A stretch of DNA of 63,570 nucleotides from positions 1 to 63,570 of the IMG/VR virus record IMGVR_UViG_3300025423_000018; one strand, written 5' to 3'. Positions 1 through 63,570 of the stretch are shown piece after piece. Source of the DNA: a virus. Lineage: Duplodnaviria; Caudoviricetes. A model generated the notes under the pieces. The model saw only the letters and a list, made by a program, of their open reading frames with translations. It ran no database searches and was not told where the DNA came from. Each line of letters begins with the position of its first letter. Position 1 is the first letter of the stretch. The position numbers were made by a program, and so were the translations under genes.

Positions 1-729
1 TGCTCCAACACCTGTCAAAGCAATCGTGACATTAGCACCAACTGTACCGACATTACCCTTCGCAGTTGCTGACCCCAGAGGAACCGACAAAGCTCCTACA
101 GCTCCAGTGGCATTATTGCCAGATAAAGCCTGACTTGGGTTTGCCGTAACCGATCCAACCGCACCAGATGCACCAACACCTGAGATGGCTATGGTCAAAT
201 TGGCCGCTACTGAACCGGGGGCTCCAATCGCTACGTTACCAATATCTCCATCGGTATTGTTGGCCACCATTGTGCCAACTGCACCCGCACCTTGAACGCC
301 AGAAATACTGGCCGACTTACCGGCTGAAACTGTACCTACAAACCCGCTTGCCAGAACTCCAGACAACGCCGTAGTGTTGCTGACAAGAACCGATCCTACG
401 CTACCACTCGCTCCTACACCAGATAGGGCGATTGTGATATTGACTGTTTGAGAACCTACTGCCCCAGTTGCCCCAACACCTGTCAAACTGACTGTGATAT
501 TGGATGAAACCGTTCCTGCGTTACCTGCGGCATTAACGCCACTTAAACTTTCAGTATCCGCCTCAGTAACCGACCCTACATTACCAGAAGCACCAACCCC
601 TGATAAAGCAATTGTGATATTTGGGGATGCAGTACCTACCGCACCAGAAGCAGCGTCACCTGTTAGTGGAAGACCACCATAACCCCAAGTGCCGTTACCC
701 CAAGGGCCACTGCCCCACCCAAATGACAT
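1..729 (-). CDS. Gly/Ser/Thr/Val-rich virion structural protein, N-terminal part (runs off window start)
   Basis: Not in ORF track. ATG at 729 after AGGTGAG; reads MSFGWGSGPWGNGTWGYGGLPLTGDAASGAVG with repeated LSGVGASGxVG units and appears open to base 1. Confidence 0.85.
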   Translation of the reverse strand, partial: MSFGWGSGPWGNGTWGYGGLPLTGDAASGAVGTASPNITIALSGVGASGNVGSVTEADTESLSGVNAAGNAGTVSSNITVSLTGVGATGAVGSQTVNITIALSGVGASGSVGSVLVSNTTALSGVLASGFVGTVSAGKSASISGVQGAGAVGTMVANNTDGDIGNVAIGAPGSVAANLTIAISGVGASGAVGSVTANPSQALSGNNATGAVGALSVPLGSATAKGNVGTVGANVTIALTGVGA

Positions 730-739
730 AACTCACCTA

Positions 740-1219
740 TTAGGTGGTAGACAAACGCAATAAAGCAGTTGTCGTTGTATTGGAAGGCATTGTCAAAGTG
801 AATGTACCAGCCGTGATGGTCTGTGAACCAAACGTATGAACTGAAACTGCCTTATTGCTCTGTGTTGAGTTATAGATCAAAACAGTATCAAACGCAGTAG
901 TTAAAGTCACTGTGGAGTAAACCAAGTTGGCTGAAGGCGTCCAGTAGCCAACACCAGCTGTAGATGAACTGTTGGTAGATGTTGGGTTGGTTGCATTCGT
1001 GACCGCAATACCGCCTGCCGTATAGCCTGTACCAGATACTTCGTTGGTTGCTGAGTATGCTGTTGTAGCCGCATTGATCGTAGCGGTTGTTACATACAAA
1101 GCTGCCTTGAATGTATCGGCAGTATTTGCTGTATGGGCGGGATTAGAAGAACTAAAGTTGTGCGTAGCGCTCAACAGTTCGCCTAAGAAAGAAGTGCACA
1201 TTGATTGAGTGTTAGCCAA
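740..1219 (-). CDS. Putative tail/virion structural protein
   Basis: Thr-rich beta-type 159 aa; paralog of 1418..1834 (TSF..EL, ALY, TTAYS..NE..GTGYTAGG); late operon. Confidence 0.7.
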   Translation of the reverse strand: MANTQSMCTSFLGELLSATHNFSSSNPAHTANTADTFKAALYVTTATINAATTAYSATNEVSGTGYTAGGIAVTNATNPTSTNSSSTAGVGYWTPSANLVYSTVTLTTAFDTVLIYNSTQSNKAVSVHTFGSQTITAGTFTLTMPSNTTTTALLRLSTT

Positions 1220-1229
1220 TTTAAGCTCC

Positions 1230-1421
1230 TTATGCCATTGATGCGGCGATTAAATCCATGAAAGGTGATTTCTTTAAAGTCACATGCGCTGAACGGTGCA
1301 CGAGCTCGCCATCCAACCAGTATTCAACCCATGTTGTGTACTCATTTTCATCGTCAACTACGCCTTCTTTTTTCTCAAGAAGGGAGTCATCCATATCGCC
1401 TTTGGTAGTTGTGACAATCAA
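1230..1421 (-). CDS. Hypothetical protein
   Basis: 63 aa ORF overlapping upstream stop; GGAG RBS. Confidence 0.7.
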   Translation of the reverse strand: MIVTTTKGDMDDSLLEKKEGVVDDENEYTTWVEYWLDGELVHRSAHVTLKKSPFMDLIAASMA

Positions 1422-1834
1422 TTTGAACTCCTAATTAATGCCGTTGTTGCAGAATTGACTGGCATTGTAATAGTGAAATTTGTTGCTGTCTTGTCAGAAC
1501 CAAAGTCGATTACGCAAATTGATTTATTACTCTTACTTTGGTTGTAAAGCAACCCGCATCTTGCCGTGAAGTTTGAATTAGGCCAGACTATGTTATTGAA
1601 ATTAACATAGGCTATATAACCTGACGTGTTAATCGTAGCCCCAGTGACTTGAATGCCCCCCGCTGTATATCCGGTACCCGTAATCTCATTGGCAGTGGAA
1701 TAAGCTGTTGTTAAGGGCCCCAAGTTAGCATAACCTGTGTAAAGCGCCATGTACAGAGTATCCGTTAAAAGATCATGTACCCCTTGATAGAGCTCAGCTT
1801 TAAACGATGTGGTTTGTGTTTGGATTATGCTCAT
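1418..1834 (-). CDS. Putative tail/virion structural protein (paralog of 740..1219)
   Basis: 138 aa, ATGA-coupled to upstream gene. Confidence 0.7.
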   Translation of the reverse strand: MSIIQTQTTSFKAELYQGVHDLLTDTLYMALYTGYANLGPLTTAYSTANEITGTGYTAGGIQVTGATINTSGYIAYVNFNNIVWPNSNFTARCGLLYNQSKSNKSICVIDFGSDKTATNFTITMPVNSATTALIRSSN

Positions 1835-2730
1835 GATACAGCCACCCTAACTTGCCCATCACGATAAGCATCCATACGGAGCTTGCCATCGCCCAAATTC
1901 TTGAGAAGAGCAATAGATTGTGTGTATCGATCTTTGTATAACGCTTGCATGTCAGCATCGCCTTTAGTATATGTAACTGCTTCATACAAAACACCATTTA
2001 ACAAAGCTGAATCAAAATTATCACCAAGCCAAGTTTCACCATATTGATTATTAATGGTTGTTACAGTAATGGCTACAGTTCCACCTGTAATTGCCGCTGT
2101 TAATGAGTCCCCAACGGCATAATAGCACCCTTTGGATACAAGGGTAACTGAAGTTACAATCCCGCCCGAAACAACAATAGTGGCACTAGCACTATTGCCA
2201 GTACCGCCAGACAAGCTAACATTGTAATAAGTACCATTTGTAAACCCTGATCCAGCCGTGAAACTAACAGAAGCGATAGCTGCTTGAATAATCGATGTTG
2301 GGTAATAGTAGTAGTGCAGTTCGGCCGTATACGCCATATTTGGCGTTGGCCCAAGAATCAATGTTAGCTCAGCTTCATTATTAGATTGGGGGCCAAAAAT
2401 AGCATAATGCTTAGGTTGCCCCGTGGCATTTGGGTTGGGGTATGCCTCACGAATAAAGTTTACATCTTTATTCAACAAGTACAAGTAATTACCACTTGAA
2501 CCATTAACAGGGAATACAGCTAACGAATATACTGATAAAAAATCAGCAGGGCATGATAGATATTGATTACCTGAAGTAATAGTACCTGTCACATTTCTAC
2601 GCAAACTGGGCAACTGCACTGTGTTATAGATGCGTTGTTCCGTCTGCTCAATCATGCGATTGAGATCAATTGTAGGGAAATTATTCTCTACATAGTCATT
2701 AACGGCAGTGACAAGTTCGCTGTAATACAT
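1831..2730 (-). CDS. Putative head-tail adaptor / tail tubular protein with Ser/Thr-rich beta insert
   Basis: Helical N-terminus, LSCPADFL, YPNP..TGQPKHYA, LILGPTP, LHYYYYP, WLGDNFDSALL pattern typical of podovirus adaptors; context. Confidence 0.6.
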   Translation of the reverse strand: MYYSELVTAVNDYVENNFPTIDLNRMIEQTEQRIYNTVQLPSLRRNVTGTITSGNQYLSCPADFLSVYSLAVFPVNGSSGNYLYLLNKDVNFIREAYPNPNATGQPKHYAIFGPQSNNEAELTLILGPTPNMAYTAELHYYYYPTSIIQAAIASVSFTAGSGFTNGTYYNVSLSGGTGNSASATIVVSGGIVTSVTLVSKGCYYAVGDSLTAAITGGTVAITVTTINNQYGETWLGDNFDSALLNGVLYEAVTYTKGDADMQALYKDRYTQSIALLKNLGDGKLRMDAYRDGQVRVAVS

Positions 2731-3035
2731 TACGCCATTGGCCCTCTAGCCATCCTACCTTTTGTTTGCGCAGATGTACCACGTACAACAATACCAGAAG
2801 TCTTTGTTGGTGGGTATTCATTGCTACGGCTGTTTGCCACAGATACGTTGGCGTTACGCAAATACTCTTTGTTACTTTCCACACCAGCATGAACGCTAGT
2901 AACACTTACGGGTTTATCATCCATAGTATGTGGGGGCGCGTATTCAGAGGCTGGGCCGTTGAATTTTTTTGCTGGTTTATGAATAGCAGGGCTATTCTTT
3001 TTGGTTGGTTTGACTTGAGTTGCCATATTAACCAC
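2730..3035 (-). CDS. Small basic hypothetical (putative internal) protein
   Basis: 101 aa Lys/Pro-rich; ends RGTSAQTKGRMARGPMA. Confidence 0.7.
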   Translation of the reverse strand: MVNMATQVKPTKKNSPAIHKPAKKFNGPASEYAPPHTMDDKPVSVTSVHAGVESNKEYLRNANVSVANSRSNEYPPTKTSGIVVRGTSAQTKGRMARGPMA

Positions 3036-3255
3036 CTCTGCCAGAAGAACGCTGATTTATGACCTTGGCCATGTTGCGTCCATGCTTTAGCATGTCGGCG
3101 TTGGTTTTACCACCCGCAGCCATTTTGTGAACCTTGCCACCTTTTTTGAGCTTGCTCAAATCAGTATGACTGCCTTTGTGCTCTTGTTTGTCATGCATTT
3201 TGAAAGCCTTTTTGATCAACTTTTTATCTTCTTGAACATCATCATGTTTAGCCAT
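3028..3255 (-). CDS. Small basic protein with x-x-x-GG motifs
   Basis: 75 aa; LKKGGKV, MAAGGKT; GGAG RBS. Confidence 0.75.
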   Translation of the reverse strand: MAKHDDVQEDKKLIKKAFKMHDKQEHKGSHTDLSKLKKGGKVHKMAAGGKTNADMLKHGRNMAKVINQRSSGRGG

Positions 3256-3257
3256 TT

Positions 3258-3692
3258 TTAACTCCCTGTAATAGTCACCGTGCCCACATACGTTGTTGCA
3301 ACCAAATAATTAGGTGTTAACCCCGTATCAAAATTTCTTGCCCCACCAATAGGATTCCAACCCCATTGGGTATCTCTCGAACCGCCTGCCGGTGTGCCTT
3401 GACCTATAACTGTATAGTCATTCGGATTGACTGAATCCACCTGCAAGCCCGTGGTTCCAGACGCTTCATAAGACAAATCGGGCCTTGGTTGCCTAACTGC
3501 CTGCGGATCATCAACTGGATACATACCCAATTGAAGTTGCGGCTGATCAGGATCCCAGCACTCAGGACAAACTTTCAGTTGATATAGTTTAGTCTTAATG
3601 ACCTCCATTTTCAACTGTTTTAATTTATACCGTTGGCCACATCGATCACACTCGGCAATCGAGTATTTACCTGATGCAAACCTATTACCCAC
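3258..3692 (-). CDS. Zn-ribbon-containing late protein
   Basis: CDRC...CPEC, WDPDQPQL, AVRQPRPD. Confidence 0.7.
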   Translation of the reverse strand: MGNRFASGKYSIAECDRCGQRYKLKQLKMEVIKTKLYQLKVCPECWDPDQPQLQLGMYPVDDPQAVRQPRPDLSYEASGTTGLQVDSVNPNDYTVIGQGTPAGGSRDTQWGWNPIGGARNFDTGLTPNYLVATTYVGTVTITGS

Positions 3693-4678
3693 TAGGTTCC
3701 CCCACCAATAAACATTTGTCTAGGCACAAAACGGATCGCAGCTTTTTCTCGATCTTCACCTGCGGCCAGTTCAAATTGTTCGTCGTAGGCTTGTTTAAGC
3801 ATCTGTATTCTGGGCATCAACTCAGGCACTTTCATTGCGATATGGTAAGCCAAACCAGCGGCTACCACAGGCAAAAACCTGAAAGTCATATCTCCAGTTT
3901 CTATGCCAGTTCCTGCGTCCTGTATCCTGCGCATACGCCAGTAAACAAACGTATACGTTGTTGAACCATCAGGCGTTGGCCACACAGTGATGGCTGGAAT
4001 TTGCGGGATGTACACGGCTGTGGTTGTGCCACCTCCAGTGTATGCAGTGGCTGTTGTGTTGTTTTGACCTCTAAAACAATTACCTAGGGTATTCCCTGAT
4101 ATGTAAGAGTAATAAATAATTTCACCAGATGTAGATCCAAGTTGTATATACCCTTGGGCTGCCATATCGTACGTACTGGTAAGTGTGATTGACGTATCGG
4201 TTGCACTAATACTATTTGCAAGATAAACCTGCACGGGCTGAGCATTAGAGCCCGGAATGGGGGATGCGTAAAGCGGATTTGTTTCGCCAGAATTTCTTTG
4301 CACCAAAACCTGAATAGGTCTTGCTTGCGTTAATTTATTTGGGATAGTGGCATACGTACTGACACTAATGCGGGTGATGTTTAAGTCAGCTTGGTTGCTC
4401 GTGCTATTAGCATTTGTACGTATAACATGATCTAACAGATCAACGGTATCAGGTGGGATTGGGTAAGTATTTAAACCCTGAACAAAAGTAATGGACTGCT
4501 GTTGGATAGTCCACATGTTAATGCCACGGTTCGACCATTCAATGGTCATTAGGTTCATTGACCTGCGTGCAGTACGCAAGTCATAGCCCGTGCGCATCTC
4601 ACGACCGGCACGCTCCCACGCTTCCTCGGCTAAGTCCGTGAAGTCAAGGTCGAATGCAGAGGTGCCGGAAGTACTCAT
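3692..4678 (-). CDS. Putative tail tubular/adaptor protein
   Basis: EEAWERAG, TARRSMNL, EWSNRGINMWT, WPTPD, RFLP..AAGLAY; Thr-rich insert; late context. Confidence 0.6.
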   Translation of the reverse strand: MSTSGTSAFDLDFTDLAEEAWERAGREMRTGYDLRTARRSMNLMTIEWSNRGINMWTIQQQSITFVQGLNTYPIPPDTVDLLDHVIRTNANSTSNQADLNITRISVSTYATIPNKLTQARPIQVLVQRNSGETNPLYASPIPGSNAQPVQVYLANSISATDTSITLTSTYDMAAQGYIQLGSTSGEIIYYSYISGNTLGNCFRGQNNTTATAYTGGGTTTAVYIPQIPAITVWPTPDGSTTYTFVYWRMRRIQDAGTGIETGDMTFRFLPVVAAGLAYHIAMKVPELMPRIQMLKQAYDEQFELAAGEDREKAAIRFVPRQMFIGGGT

Positions 4679-4941
4679 TGTGCGGGGGCCTCAGTAGCTA
4701 CTGGAGTTTCAACTACCGGCTCTACTTCTTCTGGTGCTTCAACAACAGGATCAGCAGGAGTATCAACGACAACAGGTGCAGGATCCTCAGCGGGTGCTGG
4801 AAGACAGCTTTCTAAACCATTGATGATATCCAAAAGTCTATCTTCAACGTGACCATTTGCCATGAGTTGGTGTGTTGCTCTGATATCTAATTCGTCGATT
4901 AGAAATTCAAGATTATTTTGGAGAAAATCAGGTAAGCTCAT
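4675..4941 (-). CDS. Hypothetical acidic protein with Pro/Ala/Glu tail
   Basis: 88 aa; ATGA overlaps. Confidence 0.7.
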   Translation of the reverse strand: MSLPDFLQNNLEFLIDELDIRATHQLMANGHVEDRLLDIINGLESCLPAPAEDPAPVVVDTPADPVVEAPEEVEPVVETPVATEAPAQ

Positions 4942-5185
4942 TTTGCTGCTCTCATATTGTCAATTAAATTAGGGTAGGGCCTACCTGCTTTTTAGCCGCT
5001 GCTTTTGCTTTGGCTTTCTTAGCAGGGCTAAGCTTTTTGTGCTTTTTGGCTGGGTTAGGGGTATCCCACACCTCACCACCGTGCTTGTACAGCGACACAT
5101 CGTTTGGATGATCCTTACGATGTATTATCTTTTTACCCGGCATCTTTGACGGGTTCATGACGCCCATACCACGGCTCGCCATCAT
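4938..5185 (-). pseudogene. Small basic protein with apparent 1-nt frameshift near 4989-4993
   Basis: MMASRGMG...KAKAAAKK in one frame; the -1 frame continues AGRPYPNLIDNMRAAK-stop, whose TGA overlaps the ATG of the next gene. Confidence 0.6.
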
Positions 5186-5379
5186 TACATTTTTCCCCCG
5201 CCACATGCGCACTTGGTATGCCCTTTACGAGCAATACCGTCAGCACGGTGATGTGGAGAAGCCATTCCACCCTTTTTCATGCCCGGCATAGCCCCAGCAG
5301 GGGCTGCCATAGGCGCAGCAGGAGCCATGGGAGCAGCCATTGGCGCTCTCATCATAGGTCTACGCATTAGTGCTCTCAT
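5185..5379 (-). CDS. Small Met/Ala/Pro-rich basic protein
   Basis: AGGAG RBS; MKKGG and RADGIARKGHT motifs. Confidence 0.75.
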   Translation of the reverse strand: MRALMRRPMMRAPMAAPMAPAAPMAAPAGAMPGMKKGGMASPHHRADGIARKGHTKCACGGGKM

Positions 5380-5396
5380 TTTTTGCTCCTAGGGGC

Positions 5397-5741
5397 TTAT
5401 TTGTGGCCGTGTTTGTGCATTTTTTCGACGTGTTCATGGTGATGAACGTGTCCGCCATGCTTCATGTGGTGACCATCATGGTGTTTTAGGTGTTTTTCCA
5501 CGTGTTCATGGTGATGAATGTGGCCACCGTGAGCGTGATGATGTCCCTCATGCTCTTTCATGTGGTGTGCAACGTGCTCATGGTGGTGTTTTACGTGTCC
5601 ACCGTGCTTCATACCGTGAACATGGTGGTGTTCTTCGGGATGGGGATGCTGAACATGGTGCAATTCGGTCTTTCCGTGGTGTTTTGTACCACCGCTATGG
5701 AAAGGATGCTTGTGGTCGGCGATGTGATCGTGATGTTTCAT
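5397..5741 (-). CDS. Histidine-rich protein (~40% His)
   Basis: 114 aa; repeated MKHGGHV.HHHEHV units; AAGGA RBS; in operon orientation. Confidence 0.8.
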   Translation of the reverse strand: MKHHDHIADHKHPFHSGGTKHHGKTELHHVQHPHPEEHHHVHGMKHGGHVKHHHEHVAHHMKEHEGHHHAHGGHIHHHEHVEKHLKHHDGHHMKHGGHVHHHEHVEKMHKHGHK

Positions 5742-5750
5742 GATGTTTCC

Positions 5751-6236
5751 TTACTTTTTATGGTGGGTTTTACCACCGTGCTTCATACCCAAGGGCTTAC
5801 CTGCACCCATTTTAGGCTCCATAGCACGTGTATGGCCCTTTTTCTGGATGCTGTGCTCACCATGTTTGAGCTTGCCGCCCACTTCAGCCTTGCCCATCTT
5901 AGCAGTTGTCATACCGCTTTTCTCAGCAACGCCATGCTTACCAGTGGTCATGCCACCAGAAGCCATTTTTTTAACATGATGCTTAGCGTGACCGCCGTGC
6001 TTCATGCCTTTTGCCTCAGAACGCTCTTCTTTAGCGAGCTTTTCGAGGGTCTTTGCTTGACGCAACTCTTTAGTTTTTTCCGATTTCATAGTTCCACCTT
6101 GTTTAAATGTGCGGCCTTTGTCCGCTTTACTGAACTCTTGCCCCACATTTTGAGGGACTCCTGCTTTCTTGGCGAACGCTGGGGAATGAGCGACCGCCTG
6201 CATAAAATTATGCTGCTTCTTCGATACACTCGGCAT
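5751..6236 (-). CDS. Small basic protein with multiple GG motifs
   Basis: 161 aa; FKQGG, MKHGG x2, MASGG; AGGAG RBS. Confidence 0.8.
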   Translation of the reverse strand: MPSVSKKQHNFMQAVAHSPAFAKKAGVPQNVGQEFSKADKGRTFKQGGTMKSEKTKELRQAKTLEKLAKEERSEAKGMKHGGHAKHHVKKMASGGMTTGKHGVAEKSGMTTAKMGKAEVGGKLKHGEHSIQKKGHTRAMEPKMGAGKPLGMKHGGKTHHKK

Positions 6237-6708
6237 GACGTCTCCTAAGAAATTCTTTGCGCCAATTACAATTTTTGCAGAGTAATTGATAGCGTTGTTT
6301 ATCTATACCTTTTGCCCTAAGAATTGAAACAACATTTTTTCTTTTTGCTTCTTTTCTTTCTTTCGCACCATCATTATGTATGTGATCTATGTCCAACACA
6401 ATAGGATCATTTTCACCACAATGATTACATTCCCCACCCAACTCTTTGATTATTTCAAGCCTTTTTTCTTGCCTCCAATCGTTAGAGTATGCATCAAGTC
6501 TTTGTCGATGTTTTTCATAATACTCTTTTCGATATTTTGCTTTTTCTTCTTTTGTTAATTTTGGCTTACTTGAATAATAATTTTTAATAGCACAAATTCT
6601 ACAGCGATAGTTCAAATGTCTTTCACGATTAACTTCATACTTATTAAAAGTTTTTTCTTTCTGACAATCTAAACAATTCACCGTTAAATCTGAGCTAGTT
6701 GATGGCAT
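6208..6708 (-). CDS. Free-standing HNH homing endonuclease
   Basis: CLDC/CRIC Zn motifs, CNHC..LDIDHIHNDG..YQLLCKNCN; AT-rich relative to neighbours. Confidence 0.85.
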   Translation of the reverse strand: MPSTSSDLTVNCLDCQKEKTFNKYEVNRERHLNYRCRICAIKNYYSSKPKLTKEEKAKYRKEYYEKHRQRLDAYSNDWRQEKRLEIIKELGGECNHCGENDPIVLDIDHIHNDGAKERKEAKRKNVVSILRAKGIDKQRYQLLCKNCNWRKEFLRRRHAECIEEAA

Positions 6709-6940
6709 GGTTACTCTCCATTAACCTATCAATTTTGCTTTCCAACCTGTCCAGTCGATCCAACACACGGTTGATATCGGCATGAACTTCTGCCTTGGTT
6801 ACATACTCTTTCGCCATTTCTTCGCGTGTACGATTGAGCAAAATAGTTACCCGTTGCAATTCTGCGGACTTCTCTCTCAATACCCAGCCTAAAAGCGCGA
6901 CAAGCAAGGAGAGAACTGCATTCCATATTGGCGTGTCCAT
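6695..6940 (-). CDS. Small membrane-anchored coiled-coil protein
   Basis: N-terminal TM (IWNAVLSLLVALLGWVL), YVTK.E, LDRLESKIDRL. Confidence 0.75.
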   Translation of the reverse strand: MDTPIWNAVLSLLVALLGWVLREKSAELQRVTILLNRTREEMAKEYVTKAEVHADINRVLDRLDRLESKIDRLMESNHAIN

Positions 6941-7524
6941 TAGTGTTTATCTCCACGATACCGCGTATGCCCTCTTTGTGCAATACCGTCAGCACGTTTA
7001 GATGCGTGAACTCGACCACCACGTTTCAACATGTTATCGGCGCTTGGCTCTTTGGGGGGCCCAACATCATCTCTAATATCTGGGCCGTAGTCTTTTTCCT
7101 CTTTCATTTGAGGAGCGGGCTCAGCAGATACGGTTGTTCTAGATACTGAACGTTTAACAGGCTTTTTATCCAAATCGCCACGATCAATACGGGACTGGGC
7201 ATCTTTGGTCAACGTGACTCTTTCGCCGGATGTAGCTGCTTTTGCAGCCATGTCACCAAGCCCAGATTTATCAACCATCTTTTTGCCAATACCTGTGGCT
7301 TCATCGAGCGCACGGCCAGCATCATATCCAGTTTGAAGTGAGGCCCCAGCCAATCCTGCTCGGCCAAGTAAACGACTAGCGGCACGACTGCCAGCTTCTT
7401 TCACTGCATCAACTGCAGCACCTCTAAGTTTGGAAGTATCTTTGACGACTTTACGTGCGTCTTCCATGCTGCTTTTTGCAACATCATCGTTGAACTTAGG
7501 TACTCTATCCCATTTAGTTGCCAT
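6940..7524 (-). CDS. Basic putative internal virion protein
   Basis: 194 aa; C-terminal LKRGG and RADGIAQRGHT motifs. Confidence 0.7.
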   Translation of the reverse strand: MATKWDRVPKFNDDVAKSSMEDARKVVKDTSKLRGAAVDAVKEAGSRAASRLLGRAGLAGASLQTGYDAGRALDEATGIGKKMVDKSGLGDMAAKAATSGERVTLTKDAQSRIDRGDLDKKPVKRSVSRTTVSAEPAPQMKEEKDYGPDIRDDVGPPKEPSADNMLKRGGRVHASKRADGIAQRGHTRYRGDKH

Positions 7525-7531
7525 GATTACC

Positions 7532-7777
7532 TCAACACTTCCAAGCTCTCAAAGACTTATTAATCCTGCTGTTTGGATCGTTTGCTGTCTTTGATGAAGT
7601 TAATTTCTTTTTCATCCCGCTCATGCGCGCGCAGAAGCTTTTCTTCCTTGATCCGCCCTCTGGTTGGGGAGCTTTTAAATTCATCCCCTCCTTCTTTGCG
7701 GATGCCCGGCCTTTGGCGTTTAAGCCGCCGTTCGGATTCTTCCCTTCTTTGCGCTGCCATGCGGGTGACTTAGCCAT
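7532..7777 (-). CDS. Small basic late protein
   Basis: 81 aa; GGLNAKGRAS, RKKSFCARM, SLRAWKC. Confidence 0.75.
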   Translation of the reverse strand: MAKSPAWQRKEGKNPNGGLNAKGRASAKKEGMNLKAPQPEGGSRKKSFCARMSGMKKKLTSSKTANDPNSRINKSLRAWKC

Positions 7778-7779
7778 GA

Positions 7780-8553
7780 TTAGGTGTTCCCAGAATCTAC
7801 GTTAAAGATCTGATAACCTTCAACCACAATACCAGCAGCTACGGTTCCTGTACTTGCTTTCAATTGCCATTGAATATCAGTCCTTGGGCCAAACTTGAAT
7901 GGGATTGTTTTGGTCACAATGAAGTTATTGATGAATGGCTCTTGCAAAACACTTAATTGAACACCGGTTGCATTGTTGTACGCCACAGCTTGATAAGTCA
8001 AAGTTGTAGACGATGTGTATGCGTTATTGGTGTTGATGGTGATTTGCGTAAAGTCATATTCTGAGTTGTTGGGCACAGAATAAACAGCCATTTGACTTTT
8101 GCCAATACCTGCATTGATATAAGCGTACACACTGCTATTTGAAGCAGTGGCGGTGATCTGGCCTACGTTTGTTTTTTGACCAGAACCGGGAGTGGTTAGT
8201 GTCAATCCATTGATGCGTAAATACTTGCCAACGGTTGTACCACTTGGTGTTGAAGTTGTCATAAGCACTTGCTCAGACAATACGTTGTAGTTTGCGTCCA
8301 GTCCAGTCACTAACACCACTGCATTTTGATCTGATGCAGAAGCGCTAGCAATTGTGAATGTAGAAGCAGTTGTTAGGTATGCAGGATATGCAGAAGTTAC
8401 TTCCCAAATTGGGATAAAACTTGTACCGATAGAGGGCTGGTAACCAAAAATGTTAACGCCATTATGAAACCCAATTTGCCCACGGGCAACTTGCAACTCA
8501 AAAGGCTCATACCTTCCTTGTTGCGTAATCGATTTAGCCTTTGGTGTAGCCAT
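7780..8553 (-). CDS. Putative virion structural protein (beta-rich)
   Basis: 257 aa Thr/Ser-rich; AAGGAG RBS; late operon. Confidence 0.65.
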   Translation of the reverse strand: MATPKAKSITQQGRYEPFELQVARGQIGFHNGVNIFGYQPSIGTSFIPIWEVTSAYPAYLTTASTFTIASASASDQNAVVLVTGLDANYNVLSEQVLMTTSTPSGTTVGKYLRINGLTLTTPGSGQKTNVGQITATASNSSVYAYINAGIGKSQMAVYSVPNNSEYDFTQITINTNNAYTSSTTLTYQAVAYNNATGVQLSVLQEPFINNFIVTKTIPFKFGPRTDIQWQLKASTGTVAAGIVVEGYQIFNVDSGNT

Positions 8554-8578
8554 GAATAATCTCCTTAAAGTTTAAAGA

Positions 8579-8596
8579 TAGGGGCCGAAGCCCCTA
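8579..8596 (-). terminator. UUCG hairpin (weak terminator or stability element)
   Basis: TAGGGGC-TTCG-GCCCCTA on minus strand right after the 8601 stop; only a short U tract. Confidence 0.6.
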
Positions 8597-8600
8597 GAGA

Positions 8601-9302
8601 TTAATCAAAGTTACCGTAGGGGTAAGCTGTAGTTGTACCGATGTTTCCGTCAGGCTGTGTGTAACGCACAGTCAAGTACAAAGTACCAGCATTGGGAGCA
8701 GGAGTACCTGTACCAGTCAACACCAAAGTCATCACAACTTGTGAGAACGTAGCGGGCTCAACCACACCTGTGGGGTTGGTAAAGTCAGCAGTGGTTGCTT
8801 GGATAGCAGTCAACTGAGCACCAGTGAAAGTTGTAGAGTAACGACCAGCAGTCAATGTGTTCGCACTGGCTGTCAAAGTTACTGAACCGTACTGAGTACC
8901 GTTGAATTGGTTACCAATGTTTACCACACCAGCAGTCAATGTGGAACCAGATGTTCCAATGGCTGTACCAATGTCAACCAAGAAGTCATTGATCTGTGAA
9001 CCTGTGGGGATGTAAAACACAGCGCCGCGATACACGGTTGTAGCTGCGTCAGCAGTGATGGTTGCGGCTGTGGGAGGGTATACAGAACTAGAGTTTGTAT
9101 AAACAACAGCATTAACGTTGGGGATCAAGTTGCCATTAACAAACTGACCAGAACCACCGGGGTAACCAGCAGTACCATTTCCGCCAGTGTTGGCGAAGTT
9201 CATGTCAATGTTTTGAGCGAGATCGGTATATCCTACATCGCGGATGGGGCCAAATCTATTTGAGCCCGATAGAATTGGGCCGGAGAACGTGGAACGAGCC
9301 AT
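8601..9302 (-). CDS. Putative capsid-associated structural protein
   Basis: 233 aa; starts MARSTFSGPILSG; first structural gene after the MCP apart from the inserted endonuclease. Confidence 0.65.
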   Translation of the reverse strand: MARSTFSGPILSGSNRFGPIRDVGYTDLAQNIDMNFANTGGNGTAGYPGGSGQFVNGNLIPNVNAVVYTNSSSVYPPTAATITADAATTVYRGAVFYIPTGSQINDFLVDIGTAIGTSGSTLTAGVVNIGNQFNGTQYGSVTLTASANTLTAGRYSTTFTGAQLTAIQATTADFTNPTGVVEPATFSQVVMTLVLTGTGTPAPNAGTLYLTVRYTQPDGNIGTTTAYPYGNFD

Positions 9303-9319
9303 GATAATTCCTTATGCAA

Positions 9320-9392
9320 AAGTCTCTTGTTAATCGTTGCATCGTGACCCCTGGGCGGGCTGGCAACAAGAGAAAAAATCCCAGACAGCCTT
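9320..9392 (-). ncRNA. Structured RNA candidate resembling the Mu-gpT downstream element (Mu-gpT-DE)
   Basis: 9-bp stem 9323-9331/9365-9373 plus crossing 5-bp pairings 9351-9355/9380-9384 and 9358-9362/9386-9390; downstream of a gpT-like MCP. Confidence 0.45.
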
Positions 9393-9393
9393 C

Positions 9394-9421
9394 AATATAC
9401 ACTATTCCTTGGGTGTGTCAA
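9394..9421 (-). promoter_or_regulatory. sigma70-like promoter for 9302 and downstream genes
   Basis: TTGACA-16-TATATT on minus strand. Confidence 0.6.
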
Positions 9422-10142
9422 GAAGTTTTTTCTTGTTTCTTGCAGCCATCATTTTTGATTTCCAAATTGGATCCGCCCACAGTGCTTTGGCTGCGGCTTT
9501 TTTAGCAGCTTTGACTTCCTCACGGTTAGCAATTTCTTTGTTGTTTGCAGTTTGTTTAGCCGCATACTCAGGGTCAGCCCACTGAGTTTTAGCTTGAGCG
9601 CTGGTTTTAGCTTTGGACTTGTCTGTATTACGAGCTTCCTTGATGCTTTTAGCCAGTGTACCCCCTTTTGTTTCCCACATCTTTTTAGAATTGATTGACT
9701 TAGATTCAAGTGCTTCTGGCGTATTCTGAGCTTTGGTTTGCCCTGCAACTACTTTGGCGCGATACTCTGGGTCTTGCCAATGTTCTTTGGTAAATCGTCC
9801 ATCAGCGGCTTTTTGTTCTTCCGATTTAATATATCCGCTTGGGCCTTCGCCACCATCAGTTAAATTAAATAATGTTCCTGTTTTTAAATCTCGACGTCCA
9901 TATAGTTTGATAAGTTCCATCTCTTTGGCAAAAGCTTCTTCTTCATTTTCCGTTTCAAATACACGCTCACAAACGGCAACAAAATTGCGCTGTTTTAAAT
10001 GCGAAATAAAGTCTTGAAACGGTTTATTGTGAGATCCTCTTGACCAATGCGATAAATCACGATCTCCTGTACCTTTACCTACGTACACAGGCTGGCCTAG
10101 TTTAAGAGGGCGCGGGTCACGATAAACATAAACATAAAACAT
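9402..10142 (-). CDS. Free-standing GIY-YIG homing endonuclease with basic helical DNA-binding repeats
   Basis: FYVYVYRDPR..PVYVGKG..R, E..LI..YGR, LFNLTDGGEG; repeated W.DPEY units. Confidence 0.85.
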   Translation of the reverse strand: MFYVYVYRDPRPLKLGQPVYVGKGTGDRDLSHWSRGSHNKPFQDFISHLKQRNFVAVCERVFETENEEEAFAKEMELIKLYGRRDLKTGTLFNLTDGGEGPSGYIKSEEQKAADGRFTKEHWQDPEYRAKVVAGQTKAQNTPEALESKSINSKKMWETKGGTLAKSIKEARNTDKSKAKTSAQAKTQWADPEYAAKQTANNKEIANREEVKAAKKAAAKALWADPIWKSKMMAARNKKKLLDTPKE

Positions 10143-10166
10143 AGTTAACTCCTTTTAGAAGTCTCA

Positions 10167-10195
10167 ACTATATATCAATGGATGGAGAATGTCAA
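10167..10195 (-). promoter_or_regulatory. sigma70-like promoter of the GIY-YIG gene
   Basis: TTGACA-17-TATAGT, then AAGGAG RBS. Confidence 0.7.
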
Positions 10196-10264
10196 ATATA
10201 TTTTCTAAATACTTTTCGAAAACAAGTTACGATACGGGTGACACATAACAAAATAATATCCAAT

Positions 10265-10286
10265 AAAAAAGGCCCCGAAGGGCCTT
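10265..10286 (-). terminator. Rho-independent terminator after the MCP
   Basis: AAGGCCC-TTCG-GGGCCTT followed by T tract. Confidence 0.85.
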
Positions 10287-10298
10287 CTCAAATCGCGC

Positions 10299-10311
10299 TA
10301 AGTGCTTGATT
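10299..10311 (-). promoter_or_regulatory. IHF-consensus site
   Basis: AATCAAGCACTTA matches WATCAANNNNTTR. Confidence 0.4.
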
Positions 10312-10314
10312 TTA

Positions 10315-11226
10315 TTAGAAAGAACCTGAAGAACCCCAGATTCCCAATGGATCACTCCATCCAAAAGAGTAACGCTCACGTGATTTATAACGTACGTTAC
10401 CCGTATCAAAATCACCATCCATAGAGTTCTGCAATGGTGTGCGCTCGAAGTGCTTCAAGCCATTGGGAACGTCAGTGGTAAGGAACCAAGCGTTGGGATC
10501 TGTCAAGAAGTGGTTGACAGTGTAGCCCTCTGGGATTGCGCCCATTTGCTTGATGGCGTTGATGTCATTGTTTGTGGTAGCGACGCGGAGTTCGGTATCC
10601 AACAAACGTTTTGCAACAAACATCAATGAGGGAGGAATGACCAATTTCTTGGGCTTTGCAGCGATCAAGAGGCCACGCTCGTCTGTCCAAGCAGCGATCT
10701 GGATCACGGCGGCTTCCAAAGAAGTCTCGTTCAAATCAACTTGGGTAGTAGGAGTGTTAGCGTTGGTACCGCCGTTGACCAAGGGATGGTTAGTTGCAAA
10801 CAATGCAACGCCGTCACCACCAACATAGCTAGAGTTGAAGCCGTTATTTAAAACAGCAGCAGCTTTCACTTGCTTGGTATAAGCCATGGCACGAGCCAAA
10901 CCTTTGGTGTAACGAGCAGACAAGCTGTCGTACAAGTTATCTTCAATCGCCTCTTCAGTGATTGAGAAACCCAAAGCAATGGTTTCGTGGTTATAGCGAG
11001 TTGTCCATGCCTCTTGTGCATTGTCATAAGCGATGGCTGTGCCCTCGTTTTTAACAGGTGCTGCTGAGAAGCCAGACAGTTTGGTCTCTTCCTCGAATGA
11101 ACGCTCAGAGGTCTCTGTTTCATAGATCTCTTTGTGCTCTTCGCCATAACGTGCATACTCCAAACCGAACAAAGCGTTCAAGCCGGGGAGCAGCTCTTTC
11201 AATAATTGTGCGCGTGAAATAGCCAT
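10315..11226 (-). CDS. Major capsid protein (HK97 fold, Mu gpT-like family)
   Basis: 303 aa; LLPGLNALFG, HETIALGFSITEE, P.KLVIPPSL, NHFLTD..AWFL, RERYSFGWSD; strong RBS and terminator. Confidence 0.9.
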   Translation of the reverse strand: MAISRAQLLKELLPGLNALFGLEYARYGEEHKEIYETETSERSFEEETKLSGFSAAPVKNEGTAIAYDNAQEAWTTRYNHETIALGFSITEEAIEDNLYDSLSARYTKGLARAMAYTKQVKAAAVLNNGFNSSYVGGDGVALFATNHPLVNGGTNANTPTTQVDLNETSLEAAVIQIAAWTDERGLLIAAKPKKLVIPPSLMFVAKRLLDTELRVATTNNDINAIKQMGAIPEGYTVNHFLTDPNAWFLTTDVPNGLKHFERTPLQNSMDGDFDTGNVRYKSRERYSFGWSDPLGIWGSSGSF

Positions 11227-11241
11227 TTGTTAGCTCCTTAA

Positions 11242-12111
11242 TTAAACGCCATTAGCATTGAAGTAACTATGGTAACCAAAGTTCCATGTCACCAACACTT
11301 CGGGATATCCAGTGAATGTGAAGTTAACAGCGGAAGATTGCGCAGAGGCAACAGCCGTATTAATTGTCACGCTAGTACCAGACACAGCGGTTACATAGGT
11401 GTTTGAACCTGCTGTAATGCCGGGGCCAGTGACTGCCATTCCTGGGACGATGCTAGAGTTAGCTGCAGACAATGTGATTGTCGTAGAGCTAGAAGTACCA
11501 GCTTGCACATAAGACACTGCTGTATCAGGGACAATACCCACGATACGCATCGCTGCGCTGGTAGTAATTGGTGTGCTTACAGTAGCGGATGCAGAAATTG
11601 CAACGCCAGCAAGAGAGTCACCAGTGGTTGTAGAACCAGTATTGCCAGCGGCAGCGCCAATGTAATAAGCATTGGAACCAATGAACGCTTGGTTAGCGTA
11701 AGCAATAGTAGTGCTACCACCTGTACCGGCTGGGTTAACGACCACGGCTGATTTGAAAACAGCTTGAGGATCATCAACTACATAGCCAAGGGCGTCAGGA
11801 GCAGTTGTACTAGCTTGCCAGTATTGGTAACGATTCTTACCATAAATGGGGCCGCCAGTGGTGGAGTACTCACAACCAACGAACACACCGATTGTTCCAG
11901 CTACTGCTGAAGAAGCGTTGTATGCCAAGGATGAGACTACGAGATTACCGATGTTTGCACCGGTACCGATTTGAACAACGTCGCCGTTGAACAAGCTTGT
12001 GCCGTAACCATTCACGATGGGGAACATACGAGTAGAACCCGCATATACACGTCCACCGATCAAGTTAACAGGCTTCAGGCCGTAAGGGGCCGAAACTGTA
12101 GGATAAGCCAT
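11242..12111 (-). CDS. Putative capsid decoration/cement protein with Ser/Thr-rich insert
   Basis: PYGLKPV, LFNGD.V, IGVFVGC.Y, VVDDP; directly upstream of the MCP. Confidence 0.6.
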   Translation of the reverse strand: MAYPTVSAPYGLKPVNLIGGRVYAGSTRMFPIVNGYGTSLFNGDVVQIGTGANIGNLVVSSLAYNASSAVAGTIGVFVGCEYSTTGGPIYGKNRYQYWQASTTAPDALGYVVDDPQAVFKSAVVVNPAGTGGSTTIAYANQAFIGSNAYYIGAAAGNTGSTTTGDSLAGVAISASATVSTPITTSAAMRIVGIVPDTAVSYVQAGTSSSTTITLSAANSSIVPGMAVTGPGITAGSNTYVTAVSGTSVTINTAVASAQSSAVNFTFTGYPEVLVTWNFGYHSYFNANGV

Positions 12112-12127
12112 GTTAATTCCTTAAAGA

Positions 12128-12580
12128 TTAAGAACCAGAACCAAATGTAACCTTCGAACGTTTCTCTGAGAACAGAGGCATTCTAGGGTCGCTGTCTTTC
12201 AAGAAATTGTTATCCACGGAGTCCATTTGAGCTTGGTTTTGTTTTGCGTAATACGCATCACGTTGTTGCAAAAACTCTTCTGGGATTCTGCAGAGTAACA
12301 ATCCGCCTACCTCGATATTGCCTTTGAATCGGCCTTCTTCGGTGGCGTGCATCATCATCTCAGGATAATCTTCCGCTTTGCAGGGTTCATATCCTTCTCT
12401 GAACTTAGAGGAAATGTTACTGGGATCAGACTGCCCCATTGTGCTAATGCGAATGTATCTATGTTTCCAACCGGGCCGGGGGTCGGGCATAGGTAGAGTC
12501 TCAGGCGCCCTCCACATCGTTGGACGTTGGGTGGATGCTCTCGAATCTAGTTCGCGCGATAGTCTACTTTGTGCTGTCAT
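12128..12580 (-). CDS. Head-module hypothetical protein
   Basis: 150 aa between scaffold and decoration gene; LPMPDPRPGW.HRYIR, VGGLLLCRIP. Confidence 0.75.
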   Translation of the reverse strand: MTAQSRLSRELDSRASTQRPTMWRAPETLPMPDPRPGWKHRYIRISTMGQSDPSNISSKFREGYEPCKAEDYPEMMMHATEEGRFKGNIEVGGLLLCRIPEEFLQQRDAYYAKQNQAQMDSVDNNFLKDSDPRMPLFSEKRSKVTFGSGS

Positions 12581-12582
12581 GA

Positions 12583-13512
12583 TTAGTTACTCCTCACTTG
12601 TTCTTCCGCAACCTTTTTGGCATAGAGTTCCAAAGGAACACCAAGCCGCTTGGCGATATTTACCTGAGTCTGAGTCAGCACGATCTTTTTGGGCGCTGTG
12701 CTTCTCGTAGCAGGTGCTACGTTTGATTTGGCTGGCCGCTGAGGGGGTGGCGCATCAGCAGGTTTCTCAGACTCAAACGCATCTGGGAAAACTTGTTTCA
12801 ACCGAGAATTTAACTTCTCGTAATACTCTTCGGACGATGGATTAACGCCAGACTTGAGGAGTTTCGCATGGTACCCCAACGCAAAGCTGGTCATTTCATC
12901 ATCGTTTCCGAACCACGGATTCTTTTCCCGCCACGCTTCCGCTTTGGGATCAACCACTGTAGTTGGAGCCGCTTGAGCCGTTTGTACTTCATTTTTACTA
13001 TCTTGTAAAGGGGTCGGCTTAAAATTGTTAACTTTATCAGCCTTTATCTTTGCAGCCGTTAGCTCTTCTTGTGCAGCCAACAGTGCTTCAGAATCCCCTG
13101 ACTCATAGGCAGTTTTGTACTTGGATTTAGCCTCTTCGATCTCTGTATTGACTACGCGTTTAGCGCTTTCAATCAAAGCTGTTTGGCTTTCGCTCAGTGA
13201 GCCTTTGAGTTTTTTATTCTCTTCGGCAATCACTTGGGCTGCACGAATGGCTTCTTCCCGCTCACGCTGGGCAGCCTCTGCCTTGCGGCGTTCTTCGTGA
13301 TAACCCTTAGTAAAGTGTTGTATCCTTTTTCTGACACTTTCGTCATACTTGGCTAGTTCATCCGCTTGAAAATCCTGTGGAGGTTCATCCATGGGTTTGC
13401 GGTTGCGATCCTCTGGGGGAGTATCGTCTTCGATTTCAATCTCGACTTCCTGTTCAGTTGCTTTATCAACTTCATCAGGGAACTTAAAGTCTTCACCTCT
13501 GTATGTTGCCAT
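12583..13512 (-). CDS. Capsid scaffolding protein
   Basis: Acidic N-terminus, long coiled coil, W...NPWFG, C-terminal LTQTQVNIAKRLGVPLELYAK; between portal and MCP. Confidence 0.8.
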   Translation of the reverse strand: MATYRGEDFKFPDEVDKATEQEVEIEIEDDTPPEDRNRKPMDEPPQDFQADELAKYDESVRKRIQHFTKGYHEERRKAEAAQREREEAIRAAQVIAEENKKLKGSLSESQTALIESAKRVVNTEIEEAKSKYKTAYESGDSEALLAAQEELTAAKIKADKVNNFKPTPLQDSKNEVQTAQAAPTTVVDPKAEAWREKNPWFGNDDEMTSFALGYHAKLLKSGVNPSSEEYYEKLNSRLKQVFPDAFESEKPADAPPPQRPAKSNVAPATRSTAPKKIVLTQTQVNIAKRLGVPLELYAKKVAEEQVRSN

Positions 13513-13522
13513 GTTTTACTCC

Positions 13523-13942
13523 TTATGACGCACGTGTAATCCCACGGGGATCTTCAACCACAGCTTCGACGTTGTCGTCGTTGATTAGACGGAACTCTCT
13601 GCCATGGATCTTCAAGCGGGTGCCTGAATTGGGTCTGACGATTACGAAATCGCCAATCTTGCAACGAGGCCCACTAGGGAACCTTGTTGTATCTGAATAG
13701 GCTTCTGGGCCCATCTTGATGACAAACAACACTGGGGTGAGCATCTCTTCTTTCCAAACTTCTTGGCTAGATTTGATAATCCCAATCTCGCTGTCTGCAT
13801 ACTCTTCCATCGCTTCGGGGACTACAGTTAATAGCATGAATCCCTTGGGGTCTGGAATCTGTTTGGCCTTTTGTTCTGGATCTTTATTCAAAATACCAGA
13901 AAGGTCTACAGCACTTACATCGAAGTTACTCGTCATCTTCAT
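13523..13942 (-). CDS. groES: GroES-like co-chaperonin
   Basis: P.GF.LL, GII, VIKMGPEAY, C.IGDFVI, G.R.KI.G.EFRLINDD.V.AVV. Confidence 0.8.
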   Translation of the reverse strand: MKMTSNFDVSAVDLSGILNKDPEQKAKQIPDPKGFMLLTVVPEAMEEYADSEIGIIKSSQEVWKEEMLTPVLFVIKMGPEAYSDTTRFPSGPRCKIGDFVIVRPNSGTRLKIHGREFRLINDDNVEAVVEDPRGITRAS

Positions 13943-14126
13943 CGTCCTTTAGTTTACGCACGAGGTCGGCTATCTCTCTTTGTGCAAGGGTAAGGCCTCG
14001 GATTACCCCACACATATTTTGGTACTCACCAAAATCCTTCGCAGCACCTTCGCTCATCGGTGCGGTATATGAATCTTTAATCTCTTCGAGTTTTTTAAGC
14101 AAATGTTCCAGCAGTCTGTCATCCAT
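13926..14126 (-). CDS. Small helical head-module protein (likely start 14126)
   Basis: MDDRLL..DFGEYQNMCGVIRGL; start overlaps the GT stop. Confidence 0.7.
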   Translation of the reverse strand: MDDRLLEHLLKKLEEIKDSYTAPMSEGAAKDFGEYQNMCGVIRGLTLAQREIADLVRKLKDDEDDE

Positions 14127-15057
14127 TCCAGCACCCCTTTGTAGCTTTGTCGTATACAACTTTATTTTTGTAATCCACACCTGAAAATTCAACAAATTGT
14201 TCTAGTGTTCTATCCGTGCCTAATCCATATATGCCGCGCATATTTCCATGAATCAAATTATTAAATCTTTCTTTGGATTGCCGATCTAATTCCCACCAGC
14301 GAACGCTTCTTACTTTGTCTTCTTCTTCAGACCAATGCTTGGCTCTTGTGCCATCGTTGTTGTCATACAAATGATAGATAGGTAATCTAGGGATATGGAA
14401 AATATCCCACCCATGCGTATACGCGCGAATGGATACAGACTGTTCTTCACCTTGGAAATAAAACAAAGGATCATAGGGAATTTCATTGACAAAATTTCCA
14501 TCTGCAAACACGCAGCCAGCGGCTATGTGAAAGCCTTTTAATGGAGTGTCGGTATCAACAGGAAGCCCAGTAATATTAACAAAAGGACTATCATCGTTGA
14601 ACTTTTGATCTTCTTTTATGTAAGCACAAACTGCCCCATTTGTGACGGGTTCTTTTATAAACTTATCGTCAACTATCTTAAATGGGTGTGGGTAATCTGA
14701 GATAACAAACCTAGGATTTATAGCTGCGCATTCTTCTGCGGCTTCGATCATTCGCTCATCCCAACCGTAGTCAAAGATCATGTGAGAATCAATTTGGAAA
14801 AAATAATCTTCGTCTCTATACAAAGACATGCATAGAGCCCTAGCCCAACAACATCCTCTAGATTCTTCAGGGTTAATACCTAAATACCTCATGTTGTCAC
14901 CGCTAGGAACTCTTAGGCGGTTTGATTCTTTCGTTTGCTCCACAATACCAAACACAATATCTTGTGGATATTTGGCATTTAGTAAGGCATCCAAAACTGT
15001 CCTTGTGAGCATTTTGTCTGCATACGAAGCAATTGATAAGAATATTTTTTTAGCCAT
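14119..15057 (-). CDS. GT60-like polypeptide/hydroxyproline N-acetylglucosaminyltransferase (GT-A fold)
   Basis: IFLSIASYAD, SRG.CWAR, YFFQIDSH, AAGCVF, PYDP.FYFQGEE, RAYTHGWDIF, IYHLY motifs of the Gnt1/'GlcNAc' family. Confidence 0.85.
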   Translation of the reverse strand: MAKKIFLSIASYADKMLTRTVLDALLNAKYPQDIVFGIVEQTKESNRLRVPSGDNMRYLGINPEESRGCCWARALCMSLYRDEDYFFQIDSHMIFDYGWDERMIEAAEECAAINPRFVISDYPHPFKIVDDKFIKEPVTNGAVCAYIKEDQKFNDDSPFVNITGLPVDTDTPLKGFHIAAGCVFADGNFVNEIPYDPLFYFQGEEQSVSIRAYTHGWDIFHIPRLPIYHLYDNNDGTRAKHWSEEEDKVRSVRWWELDRQSKERFNNLIHGNMRGIYGLGTDRTLEQFVEFSGVDYKNKVVYDKATKGCWNG

Positions 15058-17596
15058 TTGCAGGTTCTTGTGGTTGGTTCATCTGAGCATCTGCTTGCTG
15101 CTGTTGAATGTCCATCTTCTCACGAGCTTGTTGAGCCTTTGTCGCCATATCTAAGATATGCTTTTCTTGCTCTTGCTTGAGTTTGGCTTGATGTTCTTTC
15201 TCGGCATGCACTAAGCTTTGTCTGTGCTGGTGCTCAGTGTGGTGCATCTGCTGGGTGGCTTGCGCTACGTCCATGATATGCTGCTGGTTAAGCTGCTCGG
15301 GTGTTTGAACTGCGTTTTGCGCTGGTTGCGCTTGTGCTGCCTGTACCCCAGCTTGCTGTTGTTTCAACTGTAGCTCCGCTTGCTTGAGTGCCAACTCGCC
15401 CTGAACTTTATGAGCTTGTGTCTGAGCTTGCGCTGCCTTGATCTGCAACTCTTGCTGCTGCATTTGAACCAAAGGATCTTGAGCTTGTTGCTGAGCTTGC
15501 TGTTGTGCTGCCATCGCTTGGTGCTGCTGTGTGAGCTGCACTGCGGCTTGGGCCACGAGCCTAGACAACTGAACCTCTTGATCCGGTGGCAACTTGGCAT
15601 CTGGTGCTGGCATCTGCACACCCAACTGCTTCTCAATCTGGCTCCTATACTGGAACGCCAAGTGGTCTGCGATGTGCGCTTGGATCGCTGCTTGCATCTG
15701 TTGCGCCATGGGGTTTTGCCCAATCTGCTGAGCAATCATGGGATCCTGCATGAACGTAGAGTGCACCGCAATGTGCGCATCGTGATCTTGGAAGATAAAG
15801 GCTTTTGTAGGCTTTCCTTTGAGGAAGCCCATGTTCTCACTGATTGGATCTTTGGGCATCTCGTCATCTTCAGTCGGCACCAACTTGTCGGCGTTCTTCA
15901 CACCCAACACCTCGATCATCTGACGGTGCAACATCGGTAGATCATAGATCTGTGGAGCGCTTTGCGACAACTGAATCACAGCTTGGTACTGCATGATCCG
16001 CTGAGCCATTGTGCTTGAGTTGGGATCCGATACTGGGATCACCTCCACCAAGTCGTAGTCAGACTGTTTGGCTTTACGATCTGCTTTGTCTGGGTCGTAT
16101 GCGTAGGATTTCGGAGCATGCTCTCTGATGATTTCTTTCAAGAGCTTGAACTCTTGTCTCATCGAATAGTGCACACGGGCCTGCACAGCAGACATGGTCT
16201 TTAGCTGCCTCTCCAATAGAGCTAGCGTAGTACCCACAGGTGCGTTGGCACCCATGTCAGACACGTTCATATCTGCGATTGAACCAAGTCTTCTACCTTC
16301 GTCTGTGATCTCTTTAAGTAGACCTGCCAGAACCTGACTGGGTTCTTTGTATGGTAAGGGCATGATGTTGTCACGCAGTGCGCCTGACGCAATGTCCACA
16401 TCTCTAAACTCTCCGGGGGCGATCGGTGTATCGTCTCCCTTAGTACGCAGCCCACGGGTCTTCAACCCTCCGGGCAAGTTAGAGAGCGTACCTGCATCAA
16501 CGAGCTGTCTGATGATCGATGTACCTGCACGTGCATAGCCACCAATCAAATGGATGTATCCTAAACCATAAGCGCCAAAACCTGGCACATAGTCGTACTG
16601 AACTAAGTGGTCTCTCTTGAGTTTGAGTGGGTCTTTCTCTTTCCAATTGCGGTAGATTGAGAGAACCTTGCGCGTGCCTTTTTCAATCGAGATGATATAA
16701 GGTCTGGCGATGCCATCCTCATCTTCAAACATCGGCAAGTCATAGTCAACTTGAATTTCACAGATCTGATAGCGCTCATCGTCTGTCAATGAGTAGCCTT
16801 GCTCTTCAGCTTTTTTCTTCTCAACATCAGTGTGGATCTGTGTGGGTTCACCTAACTCAATGTCACGATAGAACCCTGAAACCTGCAGCTTTCTAATGTC
16901 GTTCTTGGTCTTCCTCATGATGTGAGTCACACGCTCAGCCATGCGCGCACCACTGGATCCATAAGGAATAATCACATCTTCTGCGGGGATATAGATTGAA
17001 GTCTGTCTACCAATGTTGGGGTCATAGTAAACTTTCTTGAACGCTGATCCTGTCAAACCTAAGTTGAACAACATCCTCTCATGCTCTGGTCTGTACTCAG
17101 GCATGCCCTCGGTCAACTCATAGTTCATATCAGCGCCAACTCGCTCAGCGGCTTCTTCCTTGAGCTTATCTATCGCACCAATGATCTCAGTCTTAACAGG
17201 GCCAGCAGCAGGAAAAGTCTCAATGATCGTTTCACTTTGAAAACGTACAGCAGCTTCTGTGAGGAGTGGGGAGTAAACGCCACAAGCACCGTTCCATGGC
17301 TCGGTTCTTTCCTCATACTTCATCCCCAATACTTCTAAGCCCTTGACGAGCATCTCAACCCAATCTTTTCTTGAGTTGATATCTGCCTCCACAAGCTCCA
17401 TGAGGCCACTGGAAATTTTCCCAAGCTCACCGTCGTCTAAGTACTCGGCTAAGTTGTCATCAAATTCTGTAGGGCCTAAGTCCTCTTCGCCTTCTGGTTC
17501 CGCTTCCTCACCCGCAATTTCAATTTCGATCTCTCCAACGTCTGGGTCAAGACCCTGCATGATCCCTTGAGGCGCGGCGTATAAACTCTTTTCCAT
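15050..17596 (-). CDS. Portal protein (P22-like, long Gln-rich C-terminal extension)
   Basis: 848 aa directly after TerL; FDDNLAE, GSAFKKVYYD, RQLVDAGTLSNLPGG. Confidence 0.9.
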   Translation of the reverse strand: MEKSLYAAPQGIMQGLDPDVGEIEIEIAGEEAEPEGEEDLGPTEFDDNLAEYLDDGELGKISSGLMELVEADINSRKDWVEMLVKGLEVLGMKYEERTEPWNGACGVYSPLLTEAAVRFQSETIIETFPAAGPVKTEIIGAIDKLKEEAAERVGADMNYELTEGMPEYRPEHERMLFNLGLTGSAFKKVYYDPNIGRQTSIYIPAEDVIIPYGSSGARMAERVTHIMRKTKNDIRKLQVSGFYRDIELGEPTQIHTDVEKKKAEEQGYSLTDDERYQICEIQVDYDLPMFEDEDGIARPYIISIEKGTRKVLSIYRNWKEKDPLKLKRDHLVQYDYVPGFGAYGLGYIHLIGGYARAGTSIIRQLVDAGTLSNLPGGLKTRGLRTKGDDTPIAPGEFRDVDIASGALRDNIMPLPYKEPSQVLAGLLKEITDEGRRLGSIADMNVSDMGANAPVGTTLALLERQLKTMSAVQARVHYSMRQEFKLLKEIIREHAPKSYAYDPDKADRKAKQSDYDLVEVIPVSDPNSSTMAQRIMQYQAVIQLSQSAPQIYDLPMLHRQMIEVLGVKNADKLVPTEDDEMPKDPISENMGFLKGKPTKAFIFQDHDAHIAVHSTFMQDPMIAQQIGQNPMAQQMQAAIQAHIADHLAFQYRSQIEKQLGVQMPAPDAKLPPDQEVQLSRLVAQAAVQLTQQHQAMAAQQQAQQQAQDPLVQMQQQELQIKAAQAQTQAHKVQGELALKQAELQLKQQQAGVQAAQAQPAQNAVQTPEQLNQQHIMDVAQATQQMHHTEHQHRQSLVHAEKEHQAKLKQEQEKHILDMATKAQQAREKMDIQQQQADAQMNQPQEPANG

Positions 17597-17605
17597 GATT
17601 GATCC

Positions 17606-19126
17606 TTAATAATATGATGAACGTCGGCCTGATTTGAAGTAGACTCTTTCTTCCGGCTCGTCACTCGGCAGTCTCAAGAAACCACCTTGCCTAAAACGCA
17701 TGAGTGCAAGTGTTGTCGCGTCCACCAAGTCATCATGTTCTCCTGATGGGAATGCAGCGATCTCATCTACTAACTCTTCGGCCCAACGGGTCTCGGGTAC
17801 CCAAACTTTACCAGACGCAATGATGTCAGCTACCGAGTTTAATCGCGCAATCTTGTCTTGTCCACGACTAGGCGTGTAGTCTTGAACCGGTATTCCCATG
17901 GCTCTTAGCTCATATATTAAGGGTGCTCCAGTCGCTTTTTTCTCAATTAACACCCCATCTGGCTGCCATTCTTGGTATTCTTTGAACACATCGTGCTTCA
18001 AATCTATCCACTCAACACGCCTTCTATATGTGTTTAAAAGGATCAAATTGGGCAAATTATGGTCTTTATTGTTGTAAAAAACGCCCCAAAGTGTGCCCGC
18101 AGAGTAGTCAGCACGCTGAGTTTTCTCATATGCCGTGTCCCAAGTCTGCAAAATATAGTCACATTCAGGCGGTTCTTGCTCTGTCCATATCTTCCACCAG
18201 TCTCTTTTGATGATCGCAGACTCGTTTCCAACAGGATTTTGCTGGTATTGGGCTTGCCATTTTGCATTTGGCAACTCTTCTCTGAGCGCATTTAGCTCAT
18301 TTAATGACCAAAACTCTGGCCATAGGGGGTTTCCCGAGGGCAAAATCGCCGGAAATTCAATGACTTCCCACTCTTCACCACCCCTAGAAGCACTTGCTTT
18401 GATCACTTGCCCAGTCAAATCTCTCATTGACCAACGTGTCATCACGATCACAATTGATCCACCCGGCTGCAAACGCTGCCTTGGGCCAGACGTATACCAT
18501 TCATAAACCTTGTCATAGACTTCTGGGTTCGTCGCCGCCATCGCAGCTTCTTGTTCTGAGTGTGGGTCATCAATAATAAGTATGTCAGCACCCTTACCGG
18601 TCACAGCACCGCCTACACCAATCGCAAAATAATCTCCGCCTTTTGATGTGTTCCAGCGACCAGCCGCCTTGGAGTCTGCTTGTAAGTTCAGATCCGGAAA
18701 GATCTCTTTGTATACTTCGCTATCCACAAGGTTACGGACTTTACGCCCAAAGCCTACCGCCAATTCCGCAGTGTGTGAAGTCTGGATGACTTTTTTGTGT
18801 GGATATTTTCCAAGAAACCATGCAGGTAATAAATAACTAGCAAACTCGGACTTAGTATGACGAGGAGGCATATTAATAATAAGACGCTTACACTCGCCGC
18901 GAGCCACACGCTCAAACGCTTCAGCCATCCTAGCATGGTGTCTCCCTGATATAAATGTTGGCCACACCTTCTGTGTGAACTTTAAAAACTTGGCTCTAGC
19001 AAGTTCTTGCTCTTTGAGCATCTCCAAATGGATGAGCTGTTTCTCCAATACCCGCATCTCCGACTCTGACAGCCTTGGCAGAATCTTGGTTATGTCTTTA
19101 AGAGAGACGTCTTGGACTTCACTCAT
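17606..19126 (-). CDS. terL: Terminase large subunit
   Basis: RLIINMPPRHTKSE (Walker A variant), LIIDDPH (Walker B), QYQQNP, WDTA, HDDLVDA RNase H-like nuclease. Confidence 0.96.
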   Translation of the reverse strand: MSEVQDVSLKDITKILPRLSESEMRVLEKQLIHLEMLKEQELARAKFLKFTQKVWPTFISGRHHARMAEAFERVARGECKRLIINMPPRHTKSEFASYLLPAWFLGKYPHKKVIQTSHTAELAVGFGRKVRNLVDSEVYKEIFPDLNLQADSKAAGRWNTSKGGDYFAIGVGGAVTGKGADILIIDDPHSEQEAAMAATNPEVYDKVYEWYTSGPRQRLQPGGSIVIVMTRWSMRDLTGQVIKASASRGGEEWEVIEFPAILPSGNPLWPEFWSLNELNALREELPNAKWQAQYQQNPVGNESAIIKRDWWKIWTEQEPPECDYILQTWDTAYEKTQRADYSAGTLWGVFYNNKDHNLPNLILLNTYRRRVEWIDLKHDVFKEYQEWQPDGVLIEKKATGAPLIYELRAMGIPVQDYTPSRGQDKIARLNSVADIIASGKVWVPETRWAEELVDEIAAFPSGEHDDLVDATTLALMRFRQGGFLRLPSDEPEERVYFKSGRRSSYY

Positions 19127-19718
19127 CGATGGAATCGTTCTCTAAATCAGATGTACTTATTGCCGTTTCAGAGACTGCACCTAGGTGCGTATCCAGATCG
19201 TCTAGCGGAGTGATGTCGCTGATATCCTCATTGCTATTAAGTAGCCTTTTGACTCTTTCTTTGATCGAGTTCTCAAGCGACTCCGACGACTTATGATTGA
19301 TGGTGATTTCGCTACGGTTGGTAAACAAACCAACGTCCGAGTGCTTACCCAGCAGTTCAAGGGCTTTGATTTCAATTTTGTAATCTCCGCAATCAGCTAA
19401 CTGAACCAATTTATTGGTGATGAAATTTCTAGCTTGCTGCGCATCCTCGAATGTCTGGTAGTCGTGTTGACTAATGATATTGAGAGCGGCTTTGGCAACA
19501 CCGGGGTTGCTAATGTGTTTGGGAGTGTTGGTGGGCTGAGTGGTTAACTCAACTGCTTTCTTTGCGTCGTCTGCAGTGAAGTCGATTGCCCCGCCTAGTT
19601 GTTCCAAGAGCTTCGCAGTATTGACAGCGACAGCTATAGCATCCGTCTGAGTCGCAGGCTCCTCATCGGACATATCGAAAGGGATTGGGTATTCCCTAGA
19701 AGGTTCAACTTTAAGCAT
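19119..19718 (-). CDS. terS: Probable terminase small subunit (likely start 19718)
   Basis: Immediately upstream of and overlapping terL; IKALELLGK..DVGLF motif; the longer ORF-track start would lie upstream of the promoter. Confidence 0.65.
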   Translation of the reverse strand: MLKVEPSREYPIPFDMSDEEPATQTDAIAVAVNTAKLLEQLGGAIDFTADDAKKAVELTTQPTNTPKHISNPGVAKAALNIISQHDYQTFEDAQQARNFITNKLVQLADCGDYKIEIKALELLGKHSDVGLFTNRSEITINHKSSESLENSIKERVKRLLNSNEDISDITPLDDLDTHLGAVSETAISTSDLENDSIDE

Positions 19719-19748
19719 CGGGTAAACGCACCGAGTAGTGATGGCTGA

Positions 19749-19777
19749 AATATACCATAGATATATTTTTTTTGCAA
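19749..19777 (-). promoter_or_regulatory. Putative late-arm promoter
   Basis: TTGCAA-17-TATATT on minus strand. Confidence 0.55.
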
Positions 19778-20002
19778 GGGGGATCCTTTTTTGATACCGG
19801 GGGGTCACCTAATATAAAGGGGGTGGGGTCTTGGTTGTGGCGAAATTTTAAAAATGGGTATCGGGTGTGCAGAACACAGTGTAGAGATATCTAGGATTCC
19901 TTTCCTACATTTCGGGGGGTGGCACTCGGGTGGGTCTTTGCTTTGAACCCATAACATTGTTAGCCCTAGGTCAATACAGTTTAATTTTCGTGTGAACACA
20001 AT

Positions 20003-20031
20003 TTGATTTTGATTCTTTTTTGTGGTACAAT
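20003..20031 (+). promoter_or_regulatory. Early promoter 1
   Basis: TTGATT-17-TACAAT with TGTGG extension. Confidence 0.75.
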
Positions 20032-20096
20032 ATAGTCATGCAAACGAAGAAACGATTGCATACATTGTTCAACATTAACTAACGAAGGGTTTCATT

Positions 20097-20573
20097 ATGA
20101 CAACAACTATCACTACACACGAAGACGCAACGGTGTTAGACCTTATTAATAACGTCGCTGATGCAGTTAAACGCAAGTACGGCGCAACCAAGGCGCTCGC
20201 AGTTAAGTTGTGCGACACTTTACCCGCAGAGTGGTACAACGTCGAGCATTCGGATCAATCCGAAGAAGCTAAGCCCACGCTCGCAGTTGCACAGTTATTC
20301 CGTGACACACTGCGCAACGCCGGACACAAAAACCCGTCGGTCGAGTGGACACGTGTTCGCAACGAAGGCAGAGTATTCGCCGAAGGCGCTCCCGAATCCG
20401 AAGGCGCCGGTGCAAAGAAGCGCACTCTTAAACTGCGTTTAATTGAGGAGTTGACCAAATTGCACAAAGCCGGTCTCGCTGAGAAGTTCGTTAACGAAGA
20501 CGAAGCCGAAGCATTGACTAGCATTGCTAGCGCATTGATAGCGCTCAATGTTGACCTCAATATGATTAAGTAA
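20097..20573 (+). CDS. First early protein, hypothetical
   Basis: 158 aa downstream of promoter; AAGGG RBS. Confidence 0.8.
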   Translation: MTTTITTHEDATVLDLINNVADAVKRKYGATKALAVKLCDTLPAEWYNVEHSDQSEEAKPTLAVAQLFRDTLRNAGHKNPSVEWTRVRNEGRVFAEGAPESEGAGAKKRTLKLRLIEELTKLHKAGLAEKFVNEDEAEALTSIASALIALNVDLNMIK

Positions 20574-20625
20574 ACGTGAGAAGCCCTAACAATGTTAGGG
20601 CACTCTTCAACCCAAGGGGAAAATT

Positions 20626-20724
20626 ATGGATTATCAAGTATGTCTAGGTTTGTTATTTATTGTGACTATCGTTGCATGGATAAGCGCAGAAGTCACATAC
20701 TATCGGAGCACTAAAAATGATTGA
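20626..20724 (+). CDS. Small membrane peptide (32 aa)
   Basis: AAGGGG RBS; MDYQVCLGLLFIVTIVAWISAEVTYYRSTKND; below ORF-track cutoff. Confidence 0.5.
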   Translation: MDYQVCLGLLFIVTIVAWISAEVTYYRSTKND

Positions 20725-20788
20725 ATTATTTTGCGCAGTGGTTATTGGTATCGTCGCATCAGCAATAATTATATTAACCTCACCCTAA
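20717..20788 (+). CDS. Small membrane peptide (23 aa)
   Basis: GGAG upstream; MIELFCAVVIGIVASAIIILTSP; stop lies within a palindrome. Confidence 0.4.
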   Translation: MIELFCAVVIGIVASAIIILTSP

Positions 20789-20808
20789 CATTGTTAGGCT
20801 TCCCTAGG

Positions 20809-20840
20809 TGCTACACTGAACTCAGTGTAGCATTTTTTTT
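20809..20840 (+). terminator. Rho-independent terminator
   Basis: TGCTACACTG-AACT-CAGTGTAGCA followed by T8. Confidence 0.8.
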
Positions 20841-21300
20841 GCGCTTTTGTCAAGCGCATTTATGCCAGTTCCCATAAGAATGTGCATTGTTACGCCTAAT
20901 GTTACGAAAATTGTGTCTTTGTTATACAACACATCGCTGGAAACCCGCATGAATCCTAGATTGTTACATGTTACGTTTTTTTTGATAATTGAATGAAACT
21001 TTGGGAGCACGAACATGAGGAAGCCCTCGGCAAGAGCATTCTGTGCTACATTTGATTTTCCAAGATCATATAAAAATGAGTATAACAATATAACTTACAT
21101 AACATTTAATTTTTTTTAGTTTAGAATCAAGTACTTACAAGCGTTATGTTTTTTTTCTGCCTATTTTTTAAGCATAACATTGCGAAACACTGTACCACAA
21201 ATAGCGCAACGACACTTCCGATGTAATTCTAGAGCTTGCAGTAATACCCAAGTATTCACTTTTTCAATTCAGTCCCACCCAAGACCAACGAGAGACCAAA
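20841..21300. other. AT-rich non-coding region, candidate replication origin
   Basis: Five TGTTA(C/T) repeats 20888-20975 facing inverted ATAAC(A) repeats 21081-21180; T tracts; IHF consensus at 21125-21137. Confidence 0.45.
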
Positions 21301-21303
21301 GAG

Positions 21304-21332
21304 TTGACATAGGTATAACATTGTGGTACAAT
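21304..21332 (+). promoter_or_regulatory. Early promoter 2
   Basis: TTGACA-17-TACAAT with TGTGG; partial palindrome TAACATTGT in spacer. Confidence 0.85.
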
Positions 21333-21410
21333 ATAGGCTGAAGACAAAAATCTTCTACTCAACAACACTCTCAACCCCTAACAATGTTAGGCAACAACGA
21401 AAGGTTACTT

Positions 21411-21632
21411 ATGGACTGGAAAGAATGTCTTGCGTGCGGTGACGATATCCGCATCGAGCGTTGGCAACTCGGCTATCGCTTCTGTTTATTCTGTGGTGAA
21501 GATCAAGCACGTGCTGAGCGTGCATCGTGGACTATCATTCAAGAGTATACCAAGGGCAACTACATGTTAGTTACACCTGCCAACGTACACACAACACTCA
21601 AGCAGACTAACCCAAAGGAGAATAGAGCGTGA
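21411..21632 (+). CDS. Small Zn-finger protein (DksA/TraR-like CxxC-x-CxxC spacing)
   Basis: CLACGDDI.IERW.LGY.FCLFC; AAGG RBS before ATG 21411. Confidence 0.65.
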   Translation: MDWKECLACGDDIRIERWQLGYRFCLFCGEDQARAERASWTIIQEYTKGNYMLVTPANVHTTLKQTNPKENRA

Positions 21633-21964
21633 GTAAAGATATCCCCAACTATAAAGCACGTGACTACGTGCAACGCAAAGAGCGTTTTGATGGTGCTAAT
21701 GTATACGCAAGATGGCACAGGCGCAGTGATTCACTGCAAAGCAAGCAGACCATATACGTGGTTTACTCGTATGGGAATCACTTCCCCATGTTTGTTTACG
21801 ATGCCGACGCTGACGTATGGGTAGAGAATTCCGATAAGTTCTCGGCAACAACATCAAAACAACGAACACAACTGCATCCATTGTGTGACACATTAAAGCG
21901 TCCGTTAGAAGACGTAAAGTTAGTTGCGGCTTATGGTATCTGTGGACTATTAAATAAGGAGTAA
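21629..21964 (+). CDS. Early hypothetical protein
   Basis: 111 aa; YVVYSYG.HFPM, SATTSKQ. Confidence 0.75.
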   Translation: MSKDIPNYKARDYVQRKERFDGANVYARWHRRSDSLQSKQTIYVVYSYGNHFPMFVYDADADVWVENSDKFSATTSKQRTQLHPLCDTLKRPLEDVKLVAAYGICGLLNKE

Positions 21965-21967
21965 AAA

Positions 21968-22129
21968 ATGACTGAAGGCGACTACTTAAAAGCACTCGAA
22001 CTCATCAAAGATGCTGAGCGCAACATCAGGGAAGGAGATTATGACCTTGCTCATATTGCAGTAATCGAAGCCCTAACATTGCTTGACGAGCGTGAGCGAG
22101 TCATGGGTGAAGAAGATGAGCGAGTTTGA
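21968..22129 (+). CDS. Early hypothetical protein (53 aa)
   Basis: AAGGAG RBS; MTEGDYLKALEL...; below ORF-track cutoff. Confidence 0.6.
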   Translation: MTEGDYLKALELIKDAERNIREGDYDLAHIAVIEALTLLDERERVMGEEDERV

Positions 22130-22313
22130 TGATCGGCCTGAATGGATTGTGTACAGAATAATTGGACATCCGTTCAGTTTATTAGCCACGACCAAGCCAG
22201 TGTGGGACTCGATGATGGAGTATTCACGAAATGAGTACAGGTTCGAAATTGTTGCCGAGAATTTAACGTTCGAAACTGCAACGAAGATGATAAGACTAAC
22301 GAAGGGAGAATAA
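22116..22313 (+). CDS. Early hypothetical protein
   Basis: MSEFDDRPEW..., overlapping upstream stop. Confidence 0.6.
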   Translation: MSEFDDRPEWIVYRIIGHPFSLLATTKPVWDSMMEYSRNEYRFEIVAENLTFETATKMIRLTKGE

Positions 22314-22409
22314 CATGAGCTATAACCGACGGAGCGAATTGATATCACGCGTGATCTTTCTGATTGCGGTTATTGTGATATGTGCAGATTTATTTATCTG
22401 GAGGAGAGG

Positions 22410-22571
22410 ATGAAGCTAACCAAGTACTACGTGACCGGATACAACCCACGGTTCGGCAACTGGAGTGCACAAGTGTACGAATGTGCAACGATGGAGAATG
22501 CGAAACTTAGATTTTCCCTTGAGTTTCCATACCTCAAAACAATTAAGGCTTACGCCCTACGGACAGACTAA
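22410..22571 (+). CDS. Early hypothetical protein
   Basis: GGAGGAG RBS before MKLTKYY. Confidence 0.6.
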   Translation: MKLTKYYVTGYNPRFGNWSAQVYECATMENAKLRFSLEFPYLKTIKAYALRTD

Positions 22572-22575
22572 ATGC

Positions 22576-22604
22576 TTGACTCAGGTATTATTCTGTGGTA
22601 CAAT
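22576..22604 (+). promoter_or_regulatory. Early promoter 3
   Basis: TTGACT-17-TACAAT with TGTGG; -10 overlaps partial palindrome ACAATGTTA. Confidence 0.8.
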
Positions 22605-22694
22605 GTTATTAAAAAAGCTCAATGAGCGAAGTGAATTGTGTTTGTCAGCAACCCCCTAACAATGTTAGGGATATTAACCTAGAAGGAACTAAAA

Positions 22695-23759
22695 ATGTCA
22701 GAAGTAAATTTCGGTAAGTCAATTACATTGAAGCAAGCATCAAAGCTCATTCAATCCAACCCTGAGACTCGTTTTCTACTTGAAGGTGAGCCGGGCATTG
22801 GGAAGTCATCCCTATTAGAGAGTATAGCCAACGGTATGGGCTACGACTATGCCTACATCGATGTGCCGAACATGGACTTGGGCGATATCGCCATGCCTGT
22901 GATCGACCACGACACCAAGACTACCAAGTATTACCCTAATGCTAGGTTCAAGATTCACGAAGGCAAACCACTGGTGATCATGCTCGACGAGTTCACCAAA
23001 GGTGCAGACCCTGTGAAGAACATGCTTCACCCCATGCTAGAGAAGGCAAACCCAAGACTCGGTGACATTCCAATACCCAAGGAGACCATTGTGTTTTTGA
23101 CTGGTAATCTTTCGACCGACGGTGTGGGTGACTCCCTGAAAGCACATAGCCGTAATCGTTTGGTTCCCGTGCGTATCCGCAAACCCGATGCCGATGAGTG
23201 GATCGAGTGGGCGATGGGCAAAGGTATCGAGCCCGAGGTGATTGCATGGGTGAATCGGTTCCCTCATGTGTTGGCTAGCTATACCGATGGTGGATCCGGA
23301 GATAACCCATACATCTATTCACCTAAGAGTAATCAGAAGGCGTTTGTTTCCCCTCGTTCGCTAGAGACTGCATCTAACATTGTTAGGACTCGTAAGGACA
23401 ACGATCCTGATACGGTGATATCCGCATTGACTGGTGCGATCGGTGAAGCAGGTGCTCGGGATATGCAAGCGTACATCGAGTTCTCAGATCAACTGCCGAC
23501 ATGGGAAGCGACGATTGCTAACCCTAAGACTACGCAGATACCAACATCAGCCGGTGCCTGTGCGATTGTGGTATTCGGTGCGATTGCACGGATGACCAAG
23601 GAGAGCATCACTCCATTCATGGAGTATCTACAACGGTTCGATGCCGAGTGGCAAGCCGTGTTTGCGATCAACATTGCGAAGACACCGAGCAAGCAAGCGA
23701 TAGCGTTCAGTTGCAAGGCGTTCAGTGATTGGGTTGCGAAGAATCAAGACTTACTTTAA
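22695..23759 (+). CDS. AAA+ ATPase (MoxR/dynein-related type)
   Basis: GEPGIGKS Walker A, IMLDEF Walker B, TGN sensor 1, SPRS. Confidence 0.9.
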   Translation: MSEVNFGKSITLKQASKLIQSNPETRFLLEGEPGIGKSSLLESIANGMGYDYAYIDVPNMDLGDIAMPVIDHDTKTTKYYPNARFKIHEGKPLVIMLDEFTKGADPVKNMLHPMLEKANPRLGDIPIPKETIVFLTGNLSTDGVGDSLKAHSRNRLVPVRIRKPDADEWIEWAMGKGIEPEVIAWVNRFPHVLASYTDGGSGDNPYIYSPKSNQKAFVSPRSLETASNIVRTRKDNDPDTVISALTGAIGEAGARDMQAYIEFSDQLPTWEATIANPKTTQIPTSAGACAIVVFGAIARMTKESITPFMEYLQRFDAEWQAVFAINIAKTPSKQAIAFSCKAFSDWVAKNQDLL

Positions 23760-23771
23760 TAGGAGCTAACA

Positions 23772-24962
23772 ATGTTAGAGGAACGAAAAATACAGAAGGC
23801 CAAGATCAGCTTGATGCGTAACCCCAAGTTCGCATTGCTCAGTGGTATCTTGATGGTGGGACGTACGTTTGTTGACGATAACACACCGACTGCTAGGACT
23901 AACGGACGTGACGAGTGGTATGGGCGTAAGTTCATCAACGAGTTGACCGAGAAGGAGCTTGCGTTTGTGATTGCACACGAAGCGTCGCACAAGATGTATC
24001 GTCACTTGACTACGTATAAGAAGCTACATGAAGAGAATGCAATGCTGGCGAATGGTGCGTGTGACTACGTGATCAACCTGATGCTACAAGATACAGACCC
24101 CGAGCAAACCGTGATCACCATGCCACGGTGGAAGAGTGGCGAGAAGAAAGGTGAGCCGATGGGCTTGATCGATGAGAAGTATCGAGGTATGAATTCCAAG
24201 CAAGTGTTCGACCTACTGAAGCAGAACGATGATGGATCGGGCGGAGATGGGTTCGATGAGCATGACTGGGAAGAAGCAACGAAAGGCATGACAGAGCAAG
24301 AGAAACGTGAGTTGGCTAGGGATATTGACCAAGCCATAAGACAAGGACTCATGGCACAACACAAAGTTGCCGGTAAGGGTAGAAGTGGTGGTGACCGAGA
24401 GCTTGAAGATCTACTCAATCCCAAGGTGGATTGGCGTGAAGTCTTGCGTGAGTTCGTGAAAGCCACATGCAATGCCAAGGATACTTCATCATGGCGCAGG
24501 GTTAACCGACGTTATCTATCGACTGGTATGTACATGCCGAGCATGATCGGTGAGCGAGTTGGTCATATCGTGATAGCCGTAGATACATCGGGGTCAGTAG
24601 GACAACAAGAATTATCTGAGTTCCTTGGTGAAGTCAAAGGTGTAGCAGAGGAGGTGCATCCTGAGAAAGTTGACTTGATCTACTGGGGTTCAGATGTTGC
24701 AGGTCACGAAGAGTACGAAGGCAATGCGGTGGCTAACATTGTTAGTTCTACAAAGCCCAAGGGCGGTGGAGGTACATCGCCGAGTTGCGTGTCCGAGTAT
24801 CTCGAAGAGAAGAAGATCGTGCCCGAGTGCATCATTGTTCTTACCGACGGATACGTAGGCAGTGACTGGGGTGGCAACTGGACTGCACCAATTCTGTGGA
24901 CTATCGTAGGAGGTAATGATGTCGTTTCACCGAATGGCAAAACAATTCACATCAACAATTAA
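23772..24962 (+). CDS. Metallopeptidase-vWA domain protein (DUF2201-like)
   Basis: TA.TNG, HEASH (HExxH), NxAxD..IN; DTSGS MIDAS, GGGT, LTDGY. Confidence 0.88.
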   Translation: MLEERKIQKAKISLMRNPKFALLSGILMVGRTFVDDNTPTARTNGRDEWYGRKFINELTEKELAFVIAHEASHKMYRHLTTYKKLHEENAMLANGACDYVINLMLQDTDPEQTVITMPRWKSGEKKGEPMGLIDEKYRGMNSKQVFDLLKQNDDGSGGDGFDEHDWEEATKGMTEQEKRELARDIDQAIRQGLMAQHKVAGKGRSGGDRELEDLLNPKVDWREVLREFVKATCNAKDTSSWRRVNRRYLSTGMYMPSMIGERVGHIVIAVDTSGSVGQQELSEFLGEVKGVAEEVHPEKVDLIYWGSDVAGHEEYEGNAVANIVSSTKPKGGGGTSPSCVSEYLEEKKIVPECIIVLTDGYVGSDWGGNWTAPILWTIVGGNDVVSPNGKTIHINN

Positions 24963-24993
24963 TATTAACCGAGCACTAATGAGGAGAGATGAA

Positions 24994-25245
24994 ATGATGA
25001 TTGTAACTATTGGCTATCAAGACTATGCGTTACCAACCAAGGACGCCATAACATTGTTAGAGTTACTGAGCAAGGCAGAGAGGTACGAGGACAGGTACGT
25101 ATCAAAAGATTCCAAGGAGAACACAACAGGCGAAGCGTATCACACGTTTCATGTGTATGAGAATGACACGGTGTTCAATGCCAAGGTTATCCCTAACGAG
25201 AAATACCGAATGGCTAAGCTAGCGGGTAAACCCGAGCGTTCATAA
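24994..25245 (+). CDS. Hypothetical protein
   Basis: GAGGAG RBS before MMIVTIGY. Confidence 0.65.
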   Translation: MMIVTIGYQDYALPTKDAITLLELLSKAERYEDRYVSKDSKENTTGEAYHTFHVYENDTVFNAKVIPNEKYRMAKLAGKPERS

Positions 25246-25263
25246 TTTAACAGGAGAAATCAA

Positions 25264-26115
25264 ATGAGTATTAGTTCATCAGCAGTATTAGTAGAGTTGA
25301 ATATCAGCGTATGGCCAGCCAGTAAAGTTGACCGTGAAACAACTGATCTTGTGAATAGCAACGCATCAGCAGTGCGAGATGCCAGCCAGACCAAGAAGAA
25401 TCTTTTTGCAGGTACGAGCATGCGTAAGGATATCGACAAGTTCGCCGCCCGAGTGCGTCTGTATCACAACCAACACACATTGCCTTGGGCAGACAAGGGT
25501 CAACGACTTCTACCTACTAAGCTATTCATGGAATACAAGCAGACCATGGATGCACACGAGCACACATTCAATATGATGTGCAATAACTTCTATGCCATGT
25601 ATCCTCAGTTGGTACAGGATGCGAGCGTAAGTCTAGGTTCACTCTACAAAGCAAGCGACTATCCCGATATCGAGGAAGTCAAGGGTAAGTTCGGGTTCAG
25701 AAGATCCGTCGATCCAATCCCTGAGAGTGGCGACTTTAGATTAGATGTATCAGCAGAGGACTTAGCGGATTTGAAAAACCACTATGAACAACAATATAGC
25801 AATAGGATAGCCGAAGCGATGCGTGCACCGTGGGAACGTCTGCATACTACGTTAACTGCAATGTCTGAGAAGCTCACCGAACGAGCTAGTGATCAGAAGG
25901 TTCGGTATCACGACAGTCTACTAACGAATGCGCAAGACTTGTGCTCGCTGTTGACCAAGCTCAATGTGACCAATGATCCGAAGTTAGAGGAAGCTAGGCA
26001 AGACCTTGAGCGTGCGTTGGTAGGTGCAGACATGGACGGACTGAAAGAAGATTCGTTCGAGCGTCATGCCTTGAAGAACAAAGTGGATGCCATCATTGGC
26101 AAGTTCAACTGGTAA
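25264..26115 (+). CDS. Helical hypothetical protein downstream of the AAA/vWA pair
   Basis: 283 aa; AGGAG RBS; HTLPW, RLLP, DYP. Confidence 0.8.
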   Translation: MSISSSAVLVELNISVWPASKVDRETTDLVNSNASAVRDASQTKKNLFAGTSMRKDIDKFAARVRLYHNQHTLPWADKGQRLLPTKLFMEYKQTMDAHEHTFNMMCNNFYAMYPQLVQDASVSLGSLYKASDYPDIEEVKGKFGFRRSVDPIPESGDFRLDVSAEDLADLKNHYEQQYSNRIAEAMRAPWERLHTTLTAMSEKLTERASDQKVRYHDSLLTNAQDLCSLLTKLNVTNDPKLEEARQDLERALVGADMDGLKEDSFERHALKNKVDAIIGKFNW

Positions 26116-26285
26116 GGGGTATGTATGAAAGCATGGACTAAGTATCCGAACACATTTGATTCGGATGTTCTTGAGAAGGTTCCACATATTGTGGAAGACC
26201 GAGATGGTAATCAAGTTGAGGTGATGGCGCTTGATCCAATCAACGCTATCGTATTGGTAACTGAAATGATAATGGAGAATTTTAA

Positions 26286-27101
26286 ATGATTGATGCAATG
26301 ATGCTATCCAGTGTTTACATGGAGAAGAATAAGAGTAAGACCGACGTAAAGATGGACTCCAATCTATCTGAGATTGTGGTTGCGTTAGCTACTACTAATC
26401 CGACGTGGTCATTCGAGTGCATACCTCATCAGTTCAGAGATCGTATTGGTAAGGTTTACGTATATGCAGAGGGGCAACAGATTGGTTACCTTAACCGTGA
26501 GTATTCTAACCGAGCCGGTGGTAATGCAACTAGAGTTAGTAAGCCCAATGAGTATAGACGCAACGGAGAATTCACAGTCACGTCCGACAACAAGAAGGCC
26601 ATTCGTGAAGCGAAGAAACGTTTCACGGTTAAGTCTATTAAAGAAATAATAGGCGAGAAGTATAGAGAAGCTAGAGATATAGTGCAACAACAACGATACC
26701 GCAAGGGTAGCAGGGCAGGGGATTGTGTAGGTTCGTTGAGAGATGTTATGCATAAGTACACATTTGAAGAATATCGGGAGCAGTTCGTTTCGTTCTTGAC
26801 CAAGCAACATAACAGTTCACAACTATTAAGTAAGCTCAAGGAGTTTGATGAGATAACTGCGGAGTTCAACGCAATCGACGCAATCGAGGAAAAGGTGAAG
26901 ACAGACGACCATGTACTTATCCATATCAATGGGAGTAAATATATTGTTAAGACTATTGACAATGTACAATCTTATGATGATAATACACTCCCCGAAGAAT
27001 ACAGAGGTAAGCTCGGTATGCTGAAGTTGGTGGAGGTGAACCAGTGTGTATCGGATGTGGGATGCAGAACACATGACGATACGTTCTTAATTGTTACCTA
27101 A
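26286..27101 (+). CDS. Hypothetical protein
   Basis: 271 aa; GGAG RBS; C-terminal LPE...KLGMLKLV. Confidence 0.8.
   Translation: MIDAMMLSSVYMEKNKSKTDVKMDSNLSEIVVALATTNPTWSFECIPHQFRDRIGKVYVYAEGQQIGYLNREYSNRAGGNATRVSKPNEYRRNGEFTVTSDNKKAIREAKKRFTVKSIKEIIGEKYREARDIVQQQRYRKGSRAGDCVGSLRDVMHKYTFEEYREQFVSFLTKQHNSSQLLSKLKEFDEITAEFNAIDAIEEKVKTDDHVLIHINGSKYIVKTIDNVQSYDDNTLPEEYRGKLGMLKLVEVNQCVSDVGCRTHDDTFLIVT
26956..26984 (+). promoter_or_regulatory. Putative internal promoter (second class)
   Basis: TTGACA-17-GATAAT; shares ACTATTGACAAWGT with 29664. Confidence 0.45.
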
Positions 27102-27126
27102 CAATGTTAGGGGTTGAAAGGTATAT

Positions 27127-27312
27127 ATGAATACAGAGATGTTAAAACGTGCAAGGAAACTGTGGGCGGTGGAGTACATGTCCCACTACGAGAACAGGAC
27201 GAACATGCGCAAGTGGGTGAAGGCGGTGCGTGTGGTCAGAGACAATGGGAACTGGCTTTTGTTGAAAAAGGTGGGGAGGGCAAATGAAAATGCAAGCAAC
27301 ACTATCGTTTAA
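27127..27312 (+). CDS. Hypothetical protein
   Basis: 61 aa; AAGG RBS. Confidence 0.65.
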   Translation: MNTEMLKRARKLWAVEYMSHYENRTNMRKWVKAVRVVRDNGNWLLLKKVGRANENASNTIV

Positions 27313-27487
27313 TTACCCCGAGGATGAAGGTAGGTTGGAAGACGCAATGCGTGCAACTGAGTACAAGGAAGCGTTACAACGTGTGGAGAAACGTATACAA
27401 GAACACTTTGACCATGACGACAGTCCTGAGTTCACCATAGCAAGTATCAACACAATAGTAAAGCTAGCATTGAAGGGGCACTTATGA
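27284..27487 (+). CDS. Hypothetical protein
   Basis: 67 aa; GGAGG RBS. Confidence 0.65.
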   Translation: MKMQATLSFNYPEDEGRLEDAMRATEYKEALQRVEKRIQEHFDHDDSPEFTIASINTIVKLALKGHL

Positions 27488-27575
27488 GAACGTTTTGGCT
27501 ATTCTTAATTTGGCTTGAGTTGTGCATCGTCAACTGGAATCTCAAGGACATCGTTCACGTACTGGAGAAAACGAC

Positions 27576-27845
27576 ATGACTGAACAAGAAATGATTGGGA
27601 TTACCAATCAAGCTAGCAAAGAATGGCTTAAAGAATTTCCAACGCCGCAAGAAACGGCGCACCCAGTGCCTAAACGCTTTTTGGAAATCTTTGCCAAACT
27701 AATAGCAGAAAAAGAACGTGAGGCGTGTGCTGAAATTTGTGATGGTTTTTACTTATCATGGATAGACATACAAGGTAGATATGAATTCATGGGTGAGGGA
27801 GCAAGCGAATGTGCTGGTGCAATCCGAGCAAGGGGACAAGAATGA
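27576..27845 (+). CDS. Hypothetical protein (paralog of 32693..32908)
   Basis: FAKLIAEKEREACAEIC...AIRARGQE; GGAG RBS. Confidence 0.7.
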   Translation: MTEQEMIGITNQASKEWLKEFPTPQETAHPVPKRFLEIFAKLIAEKEREACAEICDGFYLSWIDIQGRYEFMGEGASECAGAIRARGQE

Positions 27846-28084
27846 CTAACGAAGAAATCATAGCCAAAATTATGGCTAACCAATGGTGGCCGTTCGACCG
27901 AGTGGATCCCAAGATACTTGAGGAGATACAACGTAGGGATAAGCAGAAAACCGTCGCTGAGATGGAGGAAGCACCGCTATGACTGAACTTGGATTTTTTG
28001 TAGTTATGTTTGCGTTTGTATGCGCAATGATGAACGCAGGTTTGGTGATGTTTTTAATATGGATGATTTACAGGAGCATGAACA

Positions 28085-28276
28085 ATGATTGAATTTACAC
28101 TTACGGAGATAGTCCTATTGGCATGGGCGGGCATTGCCACAGGCATGGCACTGCATTATTGGGAGGAAGATAGGGGTCACAGAAGATTTGTGACTACCTT
28201 GATTGAGAACAAGGGGTTGCGAGAAGAGTTTTATAGCAAGATTGATAAACACATTGAGGAGCACAAAGAATGTTAA
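28085..28276 (+). CDS. Small membrane protein
   Basis: N-terminal TM; AGGAG RBS. Confidence 0.6.
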   Translation: MIEFTLTEIVLLAWAGIATGMALHYWEEDRGHRRFVTTLIENKGLREEFYSKIDKHIEEHKEC

Positions 28277-28533
28277 ATAGTATAAAACAACTGATAAGTG
28301 CAAGTAAATCACAAGAAGTTTTACATGCAAGAAACCCCAACGAATTACGCACAGATACCAACGTGAAGTTTGGTGTAATCCAAGCGTTGAATGGCAAGAT
28401 CATTGAGATCAGTACGTACAAACCCAACCACAATGGGCCTGACTGGACACACCAATGCTATATCGTAAAAGACGAAGAGACGCTAGCAGAAGCTATGGCG
28501 ACTGTGATTACGATGAAAGGGCTAGAGCAATGA
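28270..28533 (+). CDS. Hypothetical protein
   Basis: 87 aa, translationally coupled. Confidence 0.65.
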   Translation: MLNSIKQLISASKSQEVLHARNPNELRTDTNVKFGVIQALNGKIIEISTYKPNHNGPDWTHQCYIVKDEETLAEAMATVITMKGLEQ

Positions 28534-28775
28534 AGAAATGGGATGGATTCGACGAAGCGATTCTTGGGCCAGCAAGCGTTTGGAATGGCAATACTAGAGT
28601 AGAGGTATTGGTTTACGATGGCGATGCTATGCGAGATATTTTGATGAAGCGTGACTCCATGAGCATGGAAGATGCACGTGAGTTTATTGAATACAATCTT
28701 GAGGGCGCCTACATCGGTGAGGATACGCCTGTTATCGTATGGACAAATGATTTATATTGGGAGGAGGAAGAATGA
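28530..28775 (+). CDS. Hypothetical acidic protein
   Basis: DGFDEAILG, VYD, EDAREFIEYN.EGAYIGE.TP. Confidence 0.7.
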   Translation: MKKWDGFDEAILGPASVWNGNTRVEVLVYDGDAMRDILMKRDSMSMEDAREFIEYNLEGAYIGEDTPVIVWTNDLYWEEEE

Positions 28776-28987
28776 TATTCGACCGTATCGACGAGTTGAA
28801 GACTGGAATAGAAAAGAAAAAGCATGGGCGGGGTCTTGGTAAGAAACCTGCGCTTGTGCACTTGAGCTTGCGCTTGCCGAAAGATGTGATGGATTTTTTT
28901 GATTCACGCTATCCGTATGCAAAGCAAGCCAAGATACGAGAAATTCTTACTGATTATGTAAACAAGGAACTAACCAATGAAAAGTAG
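28772..28987 (+). CDS. Ribbon-helix-helix (BrnA-antitoxin-like) DNA-binding protein
   Basis: GRG.GKKP, LSLRLPKDVMDFF, QAKIREIL. Confidence 0.6.
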   Translation: MIFDRIDELKTGIEKKKHGRGLGKKPALVHLSLRLPKDVMDFFDSRYPYAKQAKIREILTDYVNKELTNEK

Positions 28988-29480
28988 AGCACAAATCGTA
29001 CGTGAGTACATAAACGCAAACCCCGAAGCTACAACTGCGGAAGTAGCCAAGAAGTGCAAAGTCACGACTCAGTACGTGTATCAAGTCAAGTCTGACGAGA
29101 AGAAAAGACTAGCGAAAAAGCGAGTGAAGATCACTGCAACCCAAGCTGAAGTGGCTAAGAGAATGGGTGTACCTCTTTCGGTATACGCAAATAATTTATT
29201 ACCCAACGGAAAATTAAAAACAAGAATGCAAGCGTCATTCGATAGAGAACCGCCTACCATTACGATGGAAGAGCCAAAGGCCGACCCAGTCAATCACCCA
29301 CCGCATTACAAGACTGGCGGTATTGAGACTATCGACTTTATTGAAGCGAAAGAGTTAGGCTATCACTTGGGCAACGTTATCAAGTACGTTACTAGAGCCA
29401 AGCACAAGGGCAATGAACTTGAAGATCTTAAGAAAGCACAATGGTATCTCGAACGTGCTATTATGAAGCTACATATTTGA
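28977..29480 (+). CDS. HTH + DUF3310 (T7 gp1.7/SaV-like) protein
   Basis: N-terminal NPEATTAEVAKKC HTH; DPVNHPPHY..GGIETIDFI, GNVIKYV.RA.HKG, EDLKKAQWYL. Confidence 0.85.
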   Translation: MKSRAQIVREYINANPEATTAEVAKKCKVTTQYVYQVKSDEKKRLAKKRVKITATQAEVAKRMGVPLSVYANNLLPNGKLKTRMQASFDREPPTITMEEPKADPVNHPPHYKTGGIETIDFIEAKELGYHLGNVIKYVTRAKHKGNELEDLKKAQWYLERAIMKLHI

Positions 29481-29620
29481 AGCGGGTTGCTTAAATCACG
29501 TGTAAGGAAACCTTGCAGATGCGAACTTATACGTGCTACGTACGTCCCCGCTTTAAAGATTTTTGACGTATGTAGACCTTTCCAACCATGAGGGGGGCGT
29601 GGAATCTGCATAACCCCCCA
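29480..29620 (+). ncRNA. Candidate doubly pseudoknotted structured RNA
   Basis: Five non-overlapping helices of 6-11 bp (see findings); wobble pairs are G-U on the + strand. Confidence 0.6.
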
Positions 29621-29663
29621 ACCACCCCTAACAATGTTAGGGTAAATATTTTATATAATACTA

Positions 29664-29691
29664 TTGACAAAGTCTAATGTACCACTATACT
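29664..29691 (+). promoter_or_regulatory. Promoter of replication module (probably leaderless transcript)
   Basis: TTGACA-16-TATACT; ATG 7 nt downstream with no RBS. Confidence 0.7.
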
Positions 29692-29698
29692 ACGGTAC

Positions 29699-30007
29699 AT
29701 GGCACAAACCCCCGAAGCAAAAGTTAAAAAGCAAATCAAGGCCACCCTTGAAAAGCATGGTGTGTATTACGCTATGCCTATCGGCACAGGCTTTGGTAAT
29801 TCAGGCGTACCCGATTTTCTTTGTTGCGTGAACGGCAAGTTCTTGGCGATTGAAGCCAAGGCAGGGAACAATCAACCGACTGCGTTACAAATAAAACACC
29901 TCAACGATATTACTAGAGCAGGGGGACAGTCACTTGTTGCCAACGAGAACAGTTTGTTTGTGTTAGAAACTGTAATTGAAAACTTAAAAGGAACTAATCA
30001 TGAGTGA
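29699..30007 (+). CDS. VRR-NUC / Holliday junction resolvase-like nuclease
   Basis: TPE..V, GVPD, FLAIEAK, PT.LQ. Confidence 0.88.
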   Translation: MAQTPEAKVKKQIKATLEKHGVYYAMPIGTGFGNSGVPDFLCCVNGKFLAIEAKAGNNQPTALQIKHLNDITRAGGQSLVANENSLFVLETVIENLKGTNHE

Positions 30008-30296
30008 AATATCTGCAGGAGTACAGGCATTGGTAAGTAGGATGGGGACGCACCCCGAAGAATTCTTTGACCCCAAAGAGAATAGCGAGTGGGCTTTCAT
30101 TTACAAAGAAACATTTAGAGACGTGATGACTGAGCCTGAGAAAGCCGCCATTCACACTGCGCTTAAGGCAGTACGCAGAAAAGAGTTTGAGTCCAAAGTA
30201 TTAAAACAAATTCTCCGTGCGGACGTACAAGATAGCGTACCACCCAACGCTTCCCTAGCATACAAAATGCTGACAACGGAGGGATCATGGAAGTAA
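30000..30296 (+). CDS. Hypothetical protein (paralog of 30287..30763)
   Basis: EISAGVQALVSRMGTHPEEF. Confidence 0.7.
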   Translation: MSEISAGVQALVSRMGTHPEEFFDPKENSEWAFIYKETFRDVMTEPEKAAIHTALKAVRRKEFESKVLKQILRADVQDSVPPNASLAYKMLTTEGSWK

Positions 30297-30763
30297 TTTC
30301 CCCAATGGTGACGATGCTCGCCGAGCGTATGCGCACGAATCCCGAAGACTTTGTTTCTATCGATAATAAAAATTTGGTTGGTAGTACTCCCCCTAAGTTT
30401 TATGAGATCTCGCAGTTGCTCGCTGACATGATTGCTGACCCTAATGCAAAATACTATTGGTTTCTTAACGACACCGAAAGGGGAATGCTGATGGATGCGT
30501 ATCGTGATCTGTGCCGAAAGCGTTTTGAAGACAGGTGTTTGGAAAAATTACTTGGGGATAAACAAGAACATGAAGGCCCCGCCAGTGTGAAATACAAAGC
30601 GCAAGGTAGGTATGGACAAGCACAAGTTACAGGTCAAGGGCAACCAGTGAGTTACTGGAATGACCCAAGAATACACCTCAATGGTACGCAAATTGAGTAC
30701 TGCGCAAAATACGGTATTGACCCCGAATCATATGCAAAACTAATGGCAACAACACATATATGA
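30287..30763 (+). CDS. Hypothetical protein with scaffold-like C-terminal motif
   Basis: VISPMVTMLAERMRTNPEDF; C-terminal LNGTQIEYCAKYGIDPESYAK. Confidence 0.7.
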   Translation: MEVISPMVTMLAERMRTNPEDFVSIDNKNLVGSTPPKFYEISQLLADMIADPNAKYYWFLNDTERGMLMDAYRDLCRKRFEDRCLEKLLGDKQEHEGPASVKYKAQGRYGQAQVTGQGQPVSYWNDPRIHLNGTQIEYCAKYGIDPESYAKLMATTHI

Positions 30764-32574
30764 GCATAATTACAATTGACTTTGAAACTTTTTACTCTAG
30801 AGAGTTCAGTCTTACCAAGATGACAACCGAGGAGTACGTAAGAAGCGAGCAGTTCGAGGTGATCGGCGTGGCGGTGCAAGTGGATGATGGTGAGCCCAAG
30901 TGGTTCACCGGAAACATGAGCCTGACCAAACTGTTTCTCGATAGCTTTGAGATGCACAAACACATGGTGCTCGCCCACAATGCTCAATTCGATGGCGCCA
31001 TATTGACTTGGCTATTCGATATTAAGCCTAAGAAGTGGTTGGATACGCTGAGCATGGCACGGGCGATTCATGGTACTGAGGTAGGCGGTAGCTTGAAGAA
31101 GCTGGCTGAGTATTACGACGTAGGGATCAAGGGCGAAGAAGTGGTCAATGCACTGGGTTTGCGCCGAGAGGATTTCCCCTCCGACCAACTGGCACGCTAC
31201 GGAGAATACTGTCGAAACGACGTGGCGCTAACTTATGCAATCTTCAACTTGATGATGCAGGACTTCCCAACGTTTGAGCTAAGCCTGATTGATCAGACCT
31301 TGCGTATGTTCACCGAGCCAGTATTGGTATTGTCCACAGACCACTTGCACTGGCATTTACTTAGAGTTCGCCAACACAAAGAAGAGCTATTGCAAAACTT
31401 TGATAAAGATACCTTGATGAGCAATCCCAAGTTTGCCGAGTTGCTTAAATCATTTCGTGTTAAACCCCCAATGAAGACTAGCCCCGCCACAGGTAAGCAG
31501 ACGTTTGCGTTTTCTAAAACCGATGAGGAATTCAAGGCATTGCTTGAACACGAGATTCCACAGGTGCAAGCTCTAGTGGCAGCGAGACTAGGCACTAAGT
31601 CTACGCTAGAAGAAACAAGAACCGCTCGGTTTCTGGAAATGTCAAAGCGTGGTGCTATGCCAGTTCCCCTAAGATACTACGCCGCTCACACAGGACGGTG
31701 GGGTGGTGATGACAAAGTTAACCTCCAAAATTTGCCACGTCAATCGCCCATCAAGAATGCAATCTTAGCACCCGAGGGTTTTTTGCTGATTGACTCAGAC
31801 AGTTCACAGATTGAAGCAAGAACTTTAGCATGGCTAGCCGAACAAAACGATTTAGTGGAGGCATTTGAAAATGGACAGGACGTATACAAGATCATGGCAT
31901 CTGCTATCTATGCTAAAGGAGAAGCAGAAATCACAAAAGACGAGAGGTTCGTTGGTAAGACAACGATTCTCGGTGCGGGGTACGGCATGGGGGCGACTAA
32001 GTTTAAAGCGCAACTTAAAACGTTTGGAGTGGAGATCGAGGAGGAGGAATCAAAAAGAATTATTACGACGTATCGAGAAACGTACCCGTCTATTGTTGAA
32101 TTATGGAGACAAGGGGCAATAGCCCTCAAAGCCATCATGAATGACCAAACCAGTCAACTGGGGAGAACAGGGGTTTTGATGGTTGAGGGTAAAAAAGGAA
32201 TCAAACTTCCCAACGGGTTGTACTTGAAGTATCCCAATCTACGTGTGGTTAGCAACGGCGATAAATCTGAACTCGTGTACGATACCAAAAAAGGAAAAGC
32301 CACAATCCCTACCCGTATCTATGGAGGTAAAGTCATTGAAAATGTTTGTCAGGCATTGGCTAGAATCATTATCGGTGAGCAGATGCTGATGATCGCTAAG
32401 AAGTATAAAGTAGTCATGACAGTGCATGATGCGATTGCTTGTATCGTCCCGGAGCAGGAAGTTGAGACTGCTAAAGAATATGTTGAATTGTGTATGCGTA
32501 TACGCCCACAGTGGGCCCCCGACTTACCATTAAATTGCGAATCGGGTTTTGGTAAAAGTTATGGAGATTGCTGA
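30760..32574 (+). CDS. polA: DNA polymerase, family A (3'-5' exonuclease + polymerase)
   Basis: ExoI DFET, ExoII HNAQFD, ExoIII YCRND; TGRW, NLQNLP, motif A DSSQIEAR, motif B RFVGKTTILGAGYG, motif C VHD. Confidence 0.95.
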   Translation: MSIITIDFETFYSREFSLTKMTTEEYVRSEQFEVIGVAVQVDDGEPKWFTGNMSLTKLFLDSFEMHKHMVLAHNAQFDGAILTWLFDIKPKKWLDTLSMARAIHGTEVGGSLKKLAEYYDVGIKGEEVVNALGLRREDFPSDQLARYGEYCRNDVALTYAIFNLMMQDFPTFELSLIDQTLRMFTEPVLVLSTDHLHWHLLRVRQHKEELLQNFDKDTLMSNPKFAELLKSFRVKPPMKTSPATGKQTFAFSKTDEEFKALLEHEIPQVQALVAARLGTKSTLEETRTARFLEMSKRGAMPVPLRYYAAHTGRWGGDDKVNLQNLPRQSPIKNAILAPEGFLLIDSDSSQIEARTLAWLAEQNDLVEAFENGQDVYKIMASAIYAKGEAEITKDERFVGKTTILGAGYGMGATKFKAQLKTFGVEIEEEESKRIITTYRETYPSIVELWRQGAIALKAIMNDQTSQLGRTGVLMVEGKKGIKLPNGLYLKYPNLRVVSNGDKSELVYDTKKGKATIPTRIYGGKVIENVCQALARIIIGEQMLMIAKKYKVVMTVHDAIACIVPEQEVETAKEYVELCMRIRPQWAPDLPLNCESGFGKSYGDC

Positions 32575-32692
32575 TGCGTGTACTGTGGAAGTACATCAAT
32601 AAACGCACAAGGGACGTACATTTTTCATGGAAAAGATGGAGCCGAGGCGATGCTTATGGCTTTTGGGAATTTAGATTACCTCCGGAGGAATA

Positions 32693-32908
32693 ATGACTGA
32701 TGATATTGTAGAGATGGCTAAACAAGCAGGTTTTGAAAGGCTTGGTGTATATGCTCAATTTGGCAATGATTGGGTGGGTTTTACTAAAGACCTTGAGACT
32801 TTTGCCAAACTAGTAGCAGAAAAAGAACGTAGGGCATGTGCAAGGATATGTGCTGAAGTTGGCATGTGGGATTTAGTACATGAAATTGAAGGAAGGGGAC
32901 AAGAATGA
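32693..32908 (+). CDS. Hypothetical protein (paralog of 27576..27845)
   Basis: FAKLVAEKERRACARIC...GRGQE; GGAGG RBS. Confidence 0.7.
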   Translation: MTDDIVEMAKQAGFERLGVYAQFGNDWVGFTKDLETFAKLVAEKERRACARICAEVGMWDLVHEIEGRGQE

Positions 32909-33306
32909 CTAAAGATGAAGCATTACGCCTTGCATTAGAGGCGTTGGAAATAAATTTAGTTTTTCTGAGAAAAGTAAAACCGTTCAAAGGGCAAGAAGAT
33001 TTGGCATCCGATTGTGTGGCTATGACAGAAGAAACCATCACCGCCATTAAAGCCGCACTAGAAGCAAAAGATGAGCCTGTTGCGTGGGGCATGAAAAAAA
33101 ACGGCGTTATTATTGATGTAATCTGCCCTGATGAACATGATCTTGAAGAAGGTAGCTATACAGTACCTCTTTACACCACACCACAACGCACATGGGTAGG
33201 ATTGACAAAAATGGAACTTGTAAAGTGTGGAGTTTTTCCTTGGGGGAATTCGTATCAACTTTATCAAGCAATTGAATCCAAGCTGAAGGAAAAAAATCAT
33301 GGCTAA
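32905..33306 (+). CDS. Hypothetical modular phage protein
   Basis: EALRLALEALE, EPVAW, PLYTTPQRTWVGLT, AIESKLKEKN. Confidence 0.7.
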   Translation: MTKDEALRLALEALEINLVFLRKVKPFKGQEDLASDCVAMTEETITAIKAALEAKDEPVAWGMKKNGVIIDVICPDEHDLEEGSYTVPLYTTPQRTWVGLTKMELVKCGVFPWGNSYQLYQAIESKLKEKNHG

Positions 33307-33976
33307 TATCATATGGTCATTCAGTAGCCTTAAGACATTTCAACAGTGTCCTAAAAAGTATTACCACTTAAAGGTAGCCAAGGATGTTAAAGATACAACA
33401 GGTGAAGCGGCGCTGTACGGTACAGAGATGCACCTAGCGGCAGAGGAGTATATCCGTGACGGTAAAGACTTACCGCCAAAGTTTGAGTATCTGCGTTCTT
33501 CTTTAGATAGATTAAATGCAATTGAGGGAGAAAAATATTGCGAAGTAGAGCTTGGTTTGACGAAGAACTTAGAAGAGTGCACGTTCGATGCTCCGAATGT
33601 GTGGTGGCATGGGGTGGCCGACCTAGTGATTATCAATCGGAAGTCGGGGACGTGCTATTCGATAGATTACAAGACCAGCAAGAATGCGAGATATGCGGAC
33701 GTGACGCAACTAGATCTCGTCGCTTGTGGGCTATTCGCAAAATTTCCGGAAGTGAAGAGGATAAAGTCGGCGCTTATGTTTGTAGTGAGCAAGGAGTTTA
33801 TTAAGGCTGAGCACGTAGCAGAAACAAAACAAAAGTACATAGACAAAGTACTGCCCCACATCGAAAGACTAGAGGGGGCGTTTGAGAGCGGAGTATGGAA
33901 CGCCAAACAAGGCGCACTGTGCGGGTGGTGTCCAGTCACCCATTGTGAACATTATGTAAACAGGAGTAGAAAATGA
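33299..33976 (+). CDS. Cas4-like PD-(D/E)xK exonuclease
   Basis: SFSSL..F.QCP, GT.MH, G.ADL, IDYKT, QL; C-terminal CGWCPVTHC completes a 4-Cys cluster. Confidence 0.88.
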   Translation: MANIIWSFSSLKTFQQCPKKYYHLKVAKDVKDTTGEAALYGTEMHLAAEEYIRDGKDLPPKFEYLRSSLDRLNAIEGEKYCEVELGLTKNLEECTFDAPNVWWHGVADLVIINRKSGTCYSIDYKTSKNARYADVTQLDLVACGLFAKFPEVKRIKSALMFVVSKEFIKAEHVAETKQKYIDKVLPHIERLEGAFESGVWNAKQGALCGWCPVTHCEHYVNRSRK

Positions 33977-34254
33977 CAAAGAAAAAACTAACCAATGAAG
34001 ATGAACAAGCGGCGTTAGCTTATTTAAAACTGCAAGAGGATGCAAGGAAATTGATTCGAGATGTTATTTTTGATTTACTATTGGTCAAAGATGACCCTGC
34101 ATCTGAGATCGTTCACAGTGTGCTTATTGACATCATTCGGACTGCAATTGAGGACAAAATAGATGTGAGTAGTAACGATGTCAATCCCATAAAACTTCCG
34201 CAACATAAACTTCAAGATGCAATCCTTAAATTAGCATTTCCATACAGGAGTTAA
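33973..34254 (+). CDS. Hypothetical protein, tandem paralog 1
   Basis: EQAALAYLKLQEDARKLIRDVI. Confidence 0.7.
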   Translation: MTKKKLTNEDEQAALAYLKLQEDARKLIRDVIFDLLLVKDDPASEIVHSVLIDIIRTAIEDKIDVSSNDVNPIKLPQHKLQDAILKLAFPYRS

Positions 34255-34255
34255 C

Positions 34256-34453
34256 ATGACTGGAGAACAACAAGCGGAGGCTTATTTAAAACTGCACGAG
34301 GACGTGAAACAACTGATAATTGACACCATATATAAAGAATTACAAAACTATGGTAGCCCTTTACATAGCCACATTACCACTGCAGTGCTTGGCAATTATT
34401 CAACAGACCAAAAAATTAAAGACGTTGTCAAGAAACAAATGGAGAAATTTTAA
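34256..34453 (+). CDS. Hypothetical protein, tandem paralog 2
   Basis: EQQAEAYLKLHEDVKQLIIDTI. Confidence 0.7.
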   Translation: MTGEQQAEAYLKLHEDVKQLIIDTIYKELQNYGSPLHSHITTAVLGNYSTDQKIKDVVKKQMEKF

Positions 34454-34824
34454 TGACTGAAGAAGAACAACAAGCAACACTAGCGTACATCAAACTGCAA
34501 GACGATGTAAAGGGAATGATCGTAGACGTAGTAACCAAAGAGCTAACAGGCAAAGATAGTAGACTTAATGGTTTCATCAAAGGTTTAATTGAGCGTACCG
34601 TGGTCAATGTAATTGGCAAAACAATCCATGAAGAACTTGACAAGTACAAACAGGAAATGATAATGGAGATCTGCATAGCAGTAGGCAGAACAATCCAAGT
34701 TGCTGATAAACAAGGCCGTGCTCCTTTATGGGAAACCGACCCCGCAGAATTTGGATTGGGTGAAGCGGATTTAAATAGCCACATGATCGAAGGAAGTCAA
34801 AATGCCATACGTAAACAAACCTAG
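34453..34824 (+). CDS. Hypothetical protein, tandem paralog 3
   Basis: EQQATLAYIKLQDDVKGMIVDVV. Confidence 0.7.
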   Translation: MTEEEQQATLAYIKLQDDVKGMIVDVVTKELTGKDSRLNGFIKGLIERTVVNVIGKTIHEELDKYKQEMIMEICIAVGRTIQVADKQGRAPLWETDPAEFGLGEADLNSHMIEGSQNAIRKQT

Positions 34825-35077
34825 ACCGTACAAAAAAGAATATCAGCAACAGAAAGCCCGTGGTGAACACGAAGACCGCATGGAGCGTCAGCGTGCTCGC
34901 AATGAGATGGATAAGAAGGGTATTGACCGCAAAGGTAAAGACATCGACCACACCATCCCTTTATCCAAAGGTGGCACAAATGCTCCGTCGAACTTGAAAC
35001 TCAAAAGCCCAAGTGCCAACCGATCTTTCAGTAGAAACAGTGATCACACGGTCAAAAAGAACAAACCCAAGAAATGA
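34802..35077 (+). CDS. Small HNH endonuclease
   Basis: KDIDH..PLSKGGTN..SNL..S.SANR. Confidence 0.85.
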   Translation: MPYVNKPRPYKKEYQQQKARGEHEDRMERQRARNEMDKKGIDRKGKDIDHTIPLSKGGTNAPSNLKLKSPSANRSFSRNSDHTVKKNKPKK

Positions 35078-36483
35078 CTTTAGCTACATACAACTGGCCC
35101 CGACCACACGGATACACTCCGTTCGCCCATCAAGTTCAGACTGCGGATTTCTTGACTAAACACCGAAAGGCGTTCTGCTTTAATGAGCAAGGTACAGGTA
35201 AGACTGCGTCAGTTATTTGGGCAACCGACTACCTCATGACACGGGGTATCTTGAAGCGGGTCTTGATTGTTTGTCCACTCTCGGTGATGAAGGCCGCATG
35301 GCAGGAAGACTTATTTAAGTTTGCCATACACCGCAGAGTCAGCGTTGCGCATGGAAGTGCGAGCAAGCGCAAAGAGATTATTCTTGGTGGTGCTGAGTAT
35401 GTCATCATCAACTTTGACGGCGTTGAGATTGTTAAAAACGAGATCATTCAAGGTGAGTTTGATTTGATTGTGGTTGACGAAGCGTCAGCCTATAAGAATG
35501 CGCAGACCAAACGATGGAAAGCGATGAGGGATTTGGGTAAACATGTGTTTGGCTTGTGGATGTTGACAGGAACGCCAGCCGCCCAAAGCCCTGCGGATGC
35601 TTACGGATTGGCAAAGCTCGTGAACCCCAAGGGTGTACCGATGTTCTTTGGTCAGTTCAAAGATACAGTCATGGTGAAGGTCAGTGAATTCCGGTGGGTA
35701 CCTAGGCCGACTGCCGACAAGGTTGTGCACCAAGTTCTTCAGCCCGCCATCAGGTTTGAGAAAGCTCAATGTCTGGATCTGCCACCGCTTACATATATTG
35801 ATCGAGATGCACCACTTACACCGCAGCAGTCGGTGTATTACAAGAAACTGAAGAGTCAGATGCTTATCGAAGCAGCCGGTGAAGAAGTCAGTGCCGTCAA
35901 CGCCGCATCAATGTTGACTAAATTACTGCAGATTTCATGCGGTTCAGTGTACACGGACACTGGAGAGGTGGTTGACTTTGACGTATCGAGTCGGATGAAA
36001 GTGGTCAAGGAAGTGATTGACGAGTCGAGCCACAAGGTTTTGATCTTTGTACCGTTCAATCACACGATTGATTTGTTAACCAAATACCTAACCAAGCAAG
36101 GTATTACGAACGATATTATTAATGGCAACGTGAGCGCCAATAGACGTGCAGAGATTGTCAGAGAGTTCCAAAGCAATGCAGAGCCAAAGGTACTTGTCAT
36201 TCAGCCACAAGCCGCATCTCATGGTTTAACCTTAACTGCCGCAAACACAATCATATGGTATGCTCCATGCACGAGTGTTGAAACGTATCTTCAAGCAAAC
36301 GCAAGGATCGATAGACCCGGACAGAAGAATCCGATGACTATCGTACACGTAAGAGGTAGCGCTGTTGAAACCAAGCTCTATCAAATGTTGCGCAACAAGA
36401 TCACCGACCACTCCAAAATAATTGATCTTTATAAAGAAGAAATTTTACAAGAAGACTTGACAATGTCTAATCAAGACATATAA
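35074..36483 (+). CDS. SNF2-family (SF2) helicase
   Basis: PF.HQ, EQGTGKT, VVDEAS, LTGTP, HGLTLT, QANARIDRPGQ. Confidence 0.92.
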   Translation: MTLATYNWPRPHGYTPFAHQVQTADFLTKHRKAFCFNEQGTGKTASVIWATDYLMTRGILKRVLIVCPLSVMKAAWQEDLFKFAIHRRVSVAHGSASKRKEIILGGAEYVIINFDGVEIVKNEIIQGEFDLIVVDEASAYKNAQTKRWKAMRDLGKHVFGLWMLTGTPAAQSPADAYGLAKLVNPKGVPMFFGQFKDTVMVKVSEFRWVPRPTADKVVHQVLQPAIRFEKAQCLDLPPLTYIDRDAPLTPQQSVYYKKLKSQMLIEAAGEEVSAVNAASMLTKLLQISCGSVYTDTGEVVDFDVSSRMKVVKEVIDESSHKVLIFVPFNHTIDLLTKYLTKQGITNDIINGNVSANRRAEIVREFQSNAEPKVLVIQPQAASHGLTLTAANTIIWYAPCTSVETYLQANARIDRPGQKNPMTIVHVRGSAVETKLYQMLRNKITDHSKIIDLYKEEILQEDLTMSNQDI

Positions 36484-36484
36484 T
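36457..36484 (+). promoter_or_regulatory. Promoter (second class)
   Basis: TTGACA-16-TATAAT with TTGACAATGTCTAAT. Confidence 0.75.
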
Positions 36485-36516
36485 ATCAAGACCATAACAA
36501 AGAAAGGAACTAAATT

Positions 36517-36942
36517 ATGGACGATACTGTTCAGGAGGAAAGACCCCCCGTCGATGTTGACAAACTTGCACAAGCGTATATCAAGATGCGTGATGCACGT
36601 TCTGTTATCAAGCGGGAGTGGGAAGAGAAAGATAAAGAGATCCAAGCACAGATGGATCTGATCGAGCAAGCACTGCTTGATCTTTGCAAAGACCTAAACA
36701 CCAACACACTTGGCACAAGTCACGGCACTGTTATTCGTTCGGTTAAGTCACGGTACTGGACGAATGACTGGGATTCTATGTATCGGTTCATCAAAGAACA
36801 TGGTGCGTATGGCCTATTGGAGAAACGAATTCAGCAAACGCATATGAAAGAGTTTTTGCAAGAGAATCCTGATGTTTACCCCGAAGGGTTGAATGTTGAG
36901 AATCAGTTTACCGTGGTTGTTAGACGTAAAAAGGAAGAATGA
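36517..36942 (+). CDS. Replication-module hypothetical protein
   Basis: 141 aa; coiled-coil N-terminus, T.HGTV, DWDS.Y.FI, LLEKRI. Confidence 0.75.
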   Translation: MDDTVQEERPPVDVDKLAQAYIKMRDARSVIKREWEEKDKEIQAQMDLIEQALLDLCKDLNTNTLGTSHGTVIRSVKSRYWTNDWDSMYRFIKEHGAYGLLEKRIQQTHMKEFLQENPDVYPEGLNVENQFTVVVRRKKEE

Positions 36943-36943
36943 A

Positions 36944-37822
36944 ATGAGTAACGTAGCATTATTTAACCAAGACTTACCCGACTTTCTGCAATCTGCACCA
37001 GTCAGTGAGTTAACCAAAAACTTGGCCGGTAAATCCGGCGTCCCCCGCATTGTGCCTAAGAACGGAATCTTCCGTAAGATGCTCGGCACTGATGAGCAAG
37101 GCAAAGTTAAAGGCGATTTGGAAGTTGTGATCATCAACGCTTCACCAAAAGTGGGACGTATTTTCTATGCGAAAGCATGGAATCCTGAGTCAGAGCCAAC
37201 ATCTCCCGACTGCTTTTCCAACGACGGTCAAACACCCGACAAAGGTTCAACCAACCCACAATCTGAGCGTTGCGATTCTTGTCCCAATAACATCAAAGGT
37301 TCAGGTCAAGGCACATCCAAGGCTTGCAGATACACACGCCGTATCGCAGTGGTTCTTGAAGAAGACTTTGGTACTTCACTAGAAGGCCGAGTCTATCAAA
37401 TGAACTTGGCATCCAAGTCTTTGTTTGGCGAGAGCGTCGGAGACAACAAGTTTGTTTTTGAAGACTACACAAAACATTTGGCAAACAACGGCAAGAGCAT
37501 CGAGCACATTGTCACCTCGTTGAGCTTCAATGAGAACAACGACAATCAATCTATTTTGTTCACGCCTATGCGCTATATCACTAAAGATATTCACGCAGTC
37601 ACAAGTAAGGCCGCCGCTAAACCCGAAGTGCAGAAGATGGTCATCATGACGCCATACGAAGCACAGGCAAGTGGTATGAAACCTTTGGCTAAACCCGAAG
37701 TCAAAGCTGAGCCCAAATCCGAAGTGGTGGAGGAGCCAGTCAAACGACCCAAGGCAGAAGCCCCAACAGTTGCGCCCAAGAAAGACTTGGACGATGTTCT
37801 TAAAGCATGGAGTGAGGAGTAA
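36944..37822 (+). CDS. Putative single-stranded DNA-binding protein
   Basis: PDCFS.DG..P, C.SCP.N..GS.....KAC; acidic C-terminus (DLDDVLKAWSEE); between helicase and primase. Confidence 0.6.
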   Translation: MSNVALFNQDLPDFLQSAPVSELTKNLAGKSGVPRIVPKNGIFRKMLGTDEQGKVKGDLEVVIINASPKVGRIFYAKAWNPESEPTSPDCFSNDGQTPDKGSTNPQSERCDSCPNNIKGSGQGTSKACRYTRRIAVVLEEDFGTSLEGRVYQMNLASKSLFGESVGDNKFVFEDYTKHLANNGKSIEHIVTSLSFNENNDNQSILFTPMRYITKDIHAVTSKAAAKPEVQKMVIMTPYEAQASGMKPLAKPEVKAEPKSEVVEEPVKRPKAEAPTVAPKKDLDDVLKAWSEE

Positions 37823-37824
37823 TT

Positions 37825-38061
37825 ATGAGCTACGGCTACAGTCAACGTTTAATTGAAGCGAATAAAGTAGCGGGTGATTCGTTGGGTGTAGCCCTTGGCC
37901 GTCTATGTATTGAACGGGACATATCGGTTAATCATGTTTCTAATGATCTAGGTGTGAGTCGTGCCACGATTTACAATTGGTTTTGGGGCCTAACAATCCC
38001 TGCTAAGAAATACGAAGAGTCGATTGCCACGTTTATGCGTCAGCACAAGAAACGGAAGTAA
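37825..38061 (+). CDS. XRE-type HTH transcriptional regulator
   Basis: SVNHVSNDLGVSRATIYNWFWG. Confidence 0.8.
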   Translation: MSYGYSQRLIEANKVAGDSLGVALGRLCIERDISVNHVSNDLGVSRATIYNWFWGLTIPAKKYEESIATFMRQHKKRK

Positions 38062-38063
38062 AC

Positions 38064-40898
38064 ATGTTCGATCTACTGAATGCTGTTCTACCAGCAGAGG
38101 GTAGGTACTGCGTGTTCGGTTTGGGTAAGTTCCCAGACCAACGCTTTTGCGATACACGTGCTGAAGTCGAAGCAATAGCCCAAGAATTCGTCAAGAACAA
38201 CGTCAATGCTTTTTATGGTTGTGCCAAGTATGGGGAGCAAAACAACCGCACCCATGCCAACGCTAAATACTTTAGGGCATTGTGGATTGACGTCGATTGT
38301 GGTGAAGCTAAAGCGGCTGAAGGCAAGGGCTACCGCACCCAAGCAGAAGGGTTGAAGAAGTTCAAAGAGTTTTGCAAAACTGTTAAGTTACCCGCACCGG
38401 TCATTGTCGATTCAGGCTACGGCATCCATGCCTACTGGCTACTAGAAGAAACAATCGAGCGTCGTGAGTGGGAGCCATTGGCCGACAGGCTTCATGAGTT
38501 GTGCAAAGAGAATGAATTCATAGTTGACCCTGCTGTTTTTGAAGCATCACGAGTACTGAGGATACCTGGGACTTTTAACTTCAAAGGCGATACACCTGTT
38601 GAAGTAAGAGTAATCAACGAAGTTTCTGAACGTATTCCCTACGCTCAGATGAAAGAACTACTCGGCGCACCCGAGCCTAAAGAACTACCGCCTGACTTTA
38701 TCCCCAAGGGCTTGAGCCCCCTGATGAGCCAGTTGGTATCGAATCGAGTCAAACGGTTCAAGACAATCATGATGAAATCGGTTGAGGGTAAAGGCTGTGC
38801 ACAGTTACTGCATTGCTTCCAAAACCAAGACACGATTGAATATAACCTTTGGCGCAGCGCGTTATCGATTGCTGCTTTTTGCGTAGACAGAGACACCGCT
38901 ATCCACAAGATATCGAAGAATCACCCTGATTATGATGAACGGGAAACTGAACGCAAAGCCGACAACTTGGTCGCTACCGGAGCCCCGCATCATTGCCTAA
39001 CATTTGAAAAGAACAACAAAGGATTTTGTGATGGATGCACACACCGTGGAAAGATTAAGTCGCCTATTGTATTGGGCGAAGAGATTGCTGAAGCTGATGA
39101 CGAAGACAATACCATCGAAGTTGAAACCGAAGAAGGCATTGTAGAGACGCACAACATACCGGAGTACCCATTCCCATTTTTCCGTGGTAAGAACGGTGGC
39201 ATCTATCGCCGAGGCGATGACGAAGAGGATGAAGTCGTCCAAGTGTACGAGCATGACTTGTACGTATTAAAGCGACTGGTTGATCCTGATGCTGGCGAAG
39301 TTGCACTCATCAAACTGCACCTACCGAGGGATGGAGTAAAAGAGTTTGTGGTTCCCCTAACCTCAATCACGGTTAAGGAAGAACTCAGAAAAACATTGGC
39401 GCACTACGGTGTGGTCTTGTTTACCAAGCAATTAGACCAAATGTACATCTACATGATGACATTTATTAAGAACATGCAAGTAGAAAGAAGAGCAGATATT
39501 ATGAGAACACAATTTGGTTGGGCTGATAATGACAGCAAGTTCATCATTGGCGAGCGTGAGATTACCAAAGACGGCGTGTTTTATAGCCCGCCATCCATCG
39601 CTACACGGGGTATCGTGGAGCACATTCACCCCAAAGGTACATTTGAGAAGTGGAAGCAAGTATTTAATATGTACGGCCGACCCGGTCTTGAACCCCATGC
39701 GTTTGCCGCATTGACTGCGTTTGGTTCGCCCTTGCTGAAGTTCACCGGCATGAGCGGTGCGATCATTAACTTAATCCATGAGAAATCAGGGTCAGGCAAG
39801 TCAACGGCTTTGTTTATGTGTAACAGCGTATACGGACATCCTGTTAAGCTGGCGTCGCAGTGGAAAGATACTGCTCAGTCCAAGATGCACCGACTGGGTA
39901 TCATGAACAACCTGCCCAACACAATTGACGAGATTACAAACACGTCACCCGCAGAGTTCTCTGACTTGGCTTACAGTATTTCTCAAGGCCGTGGCAAGGA
40001 CAAGATGAAGGCACAGACGAATGAGATGCGCATCAATAACACGGTGTGGAACAACATGACTTTGGCTTCATCCAACGCTAGCTTCTATCAGAAACTTGGG
40101 GCGTTAAAGAATTCACCCGACGGTGAGTCCATGCGCTTGATTGAGTACAAGATTGAGCCTAACAACATCCTCGATATAGCCGTCGCCAAAGAGATGTTTG
40201 ATCATCAGCTTAGAGAAAACTATGGCCATGCCGGTGAGATTTACTGCCAGTGGCTTGTTAATAATCTTGAAGAAGCCAAGTCTTTGATTCGGGAAGTCCA
40301 AGCAAGGATTGACAAGGAAGTTCAGTTCACCGCACGTGAGCGCTTTTGGTCTGCAGTTTGTGCCTGTAATATCGCCGGTGGGCTGATCGCCAAGAGCCTA
40401 GGGCTGCACGACTACGACATGAAACTTGTGTACAAGTGGCTGGTTAAAATGCTCGGCGAAATGCGTGAAGACGTTAAGCCTCCAGCAGATGTACCGTTCA
40501 CGATCTTGGGTGACTATATCAACTCTCACGTGGCTAATACTTTGGTTGTGAATGGAGAAGTTGATTCACGCAGCGGGCTAAGCACTATGCCTATGCTAGA
40601 ACCTAGAAACGAACTATTAATCCGTTACGAACCGGACAACAAAATACTTTATGTGGTCGCTAAACCATTTAGAGATTATTGTGTGCGTAACCAAATTAAC
40701 CATAAAGAACTACTTATCAAGCTGAAAGAGGTAGGTATTTATAAAGAAACCATGAATAAACGCATGGCCAAGGGCATGAAGGTTGTGTCTCCTGCCGTAC
40801 GGGTATTGATGTTTGATGCTTCAACCACTGAGTTTTTACAAATCGAACCCAATGAAAATAGAAACGGTGAGTTATCAGATAAACTGGAAACGGTTTAA
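38064..40898 (+). CDS. Primase-helicase (RepB-like primase + DUF927/P-loop helicase)
   Basis: LWIDVD, VDSGYGIHAYW, RVLRIPGTFN, Cys cluster (CDGC); SGSGKST Walker A, IDE. Confidence 0.88.
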   Translation: MFDLLNAVLPAEGRYCVFGLGKFPDQRFCDTRAEVEAIAQEFVKNNVNAFYGCAKYGEQNNRTHANAKYFRALWIDVDCGEAKAAEGKGYRTQAEGLKKFKEFCKTVKLPAPVIVDSGYGIHAYWLLEETIERREWEPLADRLHELCKENEFIVDPAVFEASRVLRIPGTFNFKGDTPVEVRVINEVSERIPYAQMKELLGAPEPKELPPDFIPKGLSPLMSQLVSNRVKRFKTIMMKSVEGKGCAQLLHCFQNQDTIEYNLWRSALSIAAFCVDRDTAIHKISKNHPDYDERETERKADNLVATGAPHHCLTFEKNNKGFCDGCTHRGKIKSPIVLGEEIAEADDEDNTIEVETEEGIVETHNIPEYPFPFFRGKNGGIYRRGDDEEDEVVQVYEHDLYVLKRLVDPDAGEVALIKLHLPRDGVKEFVVPLTSITVKEELRKTLAHYGVVLFTKQLDQMYIYMMTFIKNMQVERRADIMRTQFGWADNDSKFIIGEREITKDGVFYSPPSIATRGIVEHIHPKGTFEKWKQVFNMYGRPGLEPHAFAALTAFGSPLLKFTGMSGAIINLIHEKSGSGKSTALFMCNSVYGHPVKLASQWKDTAQSKMHRLGIMNNLPNTIDEITNTSPAEFSDLAYSISQGRGKDKMKAQTNEMRINNTVWNNMTLASSNASFYQKLGALKNSPDGESMRLIEYKIEPNNILDIAVAKEMFDHQLRENYGHAGEIYCQWLVNNLEEAKSLIREVQARIDKEVQFTARERFWSAVCACNIAGGLIAKSLGLHDYDMKLVYKWLVKMLGEMREDVKPPADVPFTILGDYINSHVANTLVVNGEVDSRSGLSTMPMLEPRNELLIRYEPDNKILYVVAKPFRDYCVRNQINHKELLIKLKEVGIYKETMNKRMAKGMKVVSPAVRVLMFDASTTEFLQIEPNENRNGELSDKLETV

Positions 40899-41046
40899 AA
40901 AGGGAACTTCTTTCTTCGTGCCCTGCATCGACCCAAAGGCCGCACGTAAATCATTGCACGTGGTTACAAAGCGGCTAAATATCGACACGATCTCAAAATG
41001 TGTCGTCGAGGATGGGATAAGAGGATTGCGGGTCTGGCGTGTTTGA
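40852..41046 (+). CDS. Small hypothetical protein
   Basis: W..FKKG.SFFVPC...GIRGLRVWRV; last gene of the plus arm. Confidence 0.7.
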   Translation: MKIETVSYQINWKRFKKGTSFFVPCIDPKAARKSLHVVTKRLNIDTISKCVVEDGIRGLRVWRV

Positions 41047-41116
41047 ACTACAATAGACCCATCGGCTTCCTGCAGTTGCCGATTTCTGAAGAAAGTTAGT
41101 TCCTTTCTTTGCACTT

Positions 41117-41145
41117 AAAACCCCGCCTATGTGCGGGGTCTTTTT
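41117..41145. terminator. Bidirectional terminator between converging arms
   Basis: AAAA-CCCCGC-CTATGT-GCGGGG-TCTTTTT. Confidence 0.85.
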
Positions 41146-44100
41146 ATGGGTTAGGGCTAACCCTATGTGATGGCCCGAGAACTTGCCCTGCCATTGGCAT
41201 ATTTTTCTCGTTGAGCTGAGCACCTCTCCAATTAAGCCCCAAGGCATCCATCTTAGATTTGTAAGATGCATCAATGCTGTCGATTGTGATGGCACTGTCT
41301 GGGTATGTGGCCGAGTACTTCTTATTGAACTCACCCATTTGCTTAGCAGCCTTTTGGATATTGGCCTTGTTGTTCTTCACCAAGGCATCCGTCATGCTGG
41401 TTATTACTTTGGATCTTTCACTCTCACGCTCTTTATCTAGTTGATACCACATGCGGTTGGCATCCTGCAATTCCTCTAAGCGCATAGGACGTAGGCCGAT
41501 TGCTTGGCCCAGAATCTCACCACGTCTAAAGTCTTTGTCAGTACGTGTAGCACCCGGAGGTGTCATGATTGTTTGATTGTATTTGGTTGTCTCACCTTGC
41601 GTTGAATAACGGTAGGCTTGTAACAAGTGGCGCATAGACGCTGCAGGATAAAGTTTCTCGATACCTTTTAAGTATTCACCGTCGGACAAATGCTGAAGAC
41701 CTTGCGCCATGGATTGAATCATAGACGGTACAGGCGGCAGAATAGCCGTCAAGTAATTCACAATCTGATCCCGCATGGTGCGGCCTTCAACCACACTGCT
41801 GGGGTTAAAGAATATATCGGACATATTGGTGTGGCTACCGATGTCGAGCCCACTGAATGCGTTGACTGGGCCATCTCTAACGATTGAGCCTAAGTCGCTA
41901 TTACCAATCCTAACGTCAGCCAAGTTCTTGAGCCAGTTGTGCTTGTACCATTCAAACCCTTCTAGCTGGCGCATATCGGCGGGTAACTTATCTCTTTCTC
42001 TGTTGTAGAGTGCGCTGAGGAAACCAATCAGCAAGGATCCACCAGCCATGTTGGTCACACCGCCGAGAGTCCATGAAGTAAACATGGAGCCAAAGAACGC
42101 ACGCATTGCTTCGGCGCGAGTGCTGTCATCCAAAGGCTTGACCATGCCGATCAAGTTTCTGAGTTGGAATTGCAGAATGTTGAGCTTGTACACCGCAAAC
42201 TGGAACATCAACCGACCGCCGGTTGACTTGAGGAATGCAGGACGGTTGGCAGGATTGTAGTTAAACAATGATTGACGCACATCTTTAGCGGCCTGAGCCA
42301 CTAGATCATCCATGTGGTCTTTAACAAACTGATGCTCTGCCGCATGTCTTTCCTCATCGGTCTTCAATGCTTTGTATCTAGGGCTATTTTTAAGACCATT
42401 TAAGAGTTTTTCCCTACCCAATCTAAACGATGAGTAATAAATCATTTCACGAGAGATACGCTCGGACGCATGGATGATATCAAACGTTGCCAAAGTACCG
42501 ATCGTTTTGGCAGTGCGCAATGCCTTGTCAAGATCGCTATCGCTGGGAGTCTCAGCCCTGTGGAATAGATTTCTGATCGCAGTGTTCTCGCTAACCCCAA
42601 GGTTAACCATTTGATTCAGAGCCATGCGCTCTTCTTCTTTTCTATTCGCTACATCAGGCGTATCTTTTTTATTTGCCTGTATGGTATTGAGTATGGTCGG
42701 CATAGTCCAGCCACCATCTTCATTGCGAACTCCGGTTAGACCAAACACTTTCATCGACCTACCAAGCTCAGCAGCGGCAGCGGCAGGAGAATGCTTCTTC
42801 GACAGTTGTGGTAAGCCGACTTCGTATGCACTCAATACGTTAGTGATTGCAGTAGCCTGAGATAGATAATATATCGACGACAGGTTGGTGAAGAACCGAG
42901 CAATCGTGCTGATCTTGCCTTCCTTCTCAGGAGTCATTGCGTTCGTAACCCGTTGATCCATCTGCTTAACGTATGGAGTCAACTCAAGCTGATCCTTGGT
43001 GTTTGCTCTAGCCGCAGACACAGCCAACCGAGCTGCTCGGCCATATTTCAGCCTTGGAATCTGCAATGAGAACTTACTGCCTTGGATGGCCAGCCCTTGC
43101 AAAAGATCAACGTTGTATCCGGGTATTGTCTTACGGTTAATGAAGTTCTTGCGGATGCTGTTCTCAGGTTGTAGATGCAGCCACATTTGGAAGATGTCTT
43201 CTTTAATCGCTTCTTGGTAAGACTTGTTGCGGATTGGGTCGCCCGTGTTGAAACTTGACTTATCAATCAATGTGAAGATGCGCTGAAGCAATGGGCTTGT
43301 TTCCAATGTGTCTTTGCGCAAAGAGGCCAAGTCATTACCTTGGCGAACATCACCATCTTTTATAAGTTGGTCAACTGTTTTATTCTTTTCCTTGGCAAAG
43401 AACTCCAATAATTTCCTGCGGTCGGCTTGGGTTTTAGCAGTCCAAAAACCACCGCTTTTTTCAGCCACCCAGAATTGGCCATTTTGATCACGCAACAAAG
43501 GCACATAGGAATCAATTCTGTTTTGCGAATTGATCGTAGCCCGCACTTGATCGAGCACGTGTTTTGTTTCTGAGCTGTCCCCTCCGAGAGCTTGCAGATT
43601 CTGTTCTAGGATTAACCCCATGTAATCAAACATGCGGGCGTAATATTTTGTGATCTTCTTAAACGCAGACTGGCCTTTTGCCCCAAGCGCATTCCATGCA
43701 TTCTTAACATTTTGCGCCCCAGTTGTTTCAGGGTTAATGCCCTGCACAGCAAATGTAAACTGAGTCCATTCTTTTTTCAGTTCGTCATCGTCACCTAGGT
43801 CATTCTCAATTGATTCAATTAGGTTTGACACGTCGGACATCATTTGTTTCTGCATGCCACCCATGCGCTCTAAGTGCATGTTGGCGTCTTTCAAAGACTG
43901 GATACCGGATACTTCAGCCACAAAGTCGGTTGTGGGGAAGTTAAGGATAAAGTCCTTGTTGGCGTAAGTCATATCCTTGAATCCGTACTTAAACGCACCC
44001 AAAGCCTTAGATGGATTCTTTATAATTTGAATGGTTTGATTGGCCTTGAGAATCTCCGCACCTGTATTGCTACGGTCGTAGATCTTTGTTTGCGCTTCAA

Positions 44101-47100
44101 ATTGCTGGGCATCACGCTTAGCTTCATCAGCCGCATTCTGCTGTGTCGGCAATGCCGACTTCAATGGTGGCATACCATACTCCACCAAACGCATCAATGG
44201 AGTTTTCTTGGCATCAAGAATCTTATCGGTGACATCAATCAAGTCGTGCAGTGCGCTGTAATTATCTTTGCCAATATTAAATAGGTTTAGGATTTTGCGA
44301 ACAAATTCACCAAAGGCGCTTTTCTCTGCTTTAGTAGATGGAATGATCTCCAAGAAGTTTTGGAACGTAGGGTCGGTTAAACCATAAGCTAAGAACTCTT
44401 GGGGTTCATCAAAAATTTTGTAGTAGGGCGTGCCGTCGTCATGGAACTCTAATGTAGATTCCACCACTTGCTTGAGCTCTTTGGATACCAAACCCCTGCG
44501 GTCTAAGGCATCGTATATCTTAGATGCACGCATTCCAAGATTGGTCAAATCCCGTACAAACCCAGTGAGTTTGGCGTCGCTTAATCCTTTGTGCAGGGCA
44601 TTGAGGCCGAGCACAATCTTTTGATTGGTTGCAGCATGGAGCAATTCATGCAGCACAGTGATGTTGTTGATACCATGGTCATTGCCGTAGCTATCGCCTT
44701 TGAGGTATACCGTGTTGGTGTCGGGCATGTACAAGCCACGAGCCGCATCAAAGTCTTGGATATGTTGCTGGAGTTCTTCAGGTAACTCTTGACCAACCTC
44801 AATGACATGGATCTTAACCCCGTTGACAAACCCACGAATTCTTCCAGCAATCAGTTTCTCAAATATGGTTCCGGTCTTCATGATGCGAGCCAACGCTTGG
44901 GCCGCATTTGGAACTCTGCTGAAACTTCTGTCTGCTTTGCCGACTGGACTGCTAGACTGCTTCAATGGTTTCTGAGCAATCTTCAAACCCGCATCAATGT
45001 CGCTCTTTTCTTTTTCCGTAATTGATGGATGAGCCAGAGCAGACTTAACACGCTTCCATGCTTCAGTACCCCTAATCTTGGGGTTGTTGAAGTGTATCAG
45101 TAGTTCTCTGACGATCGCTCTCTTTTTAGCCGCATGTGCTGCGACCATTTCTTTGGCTGCATCTTCATCTGCAGCTTCCGACGTATCAACAGGCTGAGCA
45201 AGTTGATCTAAAAGAGGCAACGCCTTTTTGACTGTGTAGTTGGCTTTATCAGTAGCAGCCCGAGTTTCCTTAGCTGCCGCAGCTTTTTTGTCCTTTACTT
45301 CCGCAGGTGCTGCTGGTCTTCCGGCGGCTGATTTTGTTTTCTGTTCTTGCGGTTTTGCTTGGACGGTTTCAAGGGTCGAAGGGCCACTGGGTTCTCCTGT
45401 TGTTAAAGCTTTCTGAGTTTCCTCGGGTGTTTTGGGTTGCTCTTTAGTTTCAGTTGGGGTTATCTCCCCAGTCTCCTGATCTACTGTAGCGGGCTTCGCT
45501 TCTTCTCCAGCAACAGGCTGTCCAGCATTCGGCTCAGTAGAAACCACTCCATTTCCTGCAGGTGCTCCAGCTCCTGTGGGGGCGCCTCCGGCAGAGGGTT
45601 TGCTAGGTGTTGTAGTGCTAACTCCACTTGGTGTACTGACAGGTTGTCCAGCATTTTCAGTTCCTTTTACTTCTCTTTCAGCTAATACTTGGGCATCCTC
45701 TTCTGGGATACCGCTCTTTACATGTTCTTCAGTAAGCTGTTTAATCTGTGTTGCTTGATCTACTGCAGGGGCTGGTGCTGGTGTTTCTGTAGTAGTCGTA
45801 GGTTTTAATTCTTCGCTTGGTCTAACTTCACCGATTGGCCCTAAATCAGTTGGTGTAGTGACAGCAGCGGCTGGTGCATTGATATTGGTTTCGCCGTATC
45901 CTTTTTGATACGTGGCGTTTTGCACACCATAATTTGGTGCAGGGGCTGGTGGGGCAGCTTCCTCTTTCTTAGGCGTTGGAACCAAGAACCCCTTTTGCTC
46001 AGCAATATCTTGTGCGCTAAGTTGTTGGTCTGGCGCTGCTGGCGCCGCCGCAGATGTGGCTTTTTGCACTGCTTTATTTATCGCAGCCCCACCCATCGTC
46101 ATTGCTCCACCTTGGGCAACCGTGGCCAACATTGTGTCAACCGCACCTTTGAGGAATCCTTTGAAATCCATATCGGGGTTTAAACCCAGAACCTTATCTA
46201 CTGCGGATTGGCCAGCATATGTAAACTCTTCACCGGGGATTTCACGTGCTAATGCTTTTGTGTAGTAAGCAACTAACTCGCTAGTGGGCATTCCTTTGGT
46301 AGAAGCACGAATGGCTTTCATTTCTGAGCCGAGTCCAGCTTTTTCACCAAGCACTTCAAATGCAGCATTGAGGGTAGAACGGATTGTGCTGTCTTCTACA
46401 CTCAGACCGTTTCGGCGAGCTTCTTCATAGTTCTGACCAAATGAGTTGGAGAACATTGGCATCAACACCGCAGCCTCAGAACCTGTGGCAACACCTGCTA
46501 TTAAATAAGGCAATTGCTGGGCAATCGAAGAAATTGCGCCCTCAACAATTTGTAAGGGTTTGTACTTATTCTCCCCCATGCCTTGGAGGTTTTCGTTAAG
46601 CGTGTCTAGCCGATTCTTGGTGTTCGACATGTCAAGGCCGAGCATGTCCCCAAGGAATAAATGAGTACCCCTAACAGCTTGCTCACTACCAATAAGCGCT
46701 TGCTTGCCACCACGTTGCAAAGCATTGATCGTCTGTTCAATTGGTGTAGCGTTATCAGGCAGTTTGTATTTTTCGCCTTCTATTACTGACTGCGGTGTTT
46801 CTTTTGCTTCCGCTAGGCCGGGGCCAATTTGACCTCTTCGTGCTTGTCTTTCTGCTTCCCCTTCAGCAGTTTCTGCACTGTAACCTTTATCCATGAAACG
46901 TTTTGTTTGCGCTTCAAGCCTAGGGTCAAATGTCTTTTTCTCAGTATCGGTTTTGAGAGCGTCGTAATTTTTATAGCGTTGCTGAATTAACTTAGCTGCA
47001 CGGCCATAAGCATCCGTACGTTTGGCAAGATTATCCAATGCGGCTTGGCGTTCTTCTTCAGGTAAAGCATTAAGTTGGGCTTCTATGCTATTGGTAAACT

Positions 47101-47419
47101 TAGGATTAAGTACAAACTTATCTTCAGTCGGTGCAGTGGGAGGAAGCTGTTTACCCTGCAATACACTTACAGGTTTAGGCTGTGCAACGTTGGTAATCTC
47201 AGTACCAAGACTTTCCCCCATGGGGGAGCCAAGATCAGCTAATGGGGCTGATGTAGGTGTCGGTGCAACTACGGGTGCGCTGGCTTTAACAATTGGGGCT
47301 GGCGCAGTAGCTTCTTCGATAGGTACAAACTTAGGCCCAGTGCTCTCTTCAAGAGGCACAAATTTAGGCCCCGTGGTAGTTGGCTGTTCTGCTGCATCCT
47401 CAATAGGTACAAAGCGCAT
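41144..47419 (-). CDS. Large putative internal/ejection (polyvalent-type) protein with zincin-like motif
   Basis: 2091 aa; last late gene; RGLY....TVYL and LHELLHAAT (44636-44650) followed by EFLAYG. Confidence 0.7.
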   Translation of the reverse strand: MRFVPIEDAAEQPTTTGPKFVPLEESTGPKFVPIEEATAPAPIVKASAPVVAPTPTSAPLADLGSPMGESLGTEITNVAQPKPVSVLQGKQLPPTAPTEDKFVLNPKFTNSIEAQLNALPEEERQAALDNLAKRTDAYGRAAKLIQQRYKNYDALKTDTEKKTFDPRLEAQTKRFMDKGYSAETAEGEAERQARRGQIGPGLAEAKETPQSVIEGEKYKLPDNATPIEQTINALQRGGKQALIGSEQAVRGTHLFLGDMLGLDMSNTKNRLDTLNENLQGMGENKYKPLQIVEGAISSIAQQLPYLIAGVATGSEAAVLMPMFSNSFGQNYEEARRNGLSVEDSTIRSTLNAAFEVLGEKAGLGSEMKAIRASTKGMPTSELVAYYTKALAREIPGEEFTYAGQSAVDKVLGLNPDMDFKGFLKGAVDTMLATVAQGGAMTMGGAAINKAVQKATSAAAPAAPDQQLSAQDIAEQKGFLVPTPKKEEAAPPAPAPNYGVQNATYQKGYGETNINAPAAAVTTPTDLGPIGEVRPSEELKPTTTTETPAPAPAVDQATQIKQLTEEHVKSGIPEEDAQVLAEREVKGTENAGQPVSTPSGVSTTTPSKPSAGGAPTGAGAPAGNGVVSTEPNAGQPVAGEEAKPATVDQETGEITPTETKEQPKTPEETQKALTTGEPSGPSTLETVQAKPQEQKTKSAAGRPAAPAEVKDKKAAAAKETRAATDKANYTVKKALPLLDQLAQPVDTSEAADEDAAKEMVAAHAAKKRAIVRELLIHFNNPKIRGTEAWKRVKSALAHPSITEKEKSDIDAGLKIAQKPLKQSSSPVGKADRSFSRVPNAAQALARIMKTGTIFEKLIAGRIRGFVNGVKIHVIEVGQELPEELQQHIQDFDAARGLYMPDTNTVYLKGDSYGNDHGINNITVLHELLHAATNQKIVLGLNALHKGLSDAKLTGFVRDLTNLGMRASKIYDALDRRGLVSKELKQVVESTLEFHDDGTPYYKIFDEPQEFLAYGLTDPTFQNFLEIIPSTKAEKSAFGEFVRKILNLFNIGKDNYSALHDLIDVTDKILDAKKTPLMRLVEYGMPPLKSALPTQQNAADEAKRDAQQFEAQTKIYDRSNTGAEILKANQTIQIIKNPSKALGAFKYGFKDMTYANKDFILNFPTTDFVAEVSGIQSLKDANMHLERMGGMQKQMMSDVSNLIESIENDLGDDDELKKEWTQFTFAVQGINPETTGAQNVKNAWNALGAKGQSAFKKITKYYARMFDYMGLILEQNLQALGGDSSETKHVLDQVRATINSQNRIDSYVPLLRDQNGQFWVAEKSGGFWTAKTQADRRKLLEFFAKEKNKTVDQLIKDGDVRQGNDLASLRKDTLETSPLLQRIFTLIDKSSFNTGDPIRNKSYQEAIKEDIFQMWLHLQPENSIRKNFINRKTIPGYNVDLLQGLAIQGSKFSLQIPRLKYGRAARLAVSAARANTKDQLELTPYVKQMDQRVTNAMTPEKEGKISTIARFFTNLSSIYYLSQATAITNVLSAYEVGLPQLSKKHSPAAAAAELGRSMKVFGLTGVRNEDGGWTMPTILNTIQANKKDTPDVANRKEEERMALNQMVNLGVSENTAIRNLFHRAETPSDSDLDKALRTAKTIGTLATFDIIHASERISREMIYYSSFRLGREKLLNGLKNSPRYKALKTDEERHAAEHQFVKDHMDDLVAQAAKDVRQSLFNYNPANRPAFLKSTGGRLMFQFAVYKLNILQFQLRNLIGMVKPLDDSTRAEAMRAFFGSMFTSWTLGGVTNMAGGSLLIGFLSALYNRERDKLPADMRQLEGFEWYKHNWLKNLADVRIGNSDLGSIVRDGPVNAFSGLDIGSHTNMSDIFFNPSSVVEGRTMRDQIVNYLTAILPPVPSMIQSMAQGLQHLSDGEYLKGIEKLYPAASMRHLLQAYRYSTQGETTKYNQTIMTPPGATRTDKDFRRGEILGQAIGLRPMRLEELQDANRMWYQLDKERESERSKVITSMTDALVKNNKANIQKAAKQMGEFNKKYSATYPDSAITIDSIDASYKSKMDALGLNWRGAQLNEKNMPMAGQVLGPSHRVSPNP

Positions 47420-47421
47420 AA

Positions 47422-49080
47422 TTAATCTCGCATATAGCCGATTACTTTACCATCTTTCAGCACTTCTTGCCCTTTGCCTTCAACATGTCTTCCTAATGTT
47501 GTACCGGGGGGCTGAGCAGAATTAGCCCCTCCTCCAGTACTGCCACCACTTGATGTTGCAGAAGGCATAGCACCAGCCATATATTTCTCTATGTACGCAT
47601 GCTCTTCATCTTCTGTCATTGGGGGTTGACTATTTATTGATCGGTTCAATTTTTCTTTCTGCAATGCAGTCATTGCATCTTTGTGCGAACGTGCAAATAC
47701 CCCAGTTAGTGTACCTTGTTGTTTGCCCATTTGATACTGTCTTAAAGCTTCGGCATTTATTCTGTCATCATCCCATGCGGGGTCATCTTTATGTTGACGT
47801 TTTAAGTCTTTGGCAAAGATTGCAATACCCTCGGCTTGATCTTTAAGCGGCTTTGTTTTATCAGCAGCGGCGAGTCTAGATCTAGCATTAATATCTGCGG
47901 CGTTCTCAGTAGCCTCAGCTCTACGTTCAGCAGCCTTAACTGAGCCAGCGGTTGTAGCCAAATGGCCGACCAATGTGGCTTTGGATACTTGCAAGTCTTT
48001 AGCAATCTTATCAAGATCAGACTGAGCTTTCTGAATACCCTGTACGTCGTTATTGGCAGTGGCACGTTGTAATTCTTCGACGGTATGCCTAGCATCAGCC
48101 ATCGTGGATTTTTGTTTGATCTCAGCCGTGGACAACGCCATCTGCTGACCAAATTGAGATTCTTGGCCTTGATCGATTGCACTACCCAGTTGGCCTAGGA
48201 AAGCACCAAGACCTCTTTGCCCTGTAACTTGACCTGCTTGTGTCAATGCTTTAAATAACGCAGGGAGACCTTGCTGTTGTTGGAGATGTTCTCTTTGGGC
48301 AAGGAATTGCTTTTGCTGCAAATCATTGATGTCGTTTTGATCTTGAAGATAATTAGCACCCGGTGCAACGGCCGCAGCGCTTTGTGCCCATTGAGGCATG
48401 GTCTTTAAGATGTCAGCTTTACTCTGCACATTTGTTGTGGGCTGATAGTTAATCAAATCCTGTGCTTGCTGTTGTGCTTGGGCCAATGCAGAATCTGCAT
48501 TGTATGGCTGAACTTCTGGCGCATTAGCAGCGGGTGCATTGGCTGCAGGGGCATTCGGATCTTTTACTTGGCTATTATTGTTATCAGGTGTTGGCCCCGA
48601 GAACGCAATAATCCCACCACCATGGAAATGCAAGTTAGATGGAACGTGCGTAATTCCACCATGAGCCATAGGCATCGTCGGTTGTTGCGGTGCTTGTTGT
48701 TGAGCCATCGCTTGTTGTTGAGCCGCAGCTTGTATCTGTGCTTGGTTTGCTTGCTGTTGACTTGGTGCTTGCACTTGTAATGGGCCAGCTTGTGGGCCGC
48801 CCTGCGGTGCACTTTGGGGAGCGCCTTGTGGAACTGGCATTCCTTGAGCAATACCTTGGGATGGTTGAGCAGGTTTTGGCGTCAACGCAGATTGAATTCC
48901 TTCAAGCGTTTGATCGAGCACAGTGCTCTTGGCCACATCTTTAGGATTTTTTCCTTGCTTAAGCGCCATGTCAATTTGCTGCAACTTCATCATGGCTTGA
49001 ATAGGCGTAAGAGGAGAAGCAGGATTCATCCCATGCGCCGTGGCTACCAAGTCGCCAATGGTTCTATTTAAGTCAAACAT
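47422..49080 (-). CDS. Putative internal/ejection protein, Gln/Ala-rich
   Basis: 552 aa; MAHGG, FHGGGIIAF; coiled coils. Confidence 0.65.
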   Translation of the reverse strand: MFDLNRTIGDLVATAHGMNPASPLTPIQAMMKLQQIDMALKQGKNPKDVAKSTVLDQTLEGIQSALTPKPAQPSQGIAQGMPVPQGAPQSAPQGGPQAGPLQVQAPSQQQANQAQIQAAAQQQAMAQQQAPQQPTMPMAHGGITHVPSNLHFHGGGIIAFSGPTPDNNNSQVKDPNAPAANAPAANAPEVQPYNADSALAQAQQQAQDLINYQPTTNVQSKADILKTMPQWAQSAAAVAPGANYLQDQNDINDLQQKQFLAQREHLQQQQGLPALFKALTQAGQVTGQRGLGAFLGQLGSAIDQGQESQFGQQMALSTAEIKQKSTMADARHTVEELQRATANNDVQGIQKAQSDLDKIAKDLQVSKATLVGHLATTAGSVKAAERRAEATENAADINARSRLAAADKTKPLKDQAEGIAIFAKDLKRQHKDDPAWDDDRINAEALRQYQMGKQQGTLTGVFARSHKDAMTALQKEKLNRSINSQPPMTEDEEHAYIEKYMAGAMPSATSSGGSTGGGANSAQPPGTTLGRHVEGKGQEVLKDGKVIGYMRD

Positions 49081-49089
49081 GGTTAGCCT

Positions 49090-50013
49090 TTAACTAAGTT
49101 TAATACCTAAGTTGCTTAGGTTTGTAGCCAATGTGCCCAAACCACCGATTGCAGTAGAAAGACCTTGGATACCAGTCTGTTGTGTTGGTGTGTTGGTCAC
49201 TGTAGAAATTGGCAAACCTTGCAGCATAGATTGCTCAAACTGCAACTGAGTCATTGGATAGTTACGTTGGTTCAAGAACTCATTGTAGTCGGCAGTGACC
49301 CCAGCTTGGTTGATACCTTGCTGAGTCTGACCAATTGTGTTCATTGTGTTGGCCAAAGTGTTTGCATTGGCTTGCTCTTGGTTGTATTGACTTAGTGCTT
49401 GGTTATATGCAGTGTTGTAGCCTTGGCCGATTTGTGCGGCTTGTTGGGCTAACAGATTGCCTTGGTCAATACCTTGCATTACGGCTTGGCGTGAGCCGCC
49501 GTACGCACCTGCTTGGGTTAGCTTGCTCAAATCACCTTGCTCATTGATACCGGCGGTATAAGCCAATTGGTTTAATTGTGGCTGAAGAGACTGCTGCAAG
49601 TATGGGTTCATGTACTGGGCAGCCATGCTAGTACCAGAAGTATCCAATTGTGCGGGCTGGCCGAATCCTGCAGTCTGTCCTTGACCGGCTTGGCTGATTA
49701 AAGATGTTTCACTGGGTACGTTGGTAGCTGCACTGGGTAGCGCAGGAGCGCCTGTATTAGTCCAGCTCTGCCCAAGATTTTGAGGAAGAGTTAATCCACC
49801 AATCCCAGAGAATAAGTTTTGTTGTACGCTAGAAGGGCCAGCAGTCAAGGGCCCTTGGTAAACTTGGTAGGGTTGGTTGGCAACAGCTTGTGCTTGCCCC
49901 AACATGGTCGTGACATACGGCCCCGCCCAGTCCGACAGTGTGGAACTTGATGATCCGCCAATTGAAGGAAGCGCAGATGCTGCTGTTCCTGATGTAGCTG
50001 CCGTAGTTGTCAT
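49090..50013 (-). CDS. Putative DNA transfer/pilot protein
   Basis: YMNPY, GAYGGSRQA, GYNTA, C-terminal Gly-rich hydrophobic tail. Confidence 0.65.
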   Translation of the reverse strand: MTTTAATSGTAASALPSIGGSSSSTLSDWAGPYVTTMLGQAQAVANQPYQVYQGPLTAGPSSVQQNLFSGIGGLTLPQNLGQSWTNTGAPALPSAATNVPSETSLISQAGQGQTAGFGQPAQLDTSGTSMAAQYMNPYLQQSLQPQLNQLAYTAGINEQGDLSKLTQAGAYGGSRQAVMQGIDQGNLLAQQAAQIGQGYNTAYNQALSQYNQEQANANTLANTMNTIGQTQQGINQAGVTADYNEFLNQRNYPMTQLQFEQSMLQGLPISTVTNTPTQQTGIQGLSTAIGGLGTLATNLSNLGIKLS

Positions 50014-50022
50014 GATATATCC

Positions 50023-51135
50023 TTATGCGGGTAAATATTTTTCTGCTTTGGTATCAGCAGCGACATTTTTAGTTGTCTTTTTTCTGGCATGTTGAATACG
50101 CTCCATCATAGCGTATAACTTGCGTGCTCCAGCATCGCTAGAGCCGTTGCCAATTTCGGAAACGATGCGGGCTGGGATAACAAACTCACCGTCGGCTAAC
50201 GCAGCTTTTTGGTGGCCGCCTATGGTTGCTGGAATAGAGTCAGATACTCCGTCGCCTGGGCCTTTAAGCATTCTACCTCCGTCAGAATACGTACCGAGCG
50301 ATCCAATACCACCACCTTCAGCATAACCATGCATAATCCCACCTGCTTTTGCAGTGGGCGCTGGAGTTGTAACAGGAGGCGCAGTTGTGCTTGGTGCGGT
50401 AGCTAACTGAGATGTGGGTTGATAAACCATAGGACTAAAGTATGTAATTCCACCTTGTCCGGGTCTATAGTTAGAACCTAATTGTGCATTTGGGCCCATG
50501 GCTGCGCTATATGCTTGCTGAACTACATTAGGATCAACGTTCAACGCTGTTGCTGCTTGCTGAGGAGTAATACCGTAGCGATTCATTTGATCAGCTATTT
50601 GCGCATGGCTTAGATTACTTCCTGCGTTTTGGAAGTAATTGGCAAATTGATTTGGAGTTATAGCGGAGGCTCGTTGTGCGGGTGTGGCATTTGAAGGCAA
50701 ATTTGCAGAGTAAGTACCAACTTGTTGTTGGGGTATGGCGTATTGTTCTCTTGAAGCTTGGAACGTGGGAATACCACCTTGATATCCTTTGTAAACACTT
50801 CCACCGCTTCCGCCCAAAGCGTTATTTAAAAGAGAAGCAATCCCTGCAAGGCTGGCCAATTGCCCGGGCACACCAAGAGAGCTATTACCGCTAAGCAAGT
50901 TTTTAATACTTGTGCCCAAATCAGTACTTGGGGTCTGCACATTTTGTGCGCCTTGCGTAATGTTATTTGCAGCTTGAGTCGAGGTTGATCCATCAGACCA
51001 AACAGTCGTAACAGACCCATCGCTATTTTGAATTTGATCGACAACCGATGCTTTACCCACATTTGTGTCGTTGCCGGGGTCTGAGGTACCTGTAAAGAAT
51101 GAATCTAAACTATCACCAAAACTAGCGTCCGCCAT
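50023..51135 (-). CDS. Putative internal virion protein
   Basis: AKAGG, YAEGG, YSDGG; GPGDGVSDSIPA..LADGEFVIPA. Confidence 0.7.
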   Translation of the reverse strand: MADASFGDSLDSFFTGTSDPGNDTNVGKASVVDQIQNSDGSVTTVWSDGSTSTQAANNITQGAQNVQTPSTDLGTSIKNLLSGNSSLGVPGQLASLAGIASLLNNALGGSGGSVYKGYQGGIPTFQASREQYAIPQQQVGTYSANLPSNATPAQRASAITPNQFANYFQNAGSNLSHAQIADQMNRYGITPQQAATALNVDPNVVQQAYSAAMGPNAQLGSNYRPGQGGITYFSPMVYQPTSQLATAPSTTAPPVTTPAPTAKAGGIMHGYAEGGGIGSLGTYSDGGRMLKGPGDGVSDSIPATIGGHQKAALADGEFVIPARIVSEIGNGSSDAGARKLYAMMERIQHARKKTTKNVAADTKAEKYLPA

Positions 51136-51136
51136 G

Positions 51137-54100
51137 TTATTCCCCTCTTACAATTTTCAAAATATCGTTGATGGACACAGAATTGTCTGTGCCCCCTAAA
51201 AGCTTTGCCACTGGGTCTTCAGTAGTATTTTCGCTGGTTTGGTCAGATTTAGCAACTGGAAGATCTCCTCCCAAATAATCGCTTTCATCCCCTTCAGCAC
51301 CGGGTTTTGTCACGCTCAATGGCTTGTATGGCTCTTCAATCAAGTGTCCATACTTGTCCACTTTTTCAAACTTAGCACCAAACTGTTTGCCGTAATAGAA
51401 CACATTTGCCAGTGCAGGGATACCCAACGCCGTAGCCAAAGCTTGCGCTTGGGGCTGTGTCAGTCCTGTTGGCCCAGTTGTTGGTGCTGGAGCTTTGGTT
51501 GTAACTATTGGTGGTACTGTTGTAACTAGAACAGTAGTTGGCGGCGCAGTTGTAAGCACCGTTGTGGGCGGTACTGTGGTGGGTGGTAGCGTAGTTGGCG
51601 GAATTGTTGTAGGTGGCACCGTAGTTGACGGCACAGTTGAAGTTGGTGTGGGCGTGGGTGTTGGTGTTGGCTTAAGAGTAGCCGTTGAAGTCGGAGTTGG
51701 GGTTGGGGTTGGTGTGGGCGTAGCTGTACCTGTGGCCGTTGGGGTAGGCGTGGGTGTTGGTGTTGGCTTAAGAGTAGCCGTTGAAGTTGGAGTTGGTGTT
51801 GGCGTAGGCTTGGGCGTACCTGTGGCCGTTGGAGTAGGCGTAGGCGTAGGCGTTGTAGTGGGCGTAGGCGTAGCTGTACCTGTGGCCGTTGGAGTAGGCG
51901 TAGGCGTTGGAGTTGGGGTTGGGGTTGGAGTAGGCGTAGGCGTAGCTGTACCTGTGGCCGTTGGGGTAGGCGTGGGTGTGGGCGTAGCTGTACCTGTGGC
52001 CGTTGGGGTAGGCGTGGGTGTGGGCGTAGCTGTACCTGTAGGCGTAGGTGTAGGCGTAAGTGTTGGGGGCGCTGTTGTAGCCGGTTTTGTTGACGGTGGC
52101 GCAGTTGTCCATGTGCTTGGGTCTAATGGATCAAACGGCTTAGTTGTAGCCGGAGCTTCAGATGTCTTTGGCGGTGCTGTTGTGGCTGGCTCAGTTTTGG
52201 GTGGCGAAGTCGTCCATGTGTTTGGATCGGTTGGATCAAACGGCAAACTTACAGGAGGAGCAGTTGTGGCTGGCACCTTAGATGTCTCTGGCGGCGCAGT
52301 TGTCTCAATAGGTACAGTTAGGGGTGGCTCAGTTGTTTCAGGTGGCTCTGTGCTCGGAGATTCAGTTGTTTGAGGAGGCGCAGTTGTTTCAGGGGGCGCA
52401 GTTGTGGGTTCCTCAGTTGTTTGGGGAGGCGCAGTCGTCTTTGGAACTTGGGTTGTAGCGGGAGCTTGGGTTGTAGCTGGGGGCTGAGTAATCGCAGGAG
52501 GTACTCCGGGGGGTACAAACCCAACAGTTTTTAAAGCATCTAATTTAGCTTGTTCGTTTGGATCTATACCACCAGTAAAAGTTAAAAACTTTAATGCGGC
52601 TGAAAATGGTGTGGCCCCCAGCACCGATTGTGCTTTGCTTAGCAGGTCAGCAAACTTACTTGGGTTAAAGTTTGGATCATTAGCAGCGGCCTCCAAAGTG
52701 CTCATTACGGGTTGGATATAGCCTTGTACTATATTACCCACGTTTGGCACAAAATTAGGAAGCGCAGAAGCTGTACTTGAATCCGTGTATAAGTCATGGC
52801 TGATAGCCGCCATTTGCGCAGTGTAATCAGTTGCGTCCGCACTATTGGTATATGGAGTGTATGCAGTTTGAGTCGGCGCTGCTGTAGTGCTAGGTGGCGC
52901 TGTTGTAGATGTATCGGCTAACGCTACATTTGCTGCGCCAGCCAGATTTTTAAATGCTGTAAAAATTGAATTTTGGTTGCCGCTGTTAAGGGCATTTTGC
53001 AATTGTGTTGCTGCCGCAGCGGTCTTGGCATCTTGGCTTCCGGTCAAATTACTGACAGCCAACAATAGAGATGTTGTATCTCCCTTCTGCATTGCAGTGG
53101 CTGCCGAGGCTAAATTGAGCGCAGTATTAACATCTTTGTTAACACCAGTATTAAATACATTTGCCGCAGCAGTTAAGGCTCCTACATAGTTACCTTTGTC
53201 TACTGCATTGATACCAGAAACCACATTTGCTGCCGTTTTTAAATTACCGGCATTAGAAGCAAGCCATGAATTGGCCTGATCGAGAATACTGGCTGCACCT
53301 ACGGTATCCCCAGCAGCGGCAGCGGCATTGGCAGCGGCTAATTGTTGCTGACCCCAAGCACCGGCAGCAGAAAGAGCACTGATGACACCTTGGACAATAT
53401 TGCCACTCTTAAATGAAGAGTATGCGCTGGCAGCGGCCATGAACGGAGCAGTGGCCGGATTCATTGACAATGCCATAGCAACAGCAGGTTCGGCTGCATT
53501 GAACATAGCTACAAGACCTTGTCCCACTGCGGTTTTTATTCCACCAATAACCGAACCGGGTTGACCTGCTGACCATTTATAAGTAGAAGCTATATCTGTG
53601 GGGACAATAACATTGCCATTTGTGTCTGTTGTAAACGTAAGGCTATCCCCACCACCACGGGTTGGATTACCTGTTGCGTAAGAATAGGAACCGTCAGGGT
53701 TTTTAGTAACTGAAATACCGTTTAATGCGTACTGTGGAGTACCGTCATCATTTGTGCCAACTTGTGTTACTTGCCCACCTTTTGTGATGGCGTTGATACC
53801 TTGAGTTAAATTAGAGTTTTGTTGCTGTAGTTGGTCTAAAGTTAAATAGTTTTCTCTGGCAGTCTTACTGTCAACTCCCGTAACTGCAGCCGCTTGATCA
53901 GTCGTAATCCCATATTGGCCCACAGCTTGGCCAATTTCAGCATTTGTAGCATTTGGGTGCGCAGCGTACCAATTGGCAAACCCATCTGTGCCTGTTGGTG
54001 CATCGACTGTTTGAATGCCATTTGCAAACATACTGTTTGTTTGGGCTGCACTTAACCCAAATTCAGATTGCAGTTGGCTAGTAGTAACGTTGTTGTCTTT

Positions 54101-54709
54101 AAGTAATTTGTTTAATGTAGCCGTATCCCCAGATGCATATGCTGCTTCCATTTGCGTCATAACATTAGCAGACAAACCCTGTGCAGAAGTAGGGGCTGGC
54201 GTTGTTGTAGGAGGTTGAGCTGTAGCTACCTGAGTTATAGGGGGTTGAGTTGTAGCTACCTGAGTTATAGGGGGTTGAGTTGTAGCTACCTGAGTTGTAA
54301 AGGGTTGTGTGGTTGTTGGTACAGGTGTGGTAATAACTGTGGCAATCCCAGTTGGAATTGTTGGCGCAGGGGAGTCTGTTGGCGTAGGAGTCGTACTAAC
54401 GGCGGAGCTAATCCCAGTAGCAATTGTAGGTGCAGGTGTGGTTATAACCGAAGCAATTCCAGATGTAGTTACTATGGGTGCACTAGTAGCTGGAGGCACA
54501 TAATATGTTCCAGTCGGATTGACTTTGTTATATATGCCTTGAATAGTACCGGTATCAGACCCAATCGCAGAAGCTACTTGCGCAGGTGTAACTCCATACT
54601 GATCCATGGCAGCAGCAACGGCTGCTTGAGACTGTGCATTATTCCCACCATATTGCGCTTCGGTGTTCTGAATAAAACTAACAATCTGATCCGAGGATAT
54701 ATCTGCCAT
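51137..54709 (-). CDS. Mucin-like Thr/Pro-rich late protein
   Basis: 1190 aa; TTAPP and (TP)n tracts ~51490-52490; [10 protein letters not shown] repeats near the N-terminus. Confidence 0.8.
51640..52062. repeat. Tandem repeats encoding (TP)n-TATGTA units
   Basis: Repeated GTAGCTGTACCTGTGGCCGTTGG and GTAGGC hexamers. Confidence 0.9.
54213..54297. repeat. 30-nt tandem repeat (~3 copies)
   Basis: TGTAGCTACCTGAGTTATAGGGGGTTGAGT encoding [10 protein letters not shown]. Confidence 0.9.
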
Positions 54710-55059
54710 TACACAGCTTCCCCACCGCTAATTGTTATGGTCAACCCTGTAGTTGAAGCTTTAGCTGATATGAACGAGCTGGTCGGCAAAACCTGCACAC
54801 CAGCGTAAGAAAACGTGGTATTTGCAGGGACATTCTGCGTGTAAAACAAAGCATTTTGAGTGCCCGCACTAAATGTTGCAGGGACAATGTGCAAGTTAAA
54901 AGTAATCGCCGAACCGGTTGTATTGCACACATCAATCTGTTTGAGGTATGTGCGAGTCGGTGTAGTCGGATTTGTTGGGACAGTGTAAAGCGTTGCGTAG
55001 CTGGTTGTTAGAGCAGCTTGTGCAATCTGTACTGGAGTGACGTTTTGATAATTAGCCAT
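54709..55059 (-). CDS. Putative virion structural protein (likely start 55059)
   Basis: [24 protein letters not shown], beta-rich. Confidence 0.65.
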
Positions 55060-55241
55060 TAAACCCCCAGCCAAATAAGTGCTTGGTTGGTTGATACTTG
55101 GTTGCTAATGACTTGGTTAAAATTATCATTACTCGCAAAATACAAACGAAGAACTTTAGTCAACGCATCAAAATAGGCTTGACTATATTGCGCAGGGGGA
55201 AGGGGTAAATTAGGTGCTACGTTAATAATTGGAATACTCAT
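55059..55241 (-). CDS. Small tail-module protein
   Basis: APNLPLPP.QYS..Y....VLRLYF. Confidence 0.65.
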   Translation of the reverse strand: MSIPIINVAPNLPLPPAQYSQAYFDALTKVLRLYFASNDNFNQVISNQVSTNQALIWLGV

Positions 55242-57166
55242 GTGTTCCCCCTTCTACCATCAGGTTTTACTTCAATCCTAGGCGTACCAATTTGCCACTG
55301 CAGATTAAGCTGGTTGCCTTCAATTTGGAAAATCAACTGACGTCCACGTAAACGAATAAATACTTGCCCTGTGAACTGCTCAATTGGAGATGTTGCAGTA
55401 CGACTAACCGAAGCAATGTTTGTGCCGCCTTGAGTCTGGGGCGTATTGTATCCTGAACCTGAGTTTTGCAATGGGATCAACGTCATCGTAACTTGTGGGT
55501 TAGATGCAGTGGATTTTCTAAATGTTACATCGGGCAAAATGCGATTGATAAACGCAAAATTAGTACCATACTGGAGATCAAATTCAGAAGACTGAATATA
55601 AGAATCCATAGGGTTGTCAGTTCCAGTTGTATTGTCGTTCAACCCATATTCATGGTAAACAAGCGTATTGTTATAGGTAGCAGCTAAAGGATATGTCAAT
55701 TCGGTTGAATCAATCCAAGCAGTTCTGCCCATCTGTCCGTAATACCAAATGTCGTCCTTGTAGTTATAAATCACATAACTATCAATTGTTGTGCTATTGG
55801 CTGAACAATAGAACCACCATACTTCGTTGTATCCTTCATTGGTTCCAGAAAAGATTTGTTGGCTTTGGTTTAAATTGATGTTTGAAAATATGTACTCTCT
55901 AAGGTCACAACGAAGAGTATCGGTTGTACCGTTGTATTTGTAGAATTTATCAATACCCATCCAATACGTTGTACCTGCAGCAAGAATAGCTGCATTTTGA
56001 CTGACGATTGAAACGTTATCCCCAACAATGTTTGAGCCCCAAACACCCGGCGTGCCTATATATTGGAAAGAATACACAGACGTATCCGTCCAAACAATAA
56101 TCTCCTGCCTATTCTGCACGCAACTGATAATTTGCGAACCACGTGATAGCCTAATGTCTCCAGCTTGATTGGTGGCTGCAGGTGTCCACATGGTCACAGA
56201 TTCTTGATCAGACCAACGAACCAACATAGGATCCTGAGTGCTGGTTCCCAAAGCGTTAGTGCCAAATGCAAACACAAAGCGACTAGCATCGGAGACAAAG
56301 ATAAAATTAGCAATAGTCGGTACATCAGACGCTCCCGACAAAGTTGAAATATTTACCGCAGGAGTAGAAATACTTGAGCTGTAGGCCCAATAATATATGC
56401 CACCACCCCTAGGACAAAAGATTAAATCTTGTCCAAAATTGGATTGGCTCCAAAGCCTCAAAGCTATGGTTGTGGTAACACCTGTACCCCAAGGCCCAGC
56501 ACCCCATGTTCCAGTGCCCCAACCAAACAAAGGTACTTCAATAGCAGGGCCAGTATTGATTTGATATGTAGCAGTTACTGTTCCACCTCCGGGTGAACCC
56601 GCTACGTCGGTTGAATTTGCCGTAGCAGTAGCTACAAATGTATAAGTGTTTGCACTTGTAACTGTAATTTGGTATTGTTGGTTAAGAACACCAGCAGTGA
56701 TGTTTCCACCTAGTCCTGTAGCCCCGCTAAAAGTTACGAAGTCACCTGTGACTGCACCATGTGCAGTAGCTGAAACAGTAATCGTTGCTTGTCCATTAAT
56801 TGCTGTGAATGGATTTGTTAGCGTTGCAGTACCACGTATGGGCGTGATATCAAAATAAGTCCCATTTTTGCTAATATAAAACTTTAAATTGGTTCCTACT
56901 CCAACTAAGCTTGTACCATCTAATGCGGCCCAATTAAATAAAGAACGGCAAATACCCAAGTATGTAATCGTACTGTATGGGTACCAGCCACCTAGTTTTT
57001 CAGGAAATCCTTGTCTAAACCTGACCAATTGGGATTTATACCAACCCCCAGCAATTGAATAGCTGGCCGAGCTTGTGCCTACTTGCGTTGCAGTATATTG
57101 GGTTTGCTCTCGGTTTACTCCGGGGCGAAATACCACCGGCAGCATTTGGTAGGGTTGTGTGGCCAT
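55238..57166 (-). CDS. Tail nozzle / DNA stabilisation protein (P22 gp10 / tubular B-like)
   Basis: 642 aa; VRFR.G.PEK.GGW, VRWSDQE, EVWWFY, YN....WY.G..RTAW beta-propeller-type repeats. Confidence 0.7.
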   Translation of the reverse strand: MATQPYQMLPVVFRPGVNREQTQYTATQVGTSSASYSIAGGWYKSQLVRFRQGFPEKLGGWYPYSTITYLGICRSLFNWAALDGTSLVGVGTNLKFYISKNGTYFDITPIRGTATLTNPFTAINGQATITVSATAHGAVTGDFVTFSGATGLGGNITAGVLNQQYQITVTSANTYTFVATATANSTDVAGSPGGGTVTATYQINTGPAIEVPLFGWGTGTWGAGPWGTGVTTTIALRLWSQSNFGQDLIFCPRGGGIYYWAYSSSISTPAVNISTLSGASDVPTIANFIFVSDASRFVFAFGTNALGTSTQDPMLVRWSDQESVTMWTPAATNQAGDIRLSRGSQIISCVQNRQEIIVWTDTSVYSFQYIGTPGVWGSNIVGDNVSIVSQNAAILAAGTTYWMGIDKFYKYNGTTDTLRCDLREYIFSNINLNQSQQIFSGTNEGYNEVWWFYCSANSTTIDSYVIYNYKDDIWYYGQMGRTAWIDSTELTYPLAATYNNTLVYHEYGLNDNTTGTDNPMDSYIQSSEFDLQYGTNFAFINRILPDVTFRKSTASNPQVTMTLIPLQNSGSGYNTPQTQGGTNIASVSRTATSPIEQFTGQVFIRLRGRQLIFQIEGNQLNLQWQIGTPRIEVKPDGRRGNT

Positions 57167-57180
57167 GCCTTATTCTCTCA

Positions 57181-57777
57181 TTAGGCGCTTAAAACGGCAA
57201 GCGCTTTGCGGGTCAAATCAATCCGCTCATTCAAGCCAAAAAGACCCCCATTTATGCGTTTACAAAGCCCCTCTTCATTACCTGATTCAGCCAGTTGATT
57301 GCATCCATGCGTACCCCAGAACCAGCCCGCACTCATAGCGGCCCACATTGGAGTTGCCACCAATTGGGGATTCATCACAAAATCTTGACCAAGAGCTTGT
57401 CCACAGTGCCAGTAATTATCATGAAAGGTAAGTTGGATGCAGCCTCGTCCGTGGAAGCGATGCCCATCGCCTGACGCCTCGTCTCGATTGCCGCCTCGAT
57501 TGGCGTAAATTCTGTTTGCAATCTTTTCGGGATTGTGGGCGTAAAGATCAATTTCTCCGGGCTTGAATTTATGACCGAACAGCTTTTGAAGGGTCTCGGC
57601 TCGATAGTTGAGGTTTTCTTCCAGTGTTTTGAAATGGTTGCACTCGTGAGAGCACTGTCCGATAAATGCGGCCTGTTCTTTGACGGTAAAAATGGTGAAC
57701 TTTTGGATAGTTGCATTCAGTGGTTCCACCCATTCTGGCCCAATTTGAAGAGCATGAAGTTTCTCTGCTGTAATCAT
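57181..57777 (-). CDS. Endolysin, glycoside hydrolase family 19
   Basis: AAFIGQCSHEC, LEENLNY, GRGCIQLT..DNY, SAGWFW, KRINGG. Confidence 0.92.
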   Translation of the reverse strand: MITAEKLHALQIGPEWVEPLNATIQKFTIFTVKEQAAFIGQCSHECNHFKTLEENLNYRAETLQKLFGHKFKPGEIDLYAHNPEKIANRIYANRGGNRDEASGDGHRFHGRGCIQLTFHDNYWHCGQALGQDFVMNPQLVATPMWAAMSAGWFWGTHGCNQLAESGNEEGLCKRINGGLFGLNERIDLTRKALAVLSA

Positions 57778-58346
57778 TTCACACCTTCATTCACGGTTTC
57801 CATCACTTGGTTGTAGCGGGCGATGCAGGAGTTGTAGCTGACGATGGCGCTGTCTCCGTCGGCTGCGATTTGGACAATATCTTTAATAGCCTGTCGCTCA
57901 GATTCGGCTCTAGCGGCTCCATCCCCAGAGGTGGCACCTGAATTGGCTTGTACACCACAGGAGGTGGGGAGGCGCAGCTCGCCAGAGTCAATGCGAGCAT
58001 TAATGCTAGCTTGCTTTGTTTTGATATCATCTTTGGCCTTCTTCAGTTGGGTGGCTGCTTTGGCGAGTCGTCCGTTGAGTTCTGCTTCTTTTGCGCGAGC
58101 TTCTGTATTAAGTCGCTCAATTTCTGCTTTATCTTCTGCAACTCTTCTTTCATAGCCGTGAATATTAGAAACATAACTTGCTCCTGTAAAAGATAAAAGA
58201 ACCCCACCGATTTGAATCAGCAGGGCATAAGTTGCCACAACGGGCAAGATTCTGGCGAAAAAACTCAAAAAGTAAAGTACCGCGCCACCAAACAAAGCGC
58301 CAAGCGCCAAGTAATAAAGGATATTCCCAAATAGCAAACCGATCAT
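57774..58346 (-). CDS. Rz: Inner-membrane spanin (Rz-like)
   Basis: N-terminal TMs, coiled coil, G.LRL...C, C-terminal YNSC..RY. Confidence 0.8.
   Translation of the reverse strand: MIGLLFGNILYYLALGALFGGAVLYFLSFFARILPVVATYALLIQIGGVLLSFTGASYVSNIHGYERRVAEDKAEIERLNTEARAKEAELNGRLAKAATQLKKAKDDIKTKQASINARIDSGELRLPTSCGVQANSGATSGDGAARAESERQAIKDIVQIAADGDSAIVSYNSCIARYNQVMETVNEGVK
57803..58030 (-). CDS. Rz1: Outer-membrane spanin lipoprotein (Rz1-like), embedded in another frame
   Basis: Lipobox LALTLASC followed by Pro-rich segment; fully nested in Rz. Confidence 0.8.
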   Translation of the reverse strand: MISKQSKLALMLALTLASCASPPPVVYKPIQVPPLGMEPLEPNLSDRLLKILSKSQPTETAPSSATTPASPATTK

Positions 58347-58816
58347 ATTGCCTCCCGTCGGGCAGCCGCCATGCGCTCACGTTCTTCTTCGTGCTCTAGC
58401 GTCGGCGGTGTTGTGGGTGGGGGAGGTGGTGTCCAAGCTGTTCCGGGGTCAATGCTGTAGCCCGCCATCGAGTTGTTGCCCGATTGGTTAAATTGCGTGG
58501 CCATAGGGGAATACCCTATAGACTGCCCCATCATGGGTTGCCCCATGCATGGATTGTATGGTGGTTGTATGGGTGCGGGGGGCGTTGGAGATTTGCCTGT
58601 CAATACTAAGCTCAGCACTGTGAATATTTGCGCCATCGTCATGGATAGAATCGCAATGATGGCTTTATCAGCAGGGGCCTCAATGAACAAAGGCTGTTCA
58701 GTAAACACAATACCGTAGGCAAGAAGCGTTGCCACCATCACCATCACAAAACACATGGTTTTGAGAATGAAGGACTTGGTTTCGTAGTCCAGTTGTTCAG
58801 GGGTTTTGTGTGCCAT
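58343..58816 (-). CDS. Two-TM membrane protein (holin candidate; likely start 58816)
   Basis: TMs FVMVMVATLLAYGIVF and IIAILSMTMAQIFTVLSLVL; Pro-rich tail; lysis cassette. Confidence 0.6.
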   Translation of the reverse strand: MAHKTPEQLDYETKSFILKTMCFVMVMVATLLAYGIVFTEQPLFIEAPADKAIIAILSMTMAQIFTVLSLVLTGKSPTPPAPIQPPYNPCMGQPMMGQSIGYSPMATQFNQSGNNSMAGYSIDPGTAWTPPPPPTTPPTLEHEEERERMAAARREAI

Positions 58817-58970
58817 TTTTCGGTTTGTTGAAATATTCCGGACAATTCTGCGCAGCCACGCAATAAGGCGGTTTGCAGTCCTCTTGCTCCCAGTTTTTAG
58901 GATCCTGACAATGGTATCTGTAGCGGTCTTCACAGGACACCAACAAAAGAGTTAAAAGTAGCCACTTCAT
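58797..58970 (-). CDS. Small Cys-rich lipoprotein (57 aa)
   Basis: Not in ORF track; MKWLLLTLLLVSC-EDRYRYHCQDPKNW...CKPPYC...NCPEY; lipobox; ATGA-coupled. Confidence 0.8.
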   Translation of the reverse strand: MKWLLLTLLLVSCEDRYRYHCQDPKNWEQEDCKPPYCVAAQNCPEYFNKPKNGTQNP

Positions 58971-59209
58971 TTTCCTTCAATCCTTGTCAAAGCTTTGTTG
59001 ACCCTGAGTTCCATTTGCCTCACATCCACATACATCCAAGCGATCAGTGGAATCAACAATAACAAAATAACCAACAGAAGAATAATCAGTAGGATGGCGA
59101 GTGAGTCAGACTTATTATCATCAGCCATATCCACATTAGCATCAGCACTGTAATTGCTGAAGCCACCATTCTTCCCCTGATTAGATCTGCCTTTTGCCGC
59201 CGTTGCCAT
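58967..59209 (-). CDS. Single-TM membrane protein
   Basis: LAILLIILLLVILLLLIPLIAWMY; overlaps the end of the upstream gene. Confidence 0.6.
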   Translation of the reverse strand: MATAAKGRSNQGKNGGFSNYSADANVDMADDNKSDSLAILLIILLLVILLLLIPLIAWMYVDVRQMELRVNKALTRIEGK

Positions 59210-59802
59210 TTTGCCCTACGCTCCTTCAGCATTTCTTCCCGTCTTGCAAGCGCCTGCACATTGGCAATGTGACCGATTTGCTGATTGACCCGAGTATACA
59301 AGTCCTTTAATTCATGTGGGACGTGGTACACCATGTAGTCACTCAGCTCCTGATTCAGCTTCTCCATCTGCAAATTGGCAATCGTGATCTTGATTGCAGC
59401 CTCTTGGCCTTCATCGTTATTTGCATGGAGAGCAAATTCTTCCTGTTCTTTGACGTAATTCTTCAGCGAGTTATACGCTTGGAAGAACTTGATGAGAGCA
59501 TCACTGACCTGTTGGTAAATGAGGTTCTCATCAAACTCTGGAGGAGGCTCTTTCTTTTTCTTGACCTTCTTGGCGGGTTGAGCAACTTGTGGCTGCTCTT
59601 CCTCTTTCTTGCCAAATACGGCGCTCAAGAACCCAAGAAGACCTTTGGCTTTCTTTTGTACTGCCTTAACGTCTTTGACAACTCCATCAATTTCATGGGC
59701 AACGTCAGTAATAATCTGGCGCCCTTCTTTGTACATCTCGCAAGCATCTTTGCAGAGCTTGAAAGCCCCGCTTGCAAGTGCGACAAGTGTGAAGGGATCC
59801 AC
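59086..59802 (-). CDS. Membrane-anchored coiled-coil protein
   Basis: MDPFTLVALA.., C-terminal TM. Confidence 0.75.
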   Translation of the reverse strand: MDPFTLVALASGAFKLCKDACEMYKEGRQIITDVAHEIDGVVKDVKAVQKKAKGLLGFLSAVFGKKEEEQPQVAQPAKKVKKKKEPPPEFDENLIYQQVSDALIKFFQAYNSLKNYVKEQEEFALHANNDEGQEAAIKITIANLQMEKLNQELSDYMVYHVPHELKDLYTRVNQQIGHIANVQALARREEMLKERRAKWQRRQKADLIRGRMVASAITVLMLMWIWLMIISLTHSPSY

Positions 59803-59805
59803 ATA

Positions 59806-59991
59806 TTACTTCTTCAGCTTGCCCAAAGTCTTGGCCAGATTTGCCATCTTTGCCACTTTAGGGTTTGTTGATTTGGCGGCTTTTGCCATTTTCTTAGCGG
59901 GGATTTTCTCCCCTTCAGGCACGCCCAGCGCTTTGTGAAGAGCGCCTTTGTGCTTGGGATTGATGGCTTTCTGTATCCACTTAGTTGCCAT
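59806..59991 (-). CDS. Small basic protein (likely start 59991)
   Basis: WIQKAI..KGALHKALGVP.G.KIP..LAKTL. Confidence 0.75.
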   Translation of the reverse strand: MATKWIQKAINPKHKGALHKALGVPEGEKIPAKKMAKAAKSTNPKVAKMANLAKTLGKLKK

Positions 59992-60139
59992 TTGGGGCCT
60001 CAGCTGGAGCAGTTTGTTGCGCTTGAGCTTCTTTTTCAATTGCGCCAATCAAACCAGCCACTTCTTGGAAAGGACGAGTGGCAAGGTATGCAACGAGATT
60101 GTTGATGAGTTGTGAGGATAAAGTGATTTTGTCCATCAT
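59981..60139 (-). CDS. Small protein after tail fibre (putative assembly chaperone)
   Basis: Not in ORF track; MMDKITLSSQLINNLVAYLATRPFQEVAGLI; coupled on both sides. Confidence 0.65.
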   Translation of the reverse strand: MMDKITLSSQLINNLVAYLATRPFQEVAGLIGAIEKEAQAQQTAPAEAPNGN

Positions 60140-60366
60140 GCTACCTTTGCAATCGCTGCGTGGAATGGAGACAAGTCTTGGGTTGTCCAGTAGGTTTTAG
60201 CTACCATGATTTCTAAATGTGTTTTGTTTCTTTGCAAAGTGGCTGCCCAGTCTGCGTCGGTTTCGTTCTCGGGCTTTGCGCCGTTGATGAGGTTTACGGA
60301 GTCCATTGCGGCGCTATAGTGCTTGGCAATCTCTTCTGCGGTTGGTTGTTCTACGATGTCTGTCAT
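60136..60366 (-). CDS. Tail fibre-associated hypothetical protein
   Basis: 76 aa; AGGAG RBS. Confidence 0.7.
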   Translation of the reverse strand: MTDIVEQPTAEEIAKHYSAAMDSVNLINGAKPENETDADWAATLQRNKTHLEIMVAKTYWTTQDLSPFHAAIAKVA

Positions 60367-60367
60367 T

Positions 60368-63300
60368 TTAAGCTCCTACTTTCTGTTTAAGGGAATTAAC
60401 TTCTGCCGAGAGTTCTTTTACTGCGTTGATCAGATGCCAAGTGATGTTACTTGTATCTACAGACAAAACCCCTGTGCTTTCTTGCTTTACGCAGTCTGGT
60501 AATACTTGTTGAAGTTCTTGAGCTATTACGCCCAACTGTGTGCCAGTAATGTTAACTGCATTTTGTTTAGGTAAATCCGTTACCTCATCCTCGGTACGAT
60601 ACTCAAAGTTACGGACACGAACTTGATTGATTGCGTCTAGTCCAACTGTGTTGTCTACGATGTTTTTCTTTAGGCGTTGGTCTGATGTGGTTGACCATGT
60701 GGATGAGTTGTTGCCTTGATATACACCACCAGTTCCAGGTGCTATAAATCCTGTGTTAGAACCTTTGCCAGATTGTGAGTTTGTACCAATTACAATTTCA
60801 TTTGTAACATTGGAAGCATTTGCTTGAACGCCACTTCCAACATAAACACCATAATATCCTGTGTTTAAATTTGAACCAGCATTTGCTCCAACACAAACTA
60901 CTGAACCTACTGTTGAATTTAATCCTGCACCTTGTCCAATATAAGTTCCTGAACCACCTGTTTGGTTGTAATATCCAGCTTGAAATCCTACTGCTACATT
61001 GTTAGATGCTGTAGTATTGCCAAATAATGCTTGATTTCCAATAGCAGTGTTATAACTGCCTGTTGTAGCATAAACCAAAGCAGCTGCGCCAAAAGCAGCG
61101 TTATAGGTGCCAGTTGTAATTTTTTGTGCGGCAATTGCACCAAAAAATGTTGAATCACTTGCGGTTGTTACAGCGGTTCCAGCATTATAACCAAAAAACG
61201 TAGAACCATAATTATCGGATGTGTTGTTGTACGCATAACCAGCTTTATAACCAACTGATGTAATTGGGCCACCTGTTGTATTACTATAACCAGCCTGATA
61301 CCCTACAGCTGTGTTATTAGATGCTGTGGTGTTGGCTTGAAGTGCGCTTGTGCCCAATGCAACATTATTGCCACCACTTGTATTGTAAATACCAGCAGAA
61401 TCACCTACATAAGTATTATTGCTTCCAGAATTGGTTGAGCCATAACCTACACCAGCATTTCTACCTATCAATACATTTTGATTGCCTGATGTTGCATTTT
61501 GACCAGCACCATAACCAACAAACACAGAACTACCACCAGTTGCGTTATACCCTGCTAGATAACCAAGTGCGGTACTATAAGATGCTGTGGTGTTGGAAAC
61601 AAGAGCTTGATAGCCTACAGCAATGTTATTATTGCCTGTGGTGTTGTATTCAAGAGCATCTGTTCCTATGGCAACATTGTACGAACCAGTGGTATTGTAA
61701 TAAAGTGCAGAATTACCAAAAGCCTGATTAAAGCCACCAGTTGTATTTGTTCTTAATGCGCCAGTACCGAATGCTTCATTGCTAGAAGTTCCAGTAGTGT
61801 TTGAATATAACGCTTGATAACCTACTGCTGTATTATTAGAAGATGTGGTGTTGTTTCTTAAAGAATCTTTACCAATAGCAGTATTATATGAACCTGTTGT
61901 ATTTGGGTATAAAGCACCTAGGCCCATCGCCACATTGTATGTGCCTGTAGTGTTTGAATATAAAGCAACAGCACCAAAAGCACTATTTCCATCTACTGTG
62001 CTTGAATAACCAGCTTGATAACCAAAAAATGCTGAAGCTGTGCCTGTTTGGTTTGAATATCCCGCCTGATAACCTACTGCTGTGTTGTTAGATGCTGTGG
62101 TGTTTGATGCTAAAGCACCATTACCTAAACCTGTGTTATAAGAACCTGTGGTTGTGCTGTAACCAGTTGACAAAGCAGAACCATATAAACCACTACCAAA
62201 AAACGCATTTGCACTACCAGTAGTAATTTTATTTCCTGCAAAATAACCAACAACAGTATTATCTGTTCCTGTTGTTGCTGTATATAAAGCTCCACTACCA
62301 ATTGCAGTTGAACGACCTGTTCCAGTTGTAACAGAAAATCCTGATTGATACCCAACAAATACATTATCTGATGATGTGGTTATACTGTAACCAGATGTAT
62401 AGCCAAGAGCCGTATTGTTTGATGCAGTAGTACTAGAAGTTAATGCTTGATATCCAACAGCTACAGCATAATTACCACTTGAGTTAATTGCCAAAGCATT
62501 TGTGCCTATTGCAGTATTACTTGCTACCGCACCACCACCCAATCCAACAGTCAATCCATGAATGGACGCATCATTAGCCATCGTAACTGTACCTGCGCTG
62601 CTGATCGTCATAGCGTCAGTTGTGCCGCTATTTGTTACAAAGTGAATTGCGTTGGATGTTGTTGTACCAATCGCCAAATCGCCAGAGGTGGATGTCAAAT
62701 ACACCGCGTTGGCAGCGTTGAATGCACCGGAGCCTGTAAACCCAGATGAGTTCATACCAAAGTCACCGTAATAAGTGGTGGCCGTGGTGTTGTTGTTGCC
62801 TACGATGAAGTCTGAAGAAGCTGTAGAACCAGAGTTTGAGTTCTGGTTAACGATCTGTGAGTATGTGTTAACGCTGGTCTGAAAAGACGCAAGGATGTTT
62901 GTGTCTGTGAATGTTAAGTTACCAACAACAGTGGACACGCCTTGGAAATCAGAACCATTCCAAATCAAAGTGGCTGAAGCACCGGGAGGAATAGATACAC
63001 CTGTTGTGGCTGATCCGTTGACGATTGTGTTGTATCCACCAGTGGTCTGGTTGATGACTCGGTAAATGCGGCTTGAACTTGGCGCAGTAATTGTGCGAAG
63101 CGCTGTTCTGGCTCCCGTCAAAATCAAAGTGGGATATTGAGCAACACCGCTAGAAGTTGATGTCGTGGTTGTCGAGCCAAAGCTTGACGCATTGCTTCCG
63201 TTAGAAACAGACAGTGTTACATTGCCGTCGTACGAAATGGTATTAGAGCCAACGATTGAAACCTCAATAAGCTGAGTTGTTCCGTTGTTGATGTCGTCGC

Positions 63301-63370
63301 CCCAGACGCCACTCTCAGAACCTGTGGCCGGTTGGTTTAAACCCAATAGCGTTGTGTTTGCGTATGTCAT
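60368..63370 (-). CDS. Tail fibre/spike with C-terminal intramolecular chaperone (peptidase S74)
   Basis: N-terminal GSESGVWG...N; many 14-aa NTAVGYQAL.SNTT repeats; SDQRLKKNI, GVIAQE, LINAVKEL. Confidence 0.92.
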   Translation of the reverse strand: MTYANTTLLGLNQPATGSESGVWGDDINNGTTQLIEVSIVGSNTISYDGNVTLSVSNGSNASSFGSTTTTSTSSGVAQYPTLILTGARTALRTITAPSSSRIYRVINQTTGGYNTIVNGSATTGVSIPPGASATLIWNGSDFQGVSTVVGNLTFTDTNILASFQTSVNTYSQIVNQNSNSGSTASSDFIVGNNNTTATTYYGDFGMNSSGFTGSGAFNAANAVYLTSTSGDLAIGTTTSNAIHFVTNSGTTDAMTISSAGTVTMANDASIHGLTVGLGGGAVASNTAIGTNALAINSSGNYAVAVGYQALTSSTTASNNTALGYTSGYSITTSSDNVFVGYQSGFSVTTGTGRSTAIGSGALYTATTGTDNTVVGYFAGNKITTGSANAFFGSGLYGSALSTGYSTTTGSYNTGLGNGALASNTTASNNTAVGYQAGYSNQTGTASAFFGYQAGYSSTVDGNSAFGAVALYSNTTGTYNVAMGLGALYPNTTGSYNTAIGKDSLRNNTTSSNNTAVGYQALYSNTTGTSSNEAFGTGALRTNTTGGFNQAFGNSALYYNTTGSYNVAIGTDALEYNTTGNNNIAVGYQALVSNTTASYSTALGYLAGYNATGGSSVFVGYGAGQNATSGNQNVLIGRNAGVGYGSTNSGSNNTYVGDSAGIYNTSGGNNVALGTSALQANTTASNNTAVGYQAGYSNTTGGPITSVGYKAGYAYNNTSDNYGSTFFGYNAGTAVTTASDSTFFGAIAAQKITTGTYNAAFGAAALVYATTGSYNTAIGNQALFGNTTASNNVAVGFQAGYYNQTGGSGTYIGQGAGLNSTVGSVVCVGANAGSNLNTGYYGVYVGSGVQANASNVTNEIVIGTNSQSGKGSNTGFIAPGTGGVYQGNNSSTWSTTSDQRLKKNIVDNTVGLDAINQVRVRNFEYRTEDEVTDLPKQNAVNITGTQLGVIAQELQQVLPDCVKQESTGVLSVDTSNITWHLINAVKELSAEVNSLKQKVGA

Positions 63371-63373
63371 GTT

Positions 63374-63570
63374 TTATCCTGTTGAAATCACTGTCCAATT
63401 CGGCGTTTCACTGTCATCAATTGTAGACCAGCCGGGAGTCTGTGCGTCCCCAATATTTTGCCACGAAGGAGTCTGGCTGTCATCAATTAAACTCCAGTAA
63501 ACTGCAACCATATTACCCACTTGGCCAGATACCGTGACCCCTACAAGTTGAGCTGTTCTAGCCCCCATCG
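63374..63570 (-). CDS. C-terminal part of the structural protein starting at 729
   Basis: Open from the window end; LVGVTVSGQVG unit then W..IDDSQTP.W repeats; directly upstream of the tail fibre. Confidence 0.75.
   Translation of the reverse strand, partial: MGARTAQLVGVTVSGQVGNMVAVYWSLIDDSQTPSWQNIGDAQTPGWSTIDDSETPNWTVISTG

Follow-up and report, generated by a model that had tools for sequence, protein, structure and literature searches.

The early arm of this uncultured freshwater phage contains a short palindrome that is repeated 11 times through the early genes and nowhere else in the window, which is the whole virus record of 63570 bases. The palindrome most probably serves as a docking site for the first early protein of the phage itself, the product of gene 20097-20573, which changed together with the site in related phages. 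We give roughly even credence to a fuller reading, in which the palindromes are double-stranded DNA operators, most likely bound by a symmetric dimer of the 20097 protein, that roadblock transcription and shut off the early arm.

A palindrome array confined to the early arm

An exact count finds 11 copies of TAACAWTGTTA (starting at 19952, 20587, 20786, 21379, 22657, 23375, 23767, 24734, 25049, 27099 and 29629), all within 19952-29639 and none elsewhere in the 63570 bases, compared with a mean of 0.08 and a maximum of 1 in 100 dinucleotide-preserving shuffles. The array spans 9.7 of 63.6 kb. Nine of the copies read CTAACAWTGTTAG, and the other two (19951 and 25048) begin with A. An earlier sequence-only reading had listed these eleven perfect cores by eye and had seen none in the rest of the genome, and the count bears it out on both points. 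Its finer details also hold: longer C/G-flanked palindromes are present (20584-20600, 22652-22670 and 29625-29642), partial copies overlap early promoters (in 21304-21332 and 22576-22604), and a near-copy that it placed around 22074 is found at 22073 with two mismatches. Three copies do fall within coding sequences, one spans the vWA start codon and two supply stop codons. A further symmetric variant with two mismatches occurs at 20518, within gene 20097. The sites and their neighbouring elements are as follows.

19749..19777, minus strand: P_L, a leftward promoter-like site of the packaging/structural arm, with a TG-extended -10
19951..19963: copy 1 (ATAACATTGTTAG), between the divergent P_L and P1, with the P1 -35 about 40 bp downstream
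20003..20031, plus strand: early promoter P1, sigma-70-like with an extended -10; drives gene 20097 and is conserved in relatives
20097..20573, plus strand: first early gene (158 aa), candidate binder, all-helical, predicted symmetric homodimer
20584..20600: copy 2, a 17-bp palindrome directly after the gene 20097 stop, with the next start codon 26 nt on
20783..20798: copy 3, source of a small ORF's TAA stop; intrinsic terminator T1 follows 7 nt after it
20806..20845, plus strand: intrinsic terminator T1, ends the first small operon
21304..21332, plus strand: early promoter P2, 11/12 consensus matches and a TG extension, with a partial motif copy in the spacer
21375..21391: copy 4, in the 5' leader downstream of P2, 20 nt before ATG 21411
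22576..22604, plus strand: early promoter P3, whose -10 region overlaps a partial motif copy
22652..22670: copy 5, in the 5' leader downstream of P3, 24 nt before the ATPase start at 22695
23374..23386: copy 6, within the MoxR-like ATPase gene (peptide SNIVR)
23766..23778: copy 7, whose central ATG (23772) is the start codon of the vWA/DUF2201 gene
24733..24745: copy 8, within the vWA gene (ANIVS)
25048..25060: copy 9 (begins with A), within ORF 24994-25245 (ITLLE)
27097..27111: copy 10, source of the 26286-27101 TAA stop; the next start codon follows 15 nt after it
29625..29642: copy 11, at the early-arm end, 21 bp upstream of the replication-gene promoter -35 and followed by a T-rich run
29664..29691, plus strand: replication-module promoter, with no motif copy beyond it

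The array is conserved in relatives, recurring in 75 related loci from IMG/VR that each have 5-22 copies in the same early arm. The motif classes among them have constant arms around a one-, two- or three-base centre (n1, n2 and n3), and in one further class the arms are changed to TGACA/TGTCA. A single relative (L061) has no array at all, and it also lacks the 20097 family. Five near-complete relatives have their sites in about 10-13 kb of 61-66 kb among the matches listed, and the two exceptions to this confinement among those matches have a C/G centre. Of the 22 upstream regions shown, 21 have a class-specific site about 150-165 nt before the first gene, the exception being the motif-less L061. 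Among the 31 relatives shown, 12 have a marked match to the P_L pattern, and others contain similar sequence without a mark.

Within the arm, the sites follow promoters. There is a site centred 30-119 nt after the -10 (mode 50-59) for 94 of 108 unique early promoters, and of 681 unique sites, 491 lie outside ORF interiors, though 80% of the bases in this range fall within them (by crude ORF calls). A terminator and the replication-module promoter come after the last site, and the early-arm end of many relatives has this same order of site, intrinsic terminator and promoter.

Selection on the sites acts on the nucleic acid. The invariant MoxR ATPase peptide SNIV(R) has a class-dependent codon choice at its synonymous sites: it is spelled TCTAACATTGTTAG in 37/38 n1 loci versus 4/34 n2 loci, and the n2 loci use 20 different spellings. 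The ATPase genes of L053 (n1) and L054 (n2) are 94.3% identical, with 8 synonymous changes within the 17-base site.

The first early gene and the spacing of the half-sites

Gene 20097 is the only gene of this genome that tracks the motif class. A homologue is present in 23/23 n1 loci that cover the place and in 0/19 others, whose first gene is homologous but very divergent (hhalign probability 95.4%, E 1.9e-8). Using subfamily representatives, first-gene subfamily and motif class are concordant in 26 n1 and 18 n2 loci. On the first-gene tree (60 rows) 4 changes account for the motif class, versus 8 on the ATPase tree (76 rows), and the ratio of between-class to within-class identity is 0.76-0.99 for the 13 other genes with at least 4 sequences per class. 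At the level of sequence, half-site spacing thus covaries with the 20097 protein, with two exceptions: in L077 the protein is n2-like but the sites have three-base spacing, and in L117 the protein is n1-like but the sites are of class n2. Independent contrasts (4 on supported branches, 6 on all) agree in direction or show no difference, and a sign test on them gives p = 0.125 at best. Some co-inheritance is also expected because the gene and the sites are physically linked in one module. The other binders that had been suggested (RHH 28772, HTH 28977 and XRE 37825) do not track the motif class.

The 20097 protein is predicted to form a homodimer with a score of 0.73, versus 0.22 for the best control. 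Prediction runs share at least 83% of contacts and have a partner pLDDT of at least 80; as a benchmark, 0.73 is reached by 20/30 proteins solved as pairs and by 1/23 solved as single chains. Pfam and PHROGs gave no match and no DNA-binding domain was recognised in the protein. The best fold-search results are a Foldseek E of 3.0 and a VIA Z of 6.2, which is common for helical models, and a phiC31-repressor-like cluster scored 0.81 in a language-model comparison, below the tool's own trust level. The protein has a pI of 5.8 (family range 5.3 to 8.8) and belongs to an uncharacterised, all-helical family with at least 830 members in environmental phages.

We infer from this pattern that the 20097 protein binds the sites, probably as duplex DNA. 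A more tentative proposal, which we hold somewhat below even confidence, is that its family represents a new kind of sequence-specific dimeric DNA-binding protein whose spacing has been reset repeatedly and which serves as a built-in timer in lytic phages. If so, half-site spacing would have been reset to three, four or five bases between CTAAC arms, in addition to one arm change, and each reset would have rewritten ten to twenty sites, including sites inside conserved genes. The timer protein, made first, would then roadblock every early transcription unit.

The form of the element and its possible readers

Double-stranded DNA is the best fit for the element because it has an A/T-only centre, invariant arms and uncompensated flanks, and because a site is kept between divergent promoters. 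Among 313 unique n1 sites the centre is A in 184, T in 126, G in 2 and C in 1, so that it varies across sites while the arms do not. Pairing is possible at flank position 1 in 245/313 of these sites (239.0 in shuffles) and at position 2 in 131/313 (131.3 in shuffles), and there are no compensatory flank changes beyond what marginal frequencies predict; one-sided deviations (C..T 27, A..G 22) exceed compensated ones (A..T 7). The sequence-only reading had proposed DNA-level selection for a dimeric binder. This proposal is supported by the codon fixation and by the A/T-only centre with its independent half-sites, and it is further backed by the conserved site between divergent promoters and the predicted symmetric homodimer of the covarying protein.

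The sites could instead be RNA hairpins in the early transcripts, with a (C)CUAAC/GUUAG(G) stem and a loop of 3-5 bases, to which the first early protein would bind for promoter-proximal antitermination, as in lambda N/nut, or for control of mRNA processing, stability or translation. We regard this as unlikely but appreciable. The 94/108 promoters noted above have the site in the leader, many sites are 14-25 nt before a start codon or just before an intrinsic terminator, as is typical of RNA elements, and one site overlies a start codon. The covarying protein is also encoded by the first gene of its operon, as in lambdoid phages. A strand bias of the n2 spacer is in the same direction: outside ORFs it is AA on the sense strand in 203 cases versus TT in 46, against a background ratio of 1.56:1, and the bias is reversed at the leftward-arm-facing site upstream of P1 (TT 4, AT 4, AA 1). 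A perfectly symmetric duplex reader does not predict such a bias. As RNA, the stems of the intergenic copies are long and extended by G/C pairs (-5 to -12.6 kcal/mol); however, the 11 copies as a whole range from 0.0 to -12.6 kcal/mol, with two that barely fold and two more that reach only about -2.5. Invariant stems with variable loops are the reverse of the pattern that loop-reading RNA binders leave, and a loop centre that tolerates A and T but neither G nor C is also difficult to reconcile with a hairpin, as are flanks with frequent one-sided mismatches and no compensatory covariation. Furthermore, the conserved site between the divergent promoters is outside both predicted transcripts, and the N-terminus of the protein is not arginine-rich in 32 family members.

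For duplex operators, a stoperator-like roadblock is the best fit to the layout among the options first raised, because 94/108 promoters have a site 30-119 nt downstream. It is this layout that suggests that the early arm is shut off. An uncontacted A/T centre would lie between two invariant half-sites, (C)TAAC(A), of five to six bases. The 20097 protein would be made first, from P1 in its own short operon, and its dimer could then occupy the site about 50 bases downstream of each early promoter as well as sites at gene junctions, inside early genes and at the two ends of the arm. Each bound dimer would act as a roadblock, turning the early arm off, and the site-free replication and structural genes would stay on.

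It is improbable that a host DNA-binding protein reads the sites and that the first early gene acts on this factor or tracks the host. This explanation would account for a candidate phage protein with no recognisable DNA-binding fold and for the two phages that break the protein-to-spacing rule. However, 1-, 2- and 3-base spacings and an arm change among close relatives would need as many host factors, L053 and L054 belong to different classes despite nearly identical ATPase proteins, and the one array-less relative also lacks the gene family.

Still less probable is a function on incoming or replicating DNA, either as pause or handling signals during entry or as nucleation points for a coat that protects the first-entering segment. 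The array does occupy one contiguous tenth to fifth of the genome and adjoins conserved non-coding blocks and packaging genes, and the covarying protein is the first one made. The tight link of the sites to promoters, leaders and terminators nevertheless points to transcription, and this virus record lacks end repeats; those on three relatives may be no more than a product of circular assembly.

It is very improbable that the palindromes serve a virion-carried RNA polymerase as hairpin promoters, in the way known from phage N4. An n1 site can fold into a 5-7 bp stem closed by a 3-base loop, most copies are a short way upstream of genes, and the phage shares N4's gp24-like ATPase and vWA partner, with the cultured-phage relatives of the ATPase being mostly N4-like phages. 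Strong conserved sigma-70-type promoters already precede the early genes, though, and the loop length varies by class. No virion RNA polymerase was found by PHROGs, Pfam, a PDB sequence search or a search for catalytic motifs, all of which very divergent polymerases could escape: the large virion proteins (2091 aa, 1190 aa and others) match no PHROG or Pfam polymerase family, lack these catalytic motifs, and gave only a weak PDB match to an 'internal virion protein'. Lastly, the dispersed palindromes are of a centromere-like size, but the suggestion that they are parS-like sites for an extrachromosomal prophage state is hardly credible, as they follow promoters and no ParA, ParB, integrase or other partition or lysogeny genes occur among 72 ORFs (PHROGs) or 19 ORFs (Pfam).

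Comparison with known systems

In lambda, the N protein binds through an arginine-rich peptide to the boxB hairpin of nut, which is present in two copies and carries its specificity in the loop. The array resembles this system in that the covarying protein is encoded directly behind an early promoter as the first gene, a hairpin-capable element occurs in the leader close to the promoter, and specificity pairs differ between related phages. It differs in having 11-22 copies rather than two, conserved stems with variable centres, no arginine-rich N-terminus (32 members) and one conserved copy outside the predicted transcripts. Dispersed repressor sites are known from the temperate-phage immunity systems of P1, with its C1 operators, and of phiC31, whose repressor binds conserved inverted repeats. 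As is proposed for the candidate here, a single phage regulator in those systems acts at many operators dispersed among early functions. Neither in sequence nor in fold was a relation found between the 20097 protein and the P1 C1 or phiC31 repressors.

The closest precedents are the stoperators of Cluster A and the dyad repeats of Cluster O. Cluster A mycobacteriophages are temperate and have 20-30 asymmetric stoperators genome-wide that point with transcription, where the phage's own helix-turn-helix protein, an L5-type immunity repressor, binds and blocks elongation, and repressor and site motif covary between relatives (PMC6550527). Both systems place many copies of one short site through transcription units, mostly outside promoters, and in both a protein and the site motif covary between related phages. 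Copy number is 11 here and 5-22 in the 75 relatives, versus 20-30. Unlike the asymmetric, genome-wide stoperators, the sites here are palindromes confined to the early arm, their classes differ in half-site spacing, and the two-base n2 spacer alone is strand-biased. The candidate protein is the product of the first early gene and has no known family or fold, in contrast to a helix-turn-helix repressor, and lysogeny genes were not found among 72 ORFs (PHROGs) or 19 ORFs (Pfam).

The Cluster O phages (Corndog and relatives) are not obviously temperate and have 17-bp dyad-symmetric repeats with 7-bp arms and a variable, mostly A/T three-base centre (PMC4351075). Tens of copies occur genome-wide, many intergenic and about one-third inside genes, and most are not near predicted promoters; a dimeric DNA binder was predicted by the authors, who assigned the repeats no function, and there is no candidate for the binder (PMC4351075). 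The two arrays have in common invariant inverted arms, a short variable A/T centre and tens of copies. The Cluster O repeat is an analogue and not a homologue: the array here has another sequence and shorter arms, stops at the early/middle boundary, and has sites that follow nearly every early promoter together with a covarying candidate protein.

The palindrome array and its genome setting

The palindrome TAACAWTGTTA occurs 11 times in the 63,570-base window and is absent outside the region from 19952 to 29639. The sequence-only reading had placed 11 copies in this region and proposed a comparison with shuffled controls; the exact count returns the same positions, and dinucleotide-preserving shuffles contain on average 0.08 copies and at most one. 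It had also described the coding contexts correctly, with two copies supplying TAA stops, three lying within genes and one centred on the start codon of the vWA gene. Nine copies read CTAACAWTGTTAG and the remaining two (19951 and 25048) start with A. If up to three mismatches are allowed, the window holds 30 matches versus 18.4 expected, and the closest near-copies (20518, 22073 and 22689) all fall within the array region.

The window, which spans an entire IMG/VR virus record, is organised as two divergent arms, one running leftward from about 19.8 kb and the other rightward.

Main features of the two arms
15050-17596, leftward arm: portal (packaging/head)
17606-19126, leftward arm: terminase (packaging/head)
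19777-19749, minus strand: predicted leftward promoter P_L, near-consensus sigma-70 type with TG extension
20003-20031: early promoter P1, near-consensus sigma-70 type with TG extension
After palindrome copy 3 (20783-20798): strong intrinsic terminator T1
21304-21332: early promoter P2, near-consensus sigma-70 type with TG extension
22576-22604: early promoter P3, near-consensus sigma-70 type with TG extension
22695-23759, rightward arm: MoxR-type ATPase
23772-24962, rightward arm: vWA/DUF2201 protein
29664-29691: predicted replication-module promoter, near-consensus sigma-70 type with TG extension
From 29699, rightward arm: replication module (DNA polymerase, exonuclease, helicase, primase-helicase)

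The tail, lysis and internal virion protein genes come after the head genes when the record is read as a circle. In the rightward arm, small early genes precede the ATPase and more small genes lie between the vWA/DUF2201 gene and the replication module. Cultured-phage relatives of the ATPase are mostly N4-like phages (22-27% identity). A PHROGs scan of 72 ORFs finds neither integrase nor partition genes, nor any lysogeny gene of the repressor kind, and searches by PHROGs, Pfam, PDB sequence and catalytic motif found no virion RNA polymerase. The 2091-aa protein of the virion module (41144-47419, minus strand) lacks a family match. Its sole hit, a weak one to a PDB sequence (E = 0.00068), is an 'internal virion protein', and it has no polymerase motifs that we could see. 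Genes of HNH and homing-endonuclease-like type have inserted between those for head and tail proteins (minus strand, 6208-6708 and 9402-10142).

Several other elements surround the array. Between the leftward promoter and copy 1 (19800-19950, and at the same place in relatives L007-L082) are conserved noncoding blocks with C/G runs and a CACACTGTG-like block. They border a small-terminase-like gene; possible roles are those of a packaging site, an origin or genome ends. Some 450 A/T-rich bases separate T1 from P2 (20850-21300), and they contain no convincing gene and several promoter-like matches on both strands. The spacer before the TG-extended -10 resembles one palindrome arm plus centre (TAAC-W-W-TGTGG; 21316-21326 and 22598-22608), and similar spacers are present at many early promoters of relatives with one-base (n1) and two-base (n2) palindrome centres alike. 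A 73-aa protein (21411-21632) with a CxxC-N14-CxxC pattern is retained in relatives of all spacing classes at 51-77% identity to that of the window. It has no Pfam match at E 0.01, and we take it to resemble TraR/DksA-type zinc fingers, which bind RNA polymerase. In the window, the Hjc/VRR-NUC-like gene (29699) starts 7 nt past the promoter -10 hexamer without a ribosome-binding site (29686-29701), and its message looks leaderless by sequence. Most relatives give this gene a longer leader, which includes a GGAG-type site, and have an intrinsic terminator after the last palindrome and ahead of the promoter.

Spacing classes and the form in which the site is read

An ATPase query returns 293 relatives from IMG/VR. 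The best 80 of these 293 loci (81-100% protein identity) were read and then 21 more, and further single-protein searches contributed a few extra loci of rare classes. In an assumption-free palindrome count over the best 80 of 293, almost every locus has a single palindrome that recurs many times in this region. With the window included, 39 have TAACA-N1-TGTTA (n1), 34 have TAACA-N2-TGTTA (n2), one has a three-base centre (n3) and two have TGACA-N2-TGTCA; five have too few sites for a class call. Among the matches listed for five near-complete relatives (32 others are not), A/T-centred sites all lie within about 10-13 kb of genomes of 61-66 kb. Spacing is nearly uniform inside one genome, and a few genomes are mixed (L065, L069, L071, L072 and L100). 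For example, L065 has 16 n2, three n3 and two n1 sites, and L100 has six n2 and six n3 sites. Such relatives may represent a transition from one specificity to another.

Cultured phages offer little comparison. A megablast of the 10-kb array region against 50,697 phage records gives no match, nor does a tblastn of the protein encoded by the first early gene (20097-20573; hereafter 20097) against the same cultured-phage records. The closest cultured phage by large terminase is DSL-LC04 (57% identity), which differs in gene order and has no repeated palindrome in the 34 kb examined.

Synonymous positions in relatives support the proposal of the sequence-only reading that selection operates on the DNA. 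The ATPase peptide SNIV(R) is invariant, but it is encoded with the motif spelling in 37 of 38 n1 loci versus four of 34 n2 loci, which use 20 different synonymous spellings. The ATPase genes of L053 (n1) and L054 (n2) are 94.3% identical, with 61 differences in 1074 bases, and eight of these differences, all synonymous, are inside the 17-base site. Judged from these spellings, selection acts on the nucleic acid and tracks the spacing class.

The palindromes are probably read as duplex DNA. In the comparison with an RNA hairpin, site counts are unique sequence contexts, not independent events. The centre base of 313 unique n1 sites is A in 184, T in 126, G in two and C in one. This restriction favours a duplex, because A and T are equivalent at the dyad centre of a duplex yet quite unlike each other as loop bases of an RNA. 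Arm sequence is constant while the centre changes, as in L077, where CTAAC arms enclose AAT, ATT, TTT, AAA and GGT; this is the pattern of contacted half-sites flanking an uncontacted spacer. A strand-specific role, such as that of an RNA hairpin, would fit the many sites that directly precede ribosome-binding sites or terminators and the n2 spacers outside ORFs, which are AA in 203 cases versus TT in 46 (background 1.56 to 1). Three further observations favour the duplex. The flanks of n1 sites are C/G-rich on each side, and the two flank positions pair at no more than the frequency predicted from marginals (245 of 313 sites versus 239.0, and 131 versus 131.3), with one-sided deviations (27 and 22) outnumbering compensated ones (7). 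Folded as RNA, the 11 window copies range from 0.0 to -12.6 kcal/mol. In all classes an own-class site is maintained upstream of the first gene, some 150-165 nt away and about 40-50 bp before the P1 -35, and the conserved leftward promoter is about 200 bp further left. On the promoter predictions, this site would be outside both transcripts. The n2 spacer bias is reversed here (TT 4, AT 4, AA 1), which is another point for strand specificity.

The P1 and P2 leaders also open with a small stem-loop (20036-20062 and 21340-21355), as do those of many relatives. Its sequence varies by promoter, while the palindrome further down the same leader is invariant. The fold energies of the 5' hairpins of three early leaders are indistinguishable from shuffles (z = -1.0 to -1.7).

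The first early gene as candidate reader of the site

When all early-arm genes of the window are compared with the loci, only the first gene, which has its own promoter and terminator, tracks spacing class. A 20097 homologue is present in 23 of 23 n1 loci that cover this place versus none of 19 others (16 n2 and one each of n3, TGACA and no array). At the same place these 19 hold a gene of 161-209 aa, which in every locus but L061 is a strongly diverged homologue of 20097 (hhalign probability 95.4%, E = 1.9e-8). In a full-length alignment of the family, W46 is invariant and K59, W84, R86 and V87 are nearly so. L061 is the sole relative without an array, and it also lacks a member of this family.

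Identity between classes divided by identity within classes gives a ratio of 0.76-0.99 for the 13 other genes of which each class supplied four or more sequences. The sequence-only reading had named 20097, three other phage proteins and a host protein as possible binders. The candidacy of 20097 is strengthened by its match to class, and the three other phage proteins do not track it: the ratio is 0.96 for the RHH protein at 28772 and 0.97 for the HTH-DUF3310 protein at 28977, and across five genomes the identity of the XRE protein at 37825 is 46% in an n2 phage, 52-63% in n1 phages and 59% in the n3 phage.

The ATPase tree (76 rows) requires at least eight class changes and the first-gene tree (60 rows) requires four. 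The latter has two deep clades, one with 29 n1, one n3 and one n2 locus and the other with 26 n2, two TGACA and one n1 locus. Two loci, each on its own branch, break the match between protein and class: L077 combines an n2-like protein with three-base spacing, and L117 combines an n1-like protein with n2 sites. Phylogenetically independent contrasts number four on supported branches and six on all branches, with none opposite (p = 0.125 at best).

The 20097 protein (pI 5.8) matches no Pfam or PHROG family and has at least 830 homologues, all unnamed. Its AlphaFold model has five helices (mean pLDDT 84.2, pTM 0.51). The best Foldseek match to this model in the PDB has E = 3.0, and a wide VIA search reaches Z = 6.2 on short helical pieces. 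In a protein atlas, only unnamed viral clusters score 0.93-0.94, and named clusters (0.79-0.82) are under the tool's trust level. On the predicted model, fold searches neither name nor exclude any family and give no trustworthy fold match.

Two copies of 20097 are predicted to pair symmetrically via the first helix and a C-terminal hairpin. The homodimer score is 0.73 versus 0.22 for the best control, with at least 83% of contacts shared and pLDDT of at least 80. As a rough guide, since a self-built alignment was used, 20 of 30 proteins with structures solved as pairs attain the 0.73 mark, as does one of 23 solved as single chains. The prediction supports a 20097 dimer, in keeping with the earlier expectation of a dimeric binder, and it speaks to pairing, not to DNA binding.

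Layout, proposed action and known systems

In n1, n2 and n3 loci, 94 of 108 unique early promoters are followed by a site whose centre is 30-119 nt past the -10, and in 65 of these it is at 40-69 nt. Although crude ORF calls place 80% of the bases in range inside ORFs, 491 of 681 unique sites lie outside ORF interiors. Many relatives of all classes have the last site followed by an intrinsic terminator and then the replication-module promoter; in the window, the last site and a T-rich tail stand before this promoter without a terminator.

The simplest reading of this layout is a timer. As the first early protein builds up, it would occupy a site past each early promoter as well as additional sites elsewhere in the arm. 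The bound protein would block host polymerase at these sites, and the replication and late genes, which are site-free, would escape. We infer both the block and the escape from the positions of the sites. The layout suggests how a phage reliant solely on the host polymerase could turn early genes off. The array also comes with a specific candidate protein, a member of a large uncharacterised family, and the naturally occurring variants, in which protein and site are matched, make specificity directly testable. If 20097 binds the site, then it would represent a new DNA-binding fold and provide protein-operator pairs that are orthogonal and distinguished mainly by spacing, and it would aid early-region annotation in many uncultured freshwater phages.

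The literature, searched by topic (stoperators, palindromes and early genes), yielded no published description of an array in this phage group. We rate three elements as new: the existence of spacing classes; the confinement of the array to the early arm, where almost all early promoters are followed by a site; and a candidate binder that covaries with the site and comes from a large uncharacterised family. Arrays of one palindrome in lytic phages have been noted earlier without a binder or function, in Cluster O (PMC4351075). The two systems that appear to work most like the present array are both from mycobacteriophages. Unlike the present array, Cluster A stoperators, as described in PMC6550527, are asymmetric and oriented, are spread across the genome and belong with the repressor of a temperate phage. 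Cluster O has 17-bp dyad repeats that share invariant arms, an A/T three-base centre and a non-temperate setting with the present array; they are described in PMC4351075 as having no candidate binder, no link to promoters and an unknown function.

What the first reader, a model, noticed from the sequence alone, without database searches (positions are those of the whole stretch)
29480..29620. Compact five-helix, doubly pseudoknotted non-coding RNA candidate
Seen in a 220-nt intergenic gap: P1 AAGCGGG 29480-86 / CCCGCTT 29547-53; P2 CACGTGTAAG 29497-506 / CTTATACGTG 29526-35; P3 CTACGTACGTC 29536-46 / GACGTATGTAG 29565-75; P4 G6 29592-97 / C6 29614-19; and a 7-bp loop-loop pair TGCAGAT 29514-20 / ATCTGCA 29604-10. 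No base is used twice. P2, P3 and P1 strands abut exactly, suggesting coaxial stacking, and both imperfect pairs are G-U on the + strand. It ends just before the last palindrome and the next promoter. Inference: a functional RNA (ribozyme, nuclease-resistant 3' element or protein decoy) that I cannot assign to a known family.
Basis: partly seen in the sequence, partly recalled or inferred. Interest (0 to 1): 0.75.

Follow-up and report, generated by a model that had tools for sequence, protein, structure and literature searches.

The report
New knotted RNA family in phages
The gap holds a real, strongly conserved RNA that folds into two pseudoknots clasped by a loop-loop helix, belongs to no catalogued RNA family, recurs in many uncultivated phages, and has a function that is still unknown.

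Summary
All five helices are in the sequence at the stated coordinates, and they are not chance. Covariance models found full-length, sense-strand copies in 44 of 160 protein-anchored viral loci. They also matched 69 of 80 motif-anchored loci, 66 of them at E<=1.3e-9. That gives 54 distinct sequences.

Covariation is strong. In 54 sequences, 93.6% of cells pair against 66.7% when shuffled, 31 of 39 pairs change on both sides, and 0 of 500 shuffles do as well. The kissing helix covaries even though it was not in the aligning model. P1 also covaries.

P5 makes "P4" the second stem of a second H-type pseudoknot.

Rfam gives nothing, even at E<=10. No convincing copy was found in bacterial genomes.

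The element starts at the stop codon of the upstream cistron, usually a DUF3310 gene. It usually precedes a small VRR-NUC/Hjc-like nuclease gene. A promoter, with or without a terminator, intervenes in 28 of 52 cases, and only a ribosome-binding site in 24 of 52.

That it is a structured RNA is essentially shown. Its function is inferred only. My ranking is: a stable, nuclease-resistant 3'-UTR or intercistronic RNA domain (about 0.35), then ribozyme, antiterminator, riboswitch.

The parts
28977..29480 (+). Upstream cistron (167 aa; DUF3310 domain, weak N-terminal HTH). Its TGA stop at 29478-80 overlaps the 5' strand of P1.
   Evidence: ORF list. Pfam PF11753 at E 7.8e-24. PHROG 'nucleotide kinase' families.
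29476..29624 (+). Whole RNA element: the full-length match to covariance models R1, R2 and R3.
   Evidence: 192-195 bits with R1 and R3, 154 bits with R2, model positions 1-149 of 149. It is the only copy in the window.
29480..29486 (+). P1 5' strand. It pairs with 29547-53 and can extend to 29476-86 with 29547-57. P1 is stem 1 of the first H-type pseudoknot.
   Evidence: 7 of 7 pairs change on both sides and 95.4% of cells pair. Permutation test: mean best helix 7.45 against 5.70 +/- 0.17.
29497..29535 (+). P2 hairpin: 29497-506 pairs with 29526-35, with a 19-nt loop L2 at 29507-25.
   Evidence: 10 of 10 pairs change on both sides and 90.8% of cells pair.
29514..29520 (+). 5' strand of the kissing helix (TGCAGAT), inside loop L2. 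It pairs with 29604-10.
   Evidence: 98.6% of cells pair and 4 of 7 pairs change on both sides, in an alignment whose model did not contain this helix. At least seven covarying versions exist.
29536..29546 (+). P3 5' strand. It pairs with 29565-75. P3 is stem 2 of the first pseudoknot and abuts both P2 and P1.
   Evidence: 11 of 11 pairs change on both sides and 94.4% of cells pair.
29547..29553 (+). P1 3' strand, lying inside the P3 loop.
29565..29575 (+). P3 3' strand.
29576..29585 (+). Pyrimidine-rich joiner J3/5. Its ACCU start is conserved.
   Evidence: Alignments.
29586..29590 (+). P5 5' strand (CCATG). This helix is new in this report. It pairs with 29598-602 and is stem 1 of the second H-type pseudoknot.
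   Evidence: A 5-bp helix at a fixed place in 49 of 52 sequences, with 15 different 3' strands; mean best helix 4.92 against 3.35 +/- 0.11 with permuted partners. 4 of 5 pairs change on both sides.
29592..29597 (+). P4 5' strand (G6), located in the P5 hairpin loop. It pairs with C6 at 29614-19.
   Evidence: 100% of cells pair. The helix is nearly invariant, with G-C to A-U three times and to C-G twice.
29598..29602 (+). P5 3' strand (CGTGG).
29604..29610 (+). 3' strand of the kissing helix (ATCTGCA), inside loop 3 of the second pseudoknot.
29614..29619 (+). P4 3' strand (C6).
29626..29642 (.). Palindrome CCCTAACAATGTTAGGG. It is the last of about ten copies in 19949-29642 and is not part of the conserved RNA.
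   Evidence: 18 strand-matches at up to 3 mismatches against 0.15 expected. Site contexts.
29664..29691 (+). Promoter-like site TTGACA-16-TATACT. It ends 7 nt before the ATG of the next gene.
   Evidence: 11 of 12 consensus matches. TTGACAAAGTC is conserved in several clades.
29699..30007 (+). Downstream cistron (102 aa), a VRR-NUC/Hjc-like endonuclease.
   Evidence: PHROG 93 'endonuclease' at E 1.5e-14. Annotations of homologues. A family member hits Pfam Hjc.

Best explanation
What it is (shown). A roughly 145-nt RNA domain is read from the + strand as part of the early/replication-module transcript of an uncultivated 63.6-kb phage.

Its fold has six helices:
- P1 and P3 form one H-type pseudoknot, with hairpin P2 inserted in its first loop.
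- P5 and P4 (G6:C6) form a second H-type pseudoknot.
- A 7-bp helix joins the P2 loop to loop 3 of the second pseudoknot.

It is the founding example seen here of a family present in many viral contigs.

How it most likely works (inferred). It is an autonomous module placed directly behind the stop codon of a cistron. There it forms a compact, mechanically stiff knot at the 3' end of that message, or between two cistrons.

The knot would stop 3'-to-5' exonucleases. The upstream message, and the folded domain itself, would then persist as a stable RNA. That persisting domain may in turn be bound by a conserved phage or host factor through its invariant loops.

I put the structured-RNA part at about 0.97 and this functional reading at about 0.35. 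The confidence given is for the functional reading.
For: Structure:
- Searches (covariation; matched against permuted partners) support all six helices.
- The models are strand-specific: every match lies on the sense strand of the flanking genes.

Selection:
- The element is 96-99% identical where the flanking genes are 85-93% identical.

Placement:
- The stop codon of the upstream ORF ends within -10 to +14 nt of the model start in 48 of 53 distinct members.
- The stop codon lies inside P1 in many members, for example TAAGGGGG with CCCCCTTA and TAG-GGGG with CCCC-CTA.
- Of 52 distinct members with enough 3' flank, 28 are followed within 170 nt by a TTGACA promoter for the next gene. 13 of those have a canonical intrinsic terminator in between. 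In these members the element is the last conserved structure of the upstream transcription unit.
- An element-less relative (L004) has the same stop, palindrome, terminator, promoter and nuclease layout. The element is therefore an optional insert in a 3' UTR.
- Neighbour genes vary. DUF3310 lies upstream in 33 of 54. Elsewhere the upstream gene is DUF2201-VWA, an AAA ATPase, an Hjc-like nuclease or a zinc-finger protein. This argues for a self-contained module.
- The 3' pseudoknot, which a 3' exonuclease would meet first, is the most conserved part.
Against: - No expression or RNA-end data exist. No RNA run was listed, which is not evidence either way.
- In 24 of 52 members the element is followed directly by an RBS and the next gene, 13-22 nt after the model end in the nuclease-linked ones. 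There it is not a 3' end unless the mRNA is processed.
- Simple GC hairpins normally suffice as 3' barriers. That does not explain about 20 invariant unpaired bases or the invariant G6:C6 helix.
- Where a strong terminator follows (13 of 52), a further barrier looks redundant.
- No partner protein or target was identified. Complementarity of the loops to the rest of the genome is at chance level.
Confidence: 0.35

Rival explanations
1. It is a new class of self-cleaving ribozyme that cuts the polycistronic early transcript at this junction.
For: The size, the double-pseudoknot complexity, the invariant junction bases and an invariant helix are typical of small ribozymes (general knowledge). 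It sits between co-directional phage genes whatever their identity. It starts exactly at the upstream stop codon, as would suit a ribozyme that cuts at its own 5' edge.
Against: No Rfam ribozyme model matches, even at E<=10. The strand order does not fit the HDV fold. No cleavage data exist. In the layout with a terminator right behind it (13 of 52), cleavage would only remove the protective terminator from the message.
Confidence: 0.2
2. It is a cis-acting RNA that modifies the transcribing RNA polymerase (processive antitermination). It would work like HK022 put or Bacillus EAR and let upstream transcripts read into the replication genes.
For: It is sense-strand and sits inside an operon. 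It lies 20-30 nt upstream of a canonical intrinsic terminator in 13 of 52 members. It is independent of neighbour identity. It is conserved across phages whose elements have 43-65% GC, as expected for a universal target such as RNA polymerase. put and EAR are structured nascent RNAs with this activity (PMC8632103, passages read).
Against: There is no similarity to a described antiterminator RNA (no Rfam hit). In the window it lies downstream of 9 of the 10 repeated palindromic hairpins. In 24 of 52 members no terminator is nearby. The element-less relative keeps the same terminator and promoter.
Confidence: 0.15
3. It is a riboswitch or protein-binding operator that controls the downstream nuclease and DNA-polymerase genes.
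For: 35 of 54 distinct members have the nuclease gene starting no more than 150 nt downstream. In the promoter-less clades the start codon follows 13-22 nt after the model end, with an SD in between. The conserved unpaired bases and pseudoknots are aptamer-like.
Against: In 28 of 52 members, including the window, a promoter separates it from that gene, and in 13 a terminator does too. No alternative pairing with a terminator or SD was found. It abuts an upstream stop codon instead of following a promoter. The downstream gene differs in several members.
Confidence: 0.1
4. It is a structure of single-stranded DNA, such as a replication origin or priming signal in the replication module, and not an RNA.
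For: It lies among replication genes: nuclease, polymerase A, exonuclease, helicase and primase. An AT-rich stretch follows it in the window.
Against: G-U(T) wobble pairs are very frequent at several positions, 13-18 of 54 at five P2 pairs. Pseudoknots and a kissing helix are unusual for ssDNA signals. The AT-rich stretch is absent in most members. Close relatives can lack the element entirely.
Confidence: 0.03

Closest known systems
Classical H-type pseudoknots (structural class, e.g. T4 gene 32 leader, frameshift pseudoknots; recalled)
   Same: The strand order S1, L1, S2, S1', L3, S2' with 0-3 nt at the S2/S1' junction occurs twice: P1/P3 and P5/P4. Both are supported by covariation.
   Different: Here two such knots are joined by a 7-bp helix between a hairpin loop embedded in L1 of the first knot and L3 of the second. 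I know of no described RNA with this arrangement. No slippery site or conserved read-through frame is present.
HK022 put RNA and Bacillus EAR RNA (processive antiterminators; PMC8632103, passages read)
   Same: Both are structured nascent RNAs encoded in sense inside phage or operon transcripts, upstream of terminators, and act without regard to the neighbouring genes. 13 of 52 members sit just upstream of a terminator.
   Different: put is a ~65-nt double hairpin. This element has about 145 nt, six helices and three pseudoknot contacts. There is no sequence or model similarity. No activity has been tested.
Double-pseudoknot self-cleaving ribozymes (HDV-like, twister, glmS; folds recalled)
   Same: Compact folds with nested or crossing helices and invariant junction bases. 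They are common in phage intergenic regions.
   Different: The strand order differs from HDV (see membership test). No Rfam ribozyme model matches. Cleavage is untested.
Flavivirus exoribonuclease-resistant RNAs (xrRNA; recalled)
   Same: Pseudoknotted knots placed right after a stop codon at the start of a 3' UTR, whose job is mechanical resistance to a processive exonuclease.
   Different: xrRNAs block a 5'-to-3' enzyme with a ring around the 5' end. Here the proposed direction is 3'-to-5'. There is no three-way junction and no homology. Resistance is untested.
Type III toxin-antitoxin RNAs (ToxI-type; recalled)
   Same: A pseudoknotted RNA is encoded just upstream of a small nuclease gene, with a terminator between the two in some members.
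   Different: ToxI-type antitoxins are tandem repeats of about 35 nt cut by an RNase toxin. This is a single copy. The neighbour is a PD-(D/E)XK-type DNA nuclease. 52 of 80 loci with the nuclease lack the RNA.
phi29 pRNA and ROOL/GOLLD RNAs (loop-loop contacts that are intermolecular; PMC12286853, abstract seen in the listing; pRNA recalled)
   Same: Phage-borne structured RNAs in which covarying loop-loop pairs exist. Covariation cannot tell an intramolecular kissing helix from an intermolecular one.
   Different: No homology. This RNA is far smaller than ROOL or GOLLD. Oligomerisation is untested.

Membership tests
Any Rfam 15 family (4227 models) | Match to the family covariance model | tested here: not met
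   0 matches at gathering score in the whole window. 0 at E<=10 in 29300-29800. 0 at E<=1 in 12 loci (62,481 bases) that carry diverse members.
HDV-like ribozyme | Strand order P1, P2, P3 hairpin, P1', P4 hairpin, P2' (nested double pseudoknot; recalled) | tested here: not met
   The order here is P1, P2 hairpin, P3, P1', P3', then the P5/P4 knot. The long-range strand follows the hairpin instead of preceding it.
HDV-like or other self-cleaving ribozyme | Site-specific self-cleavage | not testable with these tools
   Needs in vitro transcription and a cleavage assay.
H-type pseudoknot (structural class) | Two stems in which the loop of stem 1 supplies one strand of stem 2, both supported by covariation | tested here: met
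   P1/P3. P5/P4. A subgroup (L230, L178, L176, L191, L194, L174) lacks the first knot and has a local 5' hairpin instead.
Riboswitch | Conserved aptamer-like domain | tested here: met
   Conserved fold with invariant unpaired bases.
Riboswitch | Lies in a 5' UTR with an expression platform that pairs alternatively with the aptamer | tested here: not met
   It abuts an upstream stop codon. A promoter separates it from the next gene in 28 of 52 members. No alternative pairing was seen.
Riboswitch | Specific ligand binding | not testable with these tools
   Needs in-line probing or ITC.
put/EAR-type antiterminator RNA | Sense-strand element upstream of terminators in the same transcript | tested here: inconclusive
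   Met in 13 of 52 members. No nearby terminator in 24 of 52.
put/EAR-type antiterminator RNA | Terminator read-through that depends on the folded RNA | not testable with these tools
   Needs in vitro transcription.
Type III antitoxin RNA | Tandem direct repeats of the RNA unit | tested here: not met
   There is one model match in the window and one per locus.
tRNA / tRNA-like / tmRNA | Detected by ARAGORN | tested here: not met
   0 genes in the window.
Recoding signal (stop read-through or frameshift stimulator) | Conserved open frame continuing past the stop codon | tested here: not met
   In-frame extensions range from 0 to 146 codons. Element lengths fall in all three classes mod 3: 13, 19 and 21.

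The most novel reading that the evidence does not exclude
The element is a new class of catalytic or self-organising RNA. It could be a previously unknown self-cleaving ribozyme that processes phage early transcripts. Alternatively, its covarying 7-bp loop-loop helix could be intermolecular, so that the RNA assembles into dimers or rings as pRNA, ROOL and GOLLD do. Neither reading is excluded: covariation cannot separate intra- from intermolecular pairing, and no cleavage test was possible.
Probability: 0.25. Interest if true: 0.9.

Novelty: categorically new. Interest (0 to 1): 0.78.

Why it matters
Complex, pseudoknot-rich RNAs with this much covariation have usually turned out to be ribozymes, riboswitches or parts of RNA-protein machines.

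This one is confined to uncultivated phages. It is optional among close relatives yet under stronger constraint than the genes around it. Its architecture, two H-type knots clasped by a kissing helix, matches no catalogued family.

It gives RNA biologists a well-defined new target with ready-made compensatory mutants taken from nature. It also gives phage biologists a marker for an unexplained control point at the start of the replication module.

If it blocks bacterial 3' exonucleases, it would be a phage counterpart of the viral xrRNAs. If it cleaves itself, it would be a new ribozyme class.

Tried and rejected
- **Known family.** Rfam found nothing at gathering score or at permissive E-values. 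ARAGORN found no tRNA or tmRNA.
- **Cultured phages.** blastn (distant mode) of 29300-29800 against 50,697 phage records gave no match. The nearest cultured nuclease homologue is in Pseudomonas phage Rollin, 46% aa identity. The 6.3 kb around that gene have no model match at E<=10. The best cultured DNA polymerase hit is 36% identical.
- **Bacterial and archaeal genomes.** The P5/P4 motif pattern hit 19 stretches in genome contigs. R2 scored three of them above 25 bits. I read two (L293 and L279): L293 is a plain hairpin, and both lack the L2 motif. The third (L281) is cut by a contig end, and I did not read it or the other weak matches.
- **Coding or recoding.** Rejected. The 36-codon open frame behind the TGA in the window is not conserved.
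- **Reverse-transcriptase-associated ncRNA arrays.** These were described in bioRxiv 10.64898/2026.09.22.753630 (passages read). There is no RVT_1 match in the window and the RNA is single-copy.
- **Base-pairing targets.** Reverse complements of the unpaired segments occur elsewhere in the window only at chance level: 8-9-mers, one to four sites each.
- **Extra tertiary pairs.** The mutual-information scan found nothing convincing beyond the six helices.
- **Local hairpin in L2.** The UUGC/GCGA hairpin of the MFE fold is not kept in GAUAGAU- and GGCUGAU-type members. The kissing helix is kept.
- **Expression.** No RNA holder was listed for 29300-29800.
- **Closed or failed calls.** Two paper-reading runs failed on term syntax and were corrected.
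- **Literature.** Searches found no description of this RNA. A catalogue of 8,495 unnamed IMG/VR structured-RNA candidates (PMC10690425, passages read) may contain it. Its supplementary models could not be opened.

Full report
**Setting.** The window is a whole IMG/VR virus record of 63,570 bases, rated 100% complete. The finding lies in a block of + strand early and replication genes.
- Upstream is a 167-aa gene at 28977-29480 with a DUF3310 domain (PF11753, E 7.8e-24).
- Downstream is a 102-aa gene at 29699-30007. It matches PHROG 93 'endonuclease', and its relatives are annotated VRR-NUC endonuclease or Holliday-junction resolvase.
- Further downstream come a family A DNA polymerase, an exonuclease, a helicase and a primase.
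- The phage is far from cultured ones: the best DNA polymerase hit is 36% identical.

**The observation.** The two imperfect pairs are G-U on the + strand, no base is used twice, and the P2, P3 and P1 strands abut.
- The + strand folds at -53.7 kcal/mol with z = -2.99, and 1 of 200 shuffles folds as well.
- The - strand gives z = -0.77.
- RNAfold recovers P2, P3 and P4. It cannot draw P1 or the loop-loop helix, because both are pseudoknotted.

**Relatives.** Loci were fetched through the two flanking proteins and compared by blastn. Near-identical copies turned up in contigs whose flanking genes are clearly more diverged.
- Against L003, L082 and L084 the element is 96-99% identical, while the DUF3310 and nuclease genes are 85-93% identical.
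- An 8-sequence alignment already paired 100% of cells and showed five pairs changed on both sides: two in P1, two in P2 and one in P3.

**Covariance-model searches.**
- Model R1 holds P2, P3 and P4 only. It found full-length matches (positions 1-149) in 16 of 80 and 28 of 80 protein-anchored loci. All lie on the strand of the genes, at E from 1e-8 to 1e-61.
- Of the 80 loci returned from that scan, 69 matched the second model R2, 66 of them at E<=1.3e-9. The GC content of these matches runs from 43 to 65%.
- Together the searches give 111 hits and 54 distinct element sequences.

**The fold, tested.** Two alignments were used so that helices could be tested in an alignment that had not been fitted to them.

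On the 54-sequence alignment A3, fitted only to P2, P3 and P4:
- 93.6% of 2054 cells pair, against 66.7 +/- 0.7% in shuffles and 40-52% in slid registers.
- 31 of 39 pairs change on both sides.
- The covariation score is 0.691 against 0.188, and 0 of 500 shuffles reach any of the five measures.
- The kissing helix was not in the model. It pairs in 98.6% of cells, and 4 of its 7 pairs change on both sides.

At least seven versions of the kissing helix exist:
- TGCAGAT/ATCTGCA
- TGTAGAT/ATCTACA
- GATAGAT/ATCTATC
- GGCAGAT/ATCTGCC
- GGTAGAT/ATCTACC
- TACAGAT/ATCTGTA
- GGCTGAT/ATCAGCC

Over its four variable positions, 130 of 172 cells pair. With permuted partners the mean is 100.6 +/- 3.4 and the maximum 114 in 2000 permutations.

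**A sixth helix.** CCATG at 29586-90 pairs with CGTGG at 29598-602.
- A 5-bp helix sits at that fixed place in 49 of 52 sequences, with 15 different 3' strands.
- The mean best helix is 4.92, against 3.35 +/- 0.11 for permuted partners.
- It pairs 82.5% of cells in A3, where a subgroup with a longer linker is misaligned, and 98.3% in A4.

G6 lies in the loop of this hairpin. P5 and P4 therefore form a second H-type pseudoknot, and its loop 3 carries the kissing sequence.

**P1 and P4.**
- P1 was tested without fitting. The best helix between the 5' flank and the P3 loop averages 7.45, against 5.70 +/- 0.17 and a maximum of 6.29 for permuted partners.
- In alignment A4, fitted to P1, P2 and P5, P1 pairs 95.4% of cells and all 7 pairs change on both sides.
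- P4 is almost invariant G6:C6, with G-C to A-U in three sequences. About half of the sequences were retrieved with a pattern that demands G6 and C6, so that invariance is partly built in. In the protein-anchored set it is still the rule.

**Independent checks and exceptions.**
- A mutual-information scan ranks proposed pairs in all of its first 18 places and finds no further convincing contact.
- A subgroup (L230, L178, L176, L191, L194, L174) has a local 5' hairpin in place of P1 and a plain P3 hairpin. The minimal core is therefore P2 with its loop, P3, and the P5/P4 knot with the kissing helix.
- Frequent G-U pairs fix the strand: 13-18 of 54 at five P2 positions.

**Not a known family.** Rfam 15 gives no match at gathering score in the window, none at E<=10 around the site, and none at E<=1 in 12 loci with diverse members. 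ARAGORN finds nothing.

The strand order does not fit the HDV fold (recalled). The RNA is single-copy, unlike type III antitoxin RNAs.

Nineteen pattern hits in 185,579 species genomes are about what chance gives by my own rough estimate. R2 scored three of them above 25 bits. The two I read (L293, L279) are not members, and the third (L281) is cut by a contig end and was not read. The family therefore looks phage-specific, and no convincing copy was seen in the cellular genomes scanned.

Literature searches found no description.

**Context across the family.**
- The stop codon of the upstream ORF ends within -10 to +14 nt of the model start in 48 of 53 members. It often lies inside P1, and P1 covaries with the stop codon's identity.
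- The upstream gene is a DUF3310 gene in 33 of 54. Elsewhere it is a DUF2201-VWA protein, an AAA ATPase, an Hjc-like nuclease, a zinc-finger protein or a Rap1a-like protein.
- The nuclease gene starts no more than 150 nt downstream in 35 of 54.

Three layouts occur among 52 members with enough flank:
1. Stop, element, palindrome, canonical terminator, TTGACAAAGTC promoter, gene: 13 members.
2. The same without a clear terminator: 15 members, including the window.
3. Stop, element, C/A-rich linker, SD, gene: 24 members.

A close relative without the element (L004) has stop, palindrome, terminator, promoter and nuclease. The element is thus an optional insert directly behind a stop codon.

**What it does.** Nothing here measures function. 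The following steps are inferred.
- The element is co-transcribed with the genes around it, self-contained, independent of neighbour identity, and conserved across phages of very different GC content. These features point to a self-sufficient activity or a widely conserved partner.
- A gene-specific riboswitch or translational operator fits layout 3. It is contradicted by layouts 1 and 2, where a promoter, often with a terminator, separates it from the next gene.
- A recoding signal is excluded.
- Placement right behind a stop codon, and as the last conserved structure of a transcription unit in 28 of 52 members, fits a 3'-UTR or intercistronic domain best. Such a domain would resist 3' exonucleases and persist as a stable RNA. 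I rate this at about 0.35.
- What this reading fails to explain is why such an elaborate fold with invariant loops would be needed. That keeps other readings alive: a new self-cleaving ribozyme (0.2), a polymerase-directed antiterminator of the put/EAR kind (0.15; PMC8632103), a riboswitch (0.1) and an ssDNA signal (0.03).
- Covariation cannot tell whether the kissing helix forms within one molecule or between molecules.

**Verdict.** The interpretation as an unassigned functional RNA is supported. The function remains open and is directly testable with the natural compensatory variants listed above.

Noticed in passing
window 19949-29642 (sites at 19949, 20584, 20783, 21376, 22654, 23372, 23764, 25046, 27096, 29626): A 17-bp palindrome, CCCTAACA(A/T)TGTTAGGG, recurs about ten times, only in the + strand early region (18 strand-matches against 0.15 expected). 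Most copies lie 10-25 nt upstream of a start codon, and one contains the ATG of the gene at 23772. Related phages carry co-varied versions (TGACATTTGTCA, TTACATTTGTAA). It is probably an operator for a phage regulator or an intercistronic RNA hairpin.
   Followed up: partly
window 29664-29701: The promoter-like site TTGACA-16-TATACT ends 7 nt before the ATG of the nuclease gene, and there is no SD. This suggests a leaderless mRNA. The same geometry is seen in the L003, L030 and L231 types, while the L104 type has a roughly 30-nt leader with an SD.
   Followed up: partly
L231, L182, L187, L213, L186: In this clade the palindrome lies upstream of the element, and its right arm overlaps the 5' strand of P1. 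The palindrome hairpin and P1 would therefore be mutually exclusive in the RNA.
   Followed up: no
L230, L178, L176, L191, L194, L174: This is a high-GC subgroup of the family. It lacks the P1/P3 pseudoknot and has a local 5' hairpin plus a short P3 hairpin. The linker between P5 and G6 is 5 nt instead of 1-2.
   Followed up: partly
L004 2940-3070: A close relative has the same DUF3310, palindrome, terminator, promoter and nuclease layout but no RNA element. The element is thus present or absent among near relatives.
   Followed up: yes
window 29598-29613: In the window and its nearest relatives the P4 loop reads GTG/ATG GAA TCT GCA TAA, a 4-codon mini-frame right behind the G-rich run. It is not conserved in other members (ACG at the same place), so it is probably meaningless.
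   Followed up: partly
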